Positions 1 through 64,000 of a DNA stretch of 64,000 nt are shown in pieces. The notes under the pieces were generated by a model that had not been told where the DNA came from, made no database searches, and worked only from the letters and a program-made list of their open reading frames with translations. The number at the start of each line of letters is the position of its first letter. Position 1 is the first letter of the stretch. The DNA lies in the IMG/VR virus record IMGVR_UViG_3300021185_003351, positions 108,974-172,973 of that record, one strand, 5' to 3'. Source of the stretch: a virus. Both the position numbers and the translations under genes were made by a program.

Positions 1-138
1 GTATGTATAGATGGAATTTGTGACACAATGCCAAGATATTGTTCAAATTGGTCCGGTCGTAAGTTTGCACTTTGGCCATATTTTGGAGGAGACGAACCAG
101 CTCCTCATGATATAACGATTAAAATAAAAAATATATAA
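1..138 (+). CDS. 3' end of an unknown CDS (partial, ...PYFGGDEPAPHDITIKIKNI)
   Basis: Open frame 1 from the window start to TAA at 136-138, overlapping the phoH ATG. Confidence 0.6.
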   Translation, partial: VCIDGICDTMPRYCSNWSGRKFALWPYFGGDEPAPHDITIKIKNI

Positions 139-800
139 TGCCAGATAATAAAGACAAAAATCCTCCGAAAGGAAACATAAAATTTAATATTACATTATCA
201 GATGAACAAAAATTAGCTAAAGCTGAGATATTACACCATCCTTACAATTTTATTATAGGTAAGGCTGGAAGTGGAAAAACCTTATTAGCAGTACAGGTTG
301 CATTGGATATGTTTTTTAAAAGAAGTGTTAATCAAATTATTATTACTAGACCAACTGTATCAAATGAAGATAATGGTTATTTACCTGGATCATTAAATGA
401 AAAAATGGAACCTTGGTTAGTACCAATTCGTTCTAATATGAGAAAAGTTTATAATAAACCAGCTATACTTGAAAAAATGGAAAATGATGAAAATATTGAG
501 TTAGTATCGTTATCCCATTTTAGAGGCAGGACATTTGAAAATGCTTGTGTGATTATAGACGAGTTTCAAAATTTAACTAAACAACAACTAGGGATGGTAT
601 TAGGTAGATTAGGTAAAAACTCAACTATGATATTAACAGGCGACCCACAACAAATAGATTTAAAATTTGGTAATGACTCAGCTATACATGATGTTCCTAA
701 AGTAAAAGATTCAAAATTTGTTCATGCTGTTACTTTAAAGGATAATCATCGACATTCAGCACTAAACGAAGTATTGAGATTATTACAATCATATTCATAA
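138..800 (+). CDS. phoH: PhoH-family ATPase
   Basis: GKAGSGKT Walker A, ITRP, GYLPG, RGRTF, IIDEFQN and GDPQQID motifs. Confidence 0.95.
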   Translation: MPDNKDKNPPKGNIKFNITLSDEQKLAKAEILHHPYNFIIGKAGSGKTLLAVQVALDMFFKRSVNQIIITRPTVSNEDNGYLPGSLNEKMEPWLVPIRSNMRKVYNKPAILEKMENDENIELVSLSHFRGRTFENACVIIDEFQNLTKQQLGMVLGRLGKNSTMILTGDPQQIDLKFGNDSAIHDVPKVKDSKFVHAVTLKDNHRHSALNEVLRLLQSYS

Positions 801-802
801 AC

Positions 803-831
803 TTGGATATTACATAATTATTTCTTATTAT
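803..831 (+). promoter_or_regulatory. Class M promoter TTGGAT-N17-TATTAT
   Basis: One of 14 same-spacing copies upstream of ORF starts. Confidence 0.75.
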
Positions 832-842
832 ATAATAAAAAT

Positions 843-1877
843 ATGATTAGATATGGTTATGCATGTGTCAATCAGACACTAACAAGTAGACCCAAGAATG
901 AAGGTGGTAGAGTTACTACTTCAAGGACTGCACGTAAAGCTTCTTGGTATCCCGATAATTTACAGCTTATTTCAGATAAAGCATTAGACAATGCTAAAGA
1001 TTTACTTACTTATCTGAAATGGAATGACGACCATGGTATTACTTTATTTCGTGTAGGCTCCGAATTATTTCCATGGCATGATCAATATGAATTACATGAT
1101 TTACCTGACTTTGAAGAAATTGCTTATCACTTGCATGCAGCTGGAGAATTTGCTAGAGACAATGGACATAGACTAACTACTCATCCTGGACCGTTCCATG
1201 TATTAGGTTCTCCTAGGCAAGATGTTGTAGAAAAAAGTATTATTGGTCTAGAACGACACTCTGAAATGTTTGATATTATGGGTTATGAGCCGTCCTTTGA
1301 GAATAAGATTAATATACATGTTGCTGGCGCATATGGTGATCGTGAAGCTACTGCTAAGCGGTGGATCAAGACCTGGAGACGATTATCTGAGTCTTGTAGA
1401 TCTAGATTAGTACTAGAGAATGATGATAAGGCATCTATGTATAGTGTAAGGCATCTATACGAGCTTATACACCAAGAAATTGGTATTCCCATTACATTTG
1501 ACTATTGGCATCATACCTTTTGTACAGGCGATTTATCTGAACGTGAGGCATTCTTTATGGCAAGATCTACTTGGGAGAAGTATGGTGTAACTCAATGTAC
1601 TCATTATTCTGAGTCTAGACGAAACGAAAAAAAAGCTTTCTTGAATGAAGTATGTAGCAAGCATGGTATTTCGTGGGATGAAATTGATAGCTGGCCTACC
1701 TTTGCAAAGTTCAAGAAAGAATTCTCAAAGATAAAAGAGCCTGCCCATGCAGATTATATTGTGAATACTCCTAATACTTATAATGTTGATAATCTAGACA
1801 TAGTAGTTGAAGCTAAGGCAAAAGAGTTAGCTATTTTACCGGTATTGGAAAAACAAAAAGAATTACTTATATTATAA
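843..1877 (+). CDS. uvsE: UV-damage endonuclease (UvsE/UVDE family)
   Basis: GYAC N-terminus, FRVGSELFP, THPGPF, LVLENDD, FDYWHH, HAD and EAKAKE motifs. Confidence 0.93.
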   Translation: MIRYGYACVNQTLTSRPKNEGGRVTTSRTARKASWYPDNLQLISDKALDNAKDLLTYLKWNDDHGITLFRVGSELFPWHDQYELHDLPDFEEIAYHLHAAGEFARDNGHRLTTHPGPFHVLGSPRQDVVEKSIIGLERHSEMFDIMGYEPSFENKINIHVAGAYGDREATAKRWIKTWRRLSESCRSRLVLENDDKASMYSVRHLYELIHQEIGIPITFDYWHHTFCTGDLSEREAFFMARSTWEKYGVTQCTHYSESRRNEKKAFLNEVCSKHGISWDEIDSWPTFAKFKKEFSKIKEPAHADYIVNTPNTYNVDNLDIVVEAKAKELAILPVLEKQKELLIL

Positions 1878-1879
1878 TT

Positions 1880-2107
1880 ATGATAGACTTATTAGGATGG
1901 ATTAGTACTGGATTAGTATTATTAGGGTATGTTTATAATGCTCGCCAATTAACTATATATGCAATGATTGCATGGATTATAGGAGATACAGGATGGATAA
2001 TATATGATTTCTTTATCGATAATTTTAGTCATCTAGTACTAAGTTTTGTTATTATATCAATTAATATATACGGAATGTATAACATAAAAAAAGCAGAAAA
2101 ACAATAA
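1880..2107 (+). CDS. Small three-TM membrane protein
   Basis: 75 aa, hydrophobic segments. Confidence 0.6.
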   Translation: MIDLLGWISTGLVLLGYVYNARQLTIYAMIAWIIGDTGWIIYDFFIDNFSHLVLSFVIISINIYGMYNIKKAEKQ

Positions 2108-4627
2108 ATGTATCAAAATATAGCATATCATAAGAAAACTGGCACAATGCATGTATGGGATGACGAATTAGGTCATAAAACTTTTAAGTTTACTCCATAT
2201 GGATATATTCCAGATACAAATGGAGAATATGTATCACTAAATGGCACTAAATTATCAAAGACTCCAGGCAATCATAGAGATAATTCAGATGCATATGAAT
2301 CTGATTTAAATGAAGAGGTTAGAACATTAATAGACTTATATTATGAGTCTGATTTAGTATCCACTGGTCATTCCGACTTCTTTTTTGATATTGAAACAGC
2401 AAAAGATGCAGATGGATATTCTACTCCAGAAGATGTTAGAACCGAAATAACATCAATAGCATATTATGACAAAGTTGGCAAAGATAGGAGAGTATTAGTA
2501 TTGGATAAAGCAAACAGATTATCTGATGACATTATATACGGTGATAACTATACTGTTGAGGTATTTGATAATGAAGCAAATTTGCTAATTAAATTTATTA
2601 ACTATTTTTCAGAAATACAACCTACTGTTATAACTGGCTGGAATACTGATGGGTATGATATTCCATATCTTATTAATAGAATTAAAAAAGTATTAGGTCC
2701 TAAGTCTGCCAATAAATTATCTCCAGCTGGAATTGTAGAATGGAATAAACATCGTGAAAGATATAAAATATTTGGAGTTTCTAGTTTAGATTATATTAAA
2801 TTATATAAAAACTTCACATATACAGAACTTCCTAATTATAGATTAGATACAGTAGGTAAAACAGAGTTAGGTAAAGGTAAAATTGAATATGATGGTGACT
2901 TAGATGATTTATTTGTTTCAGACATTAACAAGTTCATAGAATATAATATGACTGATGTTGATCTTGTATATGAGTTGGATGAAAAATTACAATTAATCAA
3001 CTTAGCAAGAACTATATGCCATAAAGGACATGTTCCATATGAAGATGTTTATTACGCATCTAAATATCTTGATGGTGCAGCTATTGTAGATTTAAAAAGA
3101 AACGGATTAGTAGCTCCAAATAAACAATTTAGATTTGTTGAAGATGAAGAGCAGAATAAATTAGCCGGTGCATATGTTATGCCTCCTATACCAGGCCTAT
3201 ATAAATGGATATACGATTTAGATTTAACATCTCTATATCCATCCATCATAATGAGCCTTAATATATCTCCAGAAACTAAAATAGGTGTTATTCCAAATTG
3301 GAAACAAGAATCATTGCTAAGTAAAGAGCCTGTTAGTGTAGTATGTAACGGCCAGACTATTCCAGATATTAAACAATGGCTAATTGATAATAAATTTACT
3401 GTTGCAAGTAATGGAGTAGTATATGATACTAGAAGTAAAGGATTCTTACCAAAGATATTAGAAAAATGGTTTGATGAACGTGTTAAATTTAAAAATGAAC
3501 GAGATAATCATGAAGTAGGAAGTGATAAGTATAAATTTTATGATGCAATGCAATTAACACAAAAAGTATTGTTAAATTCATTTTATGGAGTATTAGGATT
3601 AAAGACATTTAGATTTCATGATTTAGATAACGCAGGAGCTATCACAGCAACTGGCCAAAGTGTTATTAAATTTTCTGCAAAAGTTATTAATGGGTACTAT
3701 AAGAAAGAAGTTGGTAAAGATTATTTTATTAATGCTAATGGCAATAAAGCAGAATTTTCATTCTATACAGATACAGATTCAACATTTGTATCTAGTTTAC
3801 CTTTAATAGAAAAAAGATATCCTGGATTTGATGAATCTGATGAAAAGTTTATGATTGAAAAAACAAATGAAATAGCATCTGAAATACAATCGCATGTAAA
3901 TAAAATGTATGATCAATATGCAGTTCATTTTCATAATACATTTGATCATAGATGGCAAATTAAACAAGAATATGTTGCTAAGTCTGGTCTGTGGATAGCA
4001 AAAAAGAGATATGCTCAGTGGGTAATATTTAAAGAAGGTAAACCTACGGATAAAATGGATATAAAAGGATTAGACGTAGTCAGATCATCTTTCCCTACTG
4101 AATTTAAAACTATAATGAAAGAAACATTATGGTATATACTCAAAGAAAAGTCAAAGAATGCCACAACTAACTTAATAATGGATTTCAAAGACAAAATACA
4201 AGATTCTCCAATATTGGATGTCATGAAGAATACAGGTGTTAAAAATATCACAAAGTATACTAAAGGAAGAAAAACATTATCTGGATATCCATTAGGAACC
4301 CCAGTACATGTTAAATCTTCAATAAATTACAATGATATGCTTAAACATTTAGGTATAAATAAAAATGCAAAAAACTTTGCAGATATACAAAATGGAGATA
4401 AGATTAAATGGGCGTATCTTAAAACAAATCAAATGGGGTTTGATACCATTGCACTTAGAGGTTATGAAGATCCAACCCAAATAACAGAATTTGTTGAAAA
4501 ATTTATTGATAGAAATAAAATATTTGACAGAGAGATACGTGGAAAGTTAGATGACTTTTACGCATCAATGAATTGGGATAAACTTCCTGAAAATAATAAT
4601 ATGAATAAGTTCTTTTCATTTGGATAA
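2108..4627 (+). CDS. polB: DNA polymerase, family B, with 3'-5' exonuclease
   Basis: ExoI FDIET, ExoII GWNTDGYDIPY, ExoIII YNMTD; Pol DLTSLYPS, KVLLNSFYG, YTDTDS, KKRYA. Confidence 0.97.
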   Translation: MYQNIAYHKKTGTMHVWDDELGHKTFKFTPYGYIPDTNGEYVSLNGTKLSKTPGNHRDNSDAYESDLNEEVRTLIDLYYESDLVSTGHSDFFFDIETAKDADGYSTPEDVRTEITSIAYYDKVGKDRRVLVLDKANRLSDDIIYGDNYTVEVFDNEANLLIKFINYFSEIQPTVITGWNTDGYDIPYLINRIKKVLGPKSANKLSPAGIVEWNKHRERYKIFGVSSLDYIKLYKNFTYTELPNYRLDTVGKTELGKGKIEYDGDLDDLFVSDINKFIEYNMTDVDLVYELDEKLQLINLARTICHKGHVPYEDVYYASKYLDGAAIVDLKRNGLVAPNKQFRFVEDEEQNKLAGAYVMPPIPGLYKWIYDLDLTSLYPSIIMSLNISPETKIGVIPNWKQESLLSKEPVSVVCNGQTIPDIKQWLIDNKFTVASNGVVYDTRSKGFLPKILEKWFDERVKFKNERDNHEVGSDKYKFYDAMQLTQKVLLNSFYGVLGLKTFRFHDLDNAGAITATGQSVIKFSAKVINGYYKKEVGKDYFINANGNKAEFSFYTDTDSTFVSSLPLIEKRYPGFDESDEKFMIEKTNEIASEIQSHVNKMYDQYAVHFHNTFDHRWQIKQEYVAKSGLWIAKKRYAQWVIFKEGKPTDKMDIKGLDVVRSSFPTEFKTIMKETLWYILKEKSKNATTNLIMDFKDKIQDSPILDVMKNTGVKNITKYTKGRKTLSGYPLGTPVHVKSSINYNDMLKHLGINKNAKNFADIQNGDKIKWAYLKTNQMGFDTIALRGYEDPTQITEFVEKFIDRNKIFDREIRGKLDDFYASMNWDKLPENNNMNKFFSFG

Positions 4628-4648
4628 TTCAATAAAATTAATTATAAT
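4620..4648 (+). promoter_or_regulatory. Class M promoter TTGGAT-N17-TATAAT driving the modification/clamp operon
   Basis: Motif match with 17-nt spacer, 11 nt before ATG 4660. Confidence 0.7.
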
Positions 4649-4659
4649 AAAGAAAAAAT

Positions 4660-5112
4660 ATGTACGGTAAGCATCAATGGAAAGGTAGAGAAGTAGAAGG
4701 TCGTTATTCAGATCTTATGACTTTCTTCGTAAGAGACTTAAATCATAATATTAAAAAAACTTATGGTTTAGAAGTAGAAAATTTTAATGAATATCCTCAT
4801 TATTATTTTACAATTGAATTCATGAAAAAGTCTATGAAAGACGAAAAATATTTGGAAAGTATTAGACGTATATTAGATGAATCAAATTGTGCTGTAACTA
4901 TAGAAGCTACTAAAGACACTTTAGACACAATTAAACCAGACTTATTTAATAGATGTCATATTATATATAGAATTTCAGATCCTTATTTAGAAATGCTTAA
5001 AGACACTGACACATTATCAATCGATGCAGGTTGGTATAGAGTTCATCAAGTAACTAAATGTAATATGATGGAAATTCAACCAGATAACTATAAATTTGAC
5101 GAAGAAATATGA
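4660..5112 (+). CDS. Hypothetical protein, first gene of the DNA-modification operon
   Basis: 150 aa ORF overlapping the next gene (ATGA). Confidence 0.75.
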   Translation: MYGKHQWKGREVEGRYSDLMTFFVRDLNHNIKKTYGLEVENFNEYPHYYFTIEFMKKSMKDEKYLESIRRILDESNCAVTIEATKDTLDTIKPDLFNRCHIIYRISDPYLEMLKDTDTLSIDAGWYRVHQVTKCNMMEIQPDNYKFDEEI

Positions 5113-5456
5113 AATATTCAGTAGTTGTATCATTTAGCGTAGAAGGATTTCATTGTTGGCCAGAAGCTAAAGAAATTTTCCCGGAAGTTGGATTTTTATC
5201 TGACAGACATAGGCATATGTTTGGATTCCGTTGCTATGCAAAAGTAACACATACAGATAGAGATGAAGAATTTATTTTAATGCAAAGAAAATTAAAAAAA
5301 CAACTAAGAACTAATTTTGGTGGTAATATATTAGAATTTGGTAGAATGAGTTGTGAAGATATAGGCGCTTGGATTTTAGAACAAAATAATAATTTGTATA
5401 AAGTAGAAGTTTGGGAAGATTGGGAAAACGGAGCAATAGTAGAATTAGGTTATTAA
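5109..5456 (+). CDS. QueD/6-pyruvoyl-tetrahydropterin synthase-like T-fold protein
   Basis: GFHCW, HRHMF (HxH metal site), SCE and EVWEDWENGA motifs; size fits a T-fold. Confidence 0.7.
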   Translation: MKYSVVVSFSVEGFHCWPEAKEIFPEVGFLSDRHRHMFGFRCYAKVTHTDRDEEFILMQRKLKKQLRTNFGGNILEFGRMSCEDIGAWILEQNNNLYKVEVWEDWENGAIVELGY

Positions 5457-5457
5457 T

Positions 5458-6645
5458 ATGAAAAAAGTATTTTATTTTGGTTTAGAGCCTTTAAAGGCTA
5501 GATATACATATCAGTTATCTAAAGAATGGATGCCGGCAACATTCCAGCCATATGTTGATGCAGGTAAAATTGAATATATTGATGTAGAAGGAGAATTTGA
5601 TCCAGATCAACAAATTAAAATTGGAGCTGTATTAGATGCAGTAGGTAGAGGTAAGTTTGCTATGAGTCAATGTAGCAACTTTTTAGATATGATGAATCGA
5701 GATGAGGTTAGAGACGGAGATGTTATATTTTTACAAGACTATTGGCATCCAGGTATCGGATCTATTTTGTATGCAGCTGATTTATATGGTATTAAATTGG
5801 AAATATATGCAATGTTACATGCTCAAAGTGTAGATGAATATGATTTTACATATCCTATGAGAACATGGATGCGAGGTTTTGAATTAGGTTTAGACAAAAG
5901 AATGACAGGTATATTTGTAGGATCTAGTATTCATAAAGAACAACTACGAGTAGCTGGATTTGAATCTCCAATACATGTTGTTTCATTACCAATTCATAAA
6001 CAAGCTACATTAGACAAATTGCCTAGTTATAACTCCGGTGCAGAAAGAAAACCATTTGTTGTATACTCTAGCAGATTAGACAAAGAGAAAAATCCATTTT
6101 TCATGATGGAAGTAGCAACAGAATTTCTACAAGAATATACAGATTGGGAATGGCACATAACTACCTCAGGCAAAGAGTTTAGATCAATGTTACCAGGCGT
6201 TATTGATAAATTAAGATCATTAGCAAAACAAGAGCCTAGATTTAAATTATTAGAAGGATTAACAAAAGAAGAATATTATACAGAGTTATCTACTTGCAGT
6301 ATACAGTTTAATTCAGCTTTACAAGATTATGTATCATGGACTGTAATTGAAGCTACTGCTTTTGGAGCAGATATTGTATATCCTAATTTTAGATCATTTC
6401 CAGAATTTATTGACAGTAAAAGAATGTATAAACCATTTAATGTACAATCTGCATTAGATACATTTAGTGATGTAATGCTGTTTCCTAATAGACACAATGA
6501 AATAGTAGATATATCTGATCTAGGTAGACAAATGGAAGGATACATTGTAGCAAATGGTATTAATCAAGAAATTAATGTTTGGCATGAAGCCGAATATTGT
6601 AAAATTTTATTAAATAAAAAAGAGGAAAAACATGAAAATAGATAA
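5458..6645 (+). CDS. GT-B fold glycosyltransferase (candidate DNA-base glycosyltransferase)
   Basis: SSRLDKEKNP and C-terminal QDYVSWTVIEATAFGADIVYP GT-B signature; lies between the QueD-like and DpdA-like genes. Confidence 0.8.
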   Translation: MKKVFYFGLEPLKARYTYQLSKEWMPATFQPYVDAGKIEYIDVEGEFDPDQQIKIGAVLDAVGRGKFAMSQCSNFLDMMNRDEVRDGDVIFLQDYWHPGIGSILYAADLYGIKLEIYAMLHAQSVDEYDFTYPMRTWMRGFELGLDKRMTGIFVGSSIHKEQLRVAGFESPIHVVSLPIHKQATLDKLPSYNSGAERKPFVVYSSRLDKEKNPFFMMEVATEFLQEYTDWEWHITTSGKEFRSMLPGVIDKLRSLAKQEPRFKLLEGLTKEEYYTELSTCSIQFNSALQDYVSWTVIEATAFGADIVYPNFRSFPEFIDSKRMYKPFNVQSALDTFSDVMLFPNRHNEIVDISDLGRQMEGYIVANGINQEINVWHEAEYCKILLNKKEEKHENR

Positions 6646-6811
6646 ACAAGGTTTAGAAGAAATTAGAAGTACTATTGAAACTCCCTTTAAAGCTTTAGCA
6701 GAACAGCTAAGTGATAAAGGATGTTTAGATAAACAATCTGCAGAAATAGTAACATTTATATTTTCGAAAATTGAAACTCTCGGAGATTCATCATGGGAAG
6801 TAATTGATTAA
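6632..6811 (+). CDS. Small hypothetical protein (59 aa, MKIDKQGLEEIRS...), not in the ORF track
   Basis: Fills the gap exactly; its TAA overlaps the next ATG. Confidence 0.65.
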   Translation: MKIDKQGLEEIRSTIETPFKALAEQLSDKGCLDKQSAEIVTFIFSKIETLGDSSWEVID

Positions 6812-8061
6812 TGGATAAAAATTTTATATATTATCCATCGTTATCAGCTGGTAGTATGGTGTCTGCATTCAAAAAGAATACAAAATTTGAGGATGGAACT
6901 ACAACAAGATTCTTTTCAAAAGAGTATCCTGCAGAATGGAGACATCCATATTTCTTAATCACTGCTGGACATCATTTCAAAAAGATGGATTTTCGTGATC
7001 AGTTAGGTTTAGATGATGAGGTATTAGTATTCGGAGATTCAGGCGGATTCCAAATAGCAACAGGAGCTTTAAAGTGGGACGGTACTATTCGTGAAAGAAT
7101 ATTTGAATGGTTAGAACATAATTCAGATGTAGCAGCAAATTTAGATATTCCACCAAGAGCAAAATATGAAAATAGATTTGCCGAATCCATGGATATTAGT
7201 TTTGATAATTTTAAATATTTTGAATCTAAACAAACTGGAAAAACTGATTTCTTAAATGTTATACAAGGAACATATACAGAAGAATATGAAGAATGGTATC
7301 ATAAGTTTAAGGATTTTGCATTTAATGGTTGGTGTATCGGAGGCCCTAAGAAATTAGTAGATTTCATGTATGTTATTGCTTTAATGTTAAAGGAACGAGA
7401 ATTTGAAAAGAATCATGTAAAGTATATACATTTACTAGGAATATCAAAAATATCAGACTTTTTTATATTAGCAACATTACAAAAGTTAATTAACAAATTA
7501 ACTGATAACAGAGTATTATTCTCAACAGATTCTAGTTCACCAGGACAATATCCAGTATTTGGAACATATTTACATTCTGGGAATTATAAAACTCAAACAT
7601 TTACAGAATTATACTTTCCAAAAAATAATGAATATAGAAGAAAATCTCATGCTAATAGATCTAATAAAACAGTAGCCATTGACACTACTAAACACGTGCC
7701 ATGTAGTTTAGGCTGCCCTGCTTGTAATGATTTTACATATGATTATTTAGGAGGCCAGACAGCAACTGGGTTAGATAGATATAGCCAAGAAGGTATGCCT
7801 AGAATGGTTATACATAATACTCATTTATATGTCGACATTGCAAAAGATGTAAGCAAACTAGTAAATAATCATGTTGAATTGTTAGAAACAGCAATTCCAA
7901 AACCATTATACGATGTTATATTATCATTACACGATATGTTTGCCGATCCAGACAATGCAATGAGAGTATATGCGACTTATAAAAAAACATACAAAAAGTT
8001 TGGTGGTGATAGTATATCAACTACTGACGCAAATCAATTCAATAAATTCTTTAAATTTTAA
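6811..8061 (+). CDS. dpdA: DpdA/TGT-like 7-deazaguanine transglycosylase
   Basis: DSGGFQ, LDIPP, VIQG, GWCIGG, HLLG, DSSS, CxxxCxxC...H Zn site typical of the TGT superfamily. Confidence 0.82.
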   Translation: MDKNFIYYPSLSAGSMVSAFKKNTKFEDGTTTRFFSKEYPAEWRHPYFLITAGHHFKKMDFRDQLGLDDEVLVFGDSGGFQIATGALKWDGTIRERIFEWLEHNSDVAANLDIPPRAKYENRFAESMDISFDNFKYFESKQTGKTDFLNVIQGTYTEEYEEWYHKFKDFAFNGWCIGGPKKLVDFMYVIALMLKEREFEKNHVKYIHLLGISKISDFFILATLQKLINKLTDNRVLFSTDSSSPGQYPVFGTYLHSGNYKTQTFTELYFPKNNEYRRKSHANRSNKTVAIDTTKHVPCSLGCPACNDFTYDYLGGQTATGLDRYSQEGMPRMVIHNTHLYVDIAKDVSKLVNNHVELLETAIPKPLYDVILSLHDMFADPDNAMRVYATYKKTYKKFGGDSISTTDANQFNKFFKF

Positions 8062-8073
8062 AAATAAAAGCAA

Positions 8074-8781
8074 ATGGAAAAAAGTAAATTACAATCGTTT
8101 ATTAACAGATATTATCTAGCAGGAAATTGCGAAGCTGTAACTGTTAAAGCAAATGGTCAGTCTGTTAATTGTGAATTAATAGATGTTGATCAAACAGTAG
8201 TCGGAAAAATAAAATGGAAAACAGATCCATTTATGTCTGGCGAATTAGGTATTAATCATACAGGTGGATTAACAAAAATGTTATCCGCAGTAGGTGAAAA
8301 TATCGATATCAATGTACAAGAGTCTGCAGGTAAGAATTATGCTATGAAGATCAAAGAAGGAAGTACCACAATGACTTTCATGTTAGCTGATACTTCTGTT
8401 ATACCAGCAGTTCCTGCAATTAACGCAGAACCAGAATATAATGTTACAATTGATATTGATGAATTATTTGTTAATAAATTTATAAAAGCAAAAAATGCAT
8501 TACCAGACGCAAAGAATTTTGCAGTACAAGTACAAAACGGTAAAATAAAGTTTATTATTAATTATACAACTATTAATTCAGACAATGTTACATTTGAAAT
8601 AGATGGTGGTACAGAAGCAATGGAACCAATTTGTTTCTCTGCAGATAAACTAAAAGAAGTATTAACTGCAAATAAAGGAGATAAAGGTACAATGCATTTT
8701 TCATCTAAAGGATTAGCTAGAATAGATTTTACAGGTCCTGACTTTGATTCAAATTATTGGTTAGTTCAATTACAAAATTAA
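8074..8781 (+). CDS. Sliding clamp (gp45/PCNA-like processivity factor)
   Basis: 235 aa alpha/beta protein next to clamp-loader genes; C-terminal NYWLV pattern. Confidence 0.7.
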   Translation: MEKSKLQSFINRYYLAGNCEAVTVKANGQSVNCELIDVDQTVVGKIKWKTDPFMSGELGINHTGGLTKMLSAVGENIDINVQESAGKNYAMKIKEGSTTMTFMLADTSVIPAVPAINAEPEYNVTIDIDELFVNKFIKAKNALPDAKNFAVQVQNGKIKFIINYTTINSDNVTFEIDGGTEAMEPICFSADKLKEVLTANKGDKGTMHFSSKGLARIDFTGPDFDSNYWLVQLQN

Positions 8782-8782
8782 T

Positions 8783-9211
8783 ATGGAAGTACGAGTAATA
8801 AATAAATCAGACAACGATCTTCCTGGCTATGAAACTATAGGTAGTGCCGGATGTGATGTTAGATCAACTCATGGAGCAATAATAGGACCTGGATTGAGTA
8901 CTTTAATTAAAACTGGGTTATATGTAGAAATACCAGTAGGTTATGAAATACAAGTGAGGCCAAGAAGTGGATTAGCATATAAAAAACAAATAACGGTTTT
9001 AAATAGTCCTGGCACTATAGACGCAGATTATAGAGGAGAAATTGGAGTAATTATAATTAATCACGGATTATCAAAAGTTACTTTAGAAAAAGGCGAACGA
9101 ATAGGACAATTAGTATTAAATAAAGTTGAACAAATAAAATGGAATCCTGTATTAGCATTAGCCGACACTACGAGAGGTTCTGGAGGATTTGGATCAACAG
9201 GAAAACAATAA
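8783..9211 (+). CDS. dut: Trimeric dUTPase
   Basis: AGCD, RPRSG, GTIDADYRGEI and RGSGGFGSTG motifs. Confidence 0.97.
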   Translation: MEVRVINKSDNDLPGYETIGSAGCDVRSTHGAIIGPGLSTLIKTGLYVEIPVGYEIQVRPRSGLAYKKQITVLNSPGTIDADYRGEIGVIIINHGLSKVTLEKGERIGQLVLNKVEQIKWNPVLALADTTRGSGGFGSTGKQ

Positions 9212-9214
9212 ATT

Positions 9215-10141
9215 ATGTTTGGAGTAACAGAAAATACACTTTGGGTAGAAGCATTTAGACCTGATACATTAGATGGATATATTGGTAATGAGCATATCAT
9301 TGATAAAGTTAAAATATTCATTGAAAATGGAGATGTTCCACATTTGCTATTTTATGGAGGAGCAGGCACAGGTAAGACTACATTAGCAAAAATTATTGCA
9401 AATAATGTAGATGCAGATTTAATGTACATTAATGCATCTGATGAAAACTCAGTAGACGCAGTAAGAGATAAAATAAAAAGATATGCATCTACAGTAGGAT
9501 TTAAAAGATGGAAAATTGTTATATTAGATGAAGCTGATTATCTTACCCCAAATGCACAAGCAGCATTGAGAAATATAATGGAAACATATAGTAAAACTAC
9601 TAGATTTATTCTAACATGTAACTATGTTGAAAAAATTATAGATCCAATTCAAAGTAGATGTCAAACATTTGGTATTGCACCTCCTAGCAAAAAAGATGTA
9701 GCTCAACGATTAGTTACAGTATTAGAAGAAAAACAAGTTGAATATGACATTAAAGATGTTGCAGCTATTATTAATTCTTCATATCCTGATATACGTAGAG
9801 CAATTAATGCAGCACAAAGCCATGTAGTTAAAGGTAAGTTAACATTAGACAAAAATAGCGTTGTACAAGCTAATTATATGACTAAATTACTAGAGTTATT
9901 AAAGAATGTAACAGATAAAAAAGAAACATTTAAAAGTATCCGACAAATTATAGCAGATAGCAAAGTTAAAGATTTTACACCGCTATATACTTATTTGTAT
10001 GAAAATTTAGATGAATTTGCAACTGGATCTATTGCTTCTTGTATATTAATTATAGCAGAATCTCAGTATACTGATTCTCATGTAGTAGATAAAGAAATAA
10101 ATATAATGGCAATGTTTGTTAAATTAATGAATGAATTATGA
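9215..10141 (+). CDS. Clamp loader AAA+ subunit (RFC small/gp44-like)
   Basis: LWVEAFRP, GGAGTGKTT, NASDE, LDEAD and SRC motifs. Confidence 0.95.
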   Translation: MFGVTENTLWVEAFRPDTLDGYIGNEHIIDKVKIFIENGDVPHLLFYGGAGTGKTTLAKIIANNVDADLMYINASDENSVDAVRDKIKRYASTVGFKRWKIVILDEADYLTPNAQAALRNIMETYSKTTRFILTCNYVEKIIDPIQSRCQTFGIAPPSKKDVAQRLVTVLEEKQVEYDIKDVAAIINSSYPDIRRAINAAQSHVVKGKLTLDKNSVVQANYMTKLLELLKNVTDKKETFKSIRQIIADSKVKDFTPLYTYLYENLDEFATGSIASCILIIAESQYTDSHVVDKEINIMAMFVKLMNEL

Positions 10142-10359
10142 TGAATCCAAATCAACCAAATATCAATCCTGCAGATTTAAAACCAATGATCTGTACAGAA
10201 TGCGGAGGAATGTATTTTAGACAAGTAATGAGTATTAACAAAGTATCTAGATTTGTAACTGGTGCAGACAAAGACACAGTAGTCCCAATACCAGTATTTA
10301 GATGTGACGATTGTGGACATGTTCCAGAAGAGTTTAGACCAGTAATACCTAGTAAGTAA
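10138..10359 (+). CDS. Zinc-ribbon protein
   Basis: CTECG...CDDCGH. Confidence 0.75.
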   Translation: MMNPNQPNINPADLKPMICTECGGMYFRQVMSINKVSRFVTGADKDTVVPIPVFRCDDCGHVPEEFRPVIPSK

Positions 10360-10571
10360 TGGGAGCTCCATATCCAAAAGAACCAGTAGTCTTAGTTTTC
10401 AAAACATCAAATAGGTCAAATGCTCGAACTAAAATGAAAGTTTATAAAAATAAAAATGTTGATTATGTAAACGAAAAGAAACTTCCAGGAGTGCCAGAAA
10501 ATTCAATATTTTTGGAATTAGCTATTGGAGAACATTATATTGAAAAATACAAACAAAAATATAAATTATGA
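10359..10571 (+). CDS. Hypothetical protein
   Basis: Translationally coupled ORF. Confidence 0.6.
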   Translation: MGAPYPKEPVVLVFKTSNRSNARTKMKVYKNKNVDYVNEKKLPGVPENSIFLELAIGEHYIEKYKQKYKL

Positions 10572-11011
10572 CAAAGAAACCTGCAACTATTTTCGATTTC
10601 ATTGATGGGATGACTCATAAGAAGAAAGCTTGGTCTGAATATACAGAAATAGACCATAAAAAGTTTTCTCCTTTTCTAATTAATAGATGGTTATCAATGA
10701 GAATAGAACTAATTGAAGTTATCAATCAGTTACAGAAATACACAATAGGGTTACTATCCCATGAGAATACTTATCGTCTCTATCACGGCCTCTTACCAGC
10801 CCAGAGAACCTTTGCTAAGTACGTAAAAGGAAAAAAGGAAGATAAGTATGACAAACAGTTAGTTTCACACATTGCAGACCACTACCTAATAAGTAAAGCA
10901 GAGGCCATTGATTATATCGAGTTAATGCCAAAAGATAGTTGCAGTTCTTTGTTATCATTATATGGATATACAGAAAAAGAAATTAAAAAAATGCTAAAAG
11001 GTAAAAAATGA
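10568..11011 (+). CDS. Clamp loader small subunit (T4 gp62-like)
   Basis: IFDFID...FSPFLINRWLSM...Y..SKAEAIDY pattern of the gp62 family; genomic context. Confidence 0.8.
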   Translation: MTKKPATIFDFIDGMTHKKKAWSEYTEIDHKKFSPFLINRWLSMRIELIEVINQLQKYTIGLLSHENTYRLYHGLLPAQRTFAKYVKGKKEDKYDKQLVSHIADHYLISKAEAIDYIELMPKDSCSSLLSLYGYTEKEIKKMLKGKK

Positions 11012-11235
11012 CATTTGAATCAGATAACACAGAATCAATAAATACACAATATCATTATGTTGGTAAATCTAGTTTATACAAATTTTCAGAAGAATGGGAG
11101 TTAAACTCATATGAATTTGATATTATTAAAAGAATTGTCAGGTGTAGGAAAAAAGGTCAATTTGAAGAAGACTTAAAAAAATCAAAGGATTTAATAGATA
11201 TATATCTTACTGAACATTTGGATCAATCCGAATAA
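11008..11235 (+). CDS. DUF3310-like (T7 gp1.7-related) protein
   Basis: HY...IIKRIVRCRKKG...EDLKKS pattern. Confidence 0.65.
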   Translation: MTFESDNTESINTQYHYVGKSSLYKFSEEWELNSYEFDIIKRIVRCRKKGQFEEDLKKSKDLIDIYLTEHLDQSE

Positions 11236-11246
11236 TTTCTTATAAT
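11218..11246 (+). promoter_or_regulatory. Class M promoter TTGGAT-N17-TATAAT
   Basis: Motif match. Confidence 0.75.
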
Positions 11247-11261
11247 ATAATAAAAAAGAAT

Positions 11262-11846
11262 ATGGCAAATAACGTATATACAGTTGTGAGTATAGAAGCT
11301 TCTAAAGAAGTTCTTAAGAATTTTGTAGACAAAATATTTACTCCAGAAGTAGAAGAAGCCAATTGGCAGAAAAAAAGTGATTTATTAGCTGACAATTTAT
11401 ATGGACTATTATATAAAGATTATCCAAAAGACAATTTAACTAGAGATTGGATGACTGAAAATGTAGGAGCAAAATGGTGTTTTGTACACGATTGGCAAAT
11501 AGATGATGATATAATTGATTTGACATTTAATTCAGCATGGTATCCACCTGAAGAGTTGTTTCATGAAATTGCAGATTGGTTTATAAAGCGAGGAGAATTT
11601 GAAATGGAAGCTAGAAGTGAAGATGAGGCGTATTTACATGTTTCAGGAGGATATGCTAATCAAAACGGATCTGAATTTATAATGGAAGATGACAATTTGC
11701 CAGAATATCCGGATGAAGATGACTTTGAGGATAACGAAGATGAATATGCATATGATGAAGCTGTTGATAAGTTTTATGATAAAATTTCTGAAATAAAAGA
11801 CGACCTTATATTAGAATGTAAACAAGATCTTATAGTATACCCATAA
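11262..11846 (+). CDS. Hypothetical protein, DUF1281/YubB ferredoxin-like domain, acidic tail
   Basis: DWMTENVGAKW and FNSAWYPP motifs. Confidence 0.55.
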   Translation: MANNVYTVVSIEASKEVLKNFVDKIFTPEVEEANWQKKSDLLADNLYGLLYKDYPKDNLTRDWMTENVGAKWCFVHDWQIDDDIIDLTFNSAWYPPEELFHEIADWFIKRGEFEMEARSEDEAYLHVSGGYANQNGSEFIMEDDNLPEYPDEDDFEDNEDEYAYDEAVDKFYDKISEIKDDLILECKQDLIVYP

Positions 11847-11847
11847 T

Positions 11848-12801
11848 ATGAAAAGCGGTTACATAAATCCAGTATACAAACTATCATTAAATGATGTATC
11901 TAAAGTTCCTGCAAAGATATCTTATTCACAATGGTCTATGTTTGAAAAGTGTCCTAGACAATGGAAGCTTTCTTATATTGACAAATTAGCTCCATTTACT
12001 CATAGTATAGCAACATGTTTTGGAACAGCATTTCATGAAACATTGCAAGAATATTTAACTGTGATGTATACTGACTCGGTTAAAGCAGCAAATGAAATTG
12101 ACTTTCGTGATATGTTGCTAACATGTTTAAAGATGGAATATCAAAAAGGCGTCAAGGCAAATAATGGCGAACATTTTTCTACTCCAACTGAGTTAGCAGA
12201 ACATTTAGAAGATGGTGTACAAATACTAGAATGGTTTACTAAAAGAAGAGCTCAATATTTTTCAACAAAGAATCAAGAGCTTGTTGGAATAGAAGTAGAA
12301 TTAGGAGTCCCTGCTTCTCCTAGCAATAAAAATGTATACTGGTACGGATTTATAGATATAGTAGTTAGAGATACCGTTCAGAATAAAATAAAGATACTAG
12401 ATATTAAAACTAGTAGAATGGGTTGGAATAAATGGCAAAAAGCAGACAAGTTAAAAGCTGCTCAATTGGTTGCATATAAAAAGTACTTTTCAGACCAATT
12501 TGGCACTCCAATTGATAATATTGATATTGAGTTTTTCATAGTTAAACGAAAACTATTAGAAGAGTCAATGTTTCCTCAAAAAAGGATACAATTACTTAAT
12601 CCAGCGTCTGGCTCTGTTACTAGAAAAAAAATACAACGAAGTATTGACACATTTATTGAGTATTGTTTTGATAAAGATGGTAACAAGCAAACAGATAAAA
12701 ATTATTTAGCTATAGCTGGTAAAGGTGCAAAACATTGCAAATGGTGTCCTTTTAAAACAGACTATGATAATTGTCCTAAAGAAAATAGGATTCGTGAATA
12801 A
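11848..12801 (+). CDS. PD-(D/E)XK exonuclease (RecB/Cas4-like)
   Basis: ISYSQ..CP, FGTAFHE, GFIDIV, LDIKTS, QLVAY, C-terminal CKWCPF...C. Confidence 0.88.
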   Translation: MKSGYINPVYKLSLNDVSKVPAKISYSQWSMFEKCPRQWKLSYIDKLAPFTHSIATCFGTAFHETLQEYLTVMYTDSVKAANEIDFRDMLLTCLKMEYQKGVKANNGEHFSTPTELAEHLEDGVQILEWFTKRRAQYFSTKNQELVGIEVELGVPASPSNKNVYWYGFIDIVVRDTVQNKIKILDIKTSRMGWNKWQKADKLKAAQLVAYKKYFSDQFGTPIDNIDIEFFIVKRKLLEESMFPQKRIQLLNPASGSVTRKKIQRSIDTFIEYCFDKDGNKQTDKNYLAIAGKGAKHCKWCPFKTDYDNCPKENRIRE

Positions 12802-12814
12802 TTTTTATTATAAT
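12786..12814 (+). promoter_or_regulatory. Class M promoter TAGGAT-N17-TATAAT
   Basis: Motif match. Confidence 0.6.
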
Positions 12815-12853
12815 AATAATAAGTAGTTTAACAAATAAAAAAGAAACAAATAT

Positions 12854-13207
12854 ATGAAAAAATCAATAATTACAATAGGCTTGTTTTTAATAGCAATTTC
12901 ATTTTCTGCACAAGAAAAAGGACACAAAAACACTACCCCTATCAAAGATACTAAGGTTGTAGTTAACCCAATTAAACCAAATGTATTTAATCAAAAAAAT
13001 AATATGGTTGTAGTCCCAGTTGCTAATGTAAAATATCAAACATCAACTACAAGAGCAACATCATCAACTAACAGACCAGAACAGGTTAAAGGTGAAAGAA
13101 AAGACAATGTAAAAGTTGTAAATAACAGATCCAAAAATGCTCCAAAGCCAACTGGTTTAAATCCTGAAAAAGTTAAAGAAGTAACTAAAGAAAGAAACGA
13201 TAAATAA
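12854..13207 (+). CDS. Secreted low-complexity basic protein
   Basis: Sec signal peptide ending FSA|Q; disordered K/N/T-rich body. Confidence 0.65.
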   Translation: MKKSIITIGLFLIAISFSAQEKGHKNTTPIKDTKVVVNPIKPNVFNQKNNMVVVPVANVKYQTSTTRATSSTNRPEQVKGERKDNVKVVNNRSKNAPKPTGLNPEKVKEVTKERNDK

Positions 13208-13208
13208 T

Positions 13209-13454
13209 ATGAATGGGTTATTATTAGACGCGTTATATGCAAAATATCATGCAGATAAAGCTGATGCAGTTGCTAGATTAGATATTTACCTAAACAATTC
13301 TGTTGGTATTGGAGAACATCCGCAACATACAGAAGAAATGGATAATATAGTAGCACAATTTGCAGACGCACAAGACAAATTAGAATCTTTAAAAATGATG
13401 CTTTCTCATATAAGCAACGGAAATATGTCACAAAAAGAACTTTTAAATGACTAA
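13209..13454 (+). CDS. Conserved phage hypothetical protein
   Basis: YLNNSVGIGEHP motif, recalled from aquatic myoviruses. Confidence 0.65.
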   Translation: MNGLLLDALYAKYHADKADAVARLDIYLNNSVGIGEHPQHTEEMDNIVAQFADAQDKLESLKMMLSHISNGNMSQKELLND

Positions 13455-13851
13455 AATTGCAGTTGTTGGAAATAAAGAATGGCAAAATAAAAGAAAAATA
13501 CAAAAAGTACTGTTAGAACTAAGACAAAAATTTAAAGAAGAATTAATATTAATTGGAGCTGGCGGGTCTGAAGGAGCAAATTATATGATTAGAAAATTTG
13601 CATTAGAATTTGGAATTAAATATCAAGAATATAATGCATCATATACTGGATATAATTTGTATTCAGCATTACCAGAATCATATTATGGAAAGAATTATCA
13701 CTTTTCTCAGTTATTACATCGAATGAAAATTTTAGCTGAAAATTGTGATTATTTAATGATTTTAAATAACCAAATAGATTTGAACCCACAACTGCAAACA
13801 GCATATAATAAAGTTACAAAGTTAAATAAGCCTGTTGTTGTATTAGGTTGA
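13447..13851 (+). CDS. SLOG/YspA-like (DUF2493-like) nucleotide-binding protein
   Basis: KIAVVGNK...IGAGGSEGA...CDYLM...KPVVV. Confidence 0.65.
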   Translation: MTKIAVVGNKEWQNKRKIQKVLLELRQKFKEELILIGAGGSEGANYMIRKFALEFGIKYQEYNASYTGYNLYSALPESYYGKNYHFSQLLHRMKILAENCDYLMILNNQIDLNPQLQTAYNKVTKLNKPVVVLG

Positions 13852-13858
13852 TATTTAT
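13851..13858 (+). promoter_or_regulatory. Class L motif ATATTTAT upstream of the glycosylation island
   Basis: Same motif sits in intergenic gaps at 28302, 35240, 38821, 41566, 43676, 63672, 63941. Confidence 0.55.
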
Positions 13859-13886
13859 ATTAAATAAGTTATAAATAAGGACATAA

Positions 13887-15377
13887 ATGGAGTTACCAAA
13901 GTTAAAAAAAATAGACTCAAACAAACAAAAAAAGAAAAAGATATTATTACTAGCTGATGATTTAAGATTACCATCAGGCATAGGAACAATATCAAAAGAA
14001 ATTGTGTTGAACACAGTACGCCAATATGATTGGGTACAAATTGGAGCAGCAATGAATCATCCAGATGCTGGTAAAATGTTCGACGTTTCAAAAGACGTAG
14101 CAAAAGAATCTGGAATAGAAGATGCAGTTGTTAAAATTATTCCATCAAATGGATATGGTGATAGAAACTTATTATTTGCTGTATTACATCAAGAGAAACC
14201 AGATGCTATATTTCATTTCACAGATCCTAGATATTGGGAATGGTTATATGCTATTGAACATGAAATAAAAACAACATTTAATATTCCAATCATATATTAT
14301 TCAATTTGGGACGATCTACCATATCCAATGTGGAATGCGCCCTTTTATGCGAGCTGTGACCTAATAATGGGAATTTCTAAGCAATCTGATAATATACATC
14401 GAGAAGTGTTGTTACAGAACGATTATGGGGTGTATGACTTTGATGCAGAAGAAAATAAAGAAGATCCTGAATTAGAGTGGGATGAAGTTGTAACAGGATA
14501 TGTTCCACACGGATTAAATCACAACGCTTACAAGACATTATTAGAGTCTGATGAGTTATATGAAAGATTCTATACTGATATAAAAGTGAAAAATGATGTC
14601 GACTTTGTTGTATTTTGGAATAATAGGAATATTAGAAGAAAACAGCCAGGCGATGTTGTACTAGCTTTCCAGCATTTCAGAAACATGTTACCAAAAGATA
14701 AAAAAGATCGAGTAGCTTTATTAATGCATACTCAACCGTCTGATTCAAACGGTACAGATATAAGAGCTGTTTGGAAAAACATAGCACCAGAATGTAAAGT
14801 TATATTTTCTGAAAAGAAATTAACATTACAAGAATTAAATGCAATGTATAATATTTCAGATGTTGTATTAAATATTGCTTCAAACGAAGGATGGGGGTTA
14901 AGTAGCACAGAAGCATTATTATCAGGTACTCCAATTGTTAATAATGTAACTGGAGGGTTACAAGATCAATGTAGATTTGAAGATGAAAATGGAGAATGGA
15001 TTACATTTGACGGTACATTCTCGACAAATCATAAAGGAAGATATAAAAAACATGGAAAGTGGGTAAGACCAGTATTTCCTTCAAATAGATCATGCCAAGG
15101 ATCGCCAGTCACTCCTTATATATTTGACGATCGTGCACAATTCGAGGATGTAGGAGATGCATTATTATATTGGTGGAATATGCCAAAAGAACAACGAGAA
15201 GAATGTGGAGAAGCTGGAAGAGAGTTTTGTTTAAATCATGGATTAACAGCAAAACAAATGGGTGACAAAATGATAGAAATAATGGATTTCTTATTTAAAT
15301 ATCCAAAAAAATCTAGGCCTAAATATACATTAAGAAAAGTAACAAATAAACAATATAAAGAAATGGGAATAGTATGA
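13887..15377 (+). CDS. GT4/GT-B glycosyltransferase
   Basis: NRNIRRKQP and NEGWGLSSTEALLSGTPIV motifs. Confidence 0.9.
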   Translation: MELPKLKKIDSNKQKKKKILLLADDLRLPSGIGTISKEIVLNTVRQYDWVQIGAAMNHPDAGKMFDVSKDVAKESGIEDAVVKIIPSNGYGDRNLLFAVLHQEKPDAIFHFTDPRYWEWLYAIEHEIKTTFNIPIIYYSIWDDLPYPMWNAPFYASCDLIMGISKQSDNIHREVLLQNDYGVYDFDAEENKEDPELEWDEVVTGYVPHGLNHNAYKTLLESDELYERFYTDIKVKNDVDFVVFWNNRNIRRKQPGDVVLAFQHFRNMLPKDKKDRVALLMHTQPSDSNGTDIRAVWKNIAPECKVIFSEKKLTLQELNAMYNISDVVLNIASNEGWGLSSTEALLSGTPIVNNVTGGLQDQCRFEDENGEWITFDGTFSTNHKGRYKKHGKWVRPVFPSNRSCQGSPVTPYIFDDRAQFEDVGDALLYWWNMPKEQREECGEAGREFCLNHGLTAKQMGDKMIEIMDFLFKYPKKSRPKYTLRKVTNKQYKEMGIV

Positions 15378-16663
15378 GAAAATGTGTAATATCAAGTCCA
15401 TTAGCAACACAATCGGGATATGGACACCATGCAAGAGAAGTTATAGAAAATATAATTGAACAACGAGGAAAAGAATGGAATATTAAATTGTTATCAATGC
15501 CATGGGGCAATACACCATTAACATTTCCAATATCAAACGAAATGCGAACTAGAGTAGTTCCATTACCATTAACAGAACAACCAGATATATGGATACAAAT
15601 AACAATCCCAAATGAATTTCAACCGGTTGGAAAATTTAATATCGGAGTAACTGCAGTAACCGAAGGCGATATATGTTCAAAAGAATGGATTGATTCTATT
15701 AATAAAATGCAAGTTATCATAGTTCCATCTGAATTTACTAAATCAGTATTAACAAAAACTGCAGAAAAACATAATATTGCAATTTCGACAGAAATACATG
15801 TTATATCAGAATATTTTAATAAAGATATATACAATAAAAATAATAGAGCTGAATCAATTGATTTGAGTGAAGTACATGAATCATTTTGTTATTTGTTTGT
15901 AGGACATTGGCTTCAGGGATCATTAGGAGAAGATAGAAAAAATATAACTGGATTACTTCACAATTTTTTAGAAACATTTAAAAACAAAGAAAAAACTCCA
16001 GGATTAATATTAAAAACTAGTTCTGCAACATACTCTGTTACTGACAGAAGTAAAATGGAACAATATATTAATTCAATTCGTGACTTATTTCCTAAAACTG
16101 CTAAACTTCCAAATATATATTTATTACATGGAGATTTATCTGACAATGAAATGAATTCATTATATAATCATTCCAAAGTTAAAGCAATGGTTTCATATAC
16201 TAAAGGAGAAGGATTTGGAAGACCTTTATTAGAATTTGCATCTACAGGAAAACCTATTATAGCACCACACTATTCAGGCCAAGCAGATTTCTTAAAGAAA
16301 GAGCATATAGTTGCATTAGCAGGAGGATTAACAGAAGTACATCCATCGGCTAGAAATCAATGGATTATTGAAGGATCTAAATGGTTTACTCCCGATTATG
16401 CATATTCAAAAAAAGCATTAAAAGAAGTACATAAACATTACAGCAAATTTATTCCTGGAGCTAGAGAGCAAAAGAAATTTGTTACAGAAAATTTTACGAA
16501 AATTGCAATTGCTCCTAGTTATACAAAGTTAATAGAATTAATTGAAAGTAGAGTAGTAGAAGGTCCTAGTATGCAGCAATTAAAATTGCCACAGCTTAAT
16601 AAACCAAATCTTAAAACAGTTGAACTTCCTAAGTTAAAATTACCTAAACTAAATAAAGTATGA
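15374..16663 (+). CDS. GT4/GT-B glycosyltransferase
   Basis: SGYG, DRKNI and GEGFGRPLLEFASTGKPII motifs. Confidence 0.9.
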   Translation: MRKCVISSPLATQSGYGHHAREVIENIIEQRGKEWNIKLLSMPWGNTPLTFPISNEMRTRVVPLPLTEQPDIWIQITIPNEFQPVGKFNIGVTAVTEGDICSKEWIDSINKMQVIIVPSEFTKSVLTKTAEKHNIAISTEIHVISEYFNKDIYNKNNRAESIDLSEVHESFCYLFVGHWLQGSLGEDRKNITGLLHNFLETFKNKEKTPGLILKTSSATYSVTDRSKMEQYINSIRDLFPKTAKLPNIYLLHGDLSDNEMNSLYNHSKVKAMVSYTKGEGFGRPLLEFASTGKPIIAPHYSGQADFLKKEHIVALAGGLTEVHPSARNQWIIEGSKWFTPDYAYSKKALKEVHKHYSKFIPGAREQKKFVTENFTKIAIAPSYTKLIELIESRVVEGPSMQQLKLPQLNKPNLKTVELPKLKLPKLNKV

Positions 16664-17292
16664 AAATAGGATATTTCATAACAGCCTGTAATGAATATGA
16701 AGAGTTAAAAAAACTTTTAATATTGTTACGAACTAATATAGACAAAAATGACTGTATTGGTGTTTTATTAGATGAAAAAAACGTGACAGATGAAGTTGAT
16801 TCATTATGCAATCAATTTTTAGTTCCAAATAATGAGTCTTTTCGGGTAATATACAGTAACTTAGACAATGACTTTGCATCATTTAAAAACTTAGGATATC
16901 ATTTATTTGATGATTGTGATTGGATTTTTAATATAGATGCTGATGAATTACCATCTTCAATTTTAATACAAAATATTAAACAAGTTATAAATTTAAATCC
17001 AGAAACAGAATTAATATATGTTCCAAGAATAAATACAGTTGAAGGATTGACACAAGATCATATTAATAAATGGAGATGGCAAGTAAACGATGAAGGATGG
17101 GTGAATTGGCCAGATTACCAAGGCAGAATATATAAACGATCGCCTATGATAGAATGGAAAGGTAAAGTGCATGAGCGAATAGAAGGAATGAAAAAATATT
17201 CACATCTTCCAGCTAAAGAAGAATTTGCATTTCACCATCCTAAAACAATTGAACGACAAGAGCGTCAAAATAAATTTTATGAAAGTATATAA
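16660..17292 (+). CDS. GT2/GT-A glycosyltransferase
   Basis: ITACNE, WIFNIDADE, WPDYQGRIY, VHE. Confidence 0.88.
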   Translation: MKIGYFITACNEYEELKKLLILLRTNIDKNDCIGVLLDEKNVTDEVDSLCNQFLVPNNESFRVIYSNLDNDFASFKNLGYHLFDDCDWIFNIDADELPSSILIQNIKQVINLNPETELIYVPRINTVEGLTQDHINKWRWQVNDEGWVNWPDYQGRIYKRSPMIEWKGKVHERIEGMKKYSHLPAKEEFAFHHPKTIERQERQNKFYESI

Positions 17293-17295
17293 AAA

Positions 17296-18069
17296 ATGAG
17301 TGTTACAGTAATATTAAATGGATATAAGCGTGGTAATCAATTAAATGAACAGTTAGAAGCATTACATAATCAAACTATACAACCAAATGAAATATTATTA
17401 TGGTATAACAATCCAGGAGATGATTCACTAATTAATTATGATGTTATGAGTTCTATACCTACTGCATTATGTAATTATAATTTTGGAGTATGGGCTAGAT
17501 TTGCATTTGCATTTAACGCACAATCTAAATATGTTTGTATATTTGATGATGATACAATTCCTGGAAAAAAATGGTTAGAAAATTGTTTAGACACTATGAA
17601 GAAAAATGAGGGATTGTTAGGAACAGTTGGATTATTATATTTAAATCCATTACCACCAGAACAATCATCATATTATGAACATTATCTAAGATTTGGATGG
17701 GTTCCTAATGGCAATAATGAAGAAACAGTTCAAGTAGATTTAGTGGGGCATAGTTGGTTTTTCAAAAAAGAATGGTTGAGTCATATGTGGAGAGAAATAC
17801 CAGATCCAAAATATAATACATGCGGAGAAGATATGCATTTTAGTTATATGTTACAAAAATATGCTAATATACCAACATATGTTCCTCCACACCCAATTAA
17901 TGATAAAGAATTATGGGGAAGTTTAAAAGGAGCCGAATATGGAGGAGATCAAAATTCAATGTGGGAAACTAATCAATTAAGCAAAGATGGAATACCATTC
18001 AAAAACTTAATGAATGAATATTTCCATATTCAACGAAAAAAAGGATGGAAGTTAGTTAATGAAAAATAA
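17296..18069 (+). CDS. GT2/GT-A glycosyltransferase
   Basis: VTVILNGYKR, CIFDDD, GEDMHFS. Confidence 0.85.
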   Translation: MSVTVILNGYKRGNQLNEQLEALHNQTIQPNEILLWYNNPGDDSLINYDVMSSIPTALCNYNFGVWARFAFAFNAQSKYVCIFDDDTIPGKKWLENCLDTMKKNEGLLGTVGLLYLNPLPPEQSSYYEHYLRFGWVPNGNNEETVQVDLVGHSWFFKKEWLSHMWREIPDPKYNTCGEDMHFSYMLQKYANIPTYVPPHPINDKELWGSLKGAEYGGDQNSMWETNQLSKDGIPFKNLMNEYFHIQRKKGWKLVNEK

Positions 18070-19045
18070 AATTTTATTATGTTTCGGGACTAGACCAGAA
18101 TGGCTAAAAATAAAACCATTGATAAAAGTTTTAGATAATTATGAATTATTATTTACTGGCCAGCATGTAGATTTACTAAAAGATATACAAGTAGATTATA
18201 AAATTAAAATGAACGAAAATACCAATCGGTTAGATCAACTAGTAAGTGATTGTTTAATACAATTTCCAATCGGAAATTTTGATTCAGTATTAGTTCAAGG
18301 GGATACTGCATCTGCATTTGCTTGTGCAATTGCTGCACTACATCGAAAGCTTAAAATCTATTATTTAGAGGCAGGACTTCGAAGTTATAATTTAAATCAT
18401 CCATACCCAGAAGAAGGATATAGACAAATGATATCAAGAATATCAGATGTTAATTTATGTCCTACAGAGTTATCTCTTAATAATCTAGTAAATGAAAAAG
18501 TAAATGGAAAACATCATATAGTAGGAAATACCGTATTAGATAATTTATTACCATACAAAGATGAATGCGAATATACTAATAAAGTACTAGTAACATTACA
18601 TAGAAGAGAGAATCATCATTGGATGGATAAATGGTTTATTGAAATAAATAATTTAGCAAAAGAAAATCCAGATTTAGAATTTATATTGCCAATACACCCA
18701 AATCCAAATGTACAAAAACATAAACATTTACTTACAAATATTAACGTTATAGATCCATTAACACATTCTGAATTGCTAGATATTTTAGTAAAATGTAAAT
18801 TAGTAATTAGTGATAGTGGGGGACTACAAGAAGAAGGGAGCTTTTTTAATAAAAAAGTTATTGTTTGTAGAAAAACAACAGAACGACCGGAAGGATTAGA
18901 TACTGGCCATTTAATTATGTGCGAAACACCTGATCTATTAAATAAACATTTTGGAAATGTAAATAAAAATTATTATATTAGTAATAAATGCCCATATGGG
19001 GATGGCTATTCTTCTATTTACATAAAAGACATATTATCAATATGA
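18059..19045 (+). CDS. wecB: UDP-N-acetylglucosamine 2-epimerase
   Basis: GTRPE, TGQH, VQGDT, EAGLRS, PEE, TLHRREN, SDSGGLQEE, TERPE, PYGDG. Confidence 0.96.
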   Translation: MKNKILLCFGTRPEWLKIKPLIKVLDNYELLFTGQHVDLLKDIQVDYKIKMNENTNRLDQLVSDCLIQFPIGNFDSVLVQGDTASAFACAIAALHRKLKIYYLEAGLRSYNLNHPYPEEGYRQMISRISDVNLCPTELSLNNLVNEKVNGKHHIVGNTVLDNLLPYKDECEYTNKVLVTLHRRENHHWMDKWFIEINNLAKENPDLEFILPIHPNPNVQKHKHLLTNINVIDPLTHSELLDILVKCKLVISDSGGLQEEGSFFNKKVIVCRKTTERPEGLDTGHLIMCETPDLLNKHFGNVNKNYYISNKCPYGDGYSSIYIKDILSI

Positions 19046-19824
19046 GACAAAAAACATTTAAATCTGATTTTTTATTTTTTAAAAATAAAATACAAAACAA
19101 TGAAAACTTTGCGTTTTCTAGATTTTCAGATGGAGAAATGTATATTTTACAAAATCGTAGATTAAAGTTAGGAGATAATCAAATACAAATTGATAATACA
19201 ATACAAAATGGACCTTATCAAAAATTTGATTTTAAAGATTTTAATCCAGATATTCATTCTTTATATAAAGATAAACTCATTGAATCTTTTAAACATAAAC
19301 AACAAAATTATTATAAAGGAATTAGTTGTAGCTGTTGTGTAGGAAAAGAAAATTTTGATTGGCAAATTAACTTACATCAAGGAGATGATGACTCATTAAC
19401 TTGGGCTAATTTATGGGTAAATTCTAATTATCCAGATTTTATTAGTTCAATACTACCTATGTTTTATAATAAAAAATGTATATTTATAGGACACGAATCT
19501 GCAGACATAACAAAATTTCCTTTTTTTATTAAAGATTTTAGAGTTGGATATAATGCATTTGTAAATGATTATAATGTAATTACAGATATATCTAATTGGA
19601 TAGAAGAAAATAATATAGAAAATCATATGTTTTTATTTTCAGCTTCATCATTTACAAATTTAGCAATATATGAACTTTTTAAAAATCATAATAATAATAG
19701 TTATATTGATATTGGAACATGCTTTACTCCAATGATGTCGATGCCAACTGAAAGAGATTATCTTCAAGGATTTTGGAATTATAGAAGAACAACTAGCTTA
19801 GAATTAAATTGTGTATGGAATTAA
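19042..19824 (+). CDS. GT-D fold (DUF1792-like) glycosyltransferase; start probably 19042, not 18988
   Basis: FSRFSDGE and IDIGT motifs; ATGA overlap with the wecB stop. Confidence 0.6.
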   Translation: MRQKTFKSDFLFFKNKIQNNENFAFSRFSDGEMYILQNRRLKLGDNQIQIDNTIQNGPYQKFDFKDFNPDIHSLYKDKLIESFKHKQQNYYKGISCSCCVGKENFDWQINLHQGDDDSLTWANLWVNSNYPDFISSILPMFYNKKCIFIGHESADITKFPFFIKDFRVGYNAFVNDYNVITDISNWIEENNIENHMFLFSASSFTNLAIYELFKNHNNNSYIDIGTCFTPMMSMPTERDYLQGFWNYRRTTSLELNCVWN

Positions 19825-20219
19825 TAGAATGTAATAAAGAATATTGGGAGTTTGTTAGAACTCTTCGAAATGATGATCAAGTACAAAACGGATTTATAGA
19901 GACTATAGAAATAACTTCAGAAATGCAAAATGCATATATGAATAAGTATAGTGACTGTTATAGAATTGCATTAATAGAAATACATACAGGAGACTCATTA
20001 CATTTAGTGCCAGCTGGGTTTGTTGGAGTTATTGATGATGATATACGAGTATGCACCGTTCCAGAATTTCAAGGAATGGGTATTGGAAAGTTTATGATTA
20101 ACGAATGTATGAAATTATGGCCCAATGCTTTTGCTAAAGTTAAAATTAATAATGAAGCTTCAAAAAAATTATTTAAAGCATGCGGATTTAAAGAAAAATT
20201 TATAATATTTGAACAATGA
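19809..20219 (+). CDS. GNAT acetyltransferase (PseH-like)
   Basis: LRND, FQGMGIGK acetyl-CoA motif, NEASKKLFKACGF. Confidence 0.85.
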   Translation: MCMELIECNKEYWEFVRTLRNDDQVQNGFIETIEITSEMQNAYMNKYSDCYRIALIEIHTGDSLHLVPAGFVGVIDDDIRVCTVPEFQGMGIGKFMINECMKLWPNAFAKVKINNEASKKLFKACGFKEKFIIFEQ

Positions 20220-20842
20220 TACATAATCCTTATAAAATAGTAAAAATGTTCGAAGAAGAGTTGTCTAATTATACAAATGCTCCATATGTAGTTACAGTAG
20301 ACAGTTGTACTAATGCATTATTCTTAGTATGTAAATATCTAAACGTTAAACAAGTAACAATACCATCAAAAACTTATTTATCAGTTCCACAATCAATTAT
20401 TCATGCCGGTGGAGAAGTTATATTTGATAAAAGAATAAAAACTAATCATTGGAGAGGAATATATCAATTAAAACCATATCCTATATATGACGCTGCAAAA
20501 AGATTTACATCTAATATGTATATTCCAAAATCATATATGTGTTTATCTTTTCATATTAAAAAACAATTGCCAATTTGGAAAGGAGGAGCTATATTATGTG
20601 ATAATAAAGAAGCTTATGAATGGTTTAAACGAGCTAGATATGAAGGTAGAAGTGAAAAATATTATAAAGATGATGATATCGAATTTTTAGGATGGAATAT
20701 GTATATGACTCCGCAACAAGCTGCACATGGTTTAGCTATGATGCAAAATTATCCAATACATAAAGAAGATTTAGGCGAAATAAGCGGGTATCGAGATTTA
20801 ACAAAATTTACAGTTTTTAAAAATAATAAAGTTATAAAATAA
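20216..20842 (+). CDS. Compact DegT/DnrJ/EryC1/StrS sugar aminotransferase
   Basis: FEEEL, SCTNAL, YDAA, SFHIKK (PLP lysine), GGAI, GWNMYM. Confidence 0.85.
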   Translation: MIHNPYKIVKMFEEELSNYTNAPYVVTVDSCTNALFLVCKYLNVKQVTIPSKTYLSVPQSIIHAGGEVIFDKRIKTNHWRGIYQLKPYPIYDAAKRFTSNMYIPKSYMCLSFHIKKQLPIWKGGAILCDNKEAYEWFKRARYEGRSEKYYKDDDIEFLGWNMYMTPQQAAHGLAMMQNYPIHKEDLGEISGYRDLTKFTVFKNNKVIK

Positions 20843-21507
20843 TGAAAATAGCATTATGTTTATCAGGGTATTTTGATTCACTTACTGATTCTTCATCAAA
20901 AGGTATAGATGGGTATGATCATCTAGAGCGTCATGTATTTAGTAAAGGGGATGTAGACGTATATATTCATAGTTGGGATATAGAAAATGAACAACAAATT
21001 AAAAAACTATATAATCCCAAACATTCAGTATTTGAACAACAAATAGATTTTTCTGATATAATAAAAGAAAAAGGATATGATCAAATTCCTAATCCGCCAA
21101 GATCACCGCAAACTATTTATTCACACTTTTATTCTACATCTGAATCTTTTAAACATATTCAAGGTGAATATGATTGGATTATTAAAAGTAGATTTGATAT
21201 TGGAAGAATTAATCGTAGAACATCTGGACCACATAATCCTAATAATCCCTATCCAGTACAATGTATTAATTTTAATCCAACATTAGATCCAAATAAGTTA
21301 TATATGGCTAATTGGCAATACTTAGAAAGTGATGGCCCTGCAGATATGTGGTTTTACGGAAGTCAAACTATAATGAAACCATTTGCATTTATATATGATA
21401 ATATTGATAGATATTTTAAATGTAATGCAATACATTTATATAAAGAATTTATGATACAAAACAATTTATGGAATAATAAAGTAACATTGGATACAGTATG
21501 GGAGTAA
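20842..21507 (+). CDS. Putative sugar transferase (MKIALCLSG family)
   Basis: KIALCLSG, DVYIHSW, YDWIIKSRFD; glycan-cluster context. Confidence 0.55.
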   Translation: MKIALCLSGYFDSLTDSSSKGIDGYDHLERHVFSKGDVDVYIHSWDIENEQQIKKLYNPKHSVFEQQIDFSDIIKEKGYDQIPNPPRSPQTIYSHFYSTSESFKHIQGEYDWIIKSRFDIGRINRRTSGPHNPNNPYPVQCINFNPTLDPNKLYMANWQYLESDGPADMWFYGSQTIMKPFAFIYDNIDRYFKCNAIHLYKEFMIQNNLWNNKVTLDTVWE

Positions 21508-22193
21508 AACCAGCAATAGTAATTTATACACATACAGACTATAGTGATATATGGACTCCTTTATTTTCACGTATAAAAAAATATATGAATTCATATAAAG
21601 TTAATATATTTGTTAATCAAGAACACGAATTAATACCAACAGAATATAATATTATAACGTATGATTCTAAATTAATTTATACAGAACGATTGAAATCATG
21701 CTTAGAACAATTAAAAGATGAACTTATCTTATTTCTTCATGAAGACATGATATTATATGATGTACCATTACATGAAGAAATAAGTAGGTTATCAAAATTA
21801 TTTGATTCAAATGATTTGAGTAGTATTAAGTTAATTTATGTAAAAGATGATGATTATCCTAGTTATGTAGATGACAAATTAATATATAATAATTCTTCAA
21901 AATTTTCTATACAGCCTACTATTACAACAAAATCATATATGTTGGAATTAACTACAAAATATAAATTAAACATATGGGATTTCGAAGCAGCAATTGACAA
22001 TTCAGGAAACGATTTTATGTATAAAACCGGTAATGAAATTTTACGTGGAATGTATCATTGTGATAGTATAATATTTCCGTATATAGCAACCGCTATTGTA
22101 AAAGGTAAATGGAATGAAAGTGAATATAAAAATGAATTAACTGATATATTTACTGAGTTTAATATTGATAAAACAATTCGTGGAGTAGTATGA
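21498..22193 (+). CDS. Putative GT-A-like protein
   Basis: YSDIW, ILFLHED, IWDFE, IVKGKW; context. Confidence 0.5.
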   Translation: MGVKPAIVIYTHTDYSDIWTPLFSRIKKYMNSYKVNIFVNQEHELIPTEYNIITYDSKLIYTERLKSCLEQLKDELILFLHEDMILYDVPLHEEISRLSKLFDSNDLSSIKLIYVKDDDYPSYVDDKLIYNNSSKFSIQPTITTKSYMLELTTKYKLNIWDFEAAIDNSGNDFMYKTGNEILRGMYHCDSIIFPYIATAIVKGKWNESEYKNELTDIFTEFNIDKTIRGVV

Positions 22194-23554
22194 TAAAACT
22201 AATAATATTTGATTTAGATGGAGTTTTAGTAGAAGCTAAAAATATACATTATGATGCTTTAAATGAAGCATTAGGTGATAATTATTTTATTAGTTGGAGT
22301 GAACATTTATCTATATATGATGGATTAAAAACCAATCAAAAATTAGAAATATTAAGTGAAAGAAACGGATTACCAGAGACAAAACACACAGAAATATGGA
22401 ATCATAAACAAAAAATAACATTAGAAAAATTAAAACAATTAAAACAAAATAATATTCTTATCAAATTAATGTCTAATTTAGTAGATAACGGATATAAAAT
22501 TGCAGTTTGTTCTAATTCAATTAGAAAAACAGTATTAACAGTTTTATCGAAATTAGGTATTATGGAATTTATGGACTATATTATATCAAACGAAGATGTT
22601 GAAAATAGTAAGCCACACCCTGAAATGTATTGGAATGCTATTTCTAAAATGAAATGTTTGCCAGAAGAGACTCTCATTGTAGAAGATTCTCCATATGGAC
22701 TATTGGCAGCTTCTAGATCTAAATCACATATATTACGAGTAAAAAACACAAAAGAGACTAATTTAAAAAATATAAATAATAAACTAAGGCAAATAGAAAT
22801 GGGAGAACAACAAATTACGCCGGCTTGGAGAGATGAAACATTAAATGTTTTAATACCAATGGCTGGTGCTGGAAGTAGATTTCAACAAGCAGGATATACA
22901 TTTCCTAAACCACTTATCGAAGTTAAAGGAAAGCCTATGATTCAAGTTGTAGTTGAAAATTTAAATATTAAAGCAAATTTTATTTATGTAGTACAAAAAG
23001 AACATAGAGAAAAATATAACTTAGACACTTTACTTAATCTGATTACACCAAATTGTAAAATTGTTGAGGTAGATGGAATTACGGATGGAGCTGCGTGTAC
23101 TGCATTATTAGCAAAAGAATACATTAATTCTAAAAATCCTTTATTTTTTGCAAACTCTGATCAATTCGTAGAATGGGATTCAAATGAATTTTTATATAAA
23201 ATGAATGAAACAAATGCAGATGGTGGTATTGTATCATTTAAGGCAATACATCCTAAATGGAGTTTTGCAAAAGTAAATGAAATTGGATTAGTAACTGAAG
23301 TTGCAGAAAAAAATCCTATTTCAGATATTGCTACAGTTGGATATTATTATTGGAAACATGGTTCTGATTTTGTAAAGTATGCAGAAGATATGATTGAGAA
23401 AGATATCAGAGTAAACAATGAGTTCTATGTTTGTCCTGTTTTTAATCAAGCAATAAAAGATGGAAAAGAAATTCGTACCTTTGATATTCCTAAAATGTGG
23501 GGATTGGGTACACCAGAAGATTTAAAATTTTATTTAGAAAATTATGGAAAATAA
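22190..23554 (+). CDS. HAD phosphatase fused to a sugar nucleotidyltransferase-like (BcbE-type) domain
   Basis: FDLDGVL, KPHP, VEDS in the N-half; IPMAGAGSRF, PKPLI, NNEFYVCP, GLGTPEDL in the C-half. Confidence 0.9.
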   Translation: MIKLIIFDLDGVLVEAKNIHYDALNEALGDNYFISWSEHLSIYDGLKTNQKLEILSERNGLPETKHTEIWNHKQKITLEKLKQLKQNNILIKLMSNLVDNGYKIAVCSNSIRKTVLTVLSKLGIMEFMDYIISNEDVENSKPHPEMYWNAISKMKCLPEETLIVEDSPYGLLAASRSKSHILRVKNTKETNLKNINNKLRQIEMGEQQITPAWRDETLNVLIPMAGAGSRFQQAGYTFPKPLIEVKGKPMIQVVVENLNIKANFIYVVQKEHREKYNLDTLLNLITPNCKIVEVDGITDGAACTALLAKEYINSKNPLFFANSDQFVEWDSNEFLYKMNETNADGGIVSFKAIHPKWSFAKVNEIGLVTEVAEKNPISDIATVGYYYWKHGSDFVKYAEDMIEKDIRVNNEFYVCPVFNQAIKDGKEIRTFDIPKMWGLGTPEDLKFYLENYGK

Positions 23555-24236
23555 TATATACACACAAATGCAAATAAGGACGTATGCTCCTGGAACCTCT
23601 AATCATGATGAACATAATACAAATCCAGATTATTGGGATATACTTTTATCAGATTTAAAAGATAAAAATTTATGGGAAGATAAAGTAGCTTTAGACTTTG
23701 CATGCGGAAAAGGCAGAAATGTAACTAATATGTTATCTATATGTGATTGGAAACGTATTGATGGAATTGATATATCGCAATCTAATATTGATTTCTGTAA
23801 TGATCAATATGATATAAAAATATATCCTAGCAATTGGTATTGTAATAATGGTACTGATGTGTCTAATTTAAAATCTAACGAATATGATTTTATTATGTCT
23901 ACAATTGCACTACAACATATTCCTGTATACGACATTAGAAAATCATTAATTACAGATTTATTAAGAACATTGAAGCCTGGCGGACTATTTTCATTTCAAA
24001 TGGGATACGGTGAAGGATTAGATTCTCCAATTGGCCCTAGAAGTGCATATTATGATAATACATATGACGCCACTAATACTAATTCAGCACATGATGTTAG
24101 AGTACACAATGAACAAGATGTTATTGAAGATTTAAGTACGATAGGATATAATAATATAACAACTATTGTTAGACCTTCATATTCTGATAGTGGACATGAG
24201 AAATGGATTTATATAAAAGCATATAAACCAATATGA
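23544..24236 (+). CDS. Class I SAM-dependent methyltransferase
   Basis: LDFACGKGR, GIDIS, LQHI, LKPGG. Confidence 0.9.
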   Translation: MENNIYTQMQIRTYAPGTSNHDEHNTNPDYWDILLSDLKDKNLWEDKVALDFACGKGRNVTNMLSICDWKRIDGIDISQSNIDFCNDQYDIKIYPSNWYCNNGTDVSNLKSNEYDFIMSTIALQHIPVYDIRKSLITDLLRTLKPGGLFSFQMGYGEGLDSPIGPRSAYYDNTYDATNTNSAHDVRVHNEQDVIEDLSTIGYNNITTIVRPSYSDSGHEKWIYIKAYKPI

Positions 24237-24658
24237 TTTTAATATCACATAGAGGAAATATTTCTGGAAAGATATCAAACAAGGAAAATAGTCCAGAATA
24301 TATAGTTTCAGCATTAACTAAAGGATATAATGTTGAAATAGATGTTTGGTATGATAATGGATATTGGTTAGGTCATGATGAACCTATGTATAATATAGAT
24401 AAAGATTTTTTACTAAATGATAAATTTTGGTGTCACGCAAAAAATGGAAAAGCTTTATATCATATGTTACAAGATGATATACATTGTTTTTGGCATCAAG
24501 ATGATGATTTTACATTAACTTCCAATAACTTTATTTGGACTTATCCTAATAAATTATTATATTATAATAGTATATGCGTATTACCAGAATTAGGTATTAA
24601 TGGAGATATTGATATTTGCTCTGGAATATGTAGTGATTTTATTGAAAGATATTCATGA
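24233..24658 (+). CDS. Small GDPD/PLC-like phosphodiesterase
   Basis: ISHRGN, EN, VEIDVW, LGHD, WCHAKN, GICSD. Confidence 0.8.
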   Translation: MILISHRGNISGKISNKENSPEYIVSALTKGYNVEIDVWYDNGYWLGHDEPMYNIDKDFLLNDKFWCHAKNGKALYHMLQDDIHCFWHQDDDFTLTSNNFIWTYPNKLLYYNSICVLPELGINGDIDICSGICSDFIERYS

Positions 24659-24873
24659 AAAATTTAAAATCAACAGTTAATGAGCAAGGCGAAACAGTTA
24701 CTCAAATTATTCATTTTATTGATGGAGTTAAGAGAACATATCATGGTATTTTATCTGAAAGTATTAAACAAGGACAATTTACAAAAATGAAATGTAAAGA
24801 TGGTACTATGCTAATGATAAATGATAATAATGTTTTATGTATAGAAGTATTTAAAGAAGATGATAATAGGTAA
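24655..24873 (+). CDS. Hypothetical protein
   Basis: Coupled ORF, 72 aa. Confidence 0.6.
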   Translation: MKNLKSTVNEQGETVTQIIHFIDGVKRTYHGILSESIKQGQFTKMKCKDGTMLMINDNNVLCIEVFKEDDNR

Positions 24874-25369
24874 CGGCAGTATAGCGTCAGTTTTAAAAGA
24901 AATAGATACTCCAGATTTAATATTTTTTGCATCTGGTGTTAGTGATAGTTCTTGTACAGACGAATTTGAATATCAAAGAGAACGTAACTTAATGCTAACA
25001 GTCCCATATAATAAACATATAGTATATTTTTCTAATTTAGGAGTCTACTATAAAAATGATAGATATACTCAACATAAAATAGATACTGAAGAATTTATTA
25101 GAAACAATTATAACAGTTATACTATTGTTCGAATCGAAGTTTGCGAATGGGTTTCAACACCAACTACAATATTAAATGTATTTAAAAATCAATTAAAAAA
25201 TGATATCGAGCCAGTAATACATGATACTACAAGATATGTTCTAAGTGTCAAAGAATTTTTATATTGGATATCATTAATAAAACCAAGCATAAAAAATGAA
25301 ATGAATGTTTTAGGTAGAAAAATGAAAATTTCAGAAATAGTTCAAGAAATAAAAGATAATAAACTATGA
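24860..25369 (+). CDS. Short NAD-dependent epimerase/dehydratase-like protein
   Basis: MIIGNGSIA, FFASGVSDS, YFS, YTQHK (YxxxK). Confidence 0.75.
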   Translation: MIIGNGSIASVLKEIDTPDLIFFASGVSDSSCTDEFEYQRERNLMLTVPYNKHIVYFSNLGVYYKNDRYTQHKIDTEEFIRNNYNSYTIVRIEVCEWVSTPTTILNVFKNQLKNDIEPVIHDTTRYVLSVKEFLYWISLIKPSIKNEMNVLGRKMKISEIVQEIKDNKL

Positions 25370-26283
25370 TAAATGTAAAGATACATTATTTAATTATGCC
25401 ATGGCAAATTGATTATGCACAACAATCATATATACAATTTAAAAAATCAAAGTATTATTTATCAGATGATGTTAATATTACAATTGATACTCATTTAAAT
25501 CTTTCTAGTTTTATAATTGATTGGAACAATACCAAAATTCCTAAACAATACTTTATAGATAAATTTAAAAGTTTAGAACCATTATTATCTGATTATACTC
25601 ATAATTCAATAATATATGATGGACAAGATAATTATGGATTGTTTGATATGCAAAAAGCTGCAATTGGTAATTATGATTATTATATACCAGTTTGTCCAGA
25701 TATATATTTTTCAGAAACATTATTATATTATTTAATTGAATCAGCTAGAATAGTCACAAATAAATATTTTGTTATAACGCCAGAAATTCCTAAAATGTGG
25801 GATGCATCATGGGATGTATTAACAAGTAAACAATATATTAATACAGACAGAAGTAGTTGGATAACTTCAGATATATTTGACATACGACATGATACTAAAA
25901 CATTAAATAACGAAAGAAAATTAGATGTTGTTAATCAACACAAATGGGCTATATGGTTTGATTTATATAATAAAGAATTTTATGAAAATCTATGTCCATT
26001 ACATGATGATTGGATAGGATATGGCCCATGGGACTGGTATTCAAATATGTTATCGCAACATGCAAAGAATATAGGAGTTGATATGCAACAATTTGTTTTG
26101 CGTGGAGAAATAATTAGTGAATATCAAACAGGTCCATTGCGGGATATTGGATTTGATGAACATTACAAAAAATATTTTAATATTAAAACTGGCGCTAAGA
26201 ATCAAAGAGATTTATTTGAAAAAAATATGAATTTACATTTAGAACGTGGTATGAATATGTTAAAAGAAAAGAATATTATATGA
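25366..26283 (+). CDS. Putative GT-A-like protein
   Basis: DYYIPVCPDIYF, GYGPWD; context. Confidence 0.5.
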   Translation: MINVKIHYLIMPWQIDYAQQSYIQFKKSKYYLSDDVNITIDTHLNLSSFIIDWNNTKIPKQYFIDKFKSLEPLLSDYTHNSIIYDGQDNYGLFDMQKAAIGNYDYYIPVCPDIYFSETLLYYLIESARIVTNKYFVITPEIPKMWDASWDVLTSKQYINTDRSSWITSDIFDIRHDTKTLNNERKLDVVNQHKWAIWFDLYNKEFYENLCPLHDDWIGYGPWDWYSNMLSQHAKNIGVDMQQFVLRGEIISEYQTGPLRDIGFDEHYKKYFNIKTGAKNQRDLFEKNMNLHLERGMNMLKEKNII

Positions 26284-27260
26284 AAATAGCATTCATAACA
26301 GAAATGGGATTTGAAGGTTATATTGAACAATCACATCCTAATATGAGAACTGAATTTGCTTGGATGTATGCATTACATTCAAATCATATACCATTGTCTA
26401 AATATAATGAAGTATCTGATTATGATCATGTATTTATAATATTTCCAAAAGGAAAATTAAATGTTAACGCTGAAGGAAGTGTTATTGGAAATCAATCTAA
26501 TCCAGCATCTCACTACTTAAAATCTAATCTTATTCAAAAATTAAAGTCATGTAATAAAAAAGTATATTATGTTCAAGAAGGACCAACCTGGTGGTTTACC
26601 GATTATGAAGTAGAAGATCAAATATTATTTTATAACATGTTATCTTCTGTGGATGCTATATATGCTCACAATGAATATGATATGAAATTTTATCGAGGAC
26701 TTATTCCAGGACAAAATGTTCAATGTATTTCTACTTTAATGATTGAAGAATGGATACAAGAGATTGTTCCTCAGACAGAAAACAAAGTTTTAATTGGAGG
26801 AAATTTTGCTAGATGGTATAATGGATTTCAAAGTTATTTGGTTGCATCTGAGTTTGGAGTTCCAATATGGACTCAAGAATCTCATGCAAAAAGAATCAAT
26901 GAGGATCAAATAGAAAATTTAAATCATTTTCCTAGGATGTTGTGGAATCAATGGATGCAAGAAGTTTCTAAATTCAAATATGCAGTTCATTTAATGCCAA
27001 CTATCGCTGCAGGAACATTTAGTTTAAATTGTGCGTATTTTGGAATTCCTTGTATAGGAAATAACAATGTCGACACTCAAAAAATATGTCATCCAGAATT
27101 ATGCGTCGACGTTGATGATATAGAATCAGCTAGACAATTAGCAATTCGATTACGAGATGATTCTGAATTTTATAAAAAGTGTAGCATGGAAGCAAATAAA
27201 AACTATAAACAATATTATAATATAAAAGCATGGAAGAAAAAAATATACGACACACTGTAA
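26280..27260 (+). CDS. GT-B fold glycosyltransferase-like protein
   Basis: MKIAF start; AAGTFSLNCAYFGIPCIG C-terminal motif. Confidence 0.7.
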   Translation: MKIAFITEMGFEGYIEQSHPNMRTEFAWMYALHSNHIPLSKYNEVSDYDHVFIIFPKGKLNVNAEGSVIGNQSNPASHYLKSNLIQKLKSCNKKVYYVQEGPTWWFTDYEVEDQILFYNMLSSVDAIYAHNEYDMKFYRGLIPGQNVQCISTLMIEEWIQEIVPQTENKVLIGGNFARWYNGFQSYLVASEFGVPIWTQESHAKRINEDQIENLNHFPRMLWNQWMQEVSKFKYAVHLMPTIAAGTFSLNCAYFGIPCIGNNNVDTQKICHPELCVDVDDIESARQLAIRLRDDSEFYKKCSMEANKNYKQYYNIKAWKKKIYDTL

Positions 27261-28285
27261 TAGTACCTAGTTATAATACTCTAGAGCATTTAAAAAATAC
27301 ATATAAAAGTTTACTGTTATATAGTAACAATGTAGATATTATTTTAATTGATGATGCATCAAAAGATGGAACTGCAGAATGGTTTAAAACTATCAAAGAA
27401 TTAAATGTTAAAACTATAGTTTCATCAACTAGAAAAGGACATACATATTGGTATGATGAAGGTATGAGATTGTCAAAAACAGATATAGTTTCAATTTTAC
27501 ACTCAGATATGATAATAGGTCCATGTTATTTTGAAAATATGTTACGTCATTTAGAACCCGGTCGAGTTGTTTGTTCTACAAGAATTGAACCTCCAATACA
27601 TCCTGCAGGAAAAGAAAAGATTGTTAAAGATTTTGGTGATGAAGCTGACACTTTTAATTGGAATGCTTTTGAATCATTTTGTAATGAGGAACGAACATTA
27701 AAATTTGGTGAAACTACTAGAGGTATATTTGCTCCATGGATGCTTTATAAGGAAGATCATCTATCGATCGGAGGACATGATCAAGGATTTGCACCATATG
27801 GGTATGAAGACTCTGATATATTCAATAGATGGATATTAGCTGGTTATGAAATGATACAAGCTCGTGATTCATTATGTTATCATATGACTTGTAGAGGACA
27901 TCGATGGAATGCTGGTGTAGGAATAGAAAACTCAGATTATCAAGAAACTATGAATAATGGTCGTAGACATTTTTTAAAGAAATGGGGGCATTGGATTAAA
28001 AATGATGAATATCAATATCCAATTATTAGTCCCGTTTATAATAAAAAACTAATAATTAATAATATTAATTCAGGATTAGAACAATTAAAAGACTGGTTTA
28101 ATGACGGAGAAGATATTATAGTTGAAATTGACGGAACTACATTTACTCAACAAGATTTTCAATATATATCTAATCTAAATGATATCATAGCAGATAGTGG
28201 CGAAATTGGAACATTTGAGCTAGGAAATATCAAAGTTACTATTAATAATATTAAAGATTACTCAAAAGACCTAATTTTTTTATAG
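27230..28285 (+). CDS. GT2 glycosyltransferase
   Basis: VIVPSYN, LIDDASKDGT, LHSDM, GYEDSD. Confidence 0.9.
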   Translation: MEEKNIRHTVIVPSYNTLEHLKNTYKSLLLYSNNVDIILIDDASKDGTAEWFKTIKELNVKTIVSSTRKGHTYWYDEGMRLSKTDIVSILHSDMIIGPCYFENMLRHLEPGRVVCSTRIEPPIHPAGKEKIVKDFGDEADTFNWNAFESFCNEERTLKFGETTRGIFAPWMLYKEDHLSIGGHDQGFAPYGYEDSDIFNRWILAGYEMIQARDSLCYHMTCRGHRWNAGVGIENSDYQETMNNGRRHFLKKWGHWIKNDEYQYPIISPVYNKKLIINNINSGLEQLKDWFNDGEDIIVEIDGTTFTQQDFQYISNLNDIIADSGEIGTFELGNIKVTINNIKDYSKDLIFL

Positions 28286-28301
28286 TTATTGTTACTTTAA
28301 C

Positions 28302-28309
28302 ATATTTAT
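28302..28309 (+). promoter_or_regulatory. Class L motif ATATTTAT upstream of the lysis/secreted module
   Basis: Intergenic, 15 nt before the ATG. Confidence 0.55.
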
Positions 28310-28324
28310 TTTAAAAGGTAAATA

Positions 28325-29242
28325 ATGTTATTAAAGAAAGGATCAAAAGGTCCAGAAGTTAAAAAACTACAAGAAGCATTAGGATTATCTGCAGATGGAA
28401 TATTTGGTGGAGGTACTAAATTAGCTGTAATAAAATTTCAATCAAATAATGGATTAAATGCAGATGGTATAGTAGGACCTTCAACATGGGAAGTTATTGG
28501 TATCGATACAGATCAAACTAGTGCAGCAGAAGAATCAGAATATACAACTAAAGACGGTTTAGTTATAGATAGAGAATATCTAGATAAAGACGAATATGTA
28601 AGAGATTATGGTAAAATAGAACCATTAGGATTCTTTATTCATCACACTGCAGGATGGGATAATCCTTATAAAACAATACGTGGATGGAACCGAGATACAA
28701 GAGGTAGAGTAGCTACACAATATTGTATTGGCGGCACTAATGTAAAAGGTAAAGCAGCACCCCATGACGGACAAGTAGTAGAATGTTTTCCAAATAACTA
28801 TTTAGGATGGCATTTAGGTAAAGTAGGTGGATTTGATATTTCTAAATTTTCAGGAGGTGTTGAATTAAATAATTTTGGTTATTTAAAAAAGAAAGATGGT
28901 AAGTATTATACTTATGTTAACACGGAAGTAAAACCAGAATATGTTTGTGATTTAGGATATAAATTTAGAGGCCATCAATATTGGCACGCTTATTCCGACA
29001 AACAAATAGAAAGTTTAAGACTGCTTATTTTACATTTAAAAGATATTTATCCTAAAATGGACTTAGAAAATGGTATTCCTAAAATGTTAAAAGAAGGAGT
29101 ACACCCAAAAGAAGCATTTGAATTTAATGAAGATGCTTATAATGCAAAACAATTTGGGTTATGGTCACACACATCTGTAAGAAAAGACAAGTTTGATTGT
29201 TTCCCTCAACCAGAATTAGTAGAAATGTTAAAAAATATATAA
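28325..29242 (+). CDS. Endolysin: PG-binding domain + N-acetylmuramoyl-L-alanine amidase
   Basis: LKKGSKGPEVKKLQ...ADGIVGPSTW PG_binding_1; IHHTAG, WH, SH...KFDC amidase_2 Zn ligands. Confidence 0.9.
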   Translation: MLLKKGSKGPEVKKLQEALGLSADGIFGGGTKLAVIKFQSNNGLNADGIVGPSTWEVIGIDTDQTSAAEESEYTTKDGLVIDREYLDKDEYVRDYGKIEPLGFFIHHTAGWDNPYKTIRGWNRDTRGRVATQYCIGGTNVKGKAAPHDGQVVECFPNNYLGWHLGKVGGFDISKFSGGVELNNFGYLKKKDGKYYTYVNTEVKPEYVCDLGYKFRGHQYWHAYSDKQIESLRLLILHLKDIYPKMDLENGIPKMLKEGVHPKEAFEFNEDAYNAKQFGLWSHTSVRKDKFDCFPQPELVEMLKNI

Positions 29243-29264
29243 AAATAAAAAATAGGTTACTATT

Positions 29265-29552
29265 ATGAATAAGTTACTTCTAAAATTAAGAAGGAAGATT
29301 ATGGCCTTTAGAGACATGTTTAAAGACGATAATGATATTAATGAGAAAAATGTAGTTGGATTTGCTGCATTTGCAGTAATGGTAATATTTGCAATTGCAG
29401 ATATTGTTACTGGATATATGGGAGAACCATTACATGTAAATGAATTCATATATAATTCGTTTTTATGGATTACCTTAGGTAGTTTTGGTATAGCTGAAGC
29501 CGGTAAGATATTAGGAAAATCAAACTCAGATGATGATCATGAAAATATTTAA
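29265..29552 (+). CDS. Two-TM membrane protein, holin candidate
   Basis: Directly follows the endolysin; two hydrophobic helices. Confidence 0.55.
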   Translation: MNKLLLKLRRKIMAFRDMFKDDNDINEKNVVGFAAFAVMVIFAIADIVTGYMGEPLHVNEFIYNSFLWITLGSFGIAEAGKILGKSNSDDDHENI

Positions 29553-32500
29553 GTATTTATTAATTACTCTATTTAGTCTTATTGTATACAATAGTAATGC
29601 CCAAAATTTAACATTCGGTTGCACAGATCCAGCTGCAGCTAATTATGATCCAAATGCAGACCAACCATTAGAAGGATTAGTTGAAGCATCATCATGTAAT
29701 TTTGTTTGGTTCCAAAATTATGTAGGAATCAATGAAGCATTTTATAATGATTACAGTAGCGAATTTGCAGTTGGTACTAAAATTACATTTGCTGGACAAG
29801 AATATTGGATAGATGCTGTAGCATTTCATAGCAATTGTAATGCTGGAGTAGCGTTAGTATATGTTGCTAATTCTCCTGGCCAAGCAGATGGCAATGAATG
29901 GACTATAGGTGGAATGCTTAACGGTCCTATCTTTTCAGGATCTCCATGGAGCATAACAGAATGTTTTTATAATCCTGGCTGTATGGATGATGATTATATA
30001 GAATATGATCCAAATGCAGATTGGGATGATGGTAGTTGTCAAACTTTAAAAGTATTCGGATGTACAAATCCTAATTCTATTAATTATAATCCTTGGGCTA
30101 ATACTGATGACGGTTCTTGTATAGCTGATTTAAATTGTGGATTTGATTCAATAGAAATTAAAGTAACAATAAAAGTAGATAATTGGCCCGGCGAAACTAG
30201 TTGGTATTTACAACATACCAATCCAACTCAAAATTTAACAGATACAGTTTTTTATGCTCAAAGAGGAACTTATGGTTGGGGACAACAAGGACAAACAATT
30301 GTAACTAAATTTTGCGCTCCAGCTGGTCCAAATCATTTATTACAATTTGTATTGCAAGATTCATATGGTGATGGTATAAGAGGTTCTCAACCACCAACTA
30401 ATAGTGGATTTTGTTTAGTTGAAAATATGTCTTGTCCGGATACTATATTTTATATGTCTGAAGGAGATGCCGATTTTGGTTATATAACTACTAGTGACCC
30501 AAATTATTGGAGTCAAAGAGAACAATATTGCGGTGGACCTCTAATAGACGGATGCACAGATCCATCATATCAAGAATATGATTCATTAGCAACAAATAAT
30601 GATGGCAGTTGTCAAAATCTTCATGTATATGGTTGTATGGATACGTCGGCAATTAATTACAATCCTAATCATACTGCGTGGGATAATATTGAAACATGCG
30701 AATATAGAATTATATTAGAAGACGATGGTGGAGATGGTTGGGGAGAAAGCTTTGTTGGAATTAAACAAGGAGATTCTTTATGGGACTTTAGATTAGGTCC
30801 TGGTACATATGTAGATACATTTTATTTACATTTTATAGTAGAAGATAATCCAAGCCTACAAGAAGAAGTTGAACTGTATTATTTTGAGATAGGTGACGGT
30901 CAACAAAATTCTCAACAAATAGATATTCAAACAATACAGAACTCAGTTAAAATAGAAAATGATTATGGTATTTTAATACATGAAGGAAATTTTCCATGGG
31001 CTAATGGCAATAAGCTCAAAAAGTTTAATACTGTAGCAGATGTTTATACCGCAATACCATTTTGTGGGTATGTATGTACTCCTAAGATATATGGTTGTAT
31101 GGACTCAACATCATTAAATTATAATCCAGACGCCAATGTTGATAATGGTACCTGTATTCCTATTATATATGGATGTACTAATCCATTAGCATTTAATTAT
31201 GATTCAACTGCAACAATAGATGATGGAAGTTGTGTTGCCGTAGTAAATGGGTGCATGGATCCAAATGCATGGAACTATAATTCAAATGCTAACACAGATG
31301 ATGGAAGCTGTATTTATCTAGGATGTACAGATGTAACTGCTTGTAACTATGATTCAATAGCAAATGTTGATAATGGTGGTTGTATGTACCCTGCTCAATA
31401 TTATGATTGCAATTACGTTTGTTTAGAAGACACAGATGGAGATGGTATTTGCGATTCATTAGAGATACCAGGATGTATGAATCCACTTTCAATAAATTAT
31501 AATCCTAATGCAACTGATGACGATGGTTCATGTATACCTTATATATATGGTTGTACCGACTCAACCGCATTTAATTATAATCCATTGGCAAACACAGATG
31601 ATGGTAGCTGTATTCCTATTGTAACGGGGTGTACAGACCCTACCATGTTCAATTATGATCCAAATGCTAACACAGATAATGGTAGTTGTATACCTATTGT
31701 ATACGGTTGCACAGACCCAACATCATTTAATTATAATCCTAATGCTAACACAGATAATGGATCTTGCGTTCCATATATTTACGGCTGTATGGATTCAACT
31801 TCATTGAACTATGATCCAAATGCAAATGTTGATAACGGAACTTGTATACCATTTATTTATGGTTGTATGGATAATACAATGTTTAATTATGATTCAACTG
31901 CAACTGTTGATAATGGCTCATGTATACCATTTATTTATGGTTGTACTGATTCGACAGCATTTAACTATGATCCTTTAGCTAATACCGATAATGGAACTTG
32001 TATTCCTGTAATATATGGTTGTACAGATCCAAGTGCATTTAATTATAATCCTTTAGCTAATACAGAAGATTTTAGTTGTATACCTGTAATATATGGTTGT
32101 ACAGATTCATTAGCTGTAAATTATGATCCTGCAGCAAATGTAGATAATGGTTCTTGTATAACTGCAGTTCCTGGTTGTACAGATCCAAATGCTTATAATT
32201 ATAATCCTAATGCAAACGTTCCTGACTCAGCTTCATGTTTATATGATGCCGGTTGTATTACCGGACCAGGTAATCCATATTGGTTAAATGATGATTGCTA
32301 TGCTTGGGTCATTAATATAGATCCTTATTGTTGTACGGTAGGATGGGATGCGAATTGTCAAAACACATATGACTATTGTGCTGCTAATAGTGGATGGGTT
32401 GGTATTGAAGATTTGGTATATGATGGAGCAGTAGCAATTTATCCAAATCCAACCACCGGAGAAATAAATATAGCAAGTTCAAGATTTAAAAATATTATTG

Positions 32501-32646
32501 TAACTATATATTCAGTTTCCGGTCAGATAGTTGTTAATGAAACAAATGATAATGTTATTGATATAAGTCACTTAGAAGATGGAGTTTATTTTATGAACGT
32601 GAAAGTAGGGGAATTAACTTATATTAGAAAGGTAATCAAACAATGA
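29530..32646 (+). CDS. Secreted Cys/Asp-rich repeat protein with a T9SS type-A C-terminal sorting domain
   Basis: Signal peptide ...SNA|Q; 19 GC(T/M)(D/N)..NY....DGSC repeats; C-terminal IYPNPTTG...IYSVSGQ...LEDGVYFMNV...RKVIKQ. Confidence 0.9.
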   Translation: MMIMKIFKYLLITLFSLIVYNSNAQNLTFGCTDPAAANYDPNADQPLEGLVEASSCNFVWFQNYVGINEAFYNDYSSEFAVGTKITFAGQEYWIDAVAFHSNCNAGVALVYVANSPGQADGNEWTIGGMLNGPIFSGSPWSITECFYNPGCMDDDYIEYDPNADWDDGSCQTLKVFGCTNPNSINYNPWANTDDGSCIADLNCGFDSIEIKVTIKVDNWPGETSWYLQHTNPTQNLTDTVFYAQRGTYGWGQQGQTIVTKFCAPAGPNHLLQFVLQDSYGDGIRGSQPPTNSGFCLVENMSCPDTIFYMSEGDADFGYITTSDPNYWSQREQYCGGPLIDGCTDPSYQEYDSLATNNDGSCQNLHVYGCMDTSAINYNPNHTAWDNIETCEYRIILEDDGGDGWGESFVGIKQGDSLWDFRLGPGTYVDTFYLHFIVEDNPSLQEEVELYYFEIGDGQQNSQQIDIQTIQNSVKIENDYGILIHEGNFPWANGNKLKKFNTVADVYTAIPFCGYVCTPKIYGCMDSTSLNYNPDANVDNGTCIPIIYGCTNPLAFNYDSTATIDDGSCVAVVNGCMDPNAWNYNSNANTDDGSCIYLGCTDVTACNYDSIANVDNGGCMYPAQYYDCNYVCLEDTDGDGICDSLEIPGCMNPLSINYNPNATDDDGSCIPYIYGCTDSTAFNYNPLANTDDGSCIPIVTGCTDPTMFNYDPNANTDNGSCIPIVYGCTDPTSFNYNPNANTDNGSCVPYIYGCMDSTSLNYDPNANVDNGTCIPFIYGCMDNTMFNYDSTATVDNGSCIPFIYGCTDSTAFNYDPLANTDNGTCIPVIYGCTDPSAFNYNPLANTEDFSCIPVIYGCTDSLAVNYDPAANVDNGSCITAVPGCTDPNAYNYNPNANVPDSASCLYDAGCITGPGNPYWLNDDCYAWVINIDPYCCTVGWDANCQNTYDYCAANSGWVGIEDLVYDGAVAIYPNPTTGEINIASSRFKNIIVTIYSVSGQIVVNETNDNVIDISHLEDGVYFMNVKVGELTYIRKVIKQ
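31090..32238 (+). repeat. Tandem ~78-bp (26-aa) coding repeats GCTD..AFNY.P.ANTD.GSCIP.IY
   Basis: 14 of the 19 repeats lie in this block; nucleotide-degenerate. Confidence 0.9.
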
Positions 32647-33767
32647 TTAGACATTTATTATTAATATTAACTTTAGTACCAACTATTTTATTTAGCCAAT
32701 TCACAGTAACTACTAGTACTAAATCTTGGGATAAAGAAAAAGAAAAATGGAAGCCGTTTGAAGACTTTGACAAAAAATTTAAGAAGGCAATTAAATTTGC
32801 TACTTTCTATGGCGCATTTAATGGTAACAATAGTATTGCAGATGTAGACGTATTTTCAGTTAATACAGGACAATTAATTACTAAAACAAATGAAACTCCA
32901 TTTGATTATTCCATTGTAGCCGGCGTTAGAAAAATTGCAAGATTTGGATATGAAAATAGACAATCTGTATTTTATAATGGAACAGAACATTCGTATGCAG
33001 ATGCAGCTACAATAGGTAAGGTATCTGGATTTGAATTTTTATTTGAAGTAGATTGGAAGCGAAGATTTGGAAATACCTTTTTAGATCAACAGCATTTTTT
33101 AAGATATGTAGCTGATCAATGGATTATAAAAGTAGAATATATGCAGCAAGGTTTTGCTGATATAAAATATTTTGAGTCTTCACAAAGATATAGACAAAAA
33201 GTTGGAGATAAATTTTCTTGGAATATAGGTATAGTTCAAAGAATTTCAGAACCATATGGATATAATCCATTAGAAGAATTTATATTACCAAATGGTAGTT
33301 TACATTACACTTCATTAGCATTACAAGAAGGATATAATGTAGATTTTTTACCTGGAGGCGAAATAAATTATTTGAATCCAGAAGGAGAAGTAGTTGCAGA
33401 TAATAGTATAATTTGGGAAGAAGTAGTTATACCTCAAGTATTATCTGATTATGTGGAAAGAAAGAAAAATGAAATACCACAACAATGGAATCATTCGTTG
33501 GTAATGGGATATGATTTTTATCATTATACTAAAACATTTTGGATACATTCTTGGGCAAGTGTAATGCCATTTCATTTAGAAACAGGTACTTATGCTTATC
33601 ATAAATTTATAGCACCTAAGCAAACATGGATAGACTTTGGTGGAGGATTCATTCTAGGAAATAGGATAAACAAACATTTAGGTATATTTATAGAGGGCAA
33701 GTATAACAAGTATTGGAATAGAAGATGGCATGATTTTAGTGTGGGATTGAATTACATAATTTTTTGA
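32643..33767 (+). CDS. Putative outer-membrane beta-barrel protein
   Basis: Signal peptide ...LFS|Q; amphipathic aromatic strands; C-terminal DFSVGLNYIIF BAM-type signal. Confidence 0.65.
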   Translation: MIRHLLLILTLVPTILFSQFTVTTSTKSWDKEKEKWKPFEDFDKKFKKAIKFATFYGAFNGNNSIADVDVFSVNTGQLITKTNETPFDYSIVAGVRKIARFGYENRQSVFYNGTEHSYADAATIGKVSGFEFLFEVDWKRRFGNTFLDQQHFLRYVADQWIIKVEYMQQGFADIKYFESSQRYRQKVGDKFSWNIGIVQRISEPYGYNPLEEFILPNGSLHYTSLALQEGYNVDFLPGGEINYLNPEGEVVADNSIIWEEVVIPQVLSDYVERKKNEIPQQWNHSLVMGYDFYHYTKTFWIHSWASVMPFHLETGTYAYHKFIAPKQTWIDFGGGFILGNRINKHLGIFIEGKYNKYWNRRWHDFSVGLNYIIF

Positions 33768-34072
33768 GAGATAAAATGGCAACAGAATTAAATGAAGACA
33801 CAGGTTTTAGAATAAGTATAAAAAGCTTAGTTGGAATAGGTGCCGGAATGGCAACAATTATTAGTATGTGGTTTGTATTACAAGCAGATATAGCAGAAGC
33901 AAAAGAGTTACCAGCACCTTTACCACCAGATGTTACTAGAATGGAATTTGATATGAAGGATCAATTGATTCGTCAAACAATTATGACTACACAAAAAGAT
34001 GTAGAAGAAGTAAAAGAAGATATGAAAAGAATTGAGGAAAAGTTAGATAAGTTGATTGAAAAAAGGAGATAA
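33764..34072 (+). CDS. Single-TM protein with C-terminal coiled coil (start may be ATG 33776)
   Basis: Hydrophobic helix, Pro linker, heptad tail. Confidence 0.65.
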   Translation: MRDKMATELNEDTGFRISIKSLVGIGAGMATIISMWFVLQADIAEAKELPAPLPPDVTRMEFDMKDQLIRQTIMTTQKDVEEVKEDMKRIEEKLDKLIEKRR

Positions 34073-34074
34073 TC

Positions 34075-34401
34075 ATGAAAATGTTTTTAACAATAATAGG
34101 GTTATTTGTATCAACACTATGTTTTTCACAAATACAAGTTATACAATTTAATGCAAATTGGAATAATGCTAATTCAGTAACTTGGTTAAATAAATTATCA
34201 GATTGTAAGACAGGTCAAGTAGACATTGTAACTGATAAAGCATCACAAGCAAAATATAAAATAATAGTAGTTCCGACCATAATAGTTTTCAACCAAGGCG
34301 AAGAAATAAAAAGATATCAAGCAAATATCATGATGCAAATAGACGCCAAGTTAGAAGATATTCAAACAGTTGTAGATGAAACGGTAATGGAATCTTTCTA
34401 A
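34075..34401 (+). CDS. Secreted thioredoxin-fold protein lacking CxxC
   Basis: Signal peptide ...CFS|Q; FNANWN replaces WCxxC; VPTIIVFNQGEEIKR. Confidence 0.7.
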   Translation: MKMFLTIIGLFVSTLCFSQIQVIQFNANWNNANSVTWLNKLSDCKTGQVDIVTDKASQAKYKIIVVPTIIVFNQGEEIKRYQANIMMQIDAKLEDIQTVVDETVMESF

Positions 34402-34856
34402 TGTATGAATATAAATGCACAGTAAATAAAATAGTAGACGGAGATACGGTAGACGTAGATATAGATTTAGGATTTGGGATAGTACTAACTGACGAACGAG
34501 TTAGAATTATGGGAATCGATACTCCAGAATCAAGAACAAGAAATAAAATTGAAAAACTTTTTGGGTTAGCAGCAAAGAAACGATTAAAAGAACTTCTTTC
34601 AAAACATTGTGTTCTTAAAACAGAAATCAATAAAGACGGCGAAGATATGAAAGGAAAGTTTGGAAGAGTACTAGGAGATTTTGTAGCAGCAGATGGTAGA
34701 CTAGTAACTGACATAATGATAGAAGAAGGCCATGCAGTTGCATATCATGGGCAATCCAAAGATGACGTTCAAGTTGCACACTTAGAAAATAGAAAAAAAT
34801 TATTAGCAGAAGGTATTATACTTCAATCGGATATCAATAAAGTTTCAAAAAAATAG
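34401..34856 (+). CDS. Thermonuclease (SNase-like)
   Basis: IVDGDTVD, RVRIMGIDTPESR, GKFGRVLG. Confidence 0.9.
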   Translation: MYEYKCTVNKIVDGDTVDVDIDLGFGIVLTDERVRIMGIDTPESRTRNKIEKLFGLAAKKRLKELLSKHCVLKTEINKDGEDMKGKFGRVLGDFVAADGRLVTDIMIEEGHAVAYHGQSKDDVQVAHLENRKKLLAEGIILQSDINKVSKK

Positions 34857-34882
34857 GATATCTGTATATTTTTTCATATAAT
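34854..34882 (+). promoter_or_regulatory. Class M promoter TAGGAT-N17-TATAAT
   Basis: Motif match. Confidence 0.65.
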
Positions 34883-34889
34883 ATAATAT

Positions 34890-35237
34890 ATGAATTATCG
34901 ACTAATAACATTTGCAATCATTTTATTTATAATAGGCCAAGGAATGGTTTGGATACAAGTTAATGGACCTCTAATATGGCCATGGGCTAAAAAATATAAA
35001 TTATTACTATTATTATTTGGAATTCCAATTACTTATTTGTTTATGGAAGCAACAAGATTTGCAGTAACTGGATTTGAAGGAATGTTTTGGCCCGGTAGAT
35101 TTGTATCATTTGTTTCCGGAATCATGATATTTACATTGTTTACATATATGTTTAAAGGAGAAGGCATAACATTGAAAACTGCAGTTTCGTTAACATTGGC
35201 ATCGTGTATAATATTAATACAGTTATTTTGGAAATAA
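34890..35237 (+). CDS. Four-TM membrane protein (SMR/DMT-like size)
   Basis: 115 aa with four hydrophobic helices. Confidence 0.65.
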   Translation: MNYRLITFAIILFIIGQGMVWIQVNGPLIWPWAKKYKLLLLLFGIPITYLFMEATRFAVTGFEGMFWPGRFVSFVSGIMIFTLFTYMFKGEGITLKTAVSLTLASCIILIQLFWK

Positions 35238-35271
35238 ACATATTTATATATAAAATAGCACTAGGAATTAT

Positions 35272-37815
35272 ATGAGTAATAAATCATATCTAAAAAAATT
35301 AGTTTTCGAAGAATATAAAAAACAATCTAAGAAATTGTATCTAGAAAAGTTAATATTAGAAGAATATCAGAAGATTATACAAGAACAAACAGATACAGAA
35401 AAATTATCTCGTAACACTTTAGAGTTATGGTGGAATAAGGAAAATTATGGCAAATTCGATCCACCGGTGGATGCTAAAGGAGAACAAGCAGAAGAAGGAT
35501 ATGATATTTTAATGAATGAGTTAAACGGAGAATGGCCAGCTTATCCAGGATCCCAATGGAAAAAACAACCTGGAATTAGAATTATTCTCGCAAAAGACTT
35601 AATTAAATATTTAGGATTGACCCCTAAAATAAAAAAACAATCAAAAGGATTTGAAGTTACTCCGGGAGAAAAAGATGCTCCTGCATTAAAAATAGAATCA
35701 AAAGATATTATATTCTATCCTAATGGTATATGTACTTTAGAGTCGACTGTAGAGGATATGACAACCCAAAATGAGGTGCATTGGTATATAAGTCCAGATG
35801 AAAATGGAAAGGAAGTAATTACAATAAATCTTTCTAGAAATCAAGAAGATAACAAAGTTGTAGGAGCTCTTTATAATCGTAGCGGAAATATTATATTAGA
35901 GAAGCCAGAAGAAATTTCATATAAAAATTATACATTTGATAAAGTACAATCCGGATTAGATTGGGCAGGAATGGCCCCGGTGATAGGAGCACCTATAGAT
36001 GTACTTAACACAATAGGATATATTTTTAGAGGGAAATACTATTCAGCTCTTTTCTCTGCGTTAGGTATAGTACCGTTTATTGGAGATTCTTTTAGTGCTT
36101 CAACTAAAGGATTAAAAAAGTTTATAAAAGCCACCGGATTAAGTAAAGCAAAATATAATAGATTAGCAAAAGATGCATTTTATGGAAATGTTGATTCAAT
36201 ACAAGAATTTTATGAGCTAATATCTAAAAGTAAAAAGACTCGTGAGGCCATAACTGGTGTTACTGGAATCTCTAGAAGAAAATTTCTACAAACAATTAAA
36301 AAATATACGGATCCAGTTGAAATATCATTAAAAGAAATAAAAGATTTATTAAAATCAGACAAGTTTTTTGTTCCAGATGCTATAGAAAATTCAGCTAGAA
36401 AAGCAGTTGATTTATTTGAAAAATTTCTTTTTAATAATAAAAAAGCTTTAGAAAATTTAGATGAATTATATGACGCACAATTAAAATTTAAAAAATTTAA
36501 AATTCGACCTAGTATAGAATTTCTAGACGCTACTAAAAAACTAGCAACAGGAAACATGAAGTATCTGCAGCAGATTATGAAAAAGTTACCAACTGCAGCT
36601 CAATTAATAGCTGGAATAAAAACTGGAGGATTATCTGCAGGTGCAGAAGCTGGTATTAGAGCAGTATTTAAAGGAGTATATAACCCTGAGAAAATAGCTA
36701 AATTAAGTAAATTATATAAAAGGGAAGTTTTTGGAAGACTTGCTAAAAATGATCAAGCAATAGAAGTAATAGGTAAACTATTACCATATGAAGCATTTAA
36801 AGGGATATTTCAACCAGAAGAATTAAGAAACATAGCAACAAAATATTATCAAAAAAATCCAAAAGCTTTACTCTCAGATTTTCCAAATGGTTATAAAGAA
36901 TTACAAGCAAGTATGAAAATTGAAAAAAATCTTCAAAAGCTTTTTTCAAGATCTGATTTTTGGAAGAATTCTGATCTAATAGATCAATTGAAAGACACTT
37001 TGTCCTCCGGTAAAAGTGGCACTGACAAATTATTGCAAATGGCTGCTGAAAGTAAGAATCCTGCATTACAGGTATTTTTTAATAATAAACAATGGCAATT
37101 TGAAAATATATTTAAAGGAAGTTTGGATTTTTTCTTTAATTTTGGTACTGAATATAAAACATTTTTATCAAATTATGTAAAGCTTCGAAAGAATTTCTTT
37201 GGTTGGAAAACCTTAGACATATGGTGGAATGAATTAACAGAATTAGCAGGACGTCTTAATCTAGGACGAGCAGAAACAGCAGATCCAGATTCTATAATTG
37301 TTCCTATTTTATTTGGCATGCTAGATATTACACAAGGTAAACCGCTCGGGACTACAAAAGATAAAATAGGTAGAAGTAGCAAACTATCTATTCAGATATC
37401 TGACATTCTAGATACGTGGTTTGAATTTTTTACAGGACGATTAAACACCATACCTGGATTTTCACAACTTGGAACATATATTTATGATTTTATATACAAA
37501 TATGGAATAAAACAACTAGTTGATGATCCAGATGGAGGAATTAAATTTAGACAATTTAAAATACCAAAAGAATCATACAACTATTTGTATAATGAAGCAA
37601 AAAATGCAAATCCAGGAAAACCTATTACAGTCGATGATATGATGAAAATTTTTGATTCTAAACATTGGACTAATATTCCACCTGAAATAAAACCACAATT
37701 TGAACCATTTAGAACAACTCTTCAAAAGGCTTTACAAGATCAACTTATTTATAATCCTCCTCCGGAGGAAGAATATGAAGATCAAAAAGATTCAATGAAA
37801 AATTATCAACGATAA
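35272..37815 (+). CDS. Large hypothetical protein with a pre-toxin-TG-like segment; putative virion protein
   Basis: LDWAGMAPVIGAPIDVLN...ALGIVPFIGD; N-terminal LKKLVFEEY/LEKLILEEY; class L motif at 35240. Confidence 0.65.
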   Translation: MSNKSYLKKLVFEEYKKQSKKLYLEKLILEEYQKIIQEQTDTEKLSRNTLELWWNKENYGKFDPPVDAKGEQAEEGYDILMNELNGEWPAYPGSQWKKQPGIRIILAKDLIKYLGLTPKIKKQSKGFEVTPGEKDAPALKIESKDIIFYPNGICTLESTVEDMTTQNEVHWYISPDENGKEVITINLSRNQEDNKVVGALYNRSGNIILEKPEEISYKNYTFDKVQSGLDWAGMAPVIGAPIDVLNTIGYIFRGKYYSALFSALGIVPFIGDSFSASTKGLKKFIKATGLSKAKYNRLAKDAFYGNVDSIQEFYELISKSKKTREAITGVTGISRRKFLQTIKKYTDPVEISLKEIKDLLKSDKFFVPDAIENSARKAVDLFEKFLFNNKKALENLDELYDAQLKFKKFKIRPSIEFLDATKKLATGNMKYLQQIMKKLPTAAQLIAGIKTGGLSAGAEAGIRAVFKGVYNPEKIAKLSKLYKREVFGRLAKNDQAIEVIGKLLPYEAFKGIFQPEELRNIATKYYQKNPKALLSDFPNGYKELQASMKIEKNLQKLFSRSDFWKNSDLIDQLKDTLSSGKSGTDKLLQMAAESKNPALQVFFNNKQWQFENIFKGSLDFFFNFGTEYKTFLSNYVKLRKNFFGWKTLDIWWNELTELAGRLNLGRAETADPDSIIVPILFGMLDITQGKPLGTTKDKIGRSSKLSIQISDILDTWFEFFTGRLNTIPGFSQLGTYIYDFIYKYGIKQLVDDPDGGIKFRQFKIPKESYNYLYNEAKNANPGKPITVDDMMKIFDSKHWTNIPPEIKPQFEPFRTTLQKALQDQLIYNPPPEEEYEDQKDSMKNYQR

Positions 37816-37823
37816 ATCATTTA

Positions 37824-38198
37824 ATGATTAAACTAAAAGACATACTAGAACAAGATTTTCCAGGACCATTTGGAAAGGAACATGATTATTCAGATTATGG
37901 AGGACCATGGGGTACAGGACATCATCATAAGACAGATTTCAAAAAAGGACCTGGTAAGAATCCAACTGATTCAATTAGCTCTGATAGAGGAGAAGAAGAA
38001 AAGGAAGATGATGATGAAACCGGATATAAAGCAGAAAATTTTGCAGACGGAAAAAATCCAGGCAGAAAAGGATTATCACAAAGAGTTGGAATACCAAAAA
38101 ATGCTACTATAGCTCAATTAGAAAAAGCAGCGAAGGCAAAAGGTGAAAAGGGGAGATTAGCTCGATGGCAATTAAACATGAGACGAGGTAAAAAATGA
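37824..38198 (+). CDS. Hypothetical protein, MIKLKDILE N-terminus
   Basis: ENFADGKNPGRKGLS...ARWQLNMRRGK C-terminal module. Confidence 0.65.
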   Translation: MIKLKDILEQDFPGPFGKEHDYSDYGGPWGTGHHHKTDFKKGPGKNPTDSISSDRGEEEKEDDDETGYKAENFADGKNPGRKGLSQRVGIPKNATIAQLEKAAKAKGEKGRLARWQLNMRRGKK

Positions 38199-38821
38199 TA
38201 TTATCAAAAAATAAATTAACTTCAACTGCTACATATACCAATCAAACATATGATATTGATACATTATTAGATAGTGATAGTGTGAATTTATTTGATCAAA
38301 ATGGATATCATTTAACTAAAGCTGAACAAGTATATCTACAACCTAATGGATATAATCCTATAGAACGTAGACATGAAGACTGTTTAAGATATGATTGGTT
38401 TATATGGGATAAACGAGACGGAGCTCATATCAACCATTCAGATTTATTTGAAAGAAAAGGATTTTCAGAATCCGCATTAGAACAATTACATAAGTATGCA
38501 AAACGAAATCCAATGCTATATAAATTAATTAAAATGAAACCTAAATGGGGAATTGATATATCAATTGATTATGTGTCTCCCGACGCAGTATTTGAAGTGT
38601 TTCATTATGAATGGGATTCATTTGAGTATAACGCTATTGAAGATAAAAAATTTCAAATTGAAGAATTTATATTATCAAAAGATTGGGACGATGTTGCAAA
38701 AACATTATGGAATAAAAAAGATGAATGGTATGATTTAGACTTTTTTGAACAAACAAAATGGAGAACAGATTATTTTAATTTGTCGCCAGAAAAATTTAAA
38801 AACGTTATTTGGACTAATTGA
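38195..38821 (+). CDS. Hypothetical protein
   Basis: 208 aa coupled ORF. Confidence 0.7.
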   Translation: MILSKNKLTSTATYTNQTYDIDTLLDSDSVNLFDQNGYHLTKAEQVYLQPNGYNPIERRHEDCLRYDWFIWDKRDGAHINHSDLFERKGFSESALEQLHKYAKRNPMLYKLIKMKPKWGIDISIDYVSPDAVFEVFHYEWDSFEYNAIEDKKFQIEEFILSKDWDDVAKTLWNKKDEWYDLDFFEQTKWRTDYFNLSPEKFKNVIWTN

Positions 38822-38833
38822 TATTTATATAAA

Positions 38834-39298
38834 ATGAATAAGTTAAAGAACATACTAAAAGATACTATATTAGAATCAAAAGATAGTTATAACACTCCAG
38901 CTGCAGTAGCTAAAGAAAAGTCAATTGGTAGTAAAAAAGTTAAACCAGAAGATGCAATAACAGATTTAGATTTAAATACATTAAATAGAAATCAAACCAT
39001 TAAAGAATATAGTTATGGACCATTAAATCCAGACGACAAAAAAGGATCTGAACCATTTTGGAAAGATAAAGCAGATTTATGGAATACGACTGTTGAAGCT
39101 GCAAAGGAGTCTAGATGTTCTAATTGTGGAGCATTTGATCAAAAAAAATCAACATTAGCTAAAATAGAAAAAGCTATAGGTTCCGATGGTAAAACAATTG
39201 TTAAAAATGCCAATATTGGATTCTGTGAGTTTTTCTGGTTTAAATGTGCAGGAGCAAGAAGTTGTGATGCATGGGTTGGAGGAGGCCCAATAAAATGA
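38834..39298 (+). CDS. Cys-rich hypothetical protein
   Basis: CSNCGAF...GFCEFFWFKCAGARSCDAW. Confidence 0.7.
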   Translation: MNKLKNILKDTILESKDSYNTPAAVAKEKSIGSKKVKPEDAITDLDLNTLNRNQTIKEYSYGPLNPDDKKGSEPFWKDKADLWNTTVEAAKESRCSNCGAFDQKKSTLAKIEKAIGSDGKTIVKNANIGFCEFFWFKCAGARSCDAWVGGGPIK

Positions 39299-39450
39299 AA
39301 TCTAGAGGTTTAGGCGACGATATAAAAAAAATTACATCTGCTACAAGATTAGATAAGTTAGCAGAACGAATTGCAGAACTTACAAATAGTGATTGTGGAT
39401 GTGATAGAAGACAAGAAAAATTAAATAAAATATTTCCTTATAAGAAATGA
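39295..39450 (+). CDS. Small protein MKSRGLGDD...DCGCDRRQEKLNKIFPYKK (51 aa), not in the ORF track
   Basis: ATGA overlaps at both ends. Confidence 0.7.
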   Translation: MKSRGLGDDIKKITSATRLDKLAERIAELTNSDCGCDRRQEKLNKIFPYKK

Positions 39451-39983
39451 TATTACTCAAAAACATATTAAACGAACAAGTAACTCCATCAGTACCAAAT
39501 CCACGTAAACAGAAAATATTAAACACAAAAGACTCTGTTTCTAAAATAGCAAACAAGATTGATCAATTAGGCTTAGGAGCTCCTATCGCATCATTTTTAA
39601 TTCGTATTGCATCAGTTGAATCATGTTATGGATTAAATAAAAGAGCTGGTAATAATATATGGCAAGTAGATCCTATAGCTTTTAAAGACACACAAAATTT
39701 ATCATCGCATCCAGGATTAAAATCAAAATTTAAAATTTTAAAAGACAATGGAATCGATTGGCCAAAATTAACATATACTCAAATTAAATCAAAGCCATTA
39801 TTAAATGCTATAGCTGCTAGATTATATATAGGAAATATGCCAGGAGATATTCCAAAAGATTTAAAAGGTCAAGCTAATTATTGGAAGAGTAATTATAACA
39901 CATCATCTGGTGGCGGATCTACATATGAGTTTATAAAAAAGAATTCTGGAGATGGTACATCTGGATGTATCGATTACGTATAG
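39447..39983 (+). CDS. Lysozyme-like/transglycosylase-fold protein
   Basis: IASVES catalytic-Glu motif, WQVDP, AIAARLY, YWKSNYNT. Confidence 0.55.
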   Translation: MILLKNILNEQVTPSVPNPRKQKILNTKDSVSKIANKIDQLGLGAPIASFLIRIASVESCYGLNKRAGNNIWQVDPIAFKDTQNLSSHPGLKSKFKILKDNGIDWPKLTYTQIKSKPLLNAIAARLYIGNMPGDIPKDLKGQANYWKSNYNTSSGGGSTYEFIKKNSGDGTSGCIDYV

Positions 39984-39984
39984 G

Positions 39985-40013
39985 TTGTATTTTTACCAAA
40001 AAATCATTATAAT
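39985..40013 (+). promoter_or_regulatory. Class M promoter TTGTAT-N17-TATAAT
   Basis: Motif match. Confidence 0.6.
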
Positions 40014-40018
40014 ATATT

Positions 40019-40213
40019 ATGGAAGAAAATTATTTGGATAAAGTAATACTATCTTCAATAGACTCAATGAGTAAATCAAAATGGAGATGGCCTAGTGAGT
40101 GGAGTAAAGATGAGAAATTAGGATTTTTAGATGAATGCTTAATTTGGCTAGAAAAAAATGAACATTATGAAAAATGTGAAGTTATAGTAAATGAAAAAAA
40201 GAAGTTATCGTAA
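40019..40213 (+). CDS. Small protein with a UVR-like motif
   Basis: LEKNEHYEKCEVI. Confidence 0.6.
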   Translation: MEENYLDKVILSSIDSMSKSKWRWPSEWSKDEKLGFLDECLIWLEKNEHYEKCEVIVNEKKKLS

Positions 40214-40451
40214 AAAAAATAATTGTGCACTTATATTATTAGATGATGATATCAATACATTTCAACATGTAACAGATGCATTACAAGAAGTATGTGGACA
40301 CAATTACTTTCAAGCTGTACAAATAGCTCATATAGTTGATGGAGTTGGTAAATGTGAAATCTTTAAAGATAAATGTAACCTAGTAGAAGAAGTATATGAA
40401 GATTTAAAAGATTTAGGATTGATAGTTAAACTAATTAGGCAAATTGGATGA
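40191..40451 (+). CDS. clpS: ClpS-like N-degron adaptor
   Basis: LILLDDDINTFQHVTDALQEVCGH...QAVQIAHIVDGVGKC...L..LGL. Confidence 0.78.
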   Translation: MKKRSYRKKNNCALILLDDDINTFQHVTDALQEVCGHNYFQAVQIAHIVDGVGKCEIFKDKCNLVEEVYEDLKDLGLIVKLIRQIG

Positions 40452-40663
40452 AATTATTTAGAAACATACTGATAGGAATATATCATGCAAAATATCATAG
40501 AAATATGAAATTGGCAATAACGTCAAAAGATAAAAAAAATATTAAAAAATTTAAAAAATATGTTTATCGTGCTGAAGATGCATGGAGGCAAGTTGTATTA
40601 TTAACAAAAAAACCAAAAAGAAATAGTTATGGCAAAAAAAGCAACAATAGGAGATTCTCCTAA
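40448..40663 (+). CDS. Basic hypothetical protein
   Basis: Coupled ORF. Confidence 0.55.
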   Translation: MKLFRNILIGIYHAKYHRNMKLAITSKDKKNIKKFKKYVYRAEDAWRQVVLLTKKPKRNSYGKKSNNRRFS

Positions 40664-41024
40664 AGACAGATCCATGGATATAATGGACAAGTTTATTAAA
40701 AGACAAGAACGAAAAAATAAACACAAAGAATTATTACCAGGCAGAAGAAAAGCAAAAGATGTTCCAATTGATATGTGGCCGTTAAAAGATCAAATTGAAT
40801 ATTGGGAGAACCAATCTGCAGAGCAAAAATTTGATAGAAAATATTCAAGTTATATCGACTGGTTAGATACTATTAAAGAAATAACAGGTTATCCAGATAG
40901 ATCATTTATGGATATGATTTCTCCTGTAAAGCATAGAGAACGAATGAAAGAGGTATATGCCCAAAAGGTGTTGCCAAAACAAGCTTATCAAATGTTGTTA
41001 AAAGAAAATATTTTGTGGGTATAG
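40629..41024 (+). CDS. Hypothetical protein
   Basis: 131 aa ORF. Confidence 0.65.
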   Translation: MAKKATIGDSPKDRSMDIMDKFIKRQERKNKHKELLPGRRKAKDVPIDMWPLKDQIEYWENQSAEQKFDRKYSSYIDWLDTIKEITGYPDRSFMDMISPVKHRERMKEVYAQKVLPKQAYQMLLKENILWV

Positions 41025-41566
41025 ACTATAAATATGTTTATGGTCGTGGGAGATCAGCTTTAAATTTATCAGAGTCTGAAATTAGGTATGCGATGGAAAA
41101 TACCAAATCTAATTCAGAAGCTGCTAGATTCCTTAAAGTATCATTTTCCACATACAAAAAATATGCAAAACAATACACTGATTCAGAATCAGGAAAAACA
41201 CTATGGGAACTTCATAAGAATCAAGCCGGAAAAGGTATAAATAAGGACGTTACAAGAGCTACAGCTGGTCCATATGCCATAGATAGGATATTGGATGGAG
41301 ATCATCCAAATTACCCGGTTTGGAAGTTACGTAATAGAATAATAGCATTAGGTATATTACCAGAAAAATGTAACAGCTGCGGTTATGAAGAAAGAAGAAT
41401 AACAGATGATACTACTCCATTATTACTAGACCACAAAGATGGCGATGTATGCAATCATCAAATAAATAATTTACAGCTGTTATGTTTGAATTGTTATTAC
41501 ATGCAAACAGGTAATCCTTATAACAAAGACAAAGATCAATATTGGAATTATAATTTATTAGACTGA
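41015..41566 (+). CDS. HTH + HNH endonuclease-like protein
   Basis: SNSEAARFLKVSFSTYKKY HTH; CNSCG...LDHKDGDVCNHQINNLQLLCLNC. Confidence 0.8.
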   Translation: MGIDYKYVYGRGRSALNLSESEIRYAMENTKSNSEAARFLKVSFSTYKKYAKQYTDSESGKTLWELHKNQAGKGINKDVTRATAGPYAIDRILDGDHPNYPVWKLRNRIIALGILPEKCNSCGYEERRITDDTTPLLLDHKDGDVCNHQINNLQLLCLNCYYMQTGNPYNKDKDQYWNYNLLD

Positions 41567-41589
41567 TATTTATATAAAAAGAACAGATT

Positions 41590-42300
41590 ATGGCATTTCA
41601 TCATTCACCGAGAATAGTATCAGACCAACTAGTTTTTGCGTGGGATATTCCTAACAAAAAGTCATATCCTGGTTCTGGTACTTCCATAACAAATTTAATA
41701 TCTGGTTCTGAAAATCTTATAATAAATAATGCTACTATACAATCTGGTTCAGTAAATGGCAATGGATCTGTTGTAATGGATGGTGCTGGAGATTATTTAT
41801 CTTTTTCTGCAACTACTTTTGCTGATATAATAACTATTTCAATATGGCATAAAGCTAGAAGAAGTGATGGGACATCATCCGATCCGTACTCGTATGGATA
41901 TTTGTTTGCAAATAGTTCAACAGGTCAAGGATTTGCATTTAGTGAAGGCGGAACATCTGGAAATATAGATCCTGGAATGTATTATTATTATCCTGGTGTT
42001 GGCGGAGGCGGAAGTTCAACCGCAATATCAACAGCCGTTGGACAAAATAATGTATGGGGTAATGTTACAGCTGTAATTAACACAACAGCTAATCAAGTAA
42101 AATTTTATTTTAACGGAGTGTTAAATCAAACTACGTCGTTAACAATGAATAATACTAATACATATAATCAGTTAGGTAGATATCTAACTAACAATTGGTA
42201 TATAATAGGAGAGTTAGCAGCATGTTATGTTTATAACAAAGAATTATCAGCTGCAGAAGCTTTACAAAACTATAACGCATTAAAAGGGAGGTTCGAGTAA
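41590..42300 (+). CDS. LamG/concanavalin A-like domain protein (paralogue 1)
   Basis: IVSDQLVFAWD...SYPGSG...DGAGDY...FYFNG...YNKELSAAEALQNYNA. Confidence 0.85.
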   Translation: MAFHHSPRIVSDQLVFAWDIPNKKSYPGSGTSITNLISGSENLIINNATIQSGSVNGNGSVVMDGAGDYLSFSATTFADIITISIWHKARRSDGTSSDPYSYGYLFANSSTGQGFAFSEGGTSGNIDPGMYYYYPGVGGGGSSTAISTAVGQNNVWGNVTAVINTTANQVKFYFNGVLNQTTSLTMNNTNTYNQLGRYLTNNWYIIGELAACYVYNKELSAAEALQNYNALKGRFE

Positions 42301-43004
42301 TGGCAGTTAATTATTCAACAGCTCCGATAGTAACAAATGGATTAGTTTATGTATTGGATGCAGCAAATATTAAAATGTATCCTGGGTCTGGAACTACAGT
42401 AACAGATACTATTAGTGATACTTCTGGTACATTTACTGGTGCTGGATTTTATGATACTTCAACATTCGCAACTCCAGTATTTTCTTTTGATGGAAGTAAT
42501 GATTATCTAACATATACTGATAGTACTATTCCAACACTAGGATCAGCGTTAACATGCGGGTTATGGATCAAATCATCTGATTCGCAAGCTGAATTATTTT
42601 GTACATTTGAAACAGCTAATCCGTATAAAGGATTTTTATTTGGTATTGGATTTTCTGGAAATAATGGGAAATTAGATCTATACTGTTCACCAACAGATGG
42701 ATCCGGTGGATCAGCAGCTGCTGATACAGGTGTAGCTGTCAATGATAATACAATAAAATATGTTGTAGTTACTTATGATGGATCTAATGCAAGATTTTAT
42801 CATGATGGAGTATTATCATCAACAGTAAGTTTTACAAAAACAGCAGGCGCTTCAACTCAACCATTTAGAATAGGAGCTTCAAATAATTCCCCTGCTAATA
42901 GAATTTATTCAGGATTGATGGGTCCAGGACATATATACAATAGAACATTGACAGATGCAGAAGTACTTCAAAACTATAACGCAATGGCCGGGAGGTTCTC
43001 ATAA
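42300..43004 (+). CDS. LamG/concanavalin A-like domain protein (paralogue 2)
   Basis: IVTNGLVYVLDAAN...YPGSG...FDGSNDY...VTYDG...YNRTLTDAEVLQNYNA. Confidence 0.85.
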   Translation: MAVNYSTAPIVTNGLVYVLDAANIKMYPGSGTTVTDTISDTSGTFTGAGFYDTSTFATPVFSFDGSNDYLTYTDSTIPTLGSALTCGLWIKSSDSQAELFCTFETANPYKGFLFGIGFSGNNGKLDLYCSPTDGSGGSAAADTGVAVNDNTIKYVVVTYDGSNARFYHDGVLSSTVSFTKTAGASTQPFRIGASNNSPANRIYSGLMGPGHIYNRTLTDAEVLQNYNAMAGRFS

Positions 43005-43669
43005 TGGGAGTAATAGGCGGAAATGAAATAATACGTAACGGATTGATACATTATTATGATCCTGCAAATACAAGATCATATCTTAGTTCCGGTACTACTC
43101 TAACTGATTTAGCAGGTAGTGACAATGGAACAATAAGTGGCGCTACATTTGATGTTAATAACCATGGAAGTCTTTATTTTGATGGAGCAGATGATATTAT
43201 AACCTTTGGAACAGAATTAAATTTAGGTATTACACAAACAATATCATTTTGGCTAAAACAAAATAGACCAACAAATGCTGAAAGTATACTAGGAAATTCT
43301 CTCGCAAATAATTATTTATTCTATAGACAATCAGCTGGAATATATTTTAGATCTGGAACAGGATATTGGGTATTTTCTAATACAGATACATTAAACAATT
43401 TTCAGGTTACTGATTGGATTAATGTTTCTATAGTCAGAATAGCATCAAACCAGACCAGATTTTACATTAACGGAACATTAACTTCAGAAGGAACAAGAAA
43501 TATAAGTGCAGGGACAAATGGCAATACTTTACTTAAATCTATAGGAGCAGAACCAGACCTTACATATGATTTTCAAGGATATATATCAATGTTCCTTATT
43601 TATAATCGAATTTTATCAGATGCTGAAGTATTACAAAATTATAATGATACCAAATATAGATTTGTATAA
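43004..43669 (+). CDS. LamG/concanavalin A-like domain protein (paralogue 3)
   Basis: IIRNGLIHYYDPAN...FDGADD...FYING...YNRILSDAEVLQNYN. Confidence 0.85.
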   Translation: MGVIGGNEIIRNGLIHYYDPANTRSYLSSGTTLTDLAGSDNGTISGATFDVNNHGSLYFDGADDIITFGTELNLGITQTISFWLKQNRPTNAESILGNSLANNYLFYRQSAGIYFRSGTGYWVFSNTDTLNNFQVTDWINVSIVRIASNQTRFYINGTLTSEGTRNISAGTNGNTLLKSIGAEPDLTYDFQGYISMFLIYNRILSDAEVLQNYNDTKYRFV

Positions 43670-43712
43670 TTGAAAATATTTATATATAATAAAAATAAAA
43701 GGAAAACAAAAA

Positions 43713-43973
43713 ATGGATTACACAGATAGAACATATGCAATTGCAAAATGGGCAGACATAGGATCAGTAGACTTCACACAAGTAATGGAAACATCTGCAG
43801 GAACAGTAAGAAAATCATTGGATAGTGATTTATTTATATTGAAATGGTATACAGCAAATGAACCAACATTTATCGCAGATGATAGTGTTGAATTAACATG
43901 GTCAGGATCTCACTCACAATGTTTGCAACAATTGCTAGGACCTAATTGGACTGACACAGGATCAATGCCGTAA
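43713..43973 (+). CDS. Small hypothetical protein, probably tail-associated
   Basis: VDFTQVMETSAGTVRKSLD; follows the LamG genes and a class L motif. Confidence 0.6.
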   Translation: MDYTDRTYAIAKWADIGSVDFTQVMETSAGTVRKSLDSDLFILKWYTANEPTFIADDSVELTWSGSHSQCLQQLLGPNWTDTGSMP

Positions 43974-43979
43974 TAGGAT

Positions 43980-44606
43980 TTGCAACCTACTGCAATACAT
44001 ATACCCGGTAAGTATAGAACTATAGTTACAAAATTAAGCAATTTAATTTTAGACACTCTAATTGAAGTTCCAACTATATCTACAGAATATAATAATATTT
44101 TATTTGTAGAAGTTCGAAACTCAAATATTCCATTACATTTTTATTTTGGTTTACAAACTAGATATGGAGAAACATATGTAAATGGAGATGCATACAATCC
44201 AACCGAGTCTACTAGCAAACAAATTCCTTATATTGAAATAACTATTCAAACTGATAATAGGAAACAAGATAGAAGTTTAATAGCTATGAAGTTACGAAAT
44301 TCAATTCGACATGAGCTAGAACATTTAACTCAAAGTGGATTAAACACATTACCAGGCAAGTATTTACCAGACGATCAAACAGCTAGATCATTAGCATCAA
44401 GAAAAGATTATTTGTTGTTAGAAAAAGAAGTTCCGGCAATGTTAAAAGGATTACATTTTCAAGCAACAAAAGAACGAAAACCTTTTAATGAAATAGTTAA
44501 TAAATATTTAAATGATACATATTTATTAAAAAAAGAAATTGATGAAGTTAAATCAATTTGGATACAAAAATCTAAGGAGTTAAACCTATGGAAGAATATG
44601 ACGTAG
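43980..44606 (+). CDS. HExxH (zincin-like) hypothetical protein
   Basis: IRHELEHLTQ...EKEVPA; TTG start. Confidence 0.6.
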   Translation: MQPTAIHIPGKYRTIVTKLSNLILDTLIEVPTISTEYNNILFVEVRNSNIPLHFYFGLQTRYGETYVNGDAYNPTESTSKQIPYIEITIQTDNRKQDRSLIAMKLRNSIRHELEHLTQSGLNTLPGKYLPDDQTARSLASRKDYLLLEKEVPAMLKGLHFQATKERKPFNEIVNKYLNDTYLLKKEIDEVKSIWIQKSKELNLWKNMT

Positions 44607-44938
44607 AAAATTATCAAGATATAAAAGAATTTATACAATTCATAAAAGAATATAAAGCAGATGTAAATGAAGCTGAGTATAGAGGTAGAAAAGTTAAACT
44701 TGGAAAACCAATGCGTGGAGATGTTAAAAAGTTTAAAGTTTACGTTAAAAATCCAAAAGGAAACGTTGTTAAAGTTAATTTCGGACATGGCGGAACATCA
44801 GCAAAAAAAGCCGGACAGAAAACCATGAAGATTAGAAAAAATAATCCAGCAGCTCGTAGATCATTTAGAGCAAGGCATCGATGCGAAACACCTGGCCCTA
44901 GGCATAAAGCTAGATATTGGTCATGTAGGAAATGGTAA
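44588..44938 (+). CDS. Conserved basic myovirus protein (DUF6321-like)
   Basis: EAEYRGRKVKL...KVNFG...RRSFRARHRC...ARYWSCRKW. Confidence 0.75.
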   Translation: MEEYDVENYQDIKEFIQFIKEYKADVNEAEYRGRKVKLGKPMRGDVKKFKVYVKNPKGNVVKVNFGHGGTSAKKAGQKTMKIRKNNPAARRSFRARHRCETPGPRHKARYWSCRKW

Positions 44939-45175
44939 ATGAAATTAAAAGACTGCTTACCATCCAATAAGCAACCAGCTAAGTATATAGACACGCCAGA
45001 TGGAAGTGTTAAGATTTGCGAATCTGGACCTTTACCAAAAACAGATTTTATAGTAGGACCATACACAGACGCAAAAGCATCTGATAAGATTCCTGGATGG
45101 AATAAGGCAAAATATTATAAAGAATACATAACAAGACTGTTACCAGAGTCAATGATAAAGAAAGAGTTACCATGA
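44939..45175 (+). CDS. Hypothetical protein
   Basis: Coupled ORF. Confidence 0.55.
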   Translation: MKLKDCLPSNKQPAKYIDTPDGSVKICESGPLPKTDFIVGPYTDAKASDKIPGWNKAKYYKEYITRLLPESMIKKELP

Positions 45176-45324
45176 GTAAATTAGAAGACCTACTTTGGAG
45201 TGCTGAAGAGTATGGCAAAAGACCCCAAATGTTCAAAGAAATACATAAAATACGAACTGCAAATCCTGAACTTACGCTAGAACAACAATATGAACAAGCA
45301 TATCAAAAAGTAATGAAAACATAG
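45172..45324 (+). CDS. Small hypothetical protein (50 aa, MSKLEDLLWSAEEYG...), not in the ORF track
   Basis: ATGA overlap; ends just before the next promoter. Confidence 0.6.
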   Translation: MSKLEDLLWSAEEYGKRPQMFKEIHKIRTANPELTLEQQYEQAYQKVMKT

Positions 45325-45333
45325 AATATTTGG

Positions 45334-45362
45334 TTGGATAATATAATTTTATTTCTTATTAT
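45334..45362 (+). promoter_or_regulatory. Class M promoter TTGGAT-N17-TATTAT
   Basis: Motif match. Confidence 0.75.
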
Positions 45363-45380
45363 ATATAAAAAAATAAAGTT

Positions 45381-46523
45381 ATGAAAGACGAAATATTTGG
45401 TTCCGTTACCACAGAAGACGGTGAGTTTATAAAAGTAGTTAGTATGGATGGCAATGACATCACGCATCTATTCAGAGATGATATGATTAAGATTGCTTAT
45501 AAAGAAGGCCAAGGCCTCAAATATAATTCAACAACAGGTAGAAGTAAAAGAATTGATTTAGACGAAGTGCCAGCACCAGCACCGCCTAAACAAGAAAAAG
45601 AAATAGTCAACGACGATCCGGTATTAGCATTTATTACCAATGCTCCTTCTATTAAGCCTGATCATTTAGAAATTACAGACATTAAATGGAAGTATCTAAT
45701 TAGATCAGCAGTTAGAGGTAAGAATATCATGATGGTAGGTCCTGCAGGATCTGGTAAGACAGAAGCAGCAAAAGCATTGCCTACGGCAACTAATAGACCA
45801 TTCTTTTATTTTAACTTAGGAGCAACTCAAGATCCTAGATCAACATTAATTGGTAATACGCATTTTAAGAACAACGAGACACTGTTTGATGAATCAGCAT
45901 TCATAAAGGCTATTAAGACAGAAAATGCTGTAATTCTTTTAGATGAGCTGTCTAGAGCACATCCTGAAGCTTGGAATATATTAATGACTGTATTAGATGA
46001 AGGCCAAAGATATTTGAGATTAGACGAAAATATTGATGCACCATTAGTAAATGTAGCTTCAGGAGTGTCTTTTATAGCTACGGCAAATATTGGAACAGAA
46101 TATACATCTACTAGAGTATTAGATAGAGCATTATTAGATAGGTTCGAAGTTATTGAAGTAGATATATTATCTAAAGAAAGAGAGCATGTTCTTTTAAGTA
46201 AAAGATTTGGCAACAAAGTTGAGGATTCATTATTAGAATCAGTAGCAGATATTGCAGATGTAACTAGAAAAGAATGGAAGTCTGATGAAGGAAAGCTTAG
46301 CACAATGATATCGACACGTATGACAGTTAGAATATGTGAGTTATTAGCAGATGGATTTACATTAGAAGAAGCTTCTGAAGTAGGTATATTACCATTCTTT
46401 GATGCATCTGGCGGAGGAGACTCTGAAAGATTGTTTGTTAAGCAAGTTATTCAGAAACATTTAGGTACCGCAGAAGAAGATATCTTTAATGTTGGAGAAG
46501 AAAAAGTAGAAGCCGAATATTAA
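45381..46523 (+). CDS. MoxR-type AAA+ ATPase (CbbQ/NirQ/CobS-like)
   Basis: GPAGSGKT, LLDELSRA, IATAN, LDRALLDRF, STR. Confidence 0.9.
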   Translation: MKDEIFGSVTTEDGEFIKVVSMDGNDITHLFRDDMIKIAYKEGQGLKYNSTTGRSKRIDLDEVPAPAPPKQEKEIVNDDPVLAFITNAPSIKPDHLEITDIKWKYLIRSAVRGKNIMMVGPAGSGKTEAAKALPTATNRPFFYFNLGATQDPRSTLIGNTHFKNNETLFDESAFIKAIKTENAVILLDELSRAHPEAWNILMTVLDEGQRYLRLDENIDAPLVNVASGVSFIATANIGTEYTSTRVLDRALLDRFEVIEVDILSKEREHVLLSKRFGNKVEDSLLESVADIADVTRKEWKSDEGKLSTMISTRMTVRICELLADGFTLEEASEVGILPFFDASGGGDSERLFVKQVIQKHLGTAEEDIFNVGEEKVEAEY

Positions 46524-46563
46524 AATATTGCAGCTATGCATTAAATAGCATCTTTCATATCTT

Positions 46564-46601
46564 AAAGGGAGTTAGACATGCGTAGGCATTAGCTCCCTTT
46601 T
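46564..46601 (+). terminator. Hairpin with T-tract, probable intrinsic terminator
   Basis: AAAGGGAGTTA...TAGCTCCCTTTT stem with inner ATGC-GTAG-GCAT hairpin. Confidence 0.65.
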
Positions 46602-46609
46602 AAAGTATT

Positions 46610-46959
46610 GTTGGGTTCTTTGACATAAATAAGAAAGGAAGCATATGGAAACAAATATGTTAATAGGAATCCTTATCGGATCCAGTGCTGTAGCTTTATT
46701 GGCATTTTTTGCTTATAGGGTAAAGACATCTTTTGATAGGGTGAATAGAAATCACGAAGATCTAAACTCAGATGTATTTAGTAGTTTAGAACAATTGAAA
46801 AATCAAGTTGATCAAATGATAGATAACATTGATAGATCATTAAACGATAGAATCGATGATGTACATAGAACAATGGATTCTAGATTTGATAAAACAGAAT
46901 CAAGAATAATATCACAAGTACAAAAGAAAAATAAATAAATAATCTTCAAAGAACCCAAC
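46610..46959. repeat. Perfect 14-bp inverted repeat (46610-46623 / 46946-46959) enclosing ORF 46645-46938
   Basis: GTTGGGTTCTTTGA ... TCAAAGAACCCAAC, followed by T6. Confidence 0.9.
46645..46938 (+). CDS. Membrane-anchored coiled-coil protein
   Basis: N-terminal TM helix, D/R-rich heptad repeats. Confidence 0.75.
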   Translation: METNMLIGILIGSSAVALLAFFAYRVKTSFDRVNRNHEDLNSDVFSSLEQLKNQVDQMIDNIDRSLNDRIDDVHRTMDSRFDKTESRIISQVQKKNK

Positions 46960-46966
46960 TTTTTTC

Positions 46967-46995
46967 TTGGATAAATGAATTAGTTTTCTTATTAT
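46967..46995 (+). promoter_or_regulatory. Class M promoter TTGGAT-N17-TATTAT
   Basis: Motif match. Confidence 0.75.
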
Positions 46996-47012
46996 ATATA
47001 AAAGAGATATTT

Positions 47013-48977
47013 ATGAAAAAGATACGCATTAGAAAGGCATTAGCCAATCCAGTTAAGACATATGAAGAGTCGGCATCTAGTTATTGGTTTGATGATATTG
47101 ATACTGATTTTACTTATGAAGTCAACAACAAGAAACAAGTTGATTACACTAAGTTAGCTTCTGCTCAACGAGCCATTGGCAATTTTGTTAGCATTGTTAC
47201 AGGTAAACAAATTCCAGTTCATTTTCAAAATAATGATCAAAGTTATACAGATGGTCGATCTGTTACTATAGGATCTAAAATAGAAGATAATAACTTTGAT
47301 GCAACTGTAGGACTAGCATTACATGAAGGCTCTCATATAGCATTAACTAATTTCAAATTATTAGATGGATGTTATATTGGAAGTAGCTTTCATAGTTATA
47401 TTGCTATGAGAGGTGGAGACCCGGATATGAATATGGTTGAGTCTGATATAATGCAAGTAAAAGATTTATTTAATTGGATAGAAGACAGAAGAATTGATTA
47501 TCATGTATATACAAATGCACCAGGATATAGAAAATATTATGAGTCAATGTACGAAAAGTATTTTAATTCTGCTATTGTTGATAAAGCATTACAATCAGAA
47601 GAAAAGACAGATGAAGATTGGGATTCATATATGTTTAGGATTATTAACTTAACTAACCCTAATAGAAAAATAGATGCATTAGAAGTATTGCCAATTGTAT
47701 GGAAAACAATCGATTTGAAAAATATCAAGAGACTTAAAACTTCAGAAGATGCATTGAATATAGCAATTGAAGTTTATAAAATAGTTTCTAAACAAGTTAA
47801 AGGATCTGCTTCAAAACAGCAACAAGATAAATCTAATAAGACGTCAAGCAAACCGCAATCAAAGACCAAGTCTATTGTTAACAGTAAGCTTTCTAATAGA
47901 CAACAAGAAAGATTAAGAAAACAAATACAAAAGCAAAAAGAATTTGTTAATGGTAAGCCTAAAAAAGTTGGGAAACTTTCAAAGAAAGACAATGCAATTG
48001 TTAAAAGCTTAAAAGAGTCTGGTACTGAAAGTAATCCGGTTAATACAGGTAAGTTTGGCTCTCATATGTATAATGTAGATGCAATTGTTATCAAAAAAAT
48101 GACTCACTCAGTTATGTGTCATATGGAATCTATATTTGATTCGAGAGGATTAAAAGAAAATAGAGAACCTAAAAGTTGGTATGGTCCTGGTGACGGAATA
48201 CAGAAAGGTATTATATTAGGCAAACAATTGGGAAAGAAATTGCAATTGAGAAATGAAGAGAAGTCATTGAAGTCTACAAGATTAAATACAGGCAAAATTG
48301 ATAGAAGATTGATATCCCAATTAGGATTCCAAAATGCTAATGTGTTTCATAGAATTGTAACCGATAGATATAAAAATTTCTTTATACATATTTCAATTGA
48401 TGCCTCCGGGTCAATGGGCGGCAGAAGATTTCGAAACGCTATTAAGTCCGCAGTAGCAATTGCTCAAGCAGCATCTATGACAACAGGCATTAGAGTTCAA
48501 ATATCTTTGAGAGGCACAAGTAATTTAGAAGGTAATTCAGAAAAAACAGTTACAGTGTATACATATGATAGCGCAGTAGATAAAATGTCTAAGATAAAAA
48601 AATATTTTCCATATCTGCAAACATTTGGATGTACACCAGAAGGGCTATCTTTTAAAAGTATTCTTCCATATATCAAAGCTGATGCTAAAGGAGATGAGTG
48701 TATATTTATTAACTATTCAGATGGAGCTCCTAGTTCAGTAACCGGATGTGCGTATACATATAATGGAATTGACTTTACTAGAAAAGTTATTAATGAAATG
48801 AAAGAAATAGGTATTAATGTGTTATCATATTTTATTGATGGACGATCGGAAGGTTGGTGTGCAGATGCATTTAGAAGAATGTATGGCAATAATGCAGAAT
48901 TCATAGATACCAGTAACCTTACTCAAATTTCAAAGTCAATTAATAAGAAGTTTTTAGAAATATCAGAAACAATATAA
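47013..48977 (+). CDS. vWA (MIDAS) protein with N-terminal HExxH domain (CobT-like MoxR partner)
   Basis: YTDG, ALHEGSH, NWIEDRRID; IDASGSM, TPE, YSDGAP. Confidence 0.87.
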   Translation: MKKIRIRKALANPVKTYEESASSYWFDDIDTDFTYEVNNKKQVDYTKLASAQRAIGNFVSIVTGKQIPVHFQNNDQSYTDGRSVTIGSKIEDNNFDATVGLALHEGSHIALTNFKLLDGCYIGSSFHSYIAMRGGDPDMNMVESDIMQVKDLFNWIEDRRIDYHVYTNAPGYRKYYESMYEKYFNSAIVDKALQSEEKTDEDWDSYMFRIINLTNPNRKIDALEVLPIVWKTIDLKNIKRLKTSEDALNIAIEVYKIVSKQVKGSASKQQQDKSNKTSSKPQSKTKSIVNSKLSNRQQERLRKQIQKQKEFVNGKPKKVGKLSKKDNAIVKSLKESGTESNPVNTGKFGSHMYNVDAIVIKKMTHSVMCHMESIFDSRGLKENREPKSWYGPGDGIQKGIILGKQLGKKLQLRNEEKSLKSTRLNTGKIDRRLISQLGFQNANVFHRIVTDRYKNFFIHISIDASGSMGGRRFRNAIKSAVAIAQAASMTTGIRVQISLRGTSNLEGNSEKTVTVYTYDSAVDKMSKIKKYFPYLQTFGCTPEGLSFKSILPYIKADAKGDECIFINYSDGAPSSVTGCAYTYNGIDFTRKVINEMKEIGINVLSYFIDGRSEGWCADAFRRMYGNNAEFIDTSNLTQISKSINKKFLEISETI

Positions 48978-48978
48978 A

Positions 48979-49269
48979 ATGATAAAAAAAGAATGGTTTT
49001 GGATGTCGACCTATAAAAGACAAAAAGAAGATCATTGCCATTATTCGGGACTACCATCCCCAATGGCATATAAAAATAAACAAGATAAAATAACAATTAT
49101 GAAAAAATCAATTTTAAAATGGTACCCAATTGGTATCGCTTTTATTTGCCTACTATATTCAGTAGGATTAGGATTATATGGTAACACAGCTGAAGCTATG
49201 TACTCAGCACATTGGCCAGGAACAATATTATTATTTAGCATAGCAATTAATCAAATTAAAAGACAATGA
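48979..49269 (+). CDS. Small membrane protein
   Basis: HCHYSGLPSP motif, then two TM helices. Confidence 0.55.
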   Translation: MIKKEWFWMSTYKRQKEDHCHYSGLPSPMAYKNKQDKITIMKKSILKWYPIGIAFICLLYSVGLGLYGNTAEAMYSAHWPGTILLFSIAINQIKRQ

Positions 49270-49517
49270 GTATAGTGTTTTTCGGAGTTGGTTTTTTATT
49301 GTTTTCAGTTTATTTAATATTTCTTATTTGGAATATAATACATAATGGAAATAAACAACAAGAAGAAAATTACCCAACATTACAGGATAGTGTAATAGAC
49401 ATGGATGGTATAGGCAATCAAGGGCGTATACCTACTCACACAACAATTAGAACTAAAAAAAGAAAAACTAAATCTTATGGTAACAAAGAGAGAACAAAAG
49501 GATGGAAGAGTAATTAA
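49266..49517 (+). CDS. Small membrane protein
   Basis: N-terminal TM helix. Confidence 0.55.
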   Translation: MSIVFFGVGFLLFSVYLIFLIWNIIHNGNKQQEENYPTLQDSVIDMDGIGNQGRIPTHTTIRTKKRKTKSYGNKERTKGWKSN

Positions 49518-50019
49518 TCTTCCAGTATATGTTAGTAATCATATAACAGACGAAATGATTAGATTGTTTCTAGAAACCGGAAAGGCAATGTCGGTAAATG
49601 CCGGAAGAATATCAGAGCAAGTAGTACTACCGTATTTAGAAACTCATTTTAAATGTAAAGGAGAAGTAGTTGATGCAGATGGATATGATCATTTATTTGT
49701 TAATGGTATTAAAAATGAACATAAAAAATTAGTTATAACTGGCACTAAGACAACAGCTATGGCAAAGAGATTAGGAAAGAATAAAGAAGGAAAGTGTGAC
49801 ACTATCTCATTTCATCATCCAGCACAGAATGCTATATATGTTATAAATGCAGAAACGTTTTATAAACATGTATCATTGAATCGTGATAAATATTGTAATA
49901 CATATGACGTAATGTTTTATCGTGATATGCAATTAGAAGGCAAAGGTAAACGAAAAGAAAGTTATACAAGAAATAATACAGAAATGTTATTGAAGTATGC
50001 AACTAAATTAGAATTATAA
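49477..50019 (+). CDS. Hypothetical protein, possible PD-(D/E)XK nuclease
   Basis: SEQVV...DADGYD...NEHK arrangement. Confidence 0.45.
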   Translation: MVTKREQKDGRVINLPVYVSNHITDEMIRLFLETGKAMSVNAGRISEQVVLPYLETHFKCKGEVVDADGYDHLFVNGIKNEHKKLVITGTKTTAMAKRLGKNKEGKCDTISFHHPAQNAIYVINAETFYKHVSLNRDKYCNTYDVMFYRDMQLEGKGKRKESYTRNNTEMLLKYATKLEL

Positions 50020-50021
50020 TT

Positions 50022-50183
50022 ATGGAAGAACCATCACTTTTAGCTTATATATTAGTATTAACATTAGTAGGAATAGTATGCAGCGGAGTATTATTAATAA
50101 TGTTTCTAATGTCAGAGTATCTTAGTAAACTTATAAGGAACAGAAAAAAGCGTAAAACGGTTTGGAAATTTCCAAAAGAATAA
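50022..50183 (+). CDS. Small TM protein (53 aa), not in the ORF track
   Basis: MEEPSLLAYILVLTLVG..., basic tail. Confidence 0.5.
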   Translation: MEEPSLLAYILVLTLVGIVCSGVLLIMFLMSEYLSKLIRNRKKRKTVWKFPKE

Positions 50184-50190
50184 TTATAAT
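50162..50190 (+). promoter_or_regulatory. Class M promoter TTGGAA-N17-TATAAT
   Basis: Motif match. Confidence 0.65.
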
Positions 50191-50198
50191 ATATATAT

Positions 50199-50456
50199 AT
50201 GGAAACAGAACAAATAGAAGTTAATGAATTGATAGCCAGGAGAGTACCTCCGGGAGATAACTGGATATTAGTAGCAGATGAAACCGATACAGTACATCCA
50301 ACATTGACTGATACATTAGAAGTTTGGTTTAGTATGTCCGGTGAAAAAGTAGAATTTAGACTAGCTCCATTAGATAGTAAATTATATGCTATTAGATACG
50401 AGCAAAAGCAAATAGAACAACCTAAACCTAAAAAGTTTAATTTATATGGGGAATAA
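50199..50456 (+). CDS. Hypothetical protein
   Basis: Follows a promoter; LIARRVPPGDNW. Confidence 0.65.
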   Translation: METEQIEVNELIARRVPPGDNWILVADETDTVHPTLTDTLEVWFSMSGEKVEFRLAPLDSKLYAIRYEQKQIEQPKPKKFNLYGE

Positions 50457-50640
50457 AATACGTAATAAATTACATCAGTATTTAAGAAAACAACGCCATG
50501 AAGCATATATACTAAATAGAATAGTAGAGTTAAGAAATCAAATATGTCGACAAGCTTGTATGTATGGCACAGTCGACGAAATAACTAGAACAGTGTATTT
50601 AAAATATAATAAGCGTTTAAGTGAATTACAAAATAAATAA
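50446..50640 (+). CDS. Hypothetical protein
   Basis: Overlapping small ORF. Confidence 0.5.
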   Translation: MGNKIRNKLHQYLRKQRHEAYILNRIVELRNQICRQACMYGTVDEITRTVYLKYNKRLSELQNK

Positions 50641-50805
50641 TTATATGAAGAAATTAATAAAGATAGTAGGATTGGCATTAGCCGGATTGATGACATGGTT
50701 TTCTCCTGTACAGATGGCTAACTCCGGGATTTGTTGCGTAGCTTGTGCTATGAAAAAAGAAGAAGAAGTTAAAATTGAATACGTAAAAGAAGAGGATACA
50801 AAAGA

Positions 50806-51330
50806 ATGAAACAACTATTAACTGAAAAAGAAATAGACATACAAAGTAAAATTATAGCAAAACAAATTAATGATAAGCATAGAGACGACAAGACTCCAGT
50901 AGTATTTGTTGGATTACTTAATGGATGTTTTATGTTTTATTCTGATTTTATAAAAAATCTTTCAATTGATATAGAATGTGATTTTATGCGAGTAAAGTCT
51001 TATATATCAAAAAAGAAACAAGGAGATGTTCAAATAACTAAAGACTTAGAGACGGCGATCAAAGGCAAACATGTATATATTGTAGATGACATATATGATA
51101 CTGGTAATACTATTAATGCTGTTATCGATTATCTGAAAGTAAAAGACCCTTCAATGATATCAATAGTAACTTTATTGAAAAGAAAAAGTTCTCCGCCATT
51201 ACTAGTACCAAATTCATTTGTAGATAATCATTACAATGTTTTTGAAATTGATGAAGAGTGGGTAATAGGTTATGGATTAGACAATGATAACGGCCATTGT
51301 AGGAATTATAGGACTATATATGAAATTTAG
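50806..51330 (+). CDS. hpt: Hypoxanthine(-guanine) phosphoribosyltransferase
   Basis: VGLLNGCFMFYSD, VKSY, YIVDDIYDTGNT PRPP loop, WVIGYGLD. Confidence 0.93.
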   Translation: MKQLLTEKEIDIQSKIIAKQINDKHRDDKTPVVFVGLLNGCFMFYSDFIKNLSIDIECDFMRVKSYISKKKQGDVQITKDLETAIKGKHVYIVDDIYDTGNTINAVIDYLKVKDPSMISIVTLLKRKSSPPLLVPNSFVDNHYNVFEIDEEWVIGYGLDNDNGHCRNYRTIYEI

Positions 51331-51532
51331 ATCAGGAAAATATGCAGGATTAACTATAGATCATGTTAGAACAATAGCTCCATGGTACATAAAATGGGTT
51401 AAAGAGAATCGACCGGAAATGCTAAAAGAACATAAGTTTATCCCAAAAGCAAAAAAGACAAATAATACAGTACGATTTCAACCATTTGCTGGACTTAAAC
51501 CTTGTTATGATTTTGATACAACAAATAAATAA
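51284..51532 (+). CDS. Small protein with an F..GKY.G motif (start probably ~51320)
   Basis: MKFRSGKYAG...PWYIKWV. Confidence 0.55.
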   Translation: MITAIVGIIGLYMKFRSGKYAGLTIDHVRTIAPWYIKWVKENRPEMLKEHKFIPKAKKTNNTVRFQPFAGLKPCYDFDTTNK

Positions 51533-51534
51533 TT

Positions 51535-51813
51535 ATGAAATTAATAAATAAATGGAAACAAAAATTAGGATTAGACGATTGGTTTATAACAACTGAATCT
51601 ATCAGTGATAAACAAGTAACATATCCTAATGATTTAGATTTAAAAGAATTTATTGGTATCACTATTGATAGTGAAAATAAATTTGGAATAATAAATCATA
51701 CTAGACCATTAACACCTTTTGATGTGATACATGAACTATTACATGTTAAGTATCCTTCATGGACCGAAGAACAAGTAAACAATCAAACAAATATATATCT
51801 AAACAATGAATAA
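51535..51813 (+). CDS. Small HExxH protein
   Basis: VIHELLHVKYP. Confidence 0.6.
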   Translation: MKLINKWKQKLGLDDWFITTESISDKQVTYPNDLDLKEFIGITIDSENKFGIINHTRPLTPFDVIHELLHVKYPSWTEEQVNNQTNIYLNNE

Positions 51814-51958
51814 CGAACAAATACAAGAGTATGTTTATAAGAATTATAAATCATATAAAGGCAAGACATTAATTATTACAGAACACACAAATCATTTTTC
51901 TATTCGAAGACATAAAGATGAAGCACCATTAGTTCTAGGAAAAACGATATTGGAATAA
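51806..51958 (+). CDS. Small hypothetical protein (50 aa), not in the ORF track
   Basis: Fills the gap with overlaps at both ends. Confidence 0.5.
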   Translation: MNNEQIQEYVYKNYKSYKGKTLIITEHTNHFSIRRHKDEAPLVLGKTILE

Positions 51959-52308
51959 TGGAAACAAGTAAAATAGTAATTTTAATAACATTAAATGTTA
52001 TTCTTATGTTAGGTTGGACAATAGCACTAACTCAAAAACAATTAAAAAATGGTAAACATTTAATCAAAAAAGGCTGGATGAAAATACTAGTCAGAGAACG
52101 AAAACTAACACCTAAAGAACGTTTAGCAGCAAGAATAGGTTATTTAGGAGCAGGTTTATTAATAGCAGCTCAATGGACAGTAGCACCTCCTTTATATATA
52201 GCTGGTTTTATTTGTGTATTAATCCAAACTTCAGTTCGTAAACAATGGAACTTAGTTGCATTACAGGTAAATGGATTGATAGCTTGGATAATACATTTAT
52301 TAACATGA
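51958..52308 (+). CDS. Membrane protein
   Basis: Several TM helices. Confidence 0.6.
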   Translation: METSKIVILITLNVILMLGWTIALTQKQLKNGKHLIKKGWMKILVRERKLTPKERLAARIGYLGAGLLIAAQWTVAPPLYIAGFICVLIQTSVRKQWNLVALQVNGLIAWIIHLLT

Positions 52309-52419
52309 AAAAACAATATTATTGTGAAATGAAAAGTCCTATCTATAGACAAATTATAGCTGAAAAGTTAAAAATAGAAGGCAAAGAAATTAAAGGAAAT
52401 AAAAAAGGTAAAAGAAAAA

Positions 52420-52605
52420 ATGTCACTTTATAAATGTAATAACTGTGGATCTACAAAAGAAATAACAAAGCAAACCATTAAAATAATTAACGGTACAGCT
52501 GAAATAGTTGAGGCATTGTGTAACTGCGGACATTATATGAAAGACACAGTTGGATTTAAAGGTTATCCAAATTTAATAAGAACAGAACCGTCACTAAAAG
52601 GATAG
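52420..52605 (+). CDS. Zinc-ribbon protein
   Basis: CNNCG...CNCG. Confidence 0.55.
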   Translation: MSLYKCNNCGSTKEITKQTIKIINGTAEIVEALCNCGHYMKDTVGFKGYPNLIRTEPSLKG

Positions 52606-52607
52606 AT

Positions 52608-52790
52608 ATGATAGGAAAAAATAGTAAATTTAAAGTAGGAGATAAAGCATTTAAGCCTAAAGGATATAAATATCCATGCACAATTGTATCAGTATTTGAA
52701 ACAACATCAGGAGAAGTTCGTATAGTAGGCGAACTAGATGATTATAAAATGTTACATATATTTAATGAAACTCAATTAGAACATATATGA
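52608..52790 (+). CDS. Small SH3-like hypothetical protein
   Basis: KFKVGD...LHIFNETQLE. Confidence 0.55.
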   Translation: MIGKNSKFKVGDKAFKPKGYKYPCTIVSVFETTSGEVRIVGELDDYKMLHIFNETQLEHI

Positions 52791-53128
52791 AAAAATATTT
52801 TTATTTATTATTATATTATGTAGCTATCATATTAGGAGTTACTATTTTAACAGGTATATACACCACAGCTACAAGTCAAATGTCAATGTCGACAGAGCCT
52901 TCAATTGTTGATTTAAATATTAAACCACAAACTATTTATAATAAAGAAGTTAACATGAAAGCCATAACATTATTAACTGGTGCAACAATGACAACAATTG
53001 GAGTAGTAAATATATTGAATGGCAAAAGTTTTGATCATAAAAGTGTTAGAAACACCATTCCTTTGGATCCACATAGAGTACTAGTAGGAGTAGGATTAAC
53101 TACAATTTCAATAAGTATTTTTATATAG
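52787..53128 (+). CDS. Membrane/secreted hypothetical protein
   Basis: Hydrophobic N-terminus and two C-terminal hydrophobic segments. Confidence 0.55.
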   Translation: MKKYFYLLLYYVAIILGVTILTGIYTTATSQMSMSTEPSIVDLNIKPQTIYNKEVNMKAITLLTGATMTTIGVVNILNGKSFDHKSVRNTIPLDPHRVLVGVGLTTISISIFI

Positions 53129-53133
53129 TTTGG

Positions 53134-53162
53134 TTGGATCTTTGAAATCTATTTCTTATAAT
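53134..53162 (+). promoter_or_regulatory. Class M promoter TTGGAT-N17-TATAAT
   Basis: Motif match. Confidence 0.75.
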
Positions 53163-53182
53163 ATAGAAAATAAAAGGAATAT

Positions 53183-53515
53183 ATGAGTTATAAATTAGGA
53201 GATAAATGGTCAAGAACATTTGACTATGATGGTATGTTAGAAAAAGGCACTGACGCTAGCGTCGAATGGTCTATAGAAGACTTACAATTATTATTCAATT
53301 CATTTGAAGATGTAAATTATCATCGAGAAGCTGGACACTTATGGGCAGCAATACAAGAATTAAAAAAAGGTCATGTCACAGAAACAGCTAGATATGATAT
53401 AGATAAGTTTAATTCTGAATGCGAAAAGACATTGTCAGAACTTACACAACCAGAAACAAAATTTGACACTGATTGGGATGACGACGATTTTTCAGATATT
53501 GTAGCACCAGTTTAA
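53183..53515 (+). CDS. Acidic hypothetical protein
   Basis: FDYDGML, SFEDVNYH. Confidence 0.65.
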   Translation: MSYKLGDKWSRTFDYDGMLEKGTDASVEWSIEDLQLLFNSFEDVNYHREAGHLWAAIQELKKGHVTETARYDIDKFNSECEKTLSELTQPETKFDTDWDDDDFSDIVAPV

Positions 53516-53666
53516 AATAGAAACATGAGTTTAGATAGTTATTATGCCATGACGGCAGCAAGAAGAAACAATACTACCGTTGAATCCGAAATGGAGAAAA
53601 AGGGATATGTTAAAGATTATTACATTGGAGCTGGAGCTTGGCAATGGAAAAAAGTTTTAAAAACGG

Positions 53667-53695
53667 TTGGATAATTAAATTATAATTCTTATTAT
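53667..53695 (+). promoter_or_regulatory. Class M promoter TTGGAT-N17-TATTAT
   Basis: Motif match. Confidence 0.75.
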
Positions 53696-53714
53696 ATAGA
53701 AAAAAATAAGAGAT

Positions 53715-54122
53715 ATGACAGATGAAAAACAAATAGAATTAGCAAAAAGATATTTAAATGTTACATTCACCGAAGACTTTGACAATGCAGACATATATTG
53801 TTATACAGAATCAACCAGAGATGGATATGATGTATATGTTCTAACCCATGATCATACCGCTCCTAGTATTTGCGAAGACGTATTTTATTATGATTCAGAG
53901 TTAGCTAGCTCATTAATGGAAGAAATTGAATCATATGGAGGCTTTATTAAGGTACATATCGATAGCTACTTAGCAGATGATATATATCTAGATGATCAGT
54001 TCCTAGAATATTTTGTTGAGCACGCAGAAGAAATTATTAAAGATTTCGAAGATGAATTATCGGAAGAAGAAATACAAGAATTTAAAGTTGAAGATGGTTT
54101 AATTGAAGAGGATGAAGCTTAA
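53715..54122 (+). CDS. Very acidic hypothetical protein
   Basis: D/E-rich, 135 aa. Confidence 0.65.
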   Translation: MTDEKQIELAKRYLNVTFTEDFDNADIYCYTESTRDGYDVYVLTHDHTAPSICEDVFYYDSELASSLMEEIESYGGFIKVHIDSYLADDIYLDDQFLEYFVEHAEEIIKDFEDELSEEEIQEFKVEDGLIEEDEA

Positions 54123-54498
54123 GAAGTATAATATAGCTATAACTAAGCCATGGTCATCAGAGATGTATGCTCATAACGATGAAGTATTAAAAGAAGTTAT
54201 AGAAAAAGTTAAAGCAAAATGGCTACATGCTTATCACGATTCAGAAAATGAATATTATATAGGATCTTCGGATTCTGATAATGAATTTCAAGATGCTCCA
54301 TGGAACCATGAAGCAAATACAATAATGCAAAATATTCAAGAAGCAGTATTAGTAACTACATATGGTAGTGGATTCACAATGTATGATGTACATAACGATG
54401 TTCATCTAGAGTTAGAAGCTATATCTTATTGGAGAGCAAAAGAAGTAGCAGAAGATTTGTCATTGTTATTGAGTAAAGAATTTATTGGATTAGGATAA
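54103..54498 (+). CDS. Hypothetical protein
   Basis: 131 aa ORF. Confidence 0.55.
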   Translation: MKRMKLKKYNIAITKPWSSEMYAHNDEVLKEVIEKVKAKWLHAYHDSENEYYIGSSDSDNEFQDAPWNHEANTIMQNIQEAVLVTTYGSGFTMYDVHNDVHLELEAISYWRAKEVAEDLSLLLSKEFIGLG

Positions 54499-54689
54499 TG
54501 GCACGTAGTTGGAAGTTTAGAGAAATGGGTAGTAGAAATAAAAAAACTGGTAAGTTATCTTATTACGATGTGACAGTAACCGATCATCGAATATCCAATT
54601 GTAACTGCAAAGCAAAAGAATTCAAACCATATGCTCCATGTAAACATATGATCCGGTTAAAAGAAAAATTATCACATTATACTATTTAA
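54498..54689 (+). CDS. SWIM zinc-finger protein
   Basis: YDV...CNC...CKHM. Confidence 0.75.
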   Translation: MARSWKFREMGSRNKKTGKLSYYDVTVTDHRISNCNCKAKEFKPYAPCKHMIRLKEKLSHYTI

Positions 54690-54691
54690 AC

Positions 54692-55978
54692 ATGTTAGAA
54701 AAATTACAAAAGTTTGTAGATGAAATGAAATCTACTTCATCACTCAACGAAAAAAAAGTTATCATAGATTCAATAAAAAACAATGAGTTCATTACATCGG
54801 CACTAAATTATACATATGATCCTTATAAAAAGTATTATGTAACCAGTAAGTCATGTAAAAAGAATTCAGGTTTATTTAAATACAATATTTATAATGATTT
54901 ATTTAATTTATTAGATGATTTATCAAATCGTGTAATTACTGGACATGATTCAATTGCAGCAGTAAATGGGTTTGTAACAGCTAATACTAAATATAAAGAT
55001 CTAATTTTTTCTATTATAGATAGAAACTTAGAAATTAGAGCATCTGATTCAGTTATTAATAAAGTTATACCAAATTTAATTCCAACCTTTGATGTTGCAT
55101 TAGCAACTAAATATGAACCTAAATTTTGCGACTTTGAAAATGAAGTATGGTTAGGATCTAGAAAATTAGATGGAGTTAGATGTCTTATAAGGAAAGAAGG
55201 TAACAAGGTAACTGCATATTCTAGACAAGGCAATGAATTCACAACCATACAAAAAGTTTTAGATGAGGTAGCATTAATACCAGGAGATTTCGTATTAGAT
55301 GGAGAAATTTGTTTGATGGATAAAGATGGCAATGAAGATTTTCAAGGTATAATGAAACAAATAAAAAGAAAAGATCATACAATAGAAAATCCTAAATATG
55401 TTATATTTGATTATTTAACTTTAGAAGAATTTGCTAATAAAGAAGGAACAACAAAATTACAAGATAGATATACTAGTCTGCAAACATGTTTTAAAATTAG
55501 TGATTTAACTTTCACTAATATATTAAGTTTATTATCTCAAATACAAATAACGGGAATAGACCATTTATCAGAAATGATTGCAAATGCAGATGCTAATGGA
55601 TATGAAGGAATCATGTTAAGAAAAAATGCCGGGTATGAAGGTAAGAGATCAAAGAATTTATTAAAATGTAAAAAGTTTTTTGATGCTGAGTATGAAGTGT
55701 TAGACATTGAATTTGATAGTCATAGAGTCATTAGAGAAGGCAAAGAAATAGTAATACCAATGTTAGCTAATGTATGGATTGAACATAAAGGTTACAGGGT
55801 AGCAGTTGGATCAGGATGGAATCAAGAACAGAGGATACGATACCAAGCAAATCCAGAACAATTATTAGGTAAAACAATTACCGTTCAATATTTTGAAGAA
55901 ACAAAGAATCAAGAAGGTGGAATAAGTTTAAGATTCCCTACGGTAAAACATGTTTATGAAAATGGCAGAAATGTTTAA
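54692..55978 (+). CDS. lig: ATP-dependent DNA ligase
   Basis: KLDGVR (motif I), SRQG, LDGEI, FD, EGIMLR, LLKCK, VGSG, SLRFP. Confidence 0.95.
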   Translation: MLEKLQKFVDEMKSTSSLNEKKVIIDSIKNNEFITSALNYTYDPYKKYYVTSKSCKKNSGLFKYNIYNDLFNLLDDLSNRVITGHDSIAAVNGFVTANTKYKDLIFSIIDRNLEIRASDSVINKVIPNLIPTFDVALATKYEPKFCDFENEVWLGSRKLDGVRCLIRKEGNKVTAYSRQGNEFTTIQKVLDEVALIPGDFVLDGEICLMDKDGNEDFQGIMKQIKRKDHTIENPKYVIFDYLTLEEFANKEGTTKLQDRYTSLQTCFKISDLTFTNILSLLSQIQITGIDHLSEMIANADANGYEGIMLRKNAGYEGKRSKNLLKCKKFFDAEYEVLDIEFDSHRVIREGKEIVIPMLANVWIEHKGYRVAVGSGWNQEQRIRYQANPEQLLGKTITVQYFEETKNQEGGISLRFPTVKHVYENGRNV

Positions 55979-55984
55979 AAATTA

Positions 55985-56013
55985 TTGGATTATTTAAATT
56001 AATTACTTATTAT
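55985..56013 (+). promoter_or_regulatory. Class M promoter TTGGAT-N17-TATTAT
   Basis: Motif match. Confidence 0.75.
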
Positions 56014-56168
56014 ATAGAAAAGATATGAAGAAATATGAAACATATTGGGATAATTTTAATGTAGAATTATATGCATTAATAAAGCAAGTTAAAAAGAATA
56101 AAAACTTAAAGTGGAAATTGTAGTATTAATATTTATAATAGGACTAGGCCTGGTAGGTATATGGACTA

Positions 56169-56378
56169 TTGAAACACCAAATAACAATGAGTAAAGAAGA
56201 TGAATACCATTATGAAAATCAAGCAGAAACATTGGATAAATTTAGAAGAGTATTAATGAATGTATTTGACGGTGATGCAGATGCTATGTTAGGAAATTTA
56301 GAAAAGCGAATGGTAGAGAATGAAGATTATGAAACGGCAGCACAAATGCGAGATATAAGGAGTAGAATAAATGAATAA
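56169..56378 (+). CDS. Small protein with a UVR (UvrB/C) motif
   Basis: MVENEDYETAAQMRDI. Confidence 0.65.
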   Translation: MKHQITMSKEDEYHYENQAETLDKFRRVLMNVFDGDADAMLGNLEKRMVENEDYETAAQMRDIRSRINE

Positions 56379-56610
56379 AAAAAGAACTATGAACGAGTAT
56401 AGACAAACTAAGGAATATACTAGTAATCCATGGGCCTTGTATGGACTTCCTCAAATTGGATCAGAAGGCGAAGTAATTAATCATGATATACATAGTATTG
56501 CTCCATCAGAAACTAAAGACGATCAACTTTTATTTGAATTAAAACAACTAAGAAAACAATATCCAAATGATCAAGAATTTGGAAAGCGTGTAGCAATAAT
56601 TATAAGATGA
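56371..56610 (+). CDS. Hypothetical protein
   Basis: KRTMNEYRQTK, YPNDQEFGKRV. Confidence 0.6.
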   Translation: MNKKRTMNEYRQTKEYTSNPWALYGLPQIGSEGEVINHDIHSIAPSETKDDQLLFELKQLRKQYPNDQEFGKRVAIIIR

Positions 56611-56782
56611 ATTATTGGGTAATACATAGAGAACAAGCTATATCGGAATTTATTATAGAACATTACAATGATAAGCTAGTAGCAGAATCTAGGCAAAAGG
56701 ATCTTCGACAACGATATCATGATGTTTTGATAGTTGATCAGATGGATATTAATGAAATGTTTTTACAATCTAGGACAACTAA

Positions 56783-57064
56783 ATGAAAAGAAAAATGAGA
56801 ACATATAGAATAACCTCAACAATATTAATGGTAATATGCGTAGTATTATTAATTAAATCAAATTCACATAATATTGAGAAAGCAGATATAATTGATAAAT
56901 ATTTTGATTTACAATCTGAATATGATAAGATATATGATGATGTGCAGCAACTAGAAGTATATTCAGAAAGATTGGAAAATCAAATCGATATACTAAGCTC
57001 ATTTATTGCCGACTCAGAATATGAAATTGATACGGTGACGAACGGTAAAGAAGTAGTACGTTAG
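56783..57064 (+). CDS. TM-anchored coiled-coil protein
   Basis: N-terminal TM, heptads. Confidence 0.55.
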   Translation: MKRKMRTYRITSTILMVICVVLLIKSNSHNIEKADIIDKYFDLQSEYDKIYDDVQQLEVYSERLENQIDILSSFIADSEYEIDTVTNGKEVVR

Positions 57065-57451
57065 TACGCCCCGTCGCTCCCTTTCAGGAAGCTCGAGTCG
57101 TAAACGTGAAAAGGTTATGAAACTATATAAAATAACAGTGAATGGAGTATCCAATGAGACCCGTACGGGAATGGAATTGTATACAGCTATATTAGACAAG
57201 TTTCATGTTAAATACAAATTAGAAGTAATAGAAGAATGACAACAGTGACATTGGAATATTTAATGGAAGTGCATTATTGGGCATTGGCAGAACTATTTGT
57301 TTTTGCTTTTGCTATATATTTTGCTAAGTCATGGATAGACTATTGGTTTGCAAAACGATTAAAAAAATAATATGATAAGTGATATATCAATAATTGCAAT
57401 GCTAACGTTCGTTGTGATGTGTGCAGTAGTAACTATAATTAAAGATGAAGT

Positions 57452-57676
57452 ATGAGCAACAAGAAAAAAGACGAAGAAGAAGATTGGACAAAGGATAAGG
57501 ATGTGCAAGAGTTTTTGGAGTGGGCAGACAAACCAGGGCCATGGGATGAGCAGTATGATAAGTCTTATACAGTGGGAGGCTTATCAGCAGACAAAGACAA
57601 GGATTTCATGAAGTTTCAAAACAAAATAAAAAAGCGTGAAGACATGGAAGGTCCTAATGCCGGTAAGGGAATATGA
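57452..57676 (+). CDS. Hypothetical protein
   Basis: 74 aa charged ORF. Confidence 0.55.
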   Translation: MSNKKKDEEEDWTKDKDVQEFLEWADKPGPWDEQYDKSYTVGGLSADKDKDFMKFQNKIKKREDMEGPNAGKGI

Positions 57677-57899
57677 TAAAGTTAATAGCAGTGATAATAT
57701 TTTTTGGATTGGGTTACATAATTAGCTCGATAAATACAAGAATAAAATAAAGAAGTTGGAATGGACAAAGAAAAATTAGAACGAGAGATCATGAGGTTGA
57801 AGACAGAGATTGTGATGGATGGATATAATGGATGGAATACCAAAGAGATGCTTCAAGAGCGATTAAAAGAATTAGAAGAACAATTAAATAGTTTATAAT

Positions 57900-58124
57900 A
57901 TGAAACAATTGAGTTTTGATAGATTAGAGGATCATGAAGCGATAGCTAGTATAAGCTTTCGCAATGCATATGATTTACTTGTAGGTAATAAGACATTTGA
58001 TGAGTTGTCGCAACAAGACGAATTTTATTTGCCAAAGGATTGGGAAGATCCAGAAGTACTTCTACGGTACTATGAAGAAGAAGAAGATTATGAACGGTGT
58101 AATGAAATAATAAGTAAACAATGA
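57900..58124 (+). CDS. Small protein with a UVR-like motif
   Basis: YYEEEEDYERCNEI. Confidence 0.6.
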   Translation: MKQLSFDRLEDHEAIASISFRNAYDLLVGNKTFDELSQQDEFYLPKDWEDPEVLLRYYEEEEDYERCNEIISKQ

Positions 58125-58297
58125 GAAGTAAAGAAGAATTAATAATTGCGTGGATAGTATTAACAATGGTAGCAATACCAGTAGTAGTGTTATTCCCTGT
58201 AACTATATTACTAGGTATAATAGGTTACTGTCTATACATACTGTATAGCCATTATAGTAAGCCTTAGAGAGGGAGAAGAGGGAGAGGGCCGACGCCT

Positions 58298-58670
58298 TTA
58301 TTTTTAGAATATATTAATACCCTTTATCCACCCAATCAGGTGTCTATTACTTTTAGAATATATACAAACCACTTTGTAATTCAAAGTATTTTCCCTATAC
58401 ACTGATAGTATTTTTAGAATGGGATGTGTGTATTGTATATTTGAAGAATGGTAAAGCTCCCTTCCTGGCGTTCCAGTTTATTTTTAGTGCGAGTATGCTC
58501 TTTATTTTTAGATCCTATAGGGAGAAGGCCCGGGTTTATTTTTAGTGCAGTATATGTGCTTTTACTTTTAGATTATATCGAGTTACTTTTAGATTATATT
58601 TAGACACATATTTACTTTTAGTTCAGATCACTAGCTATACGGAGTAATACTTTTAGATTTATTTTTAGAA
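58298..58670 (+). repeat. About 12 direct copies of TTAYTTTTAG in non-coding DNA (iteron-like)
   Basis: Copies near 58298, 58347, 58408, 58478, 58502, 58536, 58562, 58583, 58594, 58612, 58647, 58659 (a few with one mismatch). Confidence 0.85.
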
Positions 58671-58676
58671 AAACGG

Positions 58677-58705
58677 TTGGATTTTTGGTTGTTTCTTCTT
58701 ATTAT
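58677..58705 (+). promoter_or_regulatory. Class M promoter TTGGAT-N17-TATTAT
   Basis: Motif match. Confidence 0.75.
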
Positions 58706-58723
58706 ATAGAAAAATAAAAAGAT

Positions 58724-58978
58724 ATGACAAAAGCTAGCACATTTTACAAAAGGAATTATACCAACGGCTATCAGGCAAAAGTAGAATATTGGTCAACGGA
58801 GTTAGCTATATATACTAAGTATGAAGCTCAGGACAAGATGTTAATGGCCAAAAAGAAGTTAGATTACTTTGTAGATAAGCAAATAGAATACCTGAACAAG
58901 AAACAGCATGATCTCCTAGCAGAAAGAATAGGAGTAGTCAGCCAAGACGGATTTGAAATAAAGACAATCCAGAAATAA
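58724..58978 (+). CDS. Hypothetical protein
   Basis: Follows a promoter. Confidence 0.65.
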   Translation: MTKASTFYKRNYTNGYQAKVEYWSTELAIYTKYEAQDKMLMAKKKLDYFVDKQIEYLNKKQHDLLAERIGVVSQDGFEIKTIQK

Positions 58979-59029
58979 AAAGATATCGCCCTGGTATATG
59001 GCATCATTATATACTCATATCTCTAAAGT

Positions 59030-59062
59030 GGGAGCAGACTTCATATCCCTGCTCCCTTTCTT
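59030..59062 (+). terminator. Intrinsic terminator-like hairpin
   Basis: GGGAGCAG-N11-CTGCTCCC followed by TTTCTT. Confidence 0.65.
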
Positions 59063-59178
59063 ACTTTCAGGATACTTTGTAATTCAAAGTACTTTGTTTA
59101 AACTTTTCTGGTAAAAAGGTTGACACGTGTACTTTTTTTCCTTATATTTAAGTAATTAATAATTAAAAAATAGAGAAT

Positions 59179-59430
59179 ATGACAAGAGCGAATTTATTAT
59201 CAAAAATAGAAGAGACATATAATAAGATATATGCATTCACAGACAGAATGGATGACGAGGCATTAAATGTATTAGATGAGTATGTGAGTCAATATAAATT
59301 AGATGAGGAGTATAGTATATTAATAGAGGCACTGTGCGATGATTACGATCCCACTAATTTATCCAAAGACACTTTATCATATTTATTGGATGCACATAAA
59401 GAAGCATTATCTGATTTGAGGTGTGAATAA
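59179..59430 (+). CDS. Small acidic early protein
   Basis: Cassette 1 ORF. Confidence 0.7.
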   Translation: MTRANLLSKIEETYNKIYAFTDRMDDEALNVLDEYVSQYKLDEEYSILIEALCDDYDPTNLSKDTLSYLLDAHKEALSDLRCE

Positions 59431-59516
59431 CTTTTTTAAAAATAAATGCAAAAAAATTAGGATCCGAACAAAAAAATGCTTATATTTAAGTAATTAATAA
59501 TTAAAAAATAGAGAAT

Positions 59517-59687
59517 ATGAATAATGATATAAAAAATGAGTACACAAATTGCCTAAAAAATATTGAAGACAAATTACAATTTGCTTTCAGTGATTTAGAA
59601 GAAAATGGCAATTACATCCAAAATGAAATTTACAGAACCATTAGAACCCAAATAGATACATTATATAATAATATAATTAATTCTTAA
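59517..59687 (+). CDS. Small early protein (56 aa), not in the ORF track
   Basis: Cassette 2 ORF with a leader identical to cassette 1. Confidence 0.65.
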   Translation: MNNDIKNEYTNCLKNIEDKLQFAFSDLEENGNYIQNEIYRTIRTQIDTLYNNIINS

Positions 59688-59770
59688 TAACTTTTTTAAA
59701 AAAAATATAGGGAAAAGGTTGACTCGCATTGATTTTTTCCTTATATTTAAGTAATTAAAATTTAAAGGAT

Positions 59771-60145
59771 ATGGATATATTAAAAGAAGTAGTAGAAGTA
59801 ACGTATACGGAGATAGTCTCAGTATGTTTATTATGTGTAACGTTAGGCATAATAGTAGCAATGGTAATTGAAGAATTTAAAAAATAGGATATGAAAATGA
59901 ATGGAGGTTTACAAGCACATTGGCAAGACGAATGGATATTGTTAAAAAGAAAATGGAATATGATGCATCCCGATGAAAGAGGTAAATGGGAAGATTATTA
60001 TGATACAAATAGAAAATAAGATATGAATAAGATAGATAAAATAGTTAAAGAAATGATCGAGCATGCAAATAATGCCGGCACAGAAGTCGAAGAATCAAAT
60101 CCTTTAAAGAAGCTACCAGGTTTTTTGGGTACAGAAAAAGGATAA
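59771..60145 (+). CDS. Three consecutive micro-ORFs (59771-59887, 59891-60019, 60023-60145; 38-42 aa)
   Basis: Each starts after a GAT-ATG context, downstream of the cassette 3 promoter. Confidence 0.5.
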
Positions 60146-60226
60146 AAAAGTTTTAAAAAAGTTGGCAAAAGATTAGGATCCTATCCTTTTTTGCCTTATA
60201 TTTAAGTATAATTTAAAATAAAGGAT

Positions 60227-60415
60227 ATGAGTAAAAAAATGAGTAAAGGTTATGATGCGCAGGATAGAGTCCTCGCAGGATTTAGGAGAGCCGCAAAGTC
60301 TTCTAATATTAATAGTGCCGTAGCAAAAGCTATGAGAAACAAGAAAAAAGTTAAACCGCAGAATGAGGAAGTAGTTTTTAGTCCTTTGGCATTAATTCAG
60401 TTATTAAATGGGTAA
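60227..60415 (+). CDS. Small basic early protein
   Basis: Cassette 4 first ORF. Confidence 0.6.
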   Translation: MSKKMSKGYDAQDRVLAGFRRAAKSSNINSAVAKAMRNKKKVKPQNEEVVFSPLALIQLLNG

Positions 60416-61151
60416 GATATACGTAAGCACAGGCGCCGTAGTGACAGATACACCAAGCGTCAAAAAGTATATGGGAGAAATTAAGAAGGCTCCTTTATTA
60501 GATAGAGACGAAGAAACTAAATTAGCAACCGCCGCATTGGCTGGAGATAGGAAAGCTGTTAACAAGTTAGTTGAATCTAATTTGAGGTTTGCTGTACAGG
60601 TAGCTAAGCAATATCAAGGAATGGGTATTGAGTTAGAAGACTTAATTGGTTTTGCTAATATAGGATTATTTGAAGCAGCAAAGAGATTCGATCCTAGTAG
60701 AGGATTTAAATTTATATCCTTCGCTGTATGGTATGTGAGAGCTGAATTGCAGAAGTGTTTAAATGATTTAAGCAGAGTGGTAAGGATTCCATCTCACAAA
60801 ACAATGACAGAAGGAAAAGAGTTCTCAACTCTTAGTACTAGCAAAAAGGTTGGTGACGATGAAGAAAGCGAAACATATGCAGACAGATACTTATCCGGAG
60901 AGCAGTCTAAGCCTAAGCACGAGGTAACGGATTTGAAAGAAATGCTTAGTGTAGCATTGAATAGCCTAAAGCCTAAGCAAAGAGATGCCGTTAAAATGTT
61001 TTATGGTATTGACAGAGACTATGCTATGCACATGGAGCATATAGCTGAGGAGTTAAATGTTACAGGCGAAAGAGCGAGACAATTAATTAGACAAGGTGAA
61101 AAAGCTTTGCAAAGCGTTAAAGGTATAGATAAGCTATTACAATACCTTTAA
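60408..61151 (+). CDS. Phage-encoded sigma70-family factor, Bacteroidota SigA-like
   Basis: Region 1.2 KYMGEI..LLDRDEE; region 2 LVESNLRFAVQVAKQYQ..DLI..NIGL..AAKRFDPSRGFKFISFAVW; region 4.2 IAEELNVTGERARQL. Confidence 0.93.
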   Translation: MGKIYVSTGAVVTDTPSVKKYMGEIKKAPLLDRDEETKLATAALAGDRKAVNKLVESNLRFAVQVAKQYQGMGIELEDLIGFANIGLFEAAKRFDPSRGFKFISFAVWYVRAELQKCLNDLSRVVRIPSHKTMTEGKEFSTLSTSKKVGDDEESETYADRYLSGEQSKPKHEVTDLKEMLSVALNSLKPKQRDAVKMFYGIDRDYAMHMEHIAEELNVTGERARQLIRQGEKALQSVKGIDKLLQYL

Positions 61152-61234
61152 AAATAAATTAAACTTTTCTGGTAAAAGATTAGGATCCTATCAGAATTTA
61201 CCTTATATTTAAGTATAATTTAAAAAATAGAGAT

Positions 61235-61390
61235 ATGTATAGTTTATGTGCTAAGTATTATGATAAAGAGTTCGCAACGGTAGACGAACTGATGAATGAC
61301 GTAATGTTATCCGGAATGGATCCGAATTACGAAATTACCCTGAACGGCGGAGGTACCGGTGAAATGGCCTGTGATTTGTTAGTATTCTAA
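61235..61390 (+). CDS. Small early protein (51 aa), not in the ORF track
   Basis: Cassette 5 ORF, MYSLCAKYYDKEF...GMDPNYEIT. Confidence 0.65.
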   Translation: MYSLCAKYYDKEFATVDELMNDVMLSGMDPNYEITLNGGGTGEMACDLLVF

Positions 61391-61478
61391 TAGGAAAAAA
61401 AGTTTAAACTTTTCTTGAAAAAAGGTTGACACGCACGGATATTTTCCTTATATTTAAGTATAATTTAAAATTAGAGAT

Positions 61479-62414
61479 ATGAATAACATTTATAAGCCGG
61501 CCAGGATAGATGGCAAATTAGTAGCAAAGAATGTAGCTACCGGGAGTATAGCTCCAGAGAACTTAATAAGATATATACAAATTAGAAACGCTGAAAAGAA
61601 TAGTGAGTTGCTAGTTGTTAATGGTAATGGTAGAGTAAGCAGAATGCATAATACCAATTACAAAAGCAATGAGCCGCAGAAGCTAAGCTTTATGTCAGTA
61701 GTGGAAAAGAGAGATCCAAAGGTTATGTTTAATAACCTAGAAAGACTTACCAAGATGGTAGGTAGAGGTATTCAGCCTTCCTTAGTTATTACAGGCGGTG
61801 CTGGATTGGGTAAGACTTATTTGGTTAAGAAGACATTAACTGATATGGGATTAGAAGAAGCTAAGCAATTCGTTCACTTTAAAGGTAGAGCTACCGCAGC
61901 TGGATTGTTTGTAACGCTTTATGAGAATTCAGATAAGATAATTGTGTTGGATGATTGTGATAGTGTATTCAAAGACATGGATGCTGTTAATATGTTGAAA
62001 GCTGCATTGGATAGCTATGACACTAGAAAGCTTAGCTATATCAGTACTAAGCCATTGAAGGATGCCTATGGTGATCCAGTTCCTAGACACTTTGAGTTTA
62101 CCGGTAAGATAATCTTTATCTCTAATATATCTCAAAGCAAATTAGATGAGGCAATCAAATCCAGATCCTTTGTAAGTGATATTAGTATGAATACCAAGCA
62201 AATGTTCCAAAGAATAGATGACTTGAAAAATCAGATTGAAACTAAGATTCCCAATGAGGTTAAGGATAAGGCTTTGGAAATAATGAAAAGCTTGGAGAAG
62301 AAGTATGATGGAGTGGAGATTAATTTGAGATCCTTTATCAAAGCTTGTAGAATATGCGCAATGGGATTTGACAATGCCGAAGGAATGGTAGCAGAGCAGA
62401 TTATTAAGGCTTAA
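61479..62414 (+). CDS. P-loop AAA-type ATPase
   Basis: GGAGLGKT Walker A, IVLDDCDS Walker B, IFISN, AIKSRS. Confidence 0.85.
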   Translation: MNNIYKPARIDGKLVAKNVATGSIAPENLIRYIQIRNAEKNSELLVVNGNGRVSRMHNTNYKSNEPQKLSFMSVVEKRDPKVMFNNLERLTKMVGRGIQPSLVITGGAGLGKTYLVKKTLTDMGLEEAKQFVHFKGRATAAGLFVTLYENSDKIIVLDDCDSVFKDMDAVNMLKAALDSYDTRKLSYISTKPLKDAYGDPVPRHFEFTGKIIFISNISQSKLDEAIKSRSFVSDISMNTKQMFQRIDDLKNQIETKIPNEVKDKALEIMKSLEKKYDGVEINLRSFIKACRICAMGFDNAEGMVAEQIIKA

Positions 62415-62495
62415 AACTTTATTAAAAATAAAAGGCAAATGATTAGGACTTACGGATTATTTGCCTTATATTTATATAAATAAAAAATAAGAGAT

Positions 62496-62624
62496 ATGAG
62501 CAATGAAAAACAATTAGTAGGCCAAGAGTTATTAGACTTTTTAATGAGTCGATTTAATATGACTGAAGACGAAGCTCTTCAAAACTTAGCAGAGAATATT
62601 GGTAACGTTAACTTAAATAAATAA
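62496..62624 (+). CDS. Micro-ORF (42 aa), not in the ORF track
   Basis: Cassette 7 first ORF. Confidence 0.5.
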   Translation: MSNEKQLVGQELLDFLMSRFNMTEDEALQNLAENIGNVNLNK

Positions 62625-62631
62625 TCCGGAT

Positions 62632-62967
62632 ATGAAGATAAAAGAAAATATAGAAGCAGGAATGTACTTTAAATTTAAAAAAGAAGAGTTCAAGAGTTAT
62701 ACAGAGGATGTATATAATGTAGAGACAAGCAAAGATGGTTTCATAACATTGCATAGACATCATATACATAGCAAGACAGGAGAATATATTCCTACGGACT
62801 TAGTAGTAGTTAGACGCATAGGAGAGAATAGCTTAGACTATTATAAGCACGACATGTTCGGTAAGAAGACGAGAGGTCGAATACATTATAATAGTATTGA
62901 TTCGTTCTTCTATATTAAACAAGACGTAGAAGGTAAAGACTATACTCATATAGAGAAAGCCGCTTAA
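62632..62967 (+). CDS. Hypothetical protein
   Basis: 111 aa ORF. Confidence 0.65.
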   Translation: MKIKENIEAGMYFKFKKEEFKSYTEDVYNVETSKDGFITLHRHHIHSKTGEYIPTDLVVVRRIGENSLDYYKHDMFGKKTRGRIHYNSIDSFFYIKQDVEGKDYTHIEKAA

Positions 62968-63026
62968 CATATATTATAACAAGACGCCTGGACTATATTA
63001 TATATAAGTCATAAGCAAGGGCAAGG

Positions 63027-63054
63027 ATAGACTTCGGGGAGACCTGGGGTCTAT
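63027..63054 (+). other. RNA hairpin with GAGA (GNRA) loop and G-U pairs
   Basis: ATAGACTTCGGG-GAGA-CCTGGGGTCTAT. Confidence 0.5.
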
Positions 63055-63066
63055 TCTACGTTCTAA

Positions 63067-63190
63067 GGGTATAGGGGTATAACAAAGGGGTATGGGGTAT
63101 AACAAGGGGGAGGGTGGGGCAAATAGGGGGTTAAAGGGGGGGTAGGGGAGGGTTTCATTAACGCCCCCCTCCCTCCGCTCCTAGAAGGAG
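63067..63190 (+). other. G-tract-rich non-coding element (11 runs of 3 or more G) followed by a C-rich tract
   Basis: Direct reading; includes a duplicated GGGGTATAACAA. Confidence 0.85.
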
Positions 63191-63369
63191 GTGTTATACC
63201 TATTTTTATTGTGAGCATAGATTTTTTGCTATATAGGTGCTCTTTATTAGATATACAGCGTATATACATTCTAGCGCACGTAATAATTAAAGTTCTATAT
63301 AGATATATTGATTTTGTGTTTATACGGAATCACTTTAAAGTATCGCAACAAATAAAAGGCTCATATTTC

Positions 63370-63398
63370 TTTGATAATATCCATTATTTCAGTATAAT
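63370..63398 (+). promoter_or_regulatory. Class M-like promoter TTTGAT-N17-TATAAT
   Basis: Motif match, 10 nt before ATG 63409. Confidence 0.55.
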
Positions 63399-63408
63399 AT
63401 ATATAAAC

Positions 63409-63672
63409 ATGATAGACTCTTTAATATACGGGATAATAGCATCCAGCTTCATATTAGGTATAACCCGCAGCGTATTGCTCTTATATGCGAAATTTCCTCG
63501 TTTAGGGTTTGGATTGGTATACGGATCGTTAGGGGTTAAGATGTTCGCTTTAGGAGCATTTACGCTGTTGTCTAAGCCTTATATCGATAATGTGGTTATA
63601 TATGCTGCGTTTATTCTTTCTGCTATTATATATAGCAATGTATACCTTCTGCTAAAACTTCGCCGTAAATAA
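63409..63672 (+). CDS. Three-TM membrane protein (87 aa; start reassigned from 63211)
   Basis: Promoter position and ATG; hydrophobic helices. Confidence 0.6.
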   Translation: MIDSLIYGIIASSFILGITRSVLLLYAKFPRLGFGLVYGSLGVKMFALGAFTLLSKPYIDNVVIYAAFILSAIIYSNVYLLLKLRRK

Positions 63673-63684
63673 TATTTATTTTAA

Positions 63685-63867
63685 ATGTTAACTGGAATAG
63701 GAATATACTTGGGAATTGGGTTAATTTGGATTATAATACTAGAATATTCAATTTACACACTTCCGGACGAGGAAATGGATACCCCAACCGTTCTAGCAAA
63801 TTTGCTGCTATGGCCGATGATCATAGTATATTTACTTGAAGAATTTAGGAAGCGTAATGGAGGATGA
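63685..63867 (+). CDS. Small two-TM membrane protein
   Basis: Hydrophobic, LLWP motif. Confidence 0.6.
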   Translation: MLTGIGIYLGIGLIWIIILEYSIYTLPDEEMDTPTVLANLLLWPMIIVYLLEEFRKRNGG

Positions 63868-63965
63868 GTGGGATAATTGGTGGCCTAACGAGGATCTATA
63901 ATAAGTATGACCTGTAAGGGCGTACTAACGTACTAACCTTATATTTATATATAAAAGAAAAAATC

Positions 63966-64000
63966 ATGATTAAATTAAAATCACTATTATCGGAAAAATA
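63966..64000 (+). CDS. 5' end of a CDS, MIKLKSLLSEK... (partial)
   Basis: Class L motif at 63941; N-terminus matches the MIKLKxxLxE family. Confidence 0.65.
   Translation, partial: MIKLKSLLSEK

Follow-up and report, generated by a model that had tools for sequence, protein, structure and literature searches.

A candidate glycosylated 7-deazaguanine DNA hypermodification operon among the replication genes of a large marine phage

Five tightly coupled open reading frames, a glycosyltransferase (GT) gene among them, separate the genes of the DNA polymerase and the sliding clamp in the 173-kb genome of a large marine phage (rated 100% complete by CheckV). The question raised by this locus is whether the phage not only exchanges guanine in its DNA for a 7-deazaguanine but also decorates the new base with a sugar. 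The operon was analyzed in a stretch of 64,000 nucleotides of this genome (hereafter the window), and its coordinates and flanking genes agree with the layout described in a first-pass annotation (Table 1). Neighbouring frames overlap by 4, 14, and 1 nt at the first, third, and fourth junctions, whereas a single nucleotide separates them at the second. A candidate promoter (TGGATA-16-TATAAT, positions 4621-4648) precedes the first gene, unk150; sigma-70-like matches were not enriched in the region (25 found versus 30.9 expected from shuffles). Since the operon begins only 32 nt after polB, co-transcription with the polymerase gene is equally possible. The small acidic ORF is kept in the nearest relatives only (52-100% identity). 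In other relatives the GT and DpdA-like genes abut directly without it, and it had no match in other deazaguanine clusters.

Table 1. Features of the operon, its flanks and a distant phosphoribosyltransferase gene (positions within the window)
Feature	Position	Strand	Description
Family-B DNA polymerase (polB)	2108-4627		Pfam 1.2e-41; phrog_262 1e-177
unk150, 150 aa	4660-5112	+	Predicted QueE-like fold, without iron-sulfur cysteines
DpdL, 115 aa	5109-5456	+	QueD paralogue, predicted 7-carboxy-7-deazaguanine decarboxylase
GT, 395 aa	5458-6645	+	GT-B, GT4-like glycosyltransferase
Acidic ORF, 59 aa	6632-6811	+	
DpdA-like transglycosylase, 416 aa	6811-8061	+	TGT superfamily
Clamp-like protein	8074-8781		phrog_223 1.2e-8; followed by dUTPase and clamp loader
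HGPRT-like phosphoribosyltransferase	50806-51330	+	Pfam Pribosyltran 8.9e-26

The genes that would supply the precursor were found close by. FolE (4e-48), QueD (2e-16), and a QueE-like radical SAM protein are encoded at genome positions 105899-108033, 5.6-7.7 kb upstream of the operon and just before the start of the window (genome position 108974). The earlier statement that folE, queE, and queC are absent from the window was thus literally true but misleading, as only queC is missing from the whole 173-kb genome. Likewise, of the two precursor sources that it had proposed, the host and another part of the phage genome, it is the latter that applies, a few kilobases upstream. Without QueC, the pathway cannot proceed from 7-carboxy-7-deazaguanine (CDG) to preQ0. 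The presence of FolE, QueD, QueE, DpdL, and a DpdA-like protein in the absence of QueC is the gene pattern of Cellulophaga phage phiST, in which a DpdL-type system (FolE, QueD, QueE, DpdL, and DpdA3, without QueC) replaces 100% of dG with dDG (Cui, Hutinet et al., NAR 2023, PMC10516641).

The 115-aa T-fold protein had been described as QueD-like and perhaps a tailoring enzyme. It is indeed a QueD paralogue, but one that belongs to a published family, DpdL. It resembles the founding member, CGPG_00067 of phiST, along 97% of its length (38% identity; tblastn 2e-12, blastp 2.5e-18) and matches phrog_17812 (4e-21). The DpdL signature LxxxHRHxF, as defined in PMC10516641, takes the place of the CxxxHGH of QueD, with loss of the QueD catalytic Cys. 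It is present here as FLSDRHRHMF (residues 29-38), and all 22 sequences compared share L30, H34, H36, and F38. A separate true QueD is encoded in the same genome. By its sequence, then, the protein is a DpdL, a family predicted to decarboxylate CDG; Cui et al. only predicted this activity and could not reconstitute it in E. coli (PMC10516641).

The last protein of the operon scores just below the Pfam TGT cut-off (PF01702, 25.0 versus 26.3 bits, E 1.2e-5), and most of its homologues (80% identity) carry a precomputed match to the same model. Its residues D76 (in GDSGGFQ) and D240 (in STDSSS) are invariant across the clade, and both motifs are common to the proteins of PA5oct, ACP17, BUCT-ZZ01, and phiST. 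On the basis of motif and spacing (a DSGG motif followed, some 155-180 residues later, by another Asp), they are the putative catalytic aspartates of the TGT superfamily. The protein also carries CSLGCPAC. Its nearest relatives are phage proteins within deazaguanine clusters, and it matches the corresponding proteins of ACP17 (hhalign probability 87.5%, E 3.6e-6) and PA5oct (blastp 3e-19). Neither sequence nor profile searches gave a PDB match, and similarity to phiST DpdA3 was not detectable (hhalign probability 0.2%, with a shallow profile, Neff 1.6). The protein does not group with tRNA-modifying TGTs: it falls far below the cut-off of NCBIfam TgtA (2.4e-4, 19.7 versus 350 bits), its relatives are phage proteins, and no tRNA genes were found in the phage genome. 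We propose that it swaps G in DNA for deazaguanine, for which the setting of its gene among those for replication is a further, indirect indication. Taken with DpdL and the nearby precursor genes, this DpdA-like protein makes the operon and the upstream genes a well-supported 7-deazaguanine DNA-modification module, as the first-pass annotation had suggested for the operon, and we consider this assignment very likely to be correct.

The 150-aa protein encoded by the first gene, hitherto listed as unknown, could be given a predicted fold. QueE was the top match of its predicted structure in two independent libraries, and the spacing of its N-terminal E-G ... F-x-R residues fits the substrate-binding strand of QueE. 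Sequence similarity to QueE was not significant, and neither a CxxxCxxC nor a Cx14CxxC motif was found, nor any invariant Cys in 32 sequences. QueE proteins have about 210-250 aa and radical-SAM cysteines, whereas unk150 is shorter and lacks them. A function as radical SAM CDG synthase is ruled out, because a protein without the 4Fe-4S cysteine motif cannot perform radical chemistry. From the structural model, we propose that unk150 is a cluster-less QueE derivative that may act as a CDG- or pterin-binding helper. No homologue was detected in the PA5oct, ACP17, and BUCT-ZZ01 clusters.

The call of a GT-B glycosyltransferase held up well, with a confident AF2 model (pLDDT 96.5, pTM 0.93), a GT4-like fold, and conserved donor residues. 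The best Foldseek matches were retaining GT4 enzymes (1e-13 to 1e-10, TM 0.60-0.65), such as BshA (2.7e-13), MshA, PimA, and GlgM, and the nearest folds include the small-molecule GTs BshA, MshA, LmbT, and SenB. The family profile matches GT4 structures at 3e-4, aligning the donor motif RlDkEKnP with RLDHNKNP. All 77 sequences compared have R206 and K211, and at least 90% of them have E298. The protein itself remains below the cut-offs of Pfam Glycos_transf_1 (19.0 and 20.3 bits versus 26.4 and 27), and many homologues carry a precomputed PF00534 match. At E<=1e-3, the family comprises 901 cluster representatives (50% identity). We are confident from the model that this is a real GT-B, GT4-like enzyme. 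We also considered a T4-type GT acting on a hydroxymethyl-pyrimidine. In the complete genome there was no PF00303 or PF02511 match (ThyA/ThyX), so that the phage has no hydroxymethylase of this type to provide such an acceptor, and neither by sequence nor by Pfam did the GT match the T4 enzymes.

Is this GT tied to the deazaguanine genes? It is syntenic with the DpdA-like gene wherever a related contig covers the site, and also in several unrelated lineages. The order unk150-GT-DpdA-like is kept in about 190 related viral contigs spanning it, and about 135 close relatives that cover the whole locus show, without exception, the full order polB-unk150-DpdL-GT-(59 aa)-DpdA-clamp. A sister clade has unk150-GT-DpdA at all 54 of its loci, with DpdL elsewhere in the genome. 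Among 50,697 phage records, 23 encode a GT homologue. DpdL is also present in 18 of these, always within 3 kb (about 0.01 joint records are expected under independence), and the other five have a DpdA-like protein. Six unrelated lineages of cultured phages (PA5oct, ACP17, BUCT-ZZ01, Phosso, X1/BUDD, and BCSR5) have a GT homologue no more than 3 kb away from DpdL, and distant metagenomic phages show the same pattern. As gene linkage is partly inherited across phages, these counts amount to about 8-10 independent lineages rather than hundreds. In 13 relatives, the GT has been replaced by one only 23-24% identical, at loci where DpdA and polB retain 69-71% and 69-72% identity. This exchange recalls the variation among T-even phage glucosyltransferases and speaks for a GT that would act after insertion of the base.

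From the observed gene identities, folds, motifs, and linkage, we infer the following enzymatic steps and their order. The phage FolE, QueD, and QueE would convert GTP to CDG, from which DpdL is predicted to strip the carboxyl group, leaving 7-deazaguanine; unk150 probably assists this step by holding CDG or a pterin precursor. The DpdA-like transglycosylase would exchange guanine in replicated phage DNA for 7-deazaguanine, and the GT would use a host nucleotide-sugar to glycosylate it, most likely after insertion, in the major groove, and less likely on the free base beforehand. The product, a deazaguanine whose sugar and attachment atom are likewise conjectural, would protect the DNA against nucleases, restriction enzymes included. 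We give about an even chance to this reading as a whole, a phiST (DpdL)-type hypermodification extended by the GT and unk150, and a similar one to the sugar on the deazaguanine, to which gene linkage points. Several observations speak against this reading. 7-Deazaguanine has no hydroxyl group and hence no obvious acceptor atom, we know of no C-glycosylation by retaining GT4 enzymes, and a sugar on N2 would lie in the minor groove. The solved structures closest to the GT act on small molecules and not on DNA, which counts against a DNA acceptor, and the marginal Pfam score of the DpdA-like protein, its lack of detectable similarity to phiST DpdA3, and the failed reconstitution of DpdL activity also weigh on this side.

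There are alternative readings in which the GT does not touch inserted deazaguanine. The phage might have a dDG (or dCDG) system of the phiST kind and nothing more, while a GT linked to it only through shared early/middle expression works outside DNA, for example on a protein of the phage or its host or on part of the host envelope. The DpdL clusters of phiST and Vibrio phage D479 have no homologue of the GT, and phiST reaches full replacement without one, so that base replacement does not depend on the GT; moreover, two further GT-B genes in this genome serve glycan work, and the closest structures to the GT are small-molecule or glycan GT4 enzymes. Yet an unrelated GT would be expected neither to remain within 3 kb of DpdL/DpdA in six cultured lineages of differing architecture and in distant metagenomic phages, nor to be confined to deazaguanine phages among all the records searched, and we regard both this reading and such targets as unlikely. 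A GT acting on the free base or nucleotide, yielding either a glycosylated deazapurine inserted by an enlarged DpdA-like enzyme or a soluble huimycin-like metabolite, is also rather unlikely. It would fit the GT4-type HuiG, which glycosylates free 7-deazaguanine, as well as the small-molecule folds above, the size of the DpdA-like proteins of GT-bearing clusters (416-540 aa versus 259 aa in phiST), and the deoxynucleotidase (NT5C) and phosphoribosyltransferase genes that accompany some clusters. However, the 23%-identical GT was exchanged without extra divergence of a DpdA-like protein that would have to recognise the new sugar, and a soluble metabolite leaves the strict adjacency to a DNA-inserting enzyme and to replication genes unexplained.

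The HGPRT-like gene (NCBIfam HGPRTase 1.1e-41, 142 bits versus a cut-off of 150) lies 43 kb from the operon, and a related XGPRT-like gene is found inside the BUCT-ZZ01 deazaguanine cluster. It is a possible accessory of the system, which would either salvage released guanine or feed a nucleotide-level route. The latter would have deazaguanine enter DNA as a nucleotide before replication (through the HGPRT-like enzyme, kinases, RNR, and polB), with the TGT-like protein modifying, for example, host tRNA. The position of the operon among replication genes is consistent with this, as is the deazaguanine nucleoside reported in CP220-infected Campylobacter cells (cited in PMC10516641). On the other hand, every phage known to have deazaguanine DNA encodes DpdA (PMC10516641), the TGT-like protein scores far below tRNA-TGT models, and salvage of exchange-released guanine explains the distant HGPRT gene equally well. 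We consider this route very improbable.

In its fullest form, the preferred reading is a glycosylated 7-deazaguanine in phage DNA, made by a GT4-like enzyme on the DpdA-inserted base, with unk150 as an accessory of decarboxylation or insertion and a GT cassette that varies the sugar. We advance it tentatively in this form, at somewhat less than an even chance. To our knowledge, the sugar decorations of DNA are all on pyrimidines (glucosyl-hmC, arabinosyl-hmC, and base J), and we found no paper describing a sugar-bearing purine in DNA. If this is true, a sugar-decorated purine analogue in DNA would be without precedent, and the base would represent a new class. Consequences would extend to defences by restriction, CRISPR, and DNA glycosylases, to artefacts of nanopore and other sequencing of marine viromes, and to the enzymes available for DNA labelling. 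The GT family is also abundant, with hundreds of marine and freshwater contigs in addition to the cluster representatives counted above. Furthermore, omission of the GT and unk150 as partners may explain why DpdL and DpdA could not be reconstituted in E. coli.

Among known systems, that of phiST shares with this phage FolE, QueD, and QueE without QueC, the DpdL, a TGT-superfamily inserting enzyme, and a cluster that adjoins a polymerase gene. It differs in having an AAA-type kinase-like gene instead of the GT and unk150 and a much shorter DpdA3, whereas here the precursor genes are split from the tailoring and insertion genes by about 5.6 kb including polB. The huimycin pathway of Kutzneria albida also has a GT4-type GT, HuiG, beside FolE/QueD/QueE-type genes, and HuiG puts GlcNAc on the 7-deazaguanine base (PMC7439116). 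It offers a chemical precedent for the proposed step, and the likeness lies in the shared GT4 class. The huimycin pathway includes QueC and leads through preQ0 to a free secondary metabolite, with the sugar on the 2-amino group and no DpdA involved. Like the T4 alpha- and beta-GTs that act on 5-hydroxymethylcytosine, the enzyme described here is a GT-B encoded among replication genes that would decorate an already modified DNA base, although its acceptor would be a purine analogue. In T-even phages, too, the GT gene varies between relatives and the base-making genes are constant. The closest counterparts are found in PA5oct (Wroclawvirus), Acidovorax phage ACP17, and Synechococcus phage BUCT-ZZ01, in which homologous GT, DpdL, and DpdA-like genes adjoin in a different order, annotated as hypothetical, with QueE, FolE, and QueD near; the BUCT-ZZ01 cluster has a second GT in addition. 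We found no paper giving the GT of these clusters a role. The DNA of PA5oct, which carries a DpdA-GT-DpdL cluster, resists enzymes with G in their restriction sites (PMC12191111), which speaks for the preferred reading. Since the GT is present in these three cultured phages, mass spectrometry could put the prediction to a direct test.

The five genes between the family-B DNA polymerase gene and the genes for a clamp-like protein, a dUTPase and a clamp loader very probably form a deazaguanine DNA-modification module. The window in which they lie is the final 64 kb of a 172,973-bp IMG/VR record rated complete by CheckV, has a G+C content of ~30%, and carries nearly all of its genes on one strand. 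The five open reading frames were found exactly where the first-pass annotation had placed them, and neighbouring ORFs overlap or are 1 nt apart. The TATAAT-like match upstream, the candidate for a single dedicated promoter, was not above chance in AT-rich DNA, nor were the matches from a scan for the Bacteroidetes -7 box. At the nucleotide level, the operon had zero matches among 50,697 phage records. Some close relatives carry an additional ORF of no known family between unk150 and DpdL, a junction that is an accessory-gene hot spot.

Coordinates of the operon, the precursor genes and other features discussed (window positions unless a genome or locus is named)
Feature	Position	Strand	Size or match
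TATAAT-like match	4621-4648		
unk150	4660-5112	+	150 aa
DpdL	5109-5456	+	115 aa
Glycosyltransferase (GT)	5458-6645	+	395 aa
59-aa ORF	6632-6811	+	
DpdA-like protein	6811-8061	+	416 aa
Two further GT-B (Glycos_transf_1) genes	~13887-16700 (genome 123799, 125091)	+	496 and ~434 aa
HGPRT-like phosphoribosyltransferase	50806-51330	+	NCBIfam HGPRTase 1e-41, slightly below cut-off
Class II (B12-type) ribonucleotide reductase-like gene	L004:5539-7398 (genome 103538-105397)		
FolE	within genome 105899-108033		PF01227, 4e-48
Genuine QueD	within genome 105899-108033		PF01242, 2e-16
QueE-like radical SAM protein	within genome 105899-108033		TIGR03365, 1.3e-14
BUCT-ZZ01 cluster	L007:1093-7692		
Additional ORF, close relatives	L024:7486-8004		172 aa
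DpdL fusion	L092:744-1754		160-aa C-terminal domain
Split GT homologue (P0360)	L092:2315-4495		726 aa
Cytidylyltransferase-like gene, one relative	L135:1858-2286		PF01467, 2e-11
GT homologue region, phage PhiXhv-15	L149:3654-6888		

The 115-aa T-fold protein, annotated earlier as QueD-like, matched phiST protein CGPG_00067 over its full length (2e-12, 38% identity), and its signature FLSDRHRHMF corresponds to the DpdL motif LxxxHRHxF, which replaces the CxxxHGH of QueD. The T-fold assignment thus stands, the specific family is DpdL as judged from these matches, and the genuine QueD is encoded separately. The first-pass annotation had also noted that folE, queE and queC were absent from the window. 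A whole-genome search located the precursor genes immediately outside it, ending 0.9 kb before the window start and 5.6 kb before the operon, with GroES, an unknown gene, PhoH, the UV endonuclease UvdE, a 75-aa ORF and polB in between; QueC was not found anywhere in the genome. Consequently, the phage can synthesise 7-carboxy-7-deazaguanine (CDG), whereas preQ0 is beyond its reach. FolE, QueD, QueE, DpdL and DpdA3 without QueC are also found together in Cellulophaga phage phiST, which lacks a GT and in which the whole of dG is replaced by 2'-deoxy-7-deazaguanosine (PMC10516641). DpdL was proposed as a CDG decarboxylase by Cui, Hutinet and colleagues, whose reconstitution in E. coli with phiST and ACP17 genes failed and who noted that further enzymes may be required (PMC10516641). 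Directly upstream of FolE lies the ribonucleotide reductase-like gene. The HGPRT-like enzyme could recycle guanine freed by base exchange or make a deazaguanine nucleotide, and a related gene sits inside the deazaguanine cluster of BUCT-ZZ01.

Motifs and profile matches place the 416-aa protein in the TGT superfamily, as a divergent DpdA-like member. It scored 25.0 bits against Pfam TGT, slightly under the cut-off of 26.3; a precomputed TGT hit is recorded for nearly all homologues that are 80% identical to it. The motif GDSGGFQ and, within STDSSS, a second aspartate are invariant across the clade, and both aspartate motifs are common to the corresponding proteins of PA5oct, ACP17, BUCT-ZZ01 and phiST. 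A link to the corresponding protein of ACP17 came from profile comparison (87.5% probability, E 3.6e-6), and one to that of PA5oct from blastp (3e-19); hhalign gave no match to the short phiST DpdA3, and neither the sequence nor the clade profile matched any PDB entry. The protein weakly matched archaeal TgtA, but it did not group with tRNA TGTs, being far from their models, and ARAGORN found neither tRNA nor tmRNA genes in this 173-kb T4-like genome.

The predicted model of the GT (pLDDT 96.5, pTM 0.93) has a GT-B fold, and its nearest structural relatives are retaining GT4 enzymes, among them BshA, MshA and PimA. The family is large, with 901 representatives at 50% identity clustering. Its profile matched GT4 structures at ~3e-4 with the donor-phosphate motif aligned, and among 77 diverse homologues R206 and K211 never vary and E298 hardly does. 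Together, the model, the GT4-like fold and the conserved donor residues make it very likely that the GT is an active nucleotide-sugar transferase. Two further GT-B genes, separate from the operon GT, are probably the "main glycan island" of the first-pass annotation. In one locus (L092) a GT homologue is split by an intein-like insert. A remoter homologue in Xanthomonas phage PhiXhv-15 lies beside GlmS and an LmbE/BshB-type deacetylase, a pattern like that of genes by which GlcNAc is transferred and then deacetylated. In that phage the DpdA-like gene occupies a distant genome position.

Linkage to deazaguanine genes is the core of the case for the role of the GT. The order polB-unk150-DpdL-GT-(59 aa)-DpdA-like-clamp was retained in all ~135 spanning viral contigs of close relatives. 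A sister clade (polB ~52% identical) has the order QueD-QueE-GroES-FolE-polB-unk150-GT-DpdA-like-clamp, with unk150 directly before the GT in 54/54 loci carrying both genes and abutting it in 52. No DpdL lay within 10 kb in these 54 loci; the idea that this clade lacks DpdL was rejected, as the gene occurs elsewhere on the one long contig (5e-33). Among the 50,697 phage records, 23 carry a GT homologue, and 18 of these also encode DpdL, always at most 3 kb from the GT, as compared with ~0.01 joint records expected under independence. These 18 represent six lineages (PA5oct group, ACP17, BUCT-ZZ01, Phosso, X1/BUDD and BCSR5), and the remaining five have a DpdA-like protein elsewhere in the genome. 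The synteny of GT and dpdA that the first-pass annotation set as a check is seen in close relatives, in sister loci and in several unrelated phage lineages. Among distant metagenomic sequences, a Mu-like siphovirus contig has the arrangement FolE...DpdL...GT-QueD-QueE, and short contigs carry DpdL-GT or GT-unk150-DpdL. A cytidylyltransferase-like gene between unk150 and the GT of one relative hints at a dedicated activated donor. The cluster of the Synechococcus phage BUCT-ZZ01 (QueE, XGPRT-like, unknown, QueD, FolE, a second GT of 447 aa, DpdA-like, DpdL, GT, and a Rv2179c-like 3'-5' exonuclease) holds two GTs, which suggests a two-sugar decoration.

As regards the acceptor, the genome encodes no thymidylate synthase of the ThyA or ThyX type, so no hydroxymethyl-pyrimidine would be available to the GT. 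We consider the chances even that the sugar is placed on the deazaguanine base in DNA. Candidate attachments would be a C7 or C8 C-glycoside, N2, O6, or an ester if the base is CDG rather than 7-deazaguanine. In huimycin the sugar is on N2 (PMC7439116). Biological support comes from PA5oct, which has a DpdA-GT-DpdL cluster and shows restriction resistance at G-containing sites, with a chemically undefined base (PMC12191111). Another GT-B enzyme, only 23-24% identical, occupies the GT slot of 13 relatives, on whose contigs the identities of the DpdA-like protein (69-71%) and polB (69-72%) fall together. This variation resembles that of the sugar-adding enzymes of T-even phages and modestly favours, by analogy, a GT acting after the base is in DNA.

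No family was assigned to unk150 in Pfam, PHROGs or NCBIfam, tblastn against phages gave no match, and the ESM Atlas held no usable feature match. Its HMM detected a clear homologue (8e-11) that is flanked by GT and DpdL in a distant lineage, so unk150 is a recurrent member of the module and not a clade-specific orphan. Across 32 relatives, 24 residues are invariant, mostly polar. Its model (pLDDT 82) had QueE as first match in two independent libraries, one of them the ESM Atlas, where the shape search placed a QueE cluster on top (TM 0.62); Foldseek against PDB returned only non-significant rows (Rab GTPases, E >=0.05). An hhalign comparison set its E-V-E-G...F-F-V-R on the substrate-binding Q-x-E-G...V-R of QueE with equal spacing, non-significantly. 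The cluster cysteines are missing. We tentatively, at slightly under even odds, read unk150 as a QueE derivative that has retained binding of CDG or of the pterin precursor and would be incapable of radical chemistry. The predicted complex with DpdL scored 0.00, a value that weighs neither way on binding. In L092, two genes upstream of the split GT and with an HNH endonuclease gene between, DpdL is fused to a C-terminal domain opening with a QueE/unk150-like V-E-A-E-G...L-F-V stretch; that this domain is an unk150 homologue is a hint only, the in-register alignment being non-significant (E 0.07).

In the proposed pathway, FolE, QueD and QueE would, as is known of their families, yield CDG, DpdL, probably with unk150, would convert it to 7-deazaguanine, the DpdA-like enzyme would put this base into DNA, and the GT, on the evidence of linkage, would add a sugar. 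The operon observed in the first-pass annotation is confirmed; its deazaguanine part is very probable, and the glycosylated part is carried by linkage. A literature search, with most subscription journals outside its reach, found no paper on glycosylated deazaguanine in DNA. This analysis adds two clades, the T4-like one and its sister, as well as the exchange of GT cassettes, a reading of unk150 as QueE-like, the precursor genes located upstream, and the lack of tRNA and thymidylate synthase-like genes. The FolE/QueD/QueE/DpdL/DpdA core is of a kind already known, and the first three steps would follow the phiST model; the conserved GT and unk150 are outside every described deazaguanine pathway, and the sugar-adding step would be new relative to phiST.

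What the first reader, a model, noticed from the sequence alone, without database searches (positions are those of the whole stretch)
29530..32646. Phage-encoded cargo of the host type IX secretion system
Seen: a Sec signal, 19 Cys/Asp-rich GCxD repeats (putative disulphide/Ca-binding stalk), interleaved beta-rich domains and an intact type-A T9SS CTD. It lies directly after the endolysin/holin genes. Known: this CTD routes Bacteroidota proteins through the T9SS to the cell surface. Inference: the phage uses the host T9SS to display a 1000-aa protein on the infected cell, possibly for superinfection exclusion, adhesion to new hosts, anti-grazing, or jamming the translocon and gliding machinery.
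Basis: partly seen in the sequence, partly recalled or inferred. Interest (0 to 1): 0.82.

Follow-up and report, generated by a model that had tools for sequence, protein, structure and literature searches.

The report
Phage T9SS cargo in envelope cassette
A large uncultured marine phage of a Flavobacteria-like host encodes a cysteine-rich stalked protein with both export tags of the host's type IX secretion system, and it always sits with three other phage envelope genes, so the phage probably re-dresses the infected cell's surface, though neither export nor purpose has been tested.

Summary
ORF 29530-32646 (likely start 29539) encodes 1038 aa. It has a signal peptide, exactly 19 GC[TM][DN]..NY..D.GSC repeats, beta-sandwich domains and a C-terminal type-A T9SS sorting domain (TIGR04183 49.5 bits, cut-off 23).

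The record is a complete 173-kb T4-like virus genome. Chimeric assembly is excluded, because the gene recurs in the same context on many independent contigs.

New here: the cargo is one of four co-occurring phage genes. The others are a 12-stranded outer-membrane barrel, a single-TM coiled-coil protein and an exported thioredoxin fold without CxxC. All four were present in 36 of 36 IMG/VR loci with enough flank, in three gene orders.

The stalk repeats match giant surface proteins of small-genome marine Flavobacteriales (83 of 201 genomes). The cysteine-rich domain before the sorting tag was found only on a phage-like contig (1 of 401 genomes). The N-terminal heads evolve fastest.

Best reading: a T9SS-exported, surface-displayed adhesin-like protein, possibly held by the phage barrel. 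Its purpose is unknown.

Phage T9SS cargo was already reported (Bellas 2020). This scan had also noted a similar cysteine-rich cargo in a four-gene envelope cassette on another genome (identity not checked).

The parts
28325..29242 (+). Endolysin (PG_binding_1 + Amidase_2). It is the upstream neighbour and not a constant member of the cassette.
   Evidence: Pfam PF01471 52.8 bits and PF01510 28.5 bits; PHROG endolysin families.
29265..29552 (+). 95-aa membrane protein, a holin candidate. It overlaps the cargo start and is present only in the closer relatives.
   Evidence: Hydrophobic segment at aa 27-54. No Pfam or PHROG hit. Conserved in L003, L005 and L010 but replaced by other small genes elsewhere.
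29530..29601 (+). Cargo: Sec signal peptide (aa 1-24; likely true start Met4 at 29539).
   Evidence: Hydrophobic core and SNA/Q site. All homologues listed start with a comparable signal peptide.
29617..31092 (+). Cargo: variable head region. It holds repeat 1, domain A (aa 57-149), repeats 2-3, beta-sandwich B (aa 203-340), repeats 4-5 and beta-sandwich C (aa 391-521).
   Evidence: AF2 model mc922902f0f2d. Only weak fold matches: best Z 5.9 to the Ca-dependent CBM 2xhh, then C2/PLAT-like domains. This is the least conserved part, 11-42% identity to distant homologues.
31093..32235 (+). Cargo: stalk of repeats 6-19 (26 aa, two Cys each), with a TSP3-like DTDGDGICD insert at aa 621-647.
   Evidence: Similar arrays occur in 83 of 201 Flavobacteriales genomes, at up to 68% identity.
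32236..32397 (+). Cargo: cysteine-rich 'PYWLND' domain (aa 903-956). It is the most conserved part of the protein.
   Evidence: About 70% identity even to homologues 45% identical overall. Present in 108 of 121 top homologues by strict motif, and the other sequences printed are mostly variants. Found in 1 of 401 Flavobacteriales genomes, on the phage-like contig only.
32431..32646 (+). Cargo: type-A T9SS C-terminal sorting domain (aa 968-1038) and stop codon.
   Evidence: TIGR04183 49.5 bits, PF18962 50.4 bits. 8glk_D E 3.8e-6. Invariant Y-P-N-x-T, G-x-Y and V-I-K motifs.
32643..33767 (+). 374-aa outer-membrane 12-stranded beta-barrel. It has a signal peptide and a terminal Phe, and its start overlaps the cargo stop (ATGA).
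   Evidence: AF2 model at pLDDT 67.8. VIA-align Z 14.3 to the EstA barrel, 13.1 to KdgM and NanC, 13.0 to NalP, 12.5 to Tsx. No Pfam or PHROG family. 3724 homologues.
33764..34072 (+). About 98-aa bitopic inner-membrane protein: short cytoplasmic N-terminus, one TM, Pro-rich linker, periplasmic helix. Likely start is the ATG at 33776.
   Evidence: TM at aa 21-41. Alignment A4 has 75% mean column identity. At least 8000 metagenomic homologues, all unnamed.
34075..34401 (+). 108-aa exported thioredoxin-fold protein with FNAxWNxAN in place of WCxxC (no redox cysteines).
   Evidence: Pfam Thioredoxin E 2.4e-4, below the cut-off. Alignments A3 and A5 show no CxxC in any member and no conserved lipobox Cys.

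Best explanation
The gene encodes a phage-made substrate of the host's type IX secretion system. SHOWN BY SEQUENCE: it has a Sec signal peptide and a genuine type-A CTD. Between them lie fast-evolving beta-sandwich heads, a disulphide-rich 26-aa repeat stalk of the kind found in surface proteins of marine Flavobacteriales, and a conserved cysteine-rich domain not found in sampled Flavobacteriales genomes. No enzyme or toxin domain was found. The gene co-occurs (36 of 36 loci with enough flank) with three other phage genes: a 12-stranded outer-membrane barrel, a bitopic inner-membrane coiled-coil protein, and a periplasmic thioredoxin fold without CxxC. INFERRED: during infection the protein crosses the inner membrane through Sec. 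It then folds and forms its disulphides in the periplasm. The host PorV/SprA translocon recognises its CTD and puts it on the cell surface. There the conserved cysteine-rich, membrane-proximal domain is held by the phage barrel, so the stalk presents variable lectin-like heads outwards. The likely purpose is to remodel the infected cell's surface. It could mask or compete with receptors, giving superinfection exclusion and protecting progeny from debris. It could instead stick the infected cell to particles or other cells. Which of these applies cannot be decided from sequence.
For: CTD above curated cut-offs and similar to solved F. johnsoniae substrate CTDs. CTD motifs invariant across homologues 45% identical overall. 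Signal peptides in all homologues inspected. Complete T4-like phage genome with a single CTD gene. The closest cultured relative by capsid protein infects Flavobacterium (59.7% identity). The same gene set appears on independent contigs from ENA, JGI and NCBI at 40-79% cargo identity. At least 556 IMG/VR viral contigs carry the barrel. All 36 loci with at least 5 kb on both sides carry cargo, coiled-coil and Trx-like genes within 8 kb on the same strand, in three cyclically permuted orders. Conservation gradient, as median identical residues per 100 positions: cargo N-terminus 23.7, cargo C-terminus 48.6, barrel 64.2, coiled-coil 67.0 (per domain). Stalk repeats occur in 83 of 201 Flavobacteriales genomes, including on 617-kb and 723-kb contigs. 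The cysteine-rich domain occurs in 1 of 401. The barrel fold is supported. An upstream 13-kb glycan-synthesis island fits a surface-remodelling region.
Against: There is no experimental evidence of secretion, and the host is unknown. No tool here gave support for contact between the barrel and the cargo. The barrel shows no similarity to the known T9SS partner barrels PorP/SprF (hhalign probability 3%). It resembles PorV less than generic 12-stranded barrels (Z 7.5 against 13-14). Distant homologues of the barrel occur in bacteria without a cargo gene, so it may have an independent function such as a channel. Part of the co-occurrence may reflect shared ancestry of related phages rather than selection. 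Lysis genes lie close by in several contexts, so a lysis-related role is not excluded.
Confidence: 0.6

Rival explanations
1. The cargo is secreted by the T9SS but released into the medium. It would act as a soluble lectin-like or aggregating factor. The barrel, coiled-coil and Trx-like genes would serve another envelope function, for example a nutrient or nucleoside channel.
For: Many type-A cargos of Flavobacteriia are released after CTD cleavage (own knowledge). The barrel resembles the KdgM, NanC and Tsx channels as closely as it does autotransporter barrels. Distant barrel homologues occur in bacteria without a cargo gene.
Against: Strict co-occurrence of all four genes despite rearrangement. 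Cargo stop and barrel start overlap. The most conserved cargo domain lies next to the CTD, where an anchor would bind.
Confidence: 0.15
2. The cassette serves lysis or envelope disruption. The coiled-coil protein would be a spanin-like or antiholin-like factor working with the barrel. The cargo would occupy or jam the T9SS and outer membrane late in infection.
For: The cassette follows the endolysin and a holin-like gene here. Lysozyme, M15 peptidase or holin-like genes lie within a few genes in L003, L005, L006, L007 and L008. The coiled-coil protein has the size and topology of an i-spanin or of T4 RI.
Against: The Trx-like protein has no conserved lipobox cysteine, so it is not an o-spanin. 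A roughly 1000-aa protein with hypervariable heads is not expected for a lysis function. The coiled-coil protein is far more conserved (75% column identity) than spanins usually are (own knowledge).
Confidence: 0.1
3. The protein is a virion component, such as a fibre or decoration protein, and the 'CTD' is only an Ig-like beta-sandwich reused for binding.
For: Two copies of a similar repeat occur in a gene annotated 'virion structural protein' of Synechococcus phage S-CAM3. T9SS CTDs have an Ig-like fold (own knowledge).
Against: A cleavable Sec signal peptide is conserved in all homologues, and virion proteins assemble in the cytoplasm. The CTD keeps the T9SS-specific motifs and its C-terminal position. 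The gene lies far from the structural module, with the capsid gene about 86 kb upstream. No PHROG structural family matches.
Confidence: 0.03
4. The gene is host DNA wrongly joined to a phage contig, or a recent host-derived passenger without function.
For: The stalk repeats are common in Flavobacteriales genomes.
Against: Same context on independent assemblies from different samples and sources. GC content is uniform across the region. The cysteine-rich domain was not found in 400 other Flavobacteriales genomes searched. The ORF and its CTD motifs are intact at 40% divergence.
Confidence: 0.01

Closest known systems
Phage-encoded T9SS type-A cargo of 'Cryophage' (Bellas et al. 2020, Nat Commun, PMC7468147)
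   Same: An uncultured Bacteroidota phage encodes proteins ending in type-A T9SS sorting domains. The cargo genes vary strongly between phage variants. The authors also proposed hijacking of the host T9SS and a role in competition or superinfection.
   Different: The Cryophage cargos are an endoglucanase, a GH39 and a PA14 protein. The present cargo has no enzyme domain and is a repeat stalk with beta-sandwich heads. No dedicated barrel, coiled-coil and Trx-like partner genes were mentioned in the passages read. The present family is marine and occurs on hundreds of viral contigs.
T9SS sorting-domain proteins on gut phage contigs (de Jonge et al. 2019, PMC6949934)
   Same: T9SS sorting domains occur on predicted phage ORFs, one of them together with carbohydrate-binding BACON repeats.
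   Different: Different passenger domains, a different habitat, and no conserved partner cassette reported.
Type-B CTD cargo with a cognate PorP/SprF barrel (e.g. SprB/SprF of Flavobacterium johnsoniae; own knowledge)
   Same: A large repetitive surface adhesin gene is directly followed by a gene for a dedicated outer-membrane barrel.
   Different: The CTD here is type A, not type B. The barrel has no detectable relation to PorP/SprF (no Pfam hit; hhalign probability 3%).
Repeat-rich giant surface proteins of small-genome marine Flavobacteriales
   Same: The same 26-aa two-cysteine repeat at up to 68% identity over 230 aa. At least one such ORF in MAG G001 (1036 aa, contig C27) also ends in a TIGR04183 CTD.
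   Different: They lack the cysteine-rich 'PYWLND' domain found in the phage family and the partner cassette. They are often much longer (up to 7517 aa).
Type Va autotransporter beta-domains (EstA, NalP) and 12-stranded channels (KdgM, NanC, Tsx)
   Same: The predicted fold of the partner barrel is 12 strands, preceded by a helix.
   Different: No sequence family match. The barrel chain carries no passenger domain. This is fold similarity only.

Membership tests
T9SS type-A CTD cargo (TIGR04183 / PF18962) | C-terminal domain of about 70-100 aa that matches the family model above its curated cut-off and ends the protein | tested here: met
   TIGR04183 49.5 bits (cut-off 23) and PF18962 50.4 bits (cut-off 27), at aa 970-1038 of 1038. 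54.7 bits in the six-frame genome search.
T9SS type-A CTD cargo (TIGR04183 / PF18962) | N-terminal Sec signal peptide | tested here: met
   Hydrophobic core at aa 1-20 and an SNA/Q site. Judged by hydropathy and inspection, as no dedicated predictor was available.
T9SS type-A CTD cargo (TIGR04183 / PF18962) | Conserved CTD motifs (PxP near the start, GxY, and a basic hydrophobic C-terminal strand) | tested here: met
   Y971-P-N-x-T975, G1018-x-Y1020 and V1035-I-K1037 are invariant in 14 homologues.
T9SS type-A CTD cargo (TIGR04183 / PF18962) | The producing cell has a T9SS | tested here: inconclusive
   The host is unknown. The closest cultured phage infects Flavobacterium. A Flavobacteriales MAG that carries a copy of the cassette on a binned contig has 42 TIGR04183 and 6 PorP/SprF matches. 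Binning is weak evidence of host.
T9SS type-A CTD cargo (TIGR04183 / PF18962) | Secretion depends on T9SS genes | not testable with these tools
   This needs expression in wild type against gldN, sprA or porV mutants.
T9SS type-B CTD cargo (TIGR04131) | Match to the type-B CTD model | tested here: not met
   The NCBIfam scan at E up to 1 lists TIGR04183 and two T9SS equivalogs, but not TIGR04131.
PorP/SprF partner barrel (PF11751), for the downstream 374-aa protein | Sequence or profile similarity to PorP/SprF | tested here: not met
   No Pfam hit at E up to 0.01 and none in divergent homologues. hhalign of A1 against five PorP/SprF proteins gives probability 3%, on the signal peptide only.
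PorV / FadL-type T9SS shuttle, for the downstream 374-aa protein | 14-stranded FadL-like fold similar to PorV | tested here: inconclusive
   PorV (6h3i_F) scores Z 7.5, against Z 13-14 for 12-stranded barrels. The model has about 12 strands at pLDDT 67.8.
Thioredoxin (PF00085), for the 108-aa protein | CxxC active site | tested here: not met
   FNAxWNxAN replaces WCxxC in all ten members aligned. The Pfam score of 21.5 is below the cut-off of 23.5.
Two-component spanin, for the coiled-coil and Trx-like pair | The o-spanin is an outer-membrane lipoprotein with a lipobox cysteine | tested here: not met
   There is no conserved Cys at the end of the signal peptide; most members read ..ISQ or ..YSQ.

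The most novel reading that the evidence does not exclude
The four genes build a phage-specified surface organelle. The inner-membrane coiled-coil protein and the redox-dead thioredoxin fold would escort the 57-cysteine protein through the periplasm. The host T9SS would export it. The phage's own 12-stranded barrel would then capture its conserved cysteine-rich foot. The infected cell would thus carry host-mimicking stalks tipped with rapidly evolving binding heads. These heads would capture fresh host cells or particles, or fend off rival phages. Given the thousands of metagenomic homologues, this would be a widespread and so far undescribed way for marine phages to reprogram the Bacteroidota cell surface.
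Probability: 0.3. Interest if true: 0.85.

Novelty: new variant of a known kind. Interest (0 to 1): 0.62.

Why it matters
Flavobacteriia are major degraders of algal organic matter in the sea, and their surface proteins decide what they stick to and which phages can adsorb. Suppose an abundant group of large marine phages makes infected cells export a phage-designed adhesin through the T9SS and hold it with a phage-made outer-membrane protein. Infection would then change cell adhesion, aggregation and phage susceptibility before lysis, which bears on particle formation and phage competition. The cassette also offers a compact system for asking how T9SS cargo is retained on the surface: one cargo and three small partners. 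The cysteine-rich domain could serve as a marker for this phage group.

Tried and rejected
A complex prediction of the barrel (A1) with the cargo C-terminus (A7) gave no verdict (ipSAE 0.15, 0.56 and 0.00 against a mark of 0.32). It counts neither for nor against binding.

Fold searches with the cargo head model gave only weak, generic beta-sandwich matches (best Z 5.9; Foldseek best E 1.4e-4 with TM 0.15). No lectin, CBM or C2 assignment is made from them.

PorP/SprF identity of the barrel was rejected.

megablast of 20 kb of the window against 50,697 cultured phage records found nothing. tblastn of the barrel against the same records also found nothing. The cassette was therefore not found in any cultured phage of that collection. 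That includes Flavobacterium phage immuto, the closest relative by capsid protein.

The T4 late-promoter motif TATAAATA is not enriched (24 observed, 27 expected), so nothing is said about timing.

The exact-pattern scan of 185,579 species genomes found only two loci, both likely phage contigs binned into MAGs. The patterns were narrow, so the profile search is the better test.

Literature searches for a phage-encoded outer-membrane barrel in Flavobacteria phages found nothing relevant.

The Tenacibaculum phage Larrie paper mentions T9SS only for the host.
Full report
WHAT IS THERE

The window is the last 64 kb of a single-contig virus record of 172,973 bp that CheckV rates as complete. The record encodes a T4-type major capsid protein (PF07068, 256.5 bits). 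The closest cultured relative by that protein is Flavobacterium phage vB_FspM_immuto at 59.7% identity. GC content is about 30% throughout, with no break at the gene.

ORF 29530-32646 (+) is intact and gives 1038 aa. Homologues start at the equivalent of Met4, so the real start is probably 29539.

The protein reads, from the N-terminus:
- a signal peptide
- one degenerate repeat
- a 93-aa domain A
- two repeats
- beta-sandwich B
- two repeats
- beta-sandwich C
- fourteen more repeats, interrupted by a DTDGDGICD insert
- a 54-aa cysteine-rich domain
- a C-terminal sorting domain

The CTD passes both curated models: TIGR04183 at 49.5 bits against a cut-off of 23, and PF18962 at 50.4 against 27. 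It also aligns to the substrate CTDs solved from Flavobacterium johnsoniae, 8glk_D at E 3.8e-6. It is the only such domain in the phage genome. No enzyme, toxin or phage-structural family matches the rest of the protein.

IT IS A REAL PHAGE GENE

Homologues of 69-79% identity lie on independent contigs between the same neighbours. Homologues of only 40-44% identity lie on a 289-kb contig and a 72-kb contig that carry phage-typical genes, again with the same small set of neighbours. The same holds for four further contexts. It also holds for a 43-kb contig binned into a Flavobacteriales MAG. Host contamination or chimeric assembly is therefore excluded.

THE CASSETTE

Three genes always accompany the cargo.

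1. A 374-aa protein with a signal peptide and a terminal ...NYIIF strand. Its start overlaps the cargo stop. It has 3724 close homologues and no Pfam or PHROG family. An AF2 model (pLDDT 67.8) is a 12-stranded outer-membrane barrel preceded by a helix. Its best matches are the EstA barrel (Z 14.3), KdgM and NanC (13.1), NalP (13.0) and Tsx (12.5). PorV scores only 7.5.

2. A protein of about 98 aa with one transmembrane helix, a proline-rich linker and a periplasmic helix. It is very conserved, at 75% mean column identity. It has at least 8000 unnamed metagenomic homologues.

3. An exported thioredoxin-like protein of about 110 aa. FNAxWNxAN replaces the WCxxC site in every member, and no lipobox cysteine is conserved.

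I then tested co-occurrence systematically. HMMs were built from my alignments and run on the 80 fetched loci. All 36 loci with at least 5 kb on both sides of the barrel gene carry the cargo C-terminus, the coiled-coil gene and the Trx-like gene within 8 kb on the same strand. The gene orders are:
- cargo-barrel-CC-Trx in 31 loci, one of them with a second cargo gene
- CC-Trx-cargo-barrel in 3 loci
- barrel-CC-Trx-cargo in 2 loci

The set has therefore stayed together through rearrangements.

EVOLUTIONARY PATTERN

Across the loci, the median number of identical residues per 100 positions is 23.7 for the first 300 residues of the cargo. It is 48.6 for the last 140 residues of the cargo, 64.2 for the barrel, 67.0 for the coiled-coil protein and 46.6 for the Trx-like protein.

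Within the cargo, the cysteine-rich domain is the best conserved part, at about 70% even in homologues that are 45% identical overall. The heads fall to 11-42%. Repeat numbers range from 3 to 36. Some relatives carry MAM or CBM48-like head domains instead.

The stalk repeats are not a phage invention. A 255-aa stretch of them finds matches in 83 of 201 sampled Flavobacteriales genomes. Most of these genomes are 1-2 Mb, and the matches reach 68% identity in very long ORFs (1807 aa and a frame of 6635 aa), including ORFs on contigs of 617 kb and 723 kb. In MAG G001, one 1036-aa ORF has both the repeats and a type-A CTD.

In contrast, a profile of the cysteine-rich domain finds only the phage-like contig in 401 genomes of the same order. 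The phage protein thus combines a host-like stalk and export tag with a foot domain not found in the sampled host-order genomes and rapidly changing heads.

HOW IT MOST LIKELY WORKS

Shown: both export signals are present, their motifs are conserved over deep divergence, the passenger is non-enzymatic and modular, and the three envelope genes always accompany it.

Inferred: the protein is exported by Sec and folds with disulphide formation in the periplasm. The host T9SS recognises its CTD and displays it on the surface. I also think the conserved foot is held by the phage barrel. This would explain three things: why the foot and the barrel are the slow-evolving parts, why the two genes overlap, and why a phage would bring its own outer-membrane protein. 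This step is a hypothesis only.

The purpose is open. The options are receptor masking or superinfection exclusion, adhesion or aggregation, and competition with host cargo. The upstream 13 kb encode glycosyltransferases, UDP-GlcNAc 2-epimerase, a DegT aminotransferase, a sugar nucleotidyltransferase and a methyltransferase. The whole region therefore looks like a surface-remodelling block.

The Bacteroidota O-glycosylation sequon D[ST][AILVMT] (own knowledge) occurs 15 times, against 4.2 ± 1.9 in shuffles. This is partly because it sits inside the repeat consensus.

COMPARISON WITH WHAT IS KNOWN

Phage-encoded type-A T9SS cargo was described once, for 'Cryophage', and was called unique there (PMC7468147). 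T9SS sorting domains were also noted on gut phage contigs (PMC6949934). The general idea is therefore known.

I found no description of this family, of its cysteine-rich domain or of the four-gene cassette. No copy of the barrel was found in 50,697 cultured phage records.

The cargo-plus-barrel arrangement resembles type-B cargo with PorP/SprF. Membership fails, however: the CTD is type A, and the barrel is unrelated to PorP/SprF by Pfam and by profile-profile comparison.

Earlier notes of this scan describe a cysteine-rich T9SS cargo in a four-gene envelope cassette in another marine phage genome, which may be the same cassette, and the same envelope trio in this genome. My results agree with the latter and were obtained independently here.

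VERDICT

This is a new variant of a known kind. It is of real interest because of its abundance, its strict gene partnership and its host-mimicking design. Export, anchoring and purpose all remain to be shown.

Noticed in passing
window 15374-28285: A glycan-synthesis island of about 13 kb lies directly upstream of the endolysin. It holds GT1, two or three GT2 (one GtrB-like), UDP-GlcNAc 2-epimerase, a DegT aminotransferase fragment, a HAD+nucleotidyltransferase fusion and a methyltransferase. Related phages carry different sugar genes at the same place (L003, L007).
   Followed up: partly
window 34401-34856: A staphylococcal-nuclease-like gene (PF00565, PHROG 452) follows the cassette here and in close relatives. 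In L007 it lies several genes further on.
   Followed up: partly
window 35272-37815: An 847-aa ORF with no Pfam or PHROG match is conserved downstream of the cassette in L003 and L005 (857-859 aa).
   Followed up: no
P0001, 15 sites (e.g. aa 525, 677, 755, 807): The Bacteroidota O-glycosylation sequon D[ST][AILVMT] occurs 15 times, against 4.2 expected (0 of 2000 shuffles reach it). It lies mostly inside the repeat consensus GC[TM]DST, so the stalk may be heavily O-glycosylated.
   Followed up: partly
L108 (G126:C1:238500-247500): A bacterial 1807-aa repeat protein on a 617-kb contig matches Pfam PF25721 'Phage T4 Y03C protein family' (34 bits, cut-off 27) through the same cysteine repeat. This links the repeat to a small T4 protein family. 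No type-A CTD was detected in its last 1010 aa.
   Followed up: no
L014 4569-6119 (Synechococcus phage S-CAM3, NC_031906.1): A gene annotated 'virion structural protein' carries two copies of a similar YGC.D..A.NYNP.AN...GC repeat. The repeat is therefore also used by cyanophages, whose hosts are not known to have a T9SS.
   Followed up: partly
L016 6001-7203: A distant homologue of the barrel (400 aa, 116 bits to the profile) sits among cellular genes (GAPDH, flavodoxin, PspC) without any cargo gene. The phage barrel therefore derives from, or is related to, an unnamed bacterial outer-membrane protein family.
   Followed up: partly
L010 (NZWA01000061.1) and L011 (CALBOT010000064.1): Contigs carrying the phage cargo gene (L010 with the whole cassette) are binned into public MAGs. 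One is a Flavobacteriales MAG. The other is a 3.8-kb contig in a Nitrosopelagicus (archaeal) MAG, which is probably a binning error.
   Followed up: partly
L006, L007, L012: In the more distant phages an extra membrane protein of about 113 aa (ICLTS... TM, ...DGTYDSIRYVKGG) is inserted between the coiled-coil and Trx-like genes.
   Followed up: no

Follow-up and report, generated by a model that had tools for sequence, protein, structure and literature searches.

What is the function of a perfect inverted repeat whose two arms enclose a single small gene of a phage? The question is raised by a stretch of 64,000 nucleotides of the virus record IMGVR_UViG_3300021185_003351 (hereafter the window), in which a left arm, GTTGGGTTCTTTGA (46610-46623), and a right arm, TCAAAGAACCCAAC (46946-46959), are complementary at 14 of 14 positions and are separated by 322 nt. 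The space between them harbours a Shine-Dalgarno (SD) sequence, AAAGGAAG (46634-46641), and a 97-aa ORF (46645-46938), the product of which has an N-terminal TM helix, a long coiled coil and the C-terminal motif HRTMDSRFDKTESRI. All the features described here lie on the + strand. The SD sequence is located 10 nt 3' of the left-arm helix strand, and the right arm begins 7 nt past the stop codon. The helix ends abruptly at 14 bp, with a mismatch beyond each end, and its stem contains 6 G-C pairs with a duplex energy of -23 kcal/mol.

The upstream neighbour is a CobS/MoxR-like AAA+ ATPase gene (45381-46523; Pfam AAA_5, 2.2e-20, and CbbQ_C; PHROG 249) and the downstream neighbour a vWA/CobT-like gene (47013-48977; Pfam CobT_C, 1.4e-05). 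A terminator-like hairpin (46564-46600), consisting of a GGGAG...CTCCC stem, an inner hairpin and then T4, precedes the left arm. It is the positional homologue of a variable terminator hairpin that all relatives have in the AAA-vWA spacer after the TTTTTCATAGCTC motif, and the stem sequence of which varies among them with compensation. A T6 run (46960-46965), which may serve as the U-tract of an intrinsic terminator with a long loop or of a 3'-end-forming element, lies directly 3' of the right arm. It is followed by a promoter-like TTGGAT-N17-TATTAT sequence (46967-46995) in front of the vWA gene; this type of motif precedes vWA in all relatives as well as one gene of the Flavobacterium phage immuto. 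No sigma-70-type promoter was detected on the + strand between the AAA+ stop codon and the ORF. The initial annotation had thus described the repeat, the T6 run, the upstream hairpin and the lack of a promoter motif before the ORF correctly, and the transcript of the AAA+ ATPase gene is the only evident source of read-through for the small ORF. The TTGACA in the left arm was considered as the -35 element of an internal promoter and rejected, since no lineage has a -10 element at a distance of 16-18 nt and the SD sequence has to be transcribed. A T4-type late promoter, CATAAATA, was also discarded, as the motif is not kept in relatives. A search of Rfam with positions 46300-47200 (E ≤ 1) returned no family, and megablast of the region against GenBank phages returned no match.

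Could the repeat have arisen by chance? It is the sole perfect inverted repeat of at least 14 bp with a gap of 50-500 nt in the 172,973-bp, 30% GC phage genome, and no further copy of the 14-mer was found in that genome with up to one mismatch allowed. The repeat had been called unlikely by chance, which is borne out when its composition is taken into account, as Markov-1 random genomes contained 0.017 such repeats per genome with at least 6 G/C, but not for perfect 14-bp repeats of any composition (1.27 per genome). Taken by itself, therefore, the repeat is suggestive, being modestly unlikely but not decisive: about 1.3 perfect 14-bp inverted repeats within 500 nt are expected per AT-rich random genome of this size. 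The flank helix of this ORF was, nevertheless, the only clean one among the 270 small ORFs of the genome; strong flank duplex energies at other small ORFs were gappy matches in coding repeats and were set aside. The comparative data given below, namely covariation of the arms and recurrence of the pairing throughout the gene family, refute a chance repeat without function, the probability of which we regard as negligible.

The close clade of the window comprised 47 distinct sequences, with protein identity of 38-99%. The initial annotation had proposed looking for compensatory changes in the arms in related phages, and these were indeed present. Across the 47 sequences 98.9% of the helix cells were paired, and the unpaired cells all came from one register-shifted sequence, apart from which every arm change was either compensatory or a G.U wobble. 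One relative (L134) carried two double compensatory changes, from G-C to A-U and from U-A to G-C, two others (L152, L154) had single arm changes leading to U.G, and in a further two (L159, L162) the core was rewritten from UUCUU to UGCCGU with the right arm matching. Just beyond the 14 bp, changes occurred without compensation. The SD sequence was invariant in the 47 relatives.

RNA folding gave a concordant picture. The helix was present in both the MFE and the centroid structures (z = -4.97), its pair probability was about 1.0 in 47 of 47 sequences, and RNAalifold predicted it de novo. Transition differences between the arms left a G.U pair on the mRNA strand in 28 cases and on the other strand in 2, an excess which indicates that the helix is made of RNA. 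The covariation, together with pairing around this gene throughout its family, upholds the earlier suggestion that the arms pair in the mRNA. Comparative analysis thus shows the arms to be the strands of a conserved, predicted long-range RNA helix on the sense transcript, and the loop closed by this predicted helix to contain exactly a small membrane-protein ORF together with its ribosome binding site.

The strand bias also bears on a role of the repeat in DNA, either as terminal inverted repeats of a mobile or invertible cassette, as had been suggested initially, or as protein-binding sites. The repeat flanks a single ORF that splits the conserved AAA+/vWA pair, and the gene family is found in several genomic contexts, as would suit such an element. 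However, the 28:2 excess of G.U on the sense strand is unexpected for DNA sites, the arms are conserved at the inner and not the outer end, and orientation and neighbours were identical at all of more than 60 clade loci. Neither was a target-site duplication seen (flanks AAAGTATT / TTTTTTCT). One close relative without the ORF (L008) keeps the right arm, which is not what precise excision would leave. A transposon with terminal inverted repeats was rejected on the last two grounds. L008 was also rejected as a pre-insertion empty site: it is without the family-wide TTTCATAGCTC motif and the hairpin, yet retains the 3' tail of the ORF and the right arm, pointing to a secondary deletion. The mobile or invertible cassette is therefore not upheld, and we consider a DNA-level element of any kind highly improbable.

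Small phage proteins that share a TM helix, a coiled coil and a DSRFDKLE motif make up a large family, of which the product of the 97-aa ORF is a member; no second member was found in this genome. Some 50 additional loci have the gene in different surroundings, and there too a long-range helix of 9-27 bp encloses it; the outer helix sequences are unrelated and covary. A distant homologue (L163), for instance, has a helix of 18 bp, a bulge and 7 bp. For 54 distinct loci the mean energy of matched flanks was -27.0 kcal/mol, as compared to -11.7 kcal/mol for shuffled and -15.5 kcal/mol for mismatched flanks. Outer helix positions 1-5 each showed 3-5 types of Watson-Crick pair, with no mismatch at position 1 in 28 arm pairs; the conserved portion of the arms is the inner end, the outer end being variable. 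The geometry is constrained as well: the distance from the end of the left arm to the AUG is typically about 17-24 nt (range 3-30), and that from the stop codon to the right arm is 0-10 nt. Two members (L177, L168) showed only weak pairing of the flanks, and we count them against the general pattern. An exact scan of IMG/VR with the right arm retrieved the same clade only, plus one chance match in a coding region (L090).

At loci where tRNA genes flank the gene, the helix adjoins them. In 9 of 9 loci there are 0-1 nt between the 3' end of a tRNA and the first position of the left arm; on the other side, 0-1 nt separate the right arm from the 5' end of the next tRNA in 5 of 6 loci (14 of 15 junctions in total). 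The same layout, adjoining tRNA-Cys, is present in the cultured Flavobacterium phage vB_FspM_immuto (gene at NC_055915.1, 20371-20676), which was found by a third query (P0144); tblastn of GenBank phages with the commonest family member gave no match. Across the family the data show that the predicted end-pairing is heritable and moves with the gene between genomic contexts. It looks like a portable RNA-level control that would travel with its gene.

The AlphaFold2 model of the protein is a single helix (residues 2-96, pLDDT 93.9), and the only PHROG match at E ≤ 0.001 was a weak one to phrog_1009 (E 1e-3). A weak match to phrog_739, 'Rz-like spanin', was obtained for 4 of 33 family members, and the predicted architecture of the window protein, an N-terminal TM helix followed by a coiled coil, would fit an Rz-like i-spanin, a class in which the coiled coil is periplasmic and a lipoprotein gene encodes the partner o-spanin.

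Judging from sequence comparison and folding, these data are best read as a conserved end-pairing clamp that would protect or define a promoter-less mRNA, and we place the probability of this reading at roughly 0.55. The gene would form a self-contained, promoter-less cassette, and its transcription would depend on read-through (in the window, across a leaky hairpin at 46564-46600) or on a surrounding tRNA operon. Processing would then set the ends of the mRNA, and the helix would clamp the 5' to the 3' terminus, such that the termini are hidden from 5'-end-dependent RNases and 3' exonucleases and the message is kept intact and translatable. Two observations were counted against the clamp in the window: no tRNA genes were found in this phage, and in folds of the nascent transcript the left arm was taken up in part by transient pairing (P unpaired 0.2-0.35), so that the 322-nt loop would close more slowly in the brief pause at a U-tract.

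In the clade of the window, where U6 follows the right arm directly, this helix most likely has a second task: as an intrinsic terminator with a long loop, situated before the vWA promoter, it would generate the 3' end as well. It is possible, although we hold this only tentatively, that such termination is the main function in this clade, with the stem formed around a translated ORF and release at U6 before the vWA promoter. T6-T7 is found immediately 3' of the right arm in all of the more than 50 clade loci, even where the downstream sequence is different (L152-L159), the helix sits where ORF-less relatives have a canonical terminator, and the duplex energy given above is in favour. With 7 nt between the stop codon and the right arm, the inner pairs would be covered by a terminating ribosome, and the outcome may hinge on the distance between ribosome and RNA polymerase, a mode of action that is compatible with the clamp. 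A G+C-containing stem followed by a U-tract is thus present, as in intrinsic terminators. However, in place of their short loop of 3-8 nt there are 322 nt with a translated ORF, which is far beyond known terminator geometry, and the element was absent from the consensus scan. The predicted partial occupancy of the nascent left arm and L008, which kept the right arm and T6 while the pairing partner is absent, also weigh against it. Termination, as raised in the initial annotation, fits the clade but is not general, as no T-run directly followed the right arm in the other lineages examined; 3' of the right arm these have a tRNA gene, a separate canonical terminator or the next gene, and the helix is thus found outside the clade without a U-tract.

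In several lineages (L197, L226, L235, L241) a canonical terminator is located 3' of the right arm. Protection of the 3' end by the helix would be redundant there, which hints at another or an extra role, for example in translation or in processing. With regard to processing, the helix may be an RNase III-type stem as in rRNA, cutting of which would free a monocistronic mRNA from a longer precursor. The initial annotation had put forward such a release, or else a circularised mRNA, as possible outcomes. Like the processing stems of rRNA, the helix surrounds the mature unit, often within tRNA operons, and the helices of 18-27 bp in many relatives are of sufficient length. RNase III usually needs a duplex of roughly two helical turns (about 20 bp or more), whereas the bracketing long-range helix has a length of 14 bp here and of 9-13 bp in some lineages (L187, L193). 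In tRNA contexts, moreover, tRNA processing already sets the ends, the helix ending 0-1 nt from the tRNAs. We therefore consider RNase III processing doubtful as the explanation of the helix.

With regard to translation, the helix would juxtapose the stop codon and the start site for closed-loop re-initiation or, in an alternative form, occlude a ribosome standby site until it is opened. The tight spacing on both sides of the gene, the stop codons in all three frames immediately before the right arm and the retention of the helix even where terminators make 3'-end protection redundant are all consistent with such a device. On the other hand, the helix itself does not sequester the SD sequence and AUG (46634-46641 was unpaired in both the MFE and the centroid structures), and leaders across the family range from a strong SD to A-rich sequences without an SD. 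No experimental precedent for through-space re-initiation in bacteria was retrieved from the literature. A translational device of this kind appears unlikely as the main function of the pairing.

The inner part of the left arm, GTTCTTTGA(CAT), is a boxA-like core which is kept in most of the gene family. The resemblance to rrn boxA pointed out in the initial annotation is genuine as sequence: GTTCTTTGACAT matches the E. coli boxA, GCTCTTTAACAA, at 9 of 12 positions. The core also resembles, one indel apart, AAGTTC(A/T)(T/A)TTGACATATTG, an element at the boxA position of Flavobacteriaceae rrn leaders. An exact scan of IMG/VR with a left-arm 17-mer gave about 8 unrelated matches, most of them in coding sequence; those at L091, L093-L099 and L102 were taken as chance, and those at L092, L100 and L101 were retained as leads. 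In two unrelated phages (L092, L100) an identical 22-mer, TTTTTTGTTGGGTTCTTTGACA, occurs at the start of tRNA clusters, behind a terminator; in the window, the boxA-like core follows a terminator-like hairpin. A literature search with GTTCTTTGA and boxA returned primer matches only, and nothing relevant was found on phage tRNA-cluster mRNAs with inverted repeats.

The core might therefore act as a boxA/anti-boxA switch, recruiting NusB-NusE to render the polymerase termination-resistant until the right arm sequesters the core and resets it. Besides both likenesses and the 22-mer at the heads of tRNA clusters, retention of the core in most lineages, with variable outer arms, would speak for the switch. 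Yet the motif is double-stranded in the mature fold, and in at least seven lineages (L159/L162, L163, L181, L187, L193, L231 and L235) the core is absent while the helix is present. We regard the switch as quite improbable. Since lineages with a replaced core retain the helix, pairing rather than boxA is the universal constraint, and the boxA-like core is probably an additional or ancestral signal. In a bolder combination, which we also think unlikely, the cassette would be a portable 'rRNA-mimic' module, in which a boxA-like leader hijacks host rrn antitermination and the anti-boxA right after the stop codon then anneals to it, so that the polymerase switches back (terminating at U6 in this clade) and a closed mRNA results with its ends at RNase P and RNase Z cuts. 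If this were true, a phage mRNA would be matured and protected like a stable RNA, and the module would operate within tRNA operons or past terminators.

Several known systems share features with the proposed end-pairing clamp. In rRNA operons, which often include tRNA genes, processing stems with boxA likewise form a long-range helix around the mature RNA, and the boxA-like motif is at or near the 5' strand in both cases. The phage helix differs in enclosing a translated mRNA of about 300 nt with 14 bp here, and in that the boxA-like motif lies inside the helix strand, whereas in rRNA operons it lies upstream of it; in Flavobacteriaceae rrn, the element at the boxA position immediately precedes the leader strand engaged in pairing with the spacer. 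In mitochondrial tRNA punctuation, the tRNAs on either side of an mRNA are cut out and thereby determine its ends. The position of the helix ends relative to tRNA genes is similar, but the setting here is that of a phage in bacteria, and the released mRNA would also have paired termini.

A further group comprises mRNAs with 5'-3' end-pairing, and the phage gene has their complementary UTRs with covariation, though sequestration of the SD or of an activator, as in hok and icaR, is not seen. In B. subtilis, pairing of the 5' and 3' UTRs of hbs mRNA limits endonuclease access and ties stability to translation (Braun, Durand and Condon 2017, PMC5737220). The hbs gene is a single chromosomal one with its own promoters and terminator, whereas the phage helix is family-wide, covaries over dozens of lineages, abuts tRNA processing sites and, in the clade of the window, is fused to a U-tract. 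The hok mRNA, from a type I toxin-antitoxin system, encodes a small membrane protein as well, and its full-length form is closed by the 5'-3' pairing of tac and fbi, which, as in the phage gene, was first inferred from phylogenetic covariation; the closed form hides the SD via ucb, is activated by 3' trimming and is paired with the antisense RNA Sok (PMC9841398). At the phage locus we found no SD sequestration, no antisense gene and no sign of toxicity. In S. aureus, a 3' UTR segment of icaR pairs with its own 5' UTR at the SD, blocks translation and triggers RNase III decay (PMC3868564), while the phage SD stays free. The spacer around the gene, with its terminator hairpin and early-type promoter, and as a hotspot for insertion or replacement of small ORFs, resembles the PeSL promoter-terminator cassettes of T4-type phages, which are direct repeats acting on DNA via recombination (PMC2839356, PMC4122927); the phage arms are instead inverted, selected as RNA and tied to one gene family.

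Portable RNA-level control of this kind has seldom been documented in phages. In the present case an entire and widespread family of marine phage genes inherits the pairing. Covariation preserves it between lineages that share only about 25% protein identity, and its position between tRNA genes is exact to the nucleotide. This suggests a general 'plug-and-play' route for small phage genes, whereby a gene brings its own RNA-level end definition and protection, would need neither a promoter nor a terminator, and could be inserted into a tRNA operon or downstream of any terminator. The same layout occurs in a cultured phage-host pair, phage immuto and Flavobacterium sp. LMO8, which makes the question directly testable. 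In Bacteroidota, where post-transcriptional control is poorly known, such a natural long-range helix with a boxA-like strand may serve as a model for the interplay of antitermination, termination and mRNA decay.

The 97-aa ORF (46645-46938, plus strand) lies between two arms complementary at 14/14 positions, GTTGGGTTCTTTGA on the left (46610-46623) and TCAAAGAACCCAAC on the right (46946-46959), both located on the plus strand by inverted-repeat search. The 322 nt gap between them holds the Shine-Dalgarno (SD) sequence AAAGGAAG (46634-46641, plus strand) as well as the ORF. A T6 run (46960-46965, plus strand) follows directly 3' of the right arm, a terminator-like hairpin was identified at 46564-46600 (plus strand) from its inverted repeat and by folding, and a promoter scan revealed no sigma-70-type site between the AAA+ stop and the ORF. 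Repeat, T6, hairpin and lack of promoter were thus all found as the initial annotation had them. In the whole 172,973-bp genome (an IMG/VR phage, 30% GC, of which the window is the 3' part), this is the sole perfect inverted repeat of at least 14 bp with a gap of 50-500 nt. Simulated genomes with matching dinucleotide composition held a mean of 1.27 such repeats, or 0.017 with at least 6 G/C. Therefore the repeat, taken without comparison, is suggestive, and the case rests on comparison. The SD is strong and invariant in the window's clade; strong SDs are atypical of Bacteroidota-type translation, and many family members, including that of a Flavobacterium phage, have A-rich leaders without SD. 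Immediately 5' of the right arm, TAAATAAATAA (46936-46946) carries stops in all three frames within 11 nt, and its variants in relatives (CAATAATTAA) retain several of them.

A metagenome scan yielded 59 further loci with ORF identity of 38-99%. Every close-clade locus with enough flank had the ORF between an upstream AAA+ gene and a downstream vWA gene, all in one orientation. The arms were mostly invariant in this clade, and every change inside them kept the pairing. In locus L134 (GTTAGGGTCTTTGA / TCAAAGACCCTAAC) two base pairs are exchanged by double compensatory substitution. In L152/L153 and in L154 the right arm differs by a single A-to-G substitution, which produces a U.G pair. Both strands of the core have a new sequence in L159 and L162 (38% protein identity; GTTGGTGCCGTTGAC / GTCGACGGCACCCAAC), where the pairing includes one bulge and one U.G. 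Among the close-clade loci, substitutions directly adjoining the 14 bp showed no compensation. Compensatory change in related phages, which had been proposed as a test, was hence observed: in the 47-sequence alignment 98.9% of the cells were paired, all 7 unpaired cells coming from the register-shifted L159. Swapping arms between lineages cost 9-17 kcal/mol. Both the MFE and the centroid structure of 46601-46966 (z = -4.97) contain the helix, which had a pair probability of about 1.0 in 47/47 sequences and was found de novo by RNAalifold. A chance repeat is effectively excluded, its probability being negligible.

Profile search placed the ORF in a large family of phage proteins of 80-153 aa, with the N-terminus ME(T/N)L(S/E)F(I/V)LG within a TM helix, a coiled coil after it and the C-terminal motif YRxxDSR(F/L/C)DK(L/F)ExK. 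The AlphaFold model is one helix (residues 2-96, pLDDT 93.9), and PHROG matches were weak (phrog_1009, which has no assigned function, and several families annotated 'Rz-like spanin'). One member is on a contig binned as Flavobacteriaceae, and another (L172:1192-1620) reaches 142 aa through a tandem duplication of its coiled-coil and DSRFDKFEN module. Nearly all of 54 IMG/VR loci with distinct flanks had a helix of 9-27 bp, whose left strand typically ends 17-24 nt (range 3-30) before the AUG and whose right strand starts 0-10 nt after the stop. Matched flanks paired with a mean energy of -27.0 kcal/mol, compared with -11.7 (sd 4.1) after shuffling and -15.5 kcal/mol when flanks were paired across loci; L177 and L168 (two loci) paired weakly. 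At its inner end the helix often consists of the conserved core GTTCTTTGACA / TGTCAAAGAAC, and the outer positions are lineage-specific and covary. At the first outer position, 28 distinct arm pairs had C-G 10, A-U 13, U-A 3, G-C 1 and U-G 1 times, with no mismatch. The freshwater homologue P0126 (L163-L167), from a different gene neighbourhood, has arms GAGTATTAGTTAGTGTTGATTTTTCC / GGAAAAATCAACACTAACAATACTT unrelated in sequence to those of the window, which form 18 bp, a bulge and 7 bp, with no T-run after them.

To determine the strand under selection, the left arm was aligned to the reverse complement of the right arm with wobble-blind scoring. Related loci included, transition differences gave G.U in the sense transcript 28 times and G.U in the antisense only 2 times, at least about a dozen lineages contributing. 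This bias and four close-clade U.G cases show selection to act on mRNA-sense RNA, and argue against recombination sites, protein-binding sites and cruciforms. The pairing of mRNA ends that had been claimed from the sequence is borne out as a predicted helix, by this bias as well as by covariation in the close clade and the family. The annotation's other proposal, an invertible or mobile cassette at the DNA level, is very improbable and effectively excluded, given the 28:2 bias, the constant AAA+/vWA strand context of the close clade and the deletion in L008.

L008 bears on the spacer between the CobS/MoxR-like AAA+ gene upstream and the CobT-like vWA gene downstream, which are usually adjacent in 80 IMG/VR relatives of the AAA+ gene. 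Their spacer runs from a TTTTTCATAGCTC motif through a hypervariable terminator hairpin with T-run to a promoter TTGGAT-N17-TATAAT, the same composite terminator/promoter layout as PeSL of T4-type phages (PMC2839356, PMC4122927). In the sub-clade L006, L007 and L010, to which the cut locus L009 also belongs, the ORF and both arms are placed between hairpin and promoter. The close relative L008 lacks motif, hairpin, left arm and ORF but retains the last bases of the ORF, the right arm and T6 (L008:5131-5214, directly after the AAA+ stop), and the best upstream partner of this orphan arm is weak (-12 kcal/mol). An empty site was rejected on account of these remnants, from which L008 is evidently a secondary deletion, a natural deletion variant. 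In nearly all relatives (L011-L085) TTTTTCATAGCTC(A/G)AA directly follows the AAA+ stop (ATCTTTCATATCT in the window, where motif and hairpin lie within 46524-46600), and the stem of the spacer hairpin differs completely in sequence between lineages. A small hairpin just 3' of the AAA+ stop, TGCAGCTATGCA (46529-46540), reads CGCA(A/G)CTATGCG in relatives, the outer U-A to C-G being a compensatory change. Five relatives (L025, L026, L033, L038, L041) carry other inserts of 0.8-2.9 kb at this junction, which is therefore an insertion hotspot. The three adjacent genes disagree in their identity to the window in L106 (AAA 87%, ORF 98%, vWA 72%), L139 (98%, 72%, 95%) and others. Such a pattern indicates that recombination is frequent, and its junctions probably lie in the conserved UTR and arm sequences.

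Many phages carry the gene within a tRNA cluster. In 9/9 loci with an upstream tRNA gene, 0-1 nt separated the tRNA 3' end from the start of the left arm, and in 5/6 loci with a tRNA gene within 60 nt downstream, 0-1 nt separated the end of the right arm from the tRNA 5' end, so the outer helix end coincides with the expected RNase Z-type and RNase P cuts. Flavobacterium phage vB_FspM_immuto_2-6A (NC_055915.1) has tRNA-Cys, ACTACCGTTCTTTGA, ORF, TCAAAAGAACGGTAGT and a promoter TTGGCT-N17-TATATT in that order; no tRNA genes were found in the window's own genome. Taken together, the comparisons show that SD and ORF are bracketed by a predicted sense-strand RNA helix, which is passed on together with the gene and whose ends match putative processing sites. 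rRNA processing stems are alike in layout, but the phage helix encloses a translated mRNA instead. Cleavage by RNase III, which could accompany end pairing, is somewhat unlikely, the helix being 14 bp in the window. On two phage contigs, ARAGORN detected tmRNA genes with tag peptides ending AVAA, 18 nt (L244:1537-1950) and about 340 nt (L248:1708-2092) downstream of the cassette.

The arm had been called boxA-like, and the likeness held up. The core matches E. coli boxA at 9/12 positions, and Flavobacteriaceae 16S leaders have a conserved element at the boxA position, AAGTTCATTTGACATATTG or AAGTTCTATTGACATATTG (more divergent in other genera), which comes after promoter and hairpin and immediately before the leader segment that is the pairing partner of the 16S-23S spacer. 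Two unrelated phage contigs have an identical 22-mer, TTTTTTGTTGGGTTCTTTGACA, behind a terminator hairpin where their tRNA clusters begin (exact matches at L092 near 13726-13742, minus strand, and L100:2898-2921). The resemblance therefore appears more than superficial. It does not extend to the whole family: at least 7 lineages (L159/L162, L163, L181, L187, L193, L231, L235) pair without the core, which is dispensable for the predicted helix. A boxA/anti-boxA switch, again compatible with end pairing, is quite unlikely. In L101 a related unit (TTTTTGTTGGTCTTTTTGACGTAGGTTTAGTA) occurs in three tandem copies. The rrn leaders of L254-L258 run from a promoter with TATATTTG through a hairpin and AAGTTC(A/T)..GACATATTGAA to AAATTGACAGCG, which pairs with GCTGTCAATTT in the 16S-23S spacer, likely the boxA and processing-stem layout of Flavobacteriaceae.

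The long-loop terminator suggested earlier stands in part. The U6 directly 3' of the helix is invariant in the window's clade and points to a second role there: before the vWA promoter the helix may, tentatively, also terminate transcription intrinsically or form the 3' end, without excluding other roles. In other lineages a tRNA, a separate terminator or the next gene follows the right arm, hence termination is not the general function. The tight spacing of the helix to start and stop is consistent with a translational closed loop or standby-site control, an unlikely though non-exclusive reading.

No Rfam family matched the element, and paper searches found no description of it. Among known systems it comes nearest to B. 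subtilis hbs mRNA with its 14-bp 5'/3'-UTR interaction (PMC5737220), the tac/fbi end pairing of hok (PMC9841398) and icaR (PMC3868564). In hok and icaR the SD is sequestered, whereas it is free in the predicted fold of the phage cassette; from all three the phage pairing differs in being family-wide, abutting tRNA processing sites and, in the window's clade, being fused to a U-tract. We favour, with a probability of roughly 0.55, the reading that the gene is a self-contained cassette by virtue of a clamp that pairs its mRNA ends. It would be transcribed by read-through or within tRNA operons, excision of the tRNAs would leave an mRNA with flush, base-paired termini, and the pairing would shield these from 5'-end-dependent RNases and 3' exonucleases.
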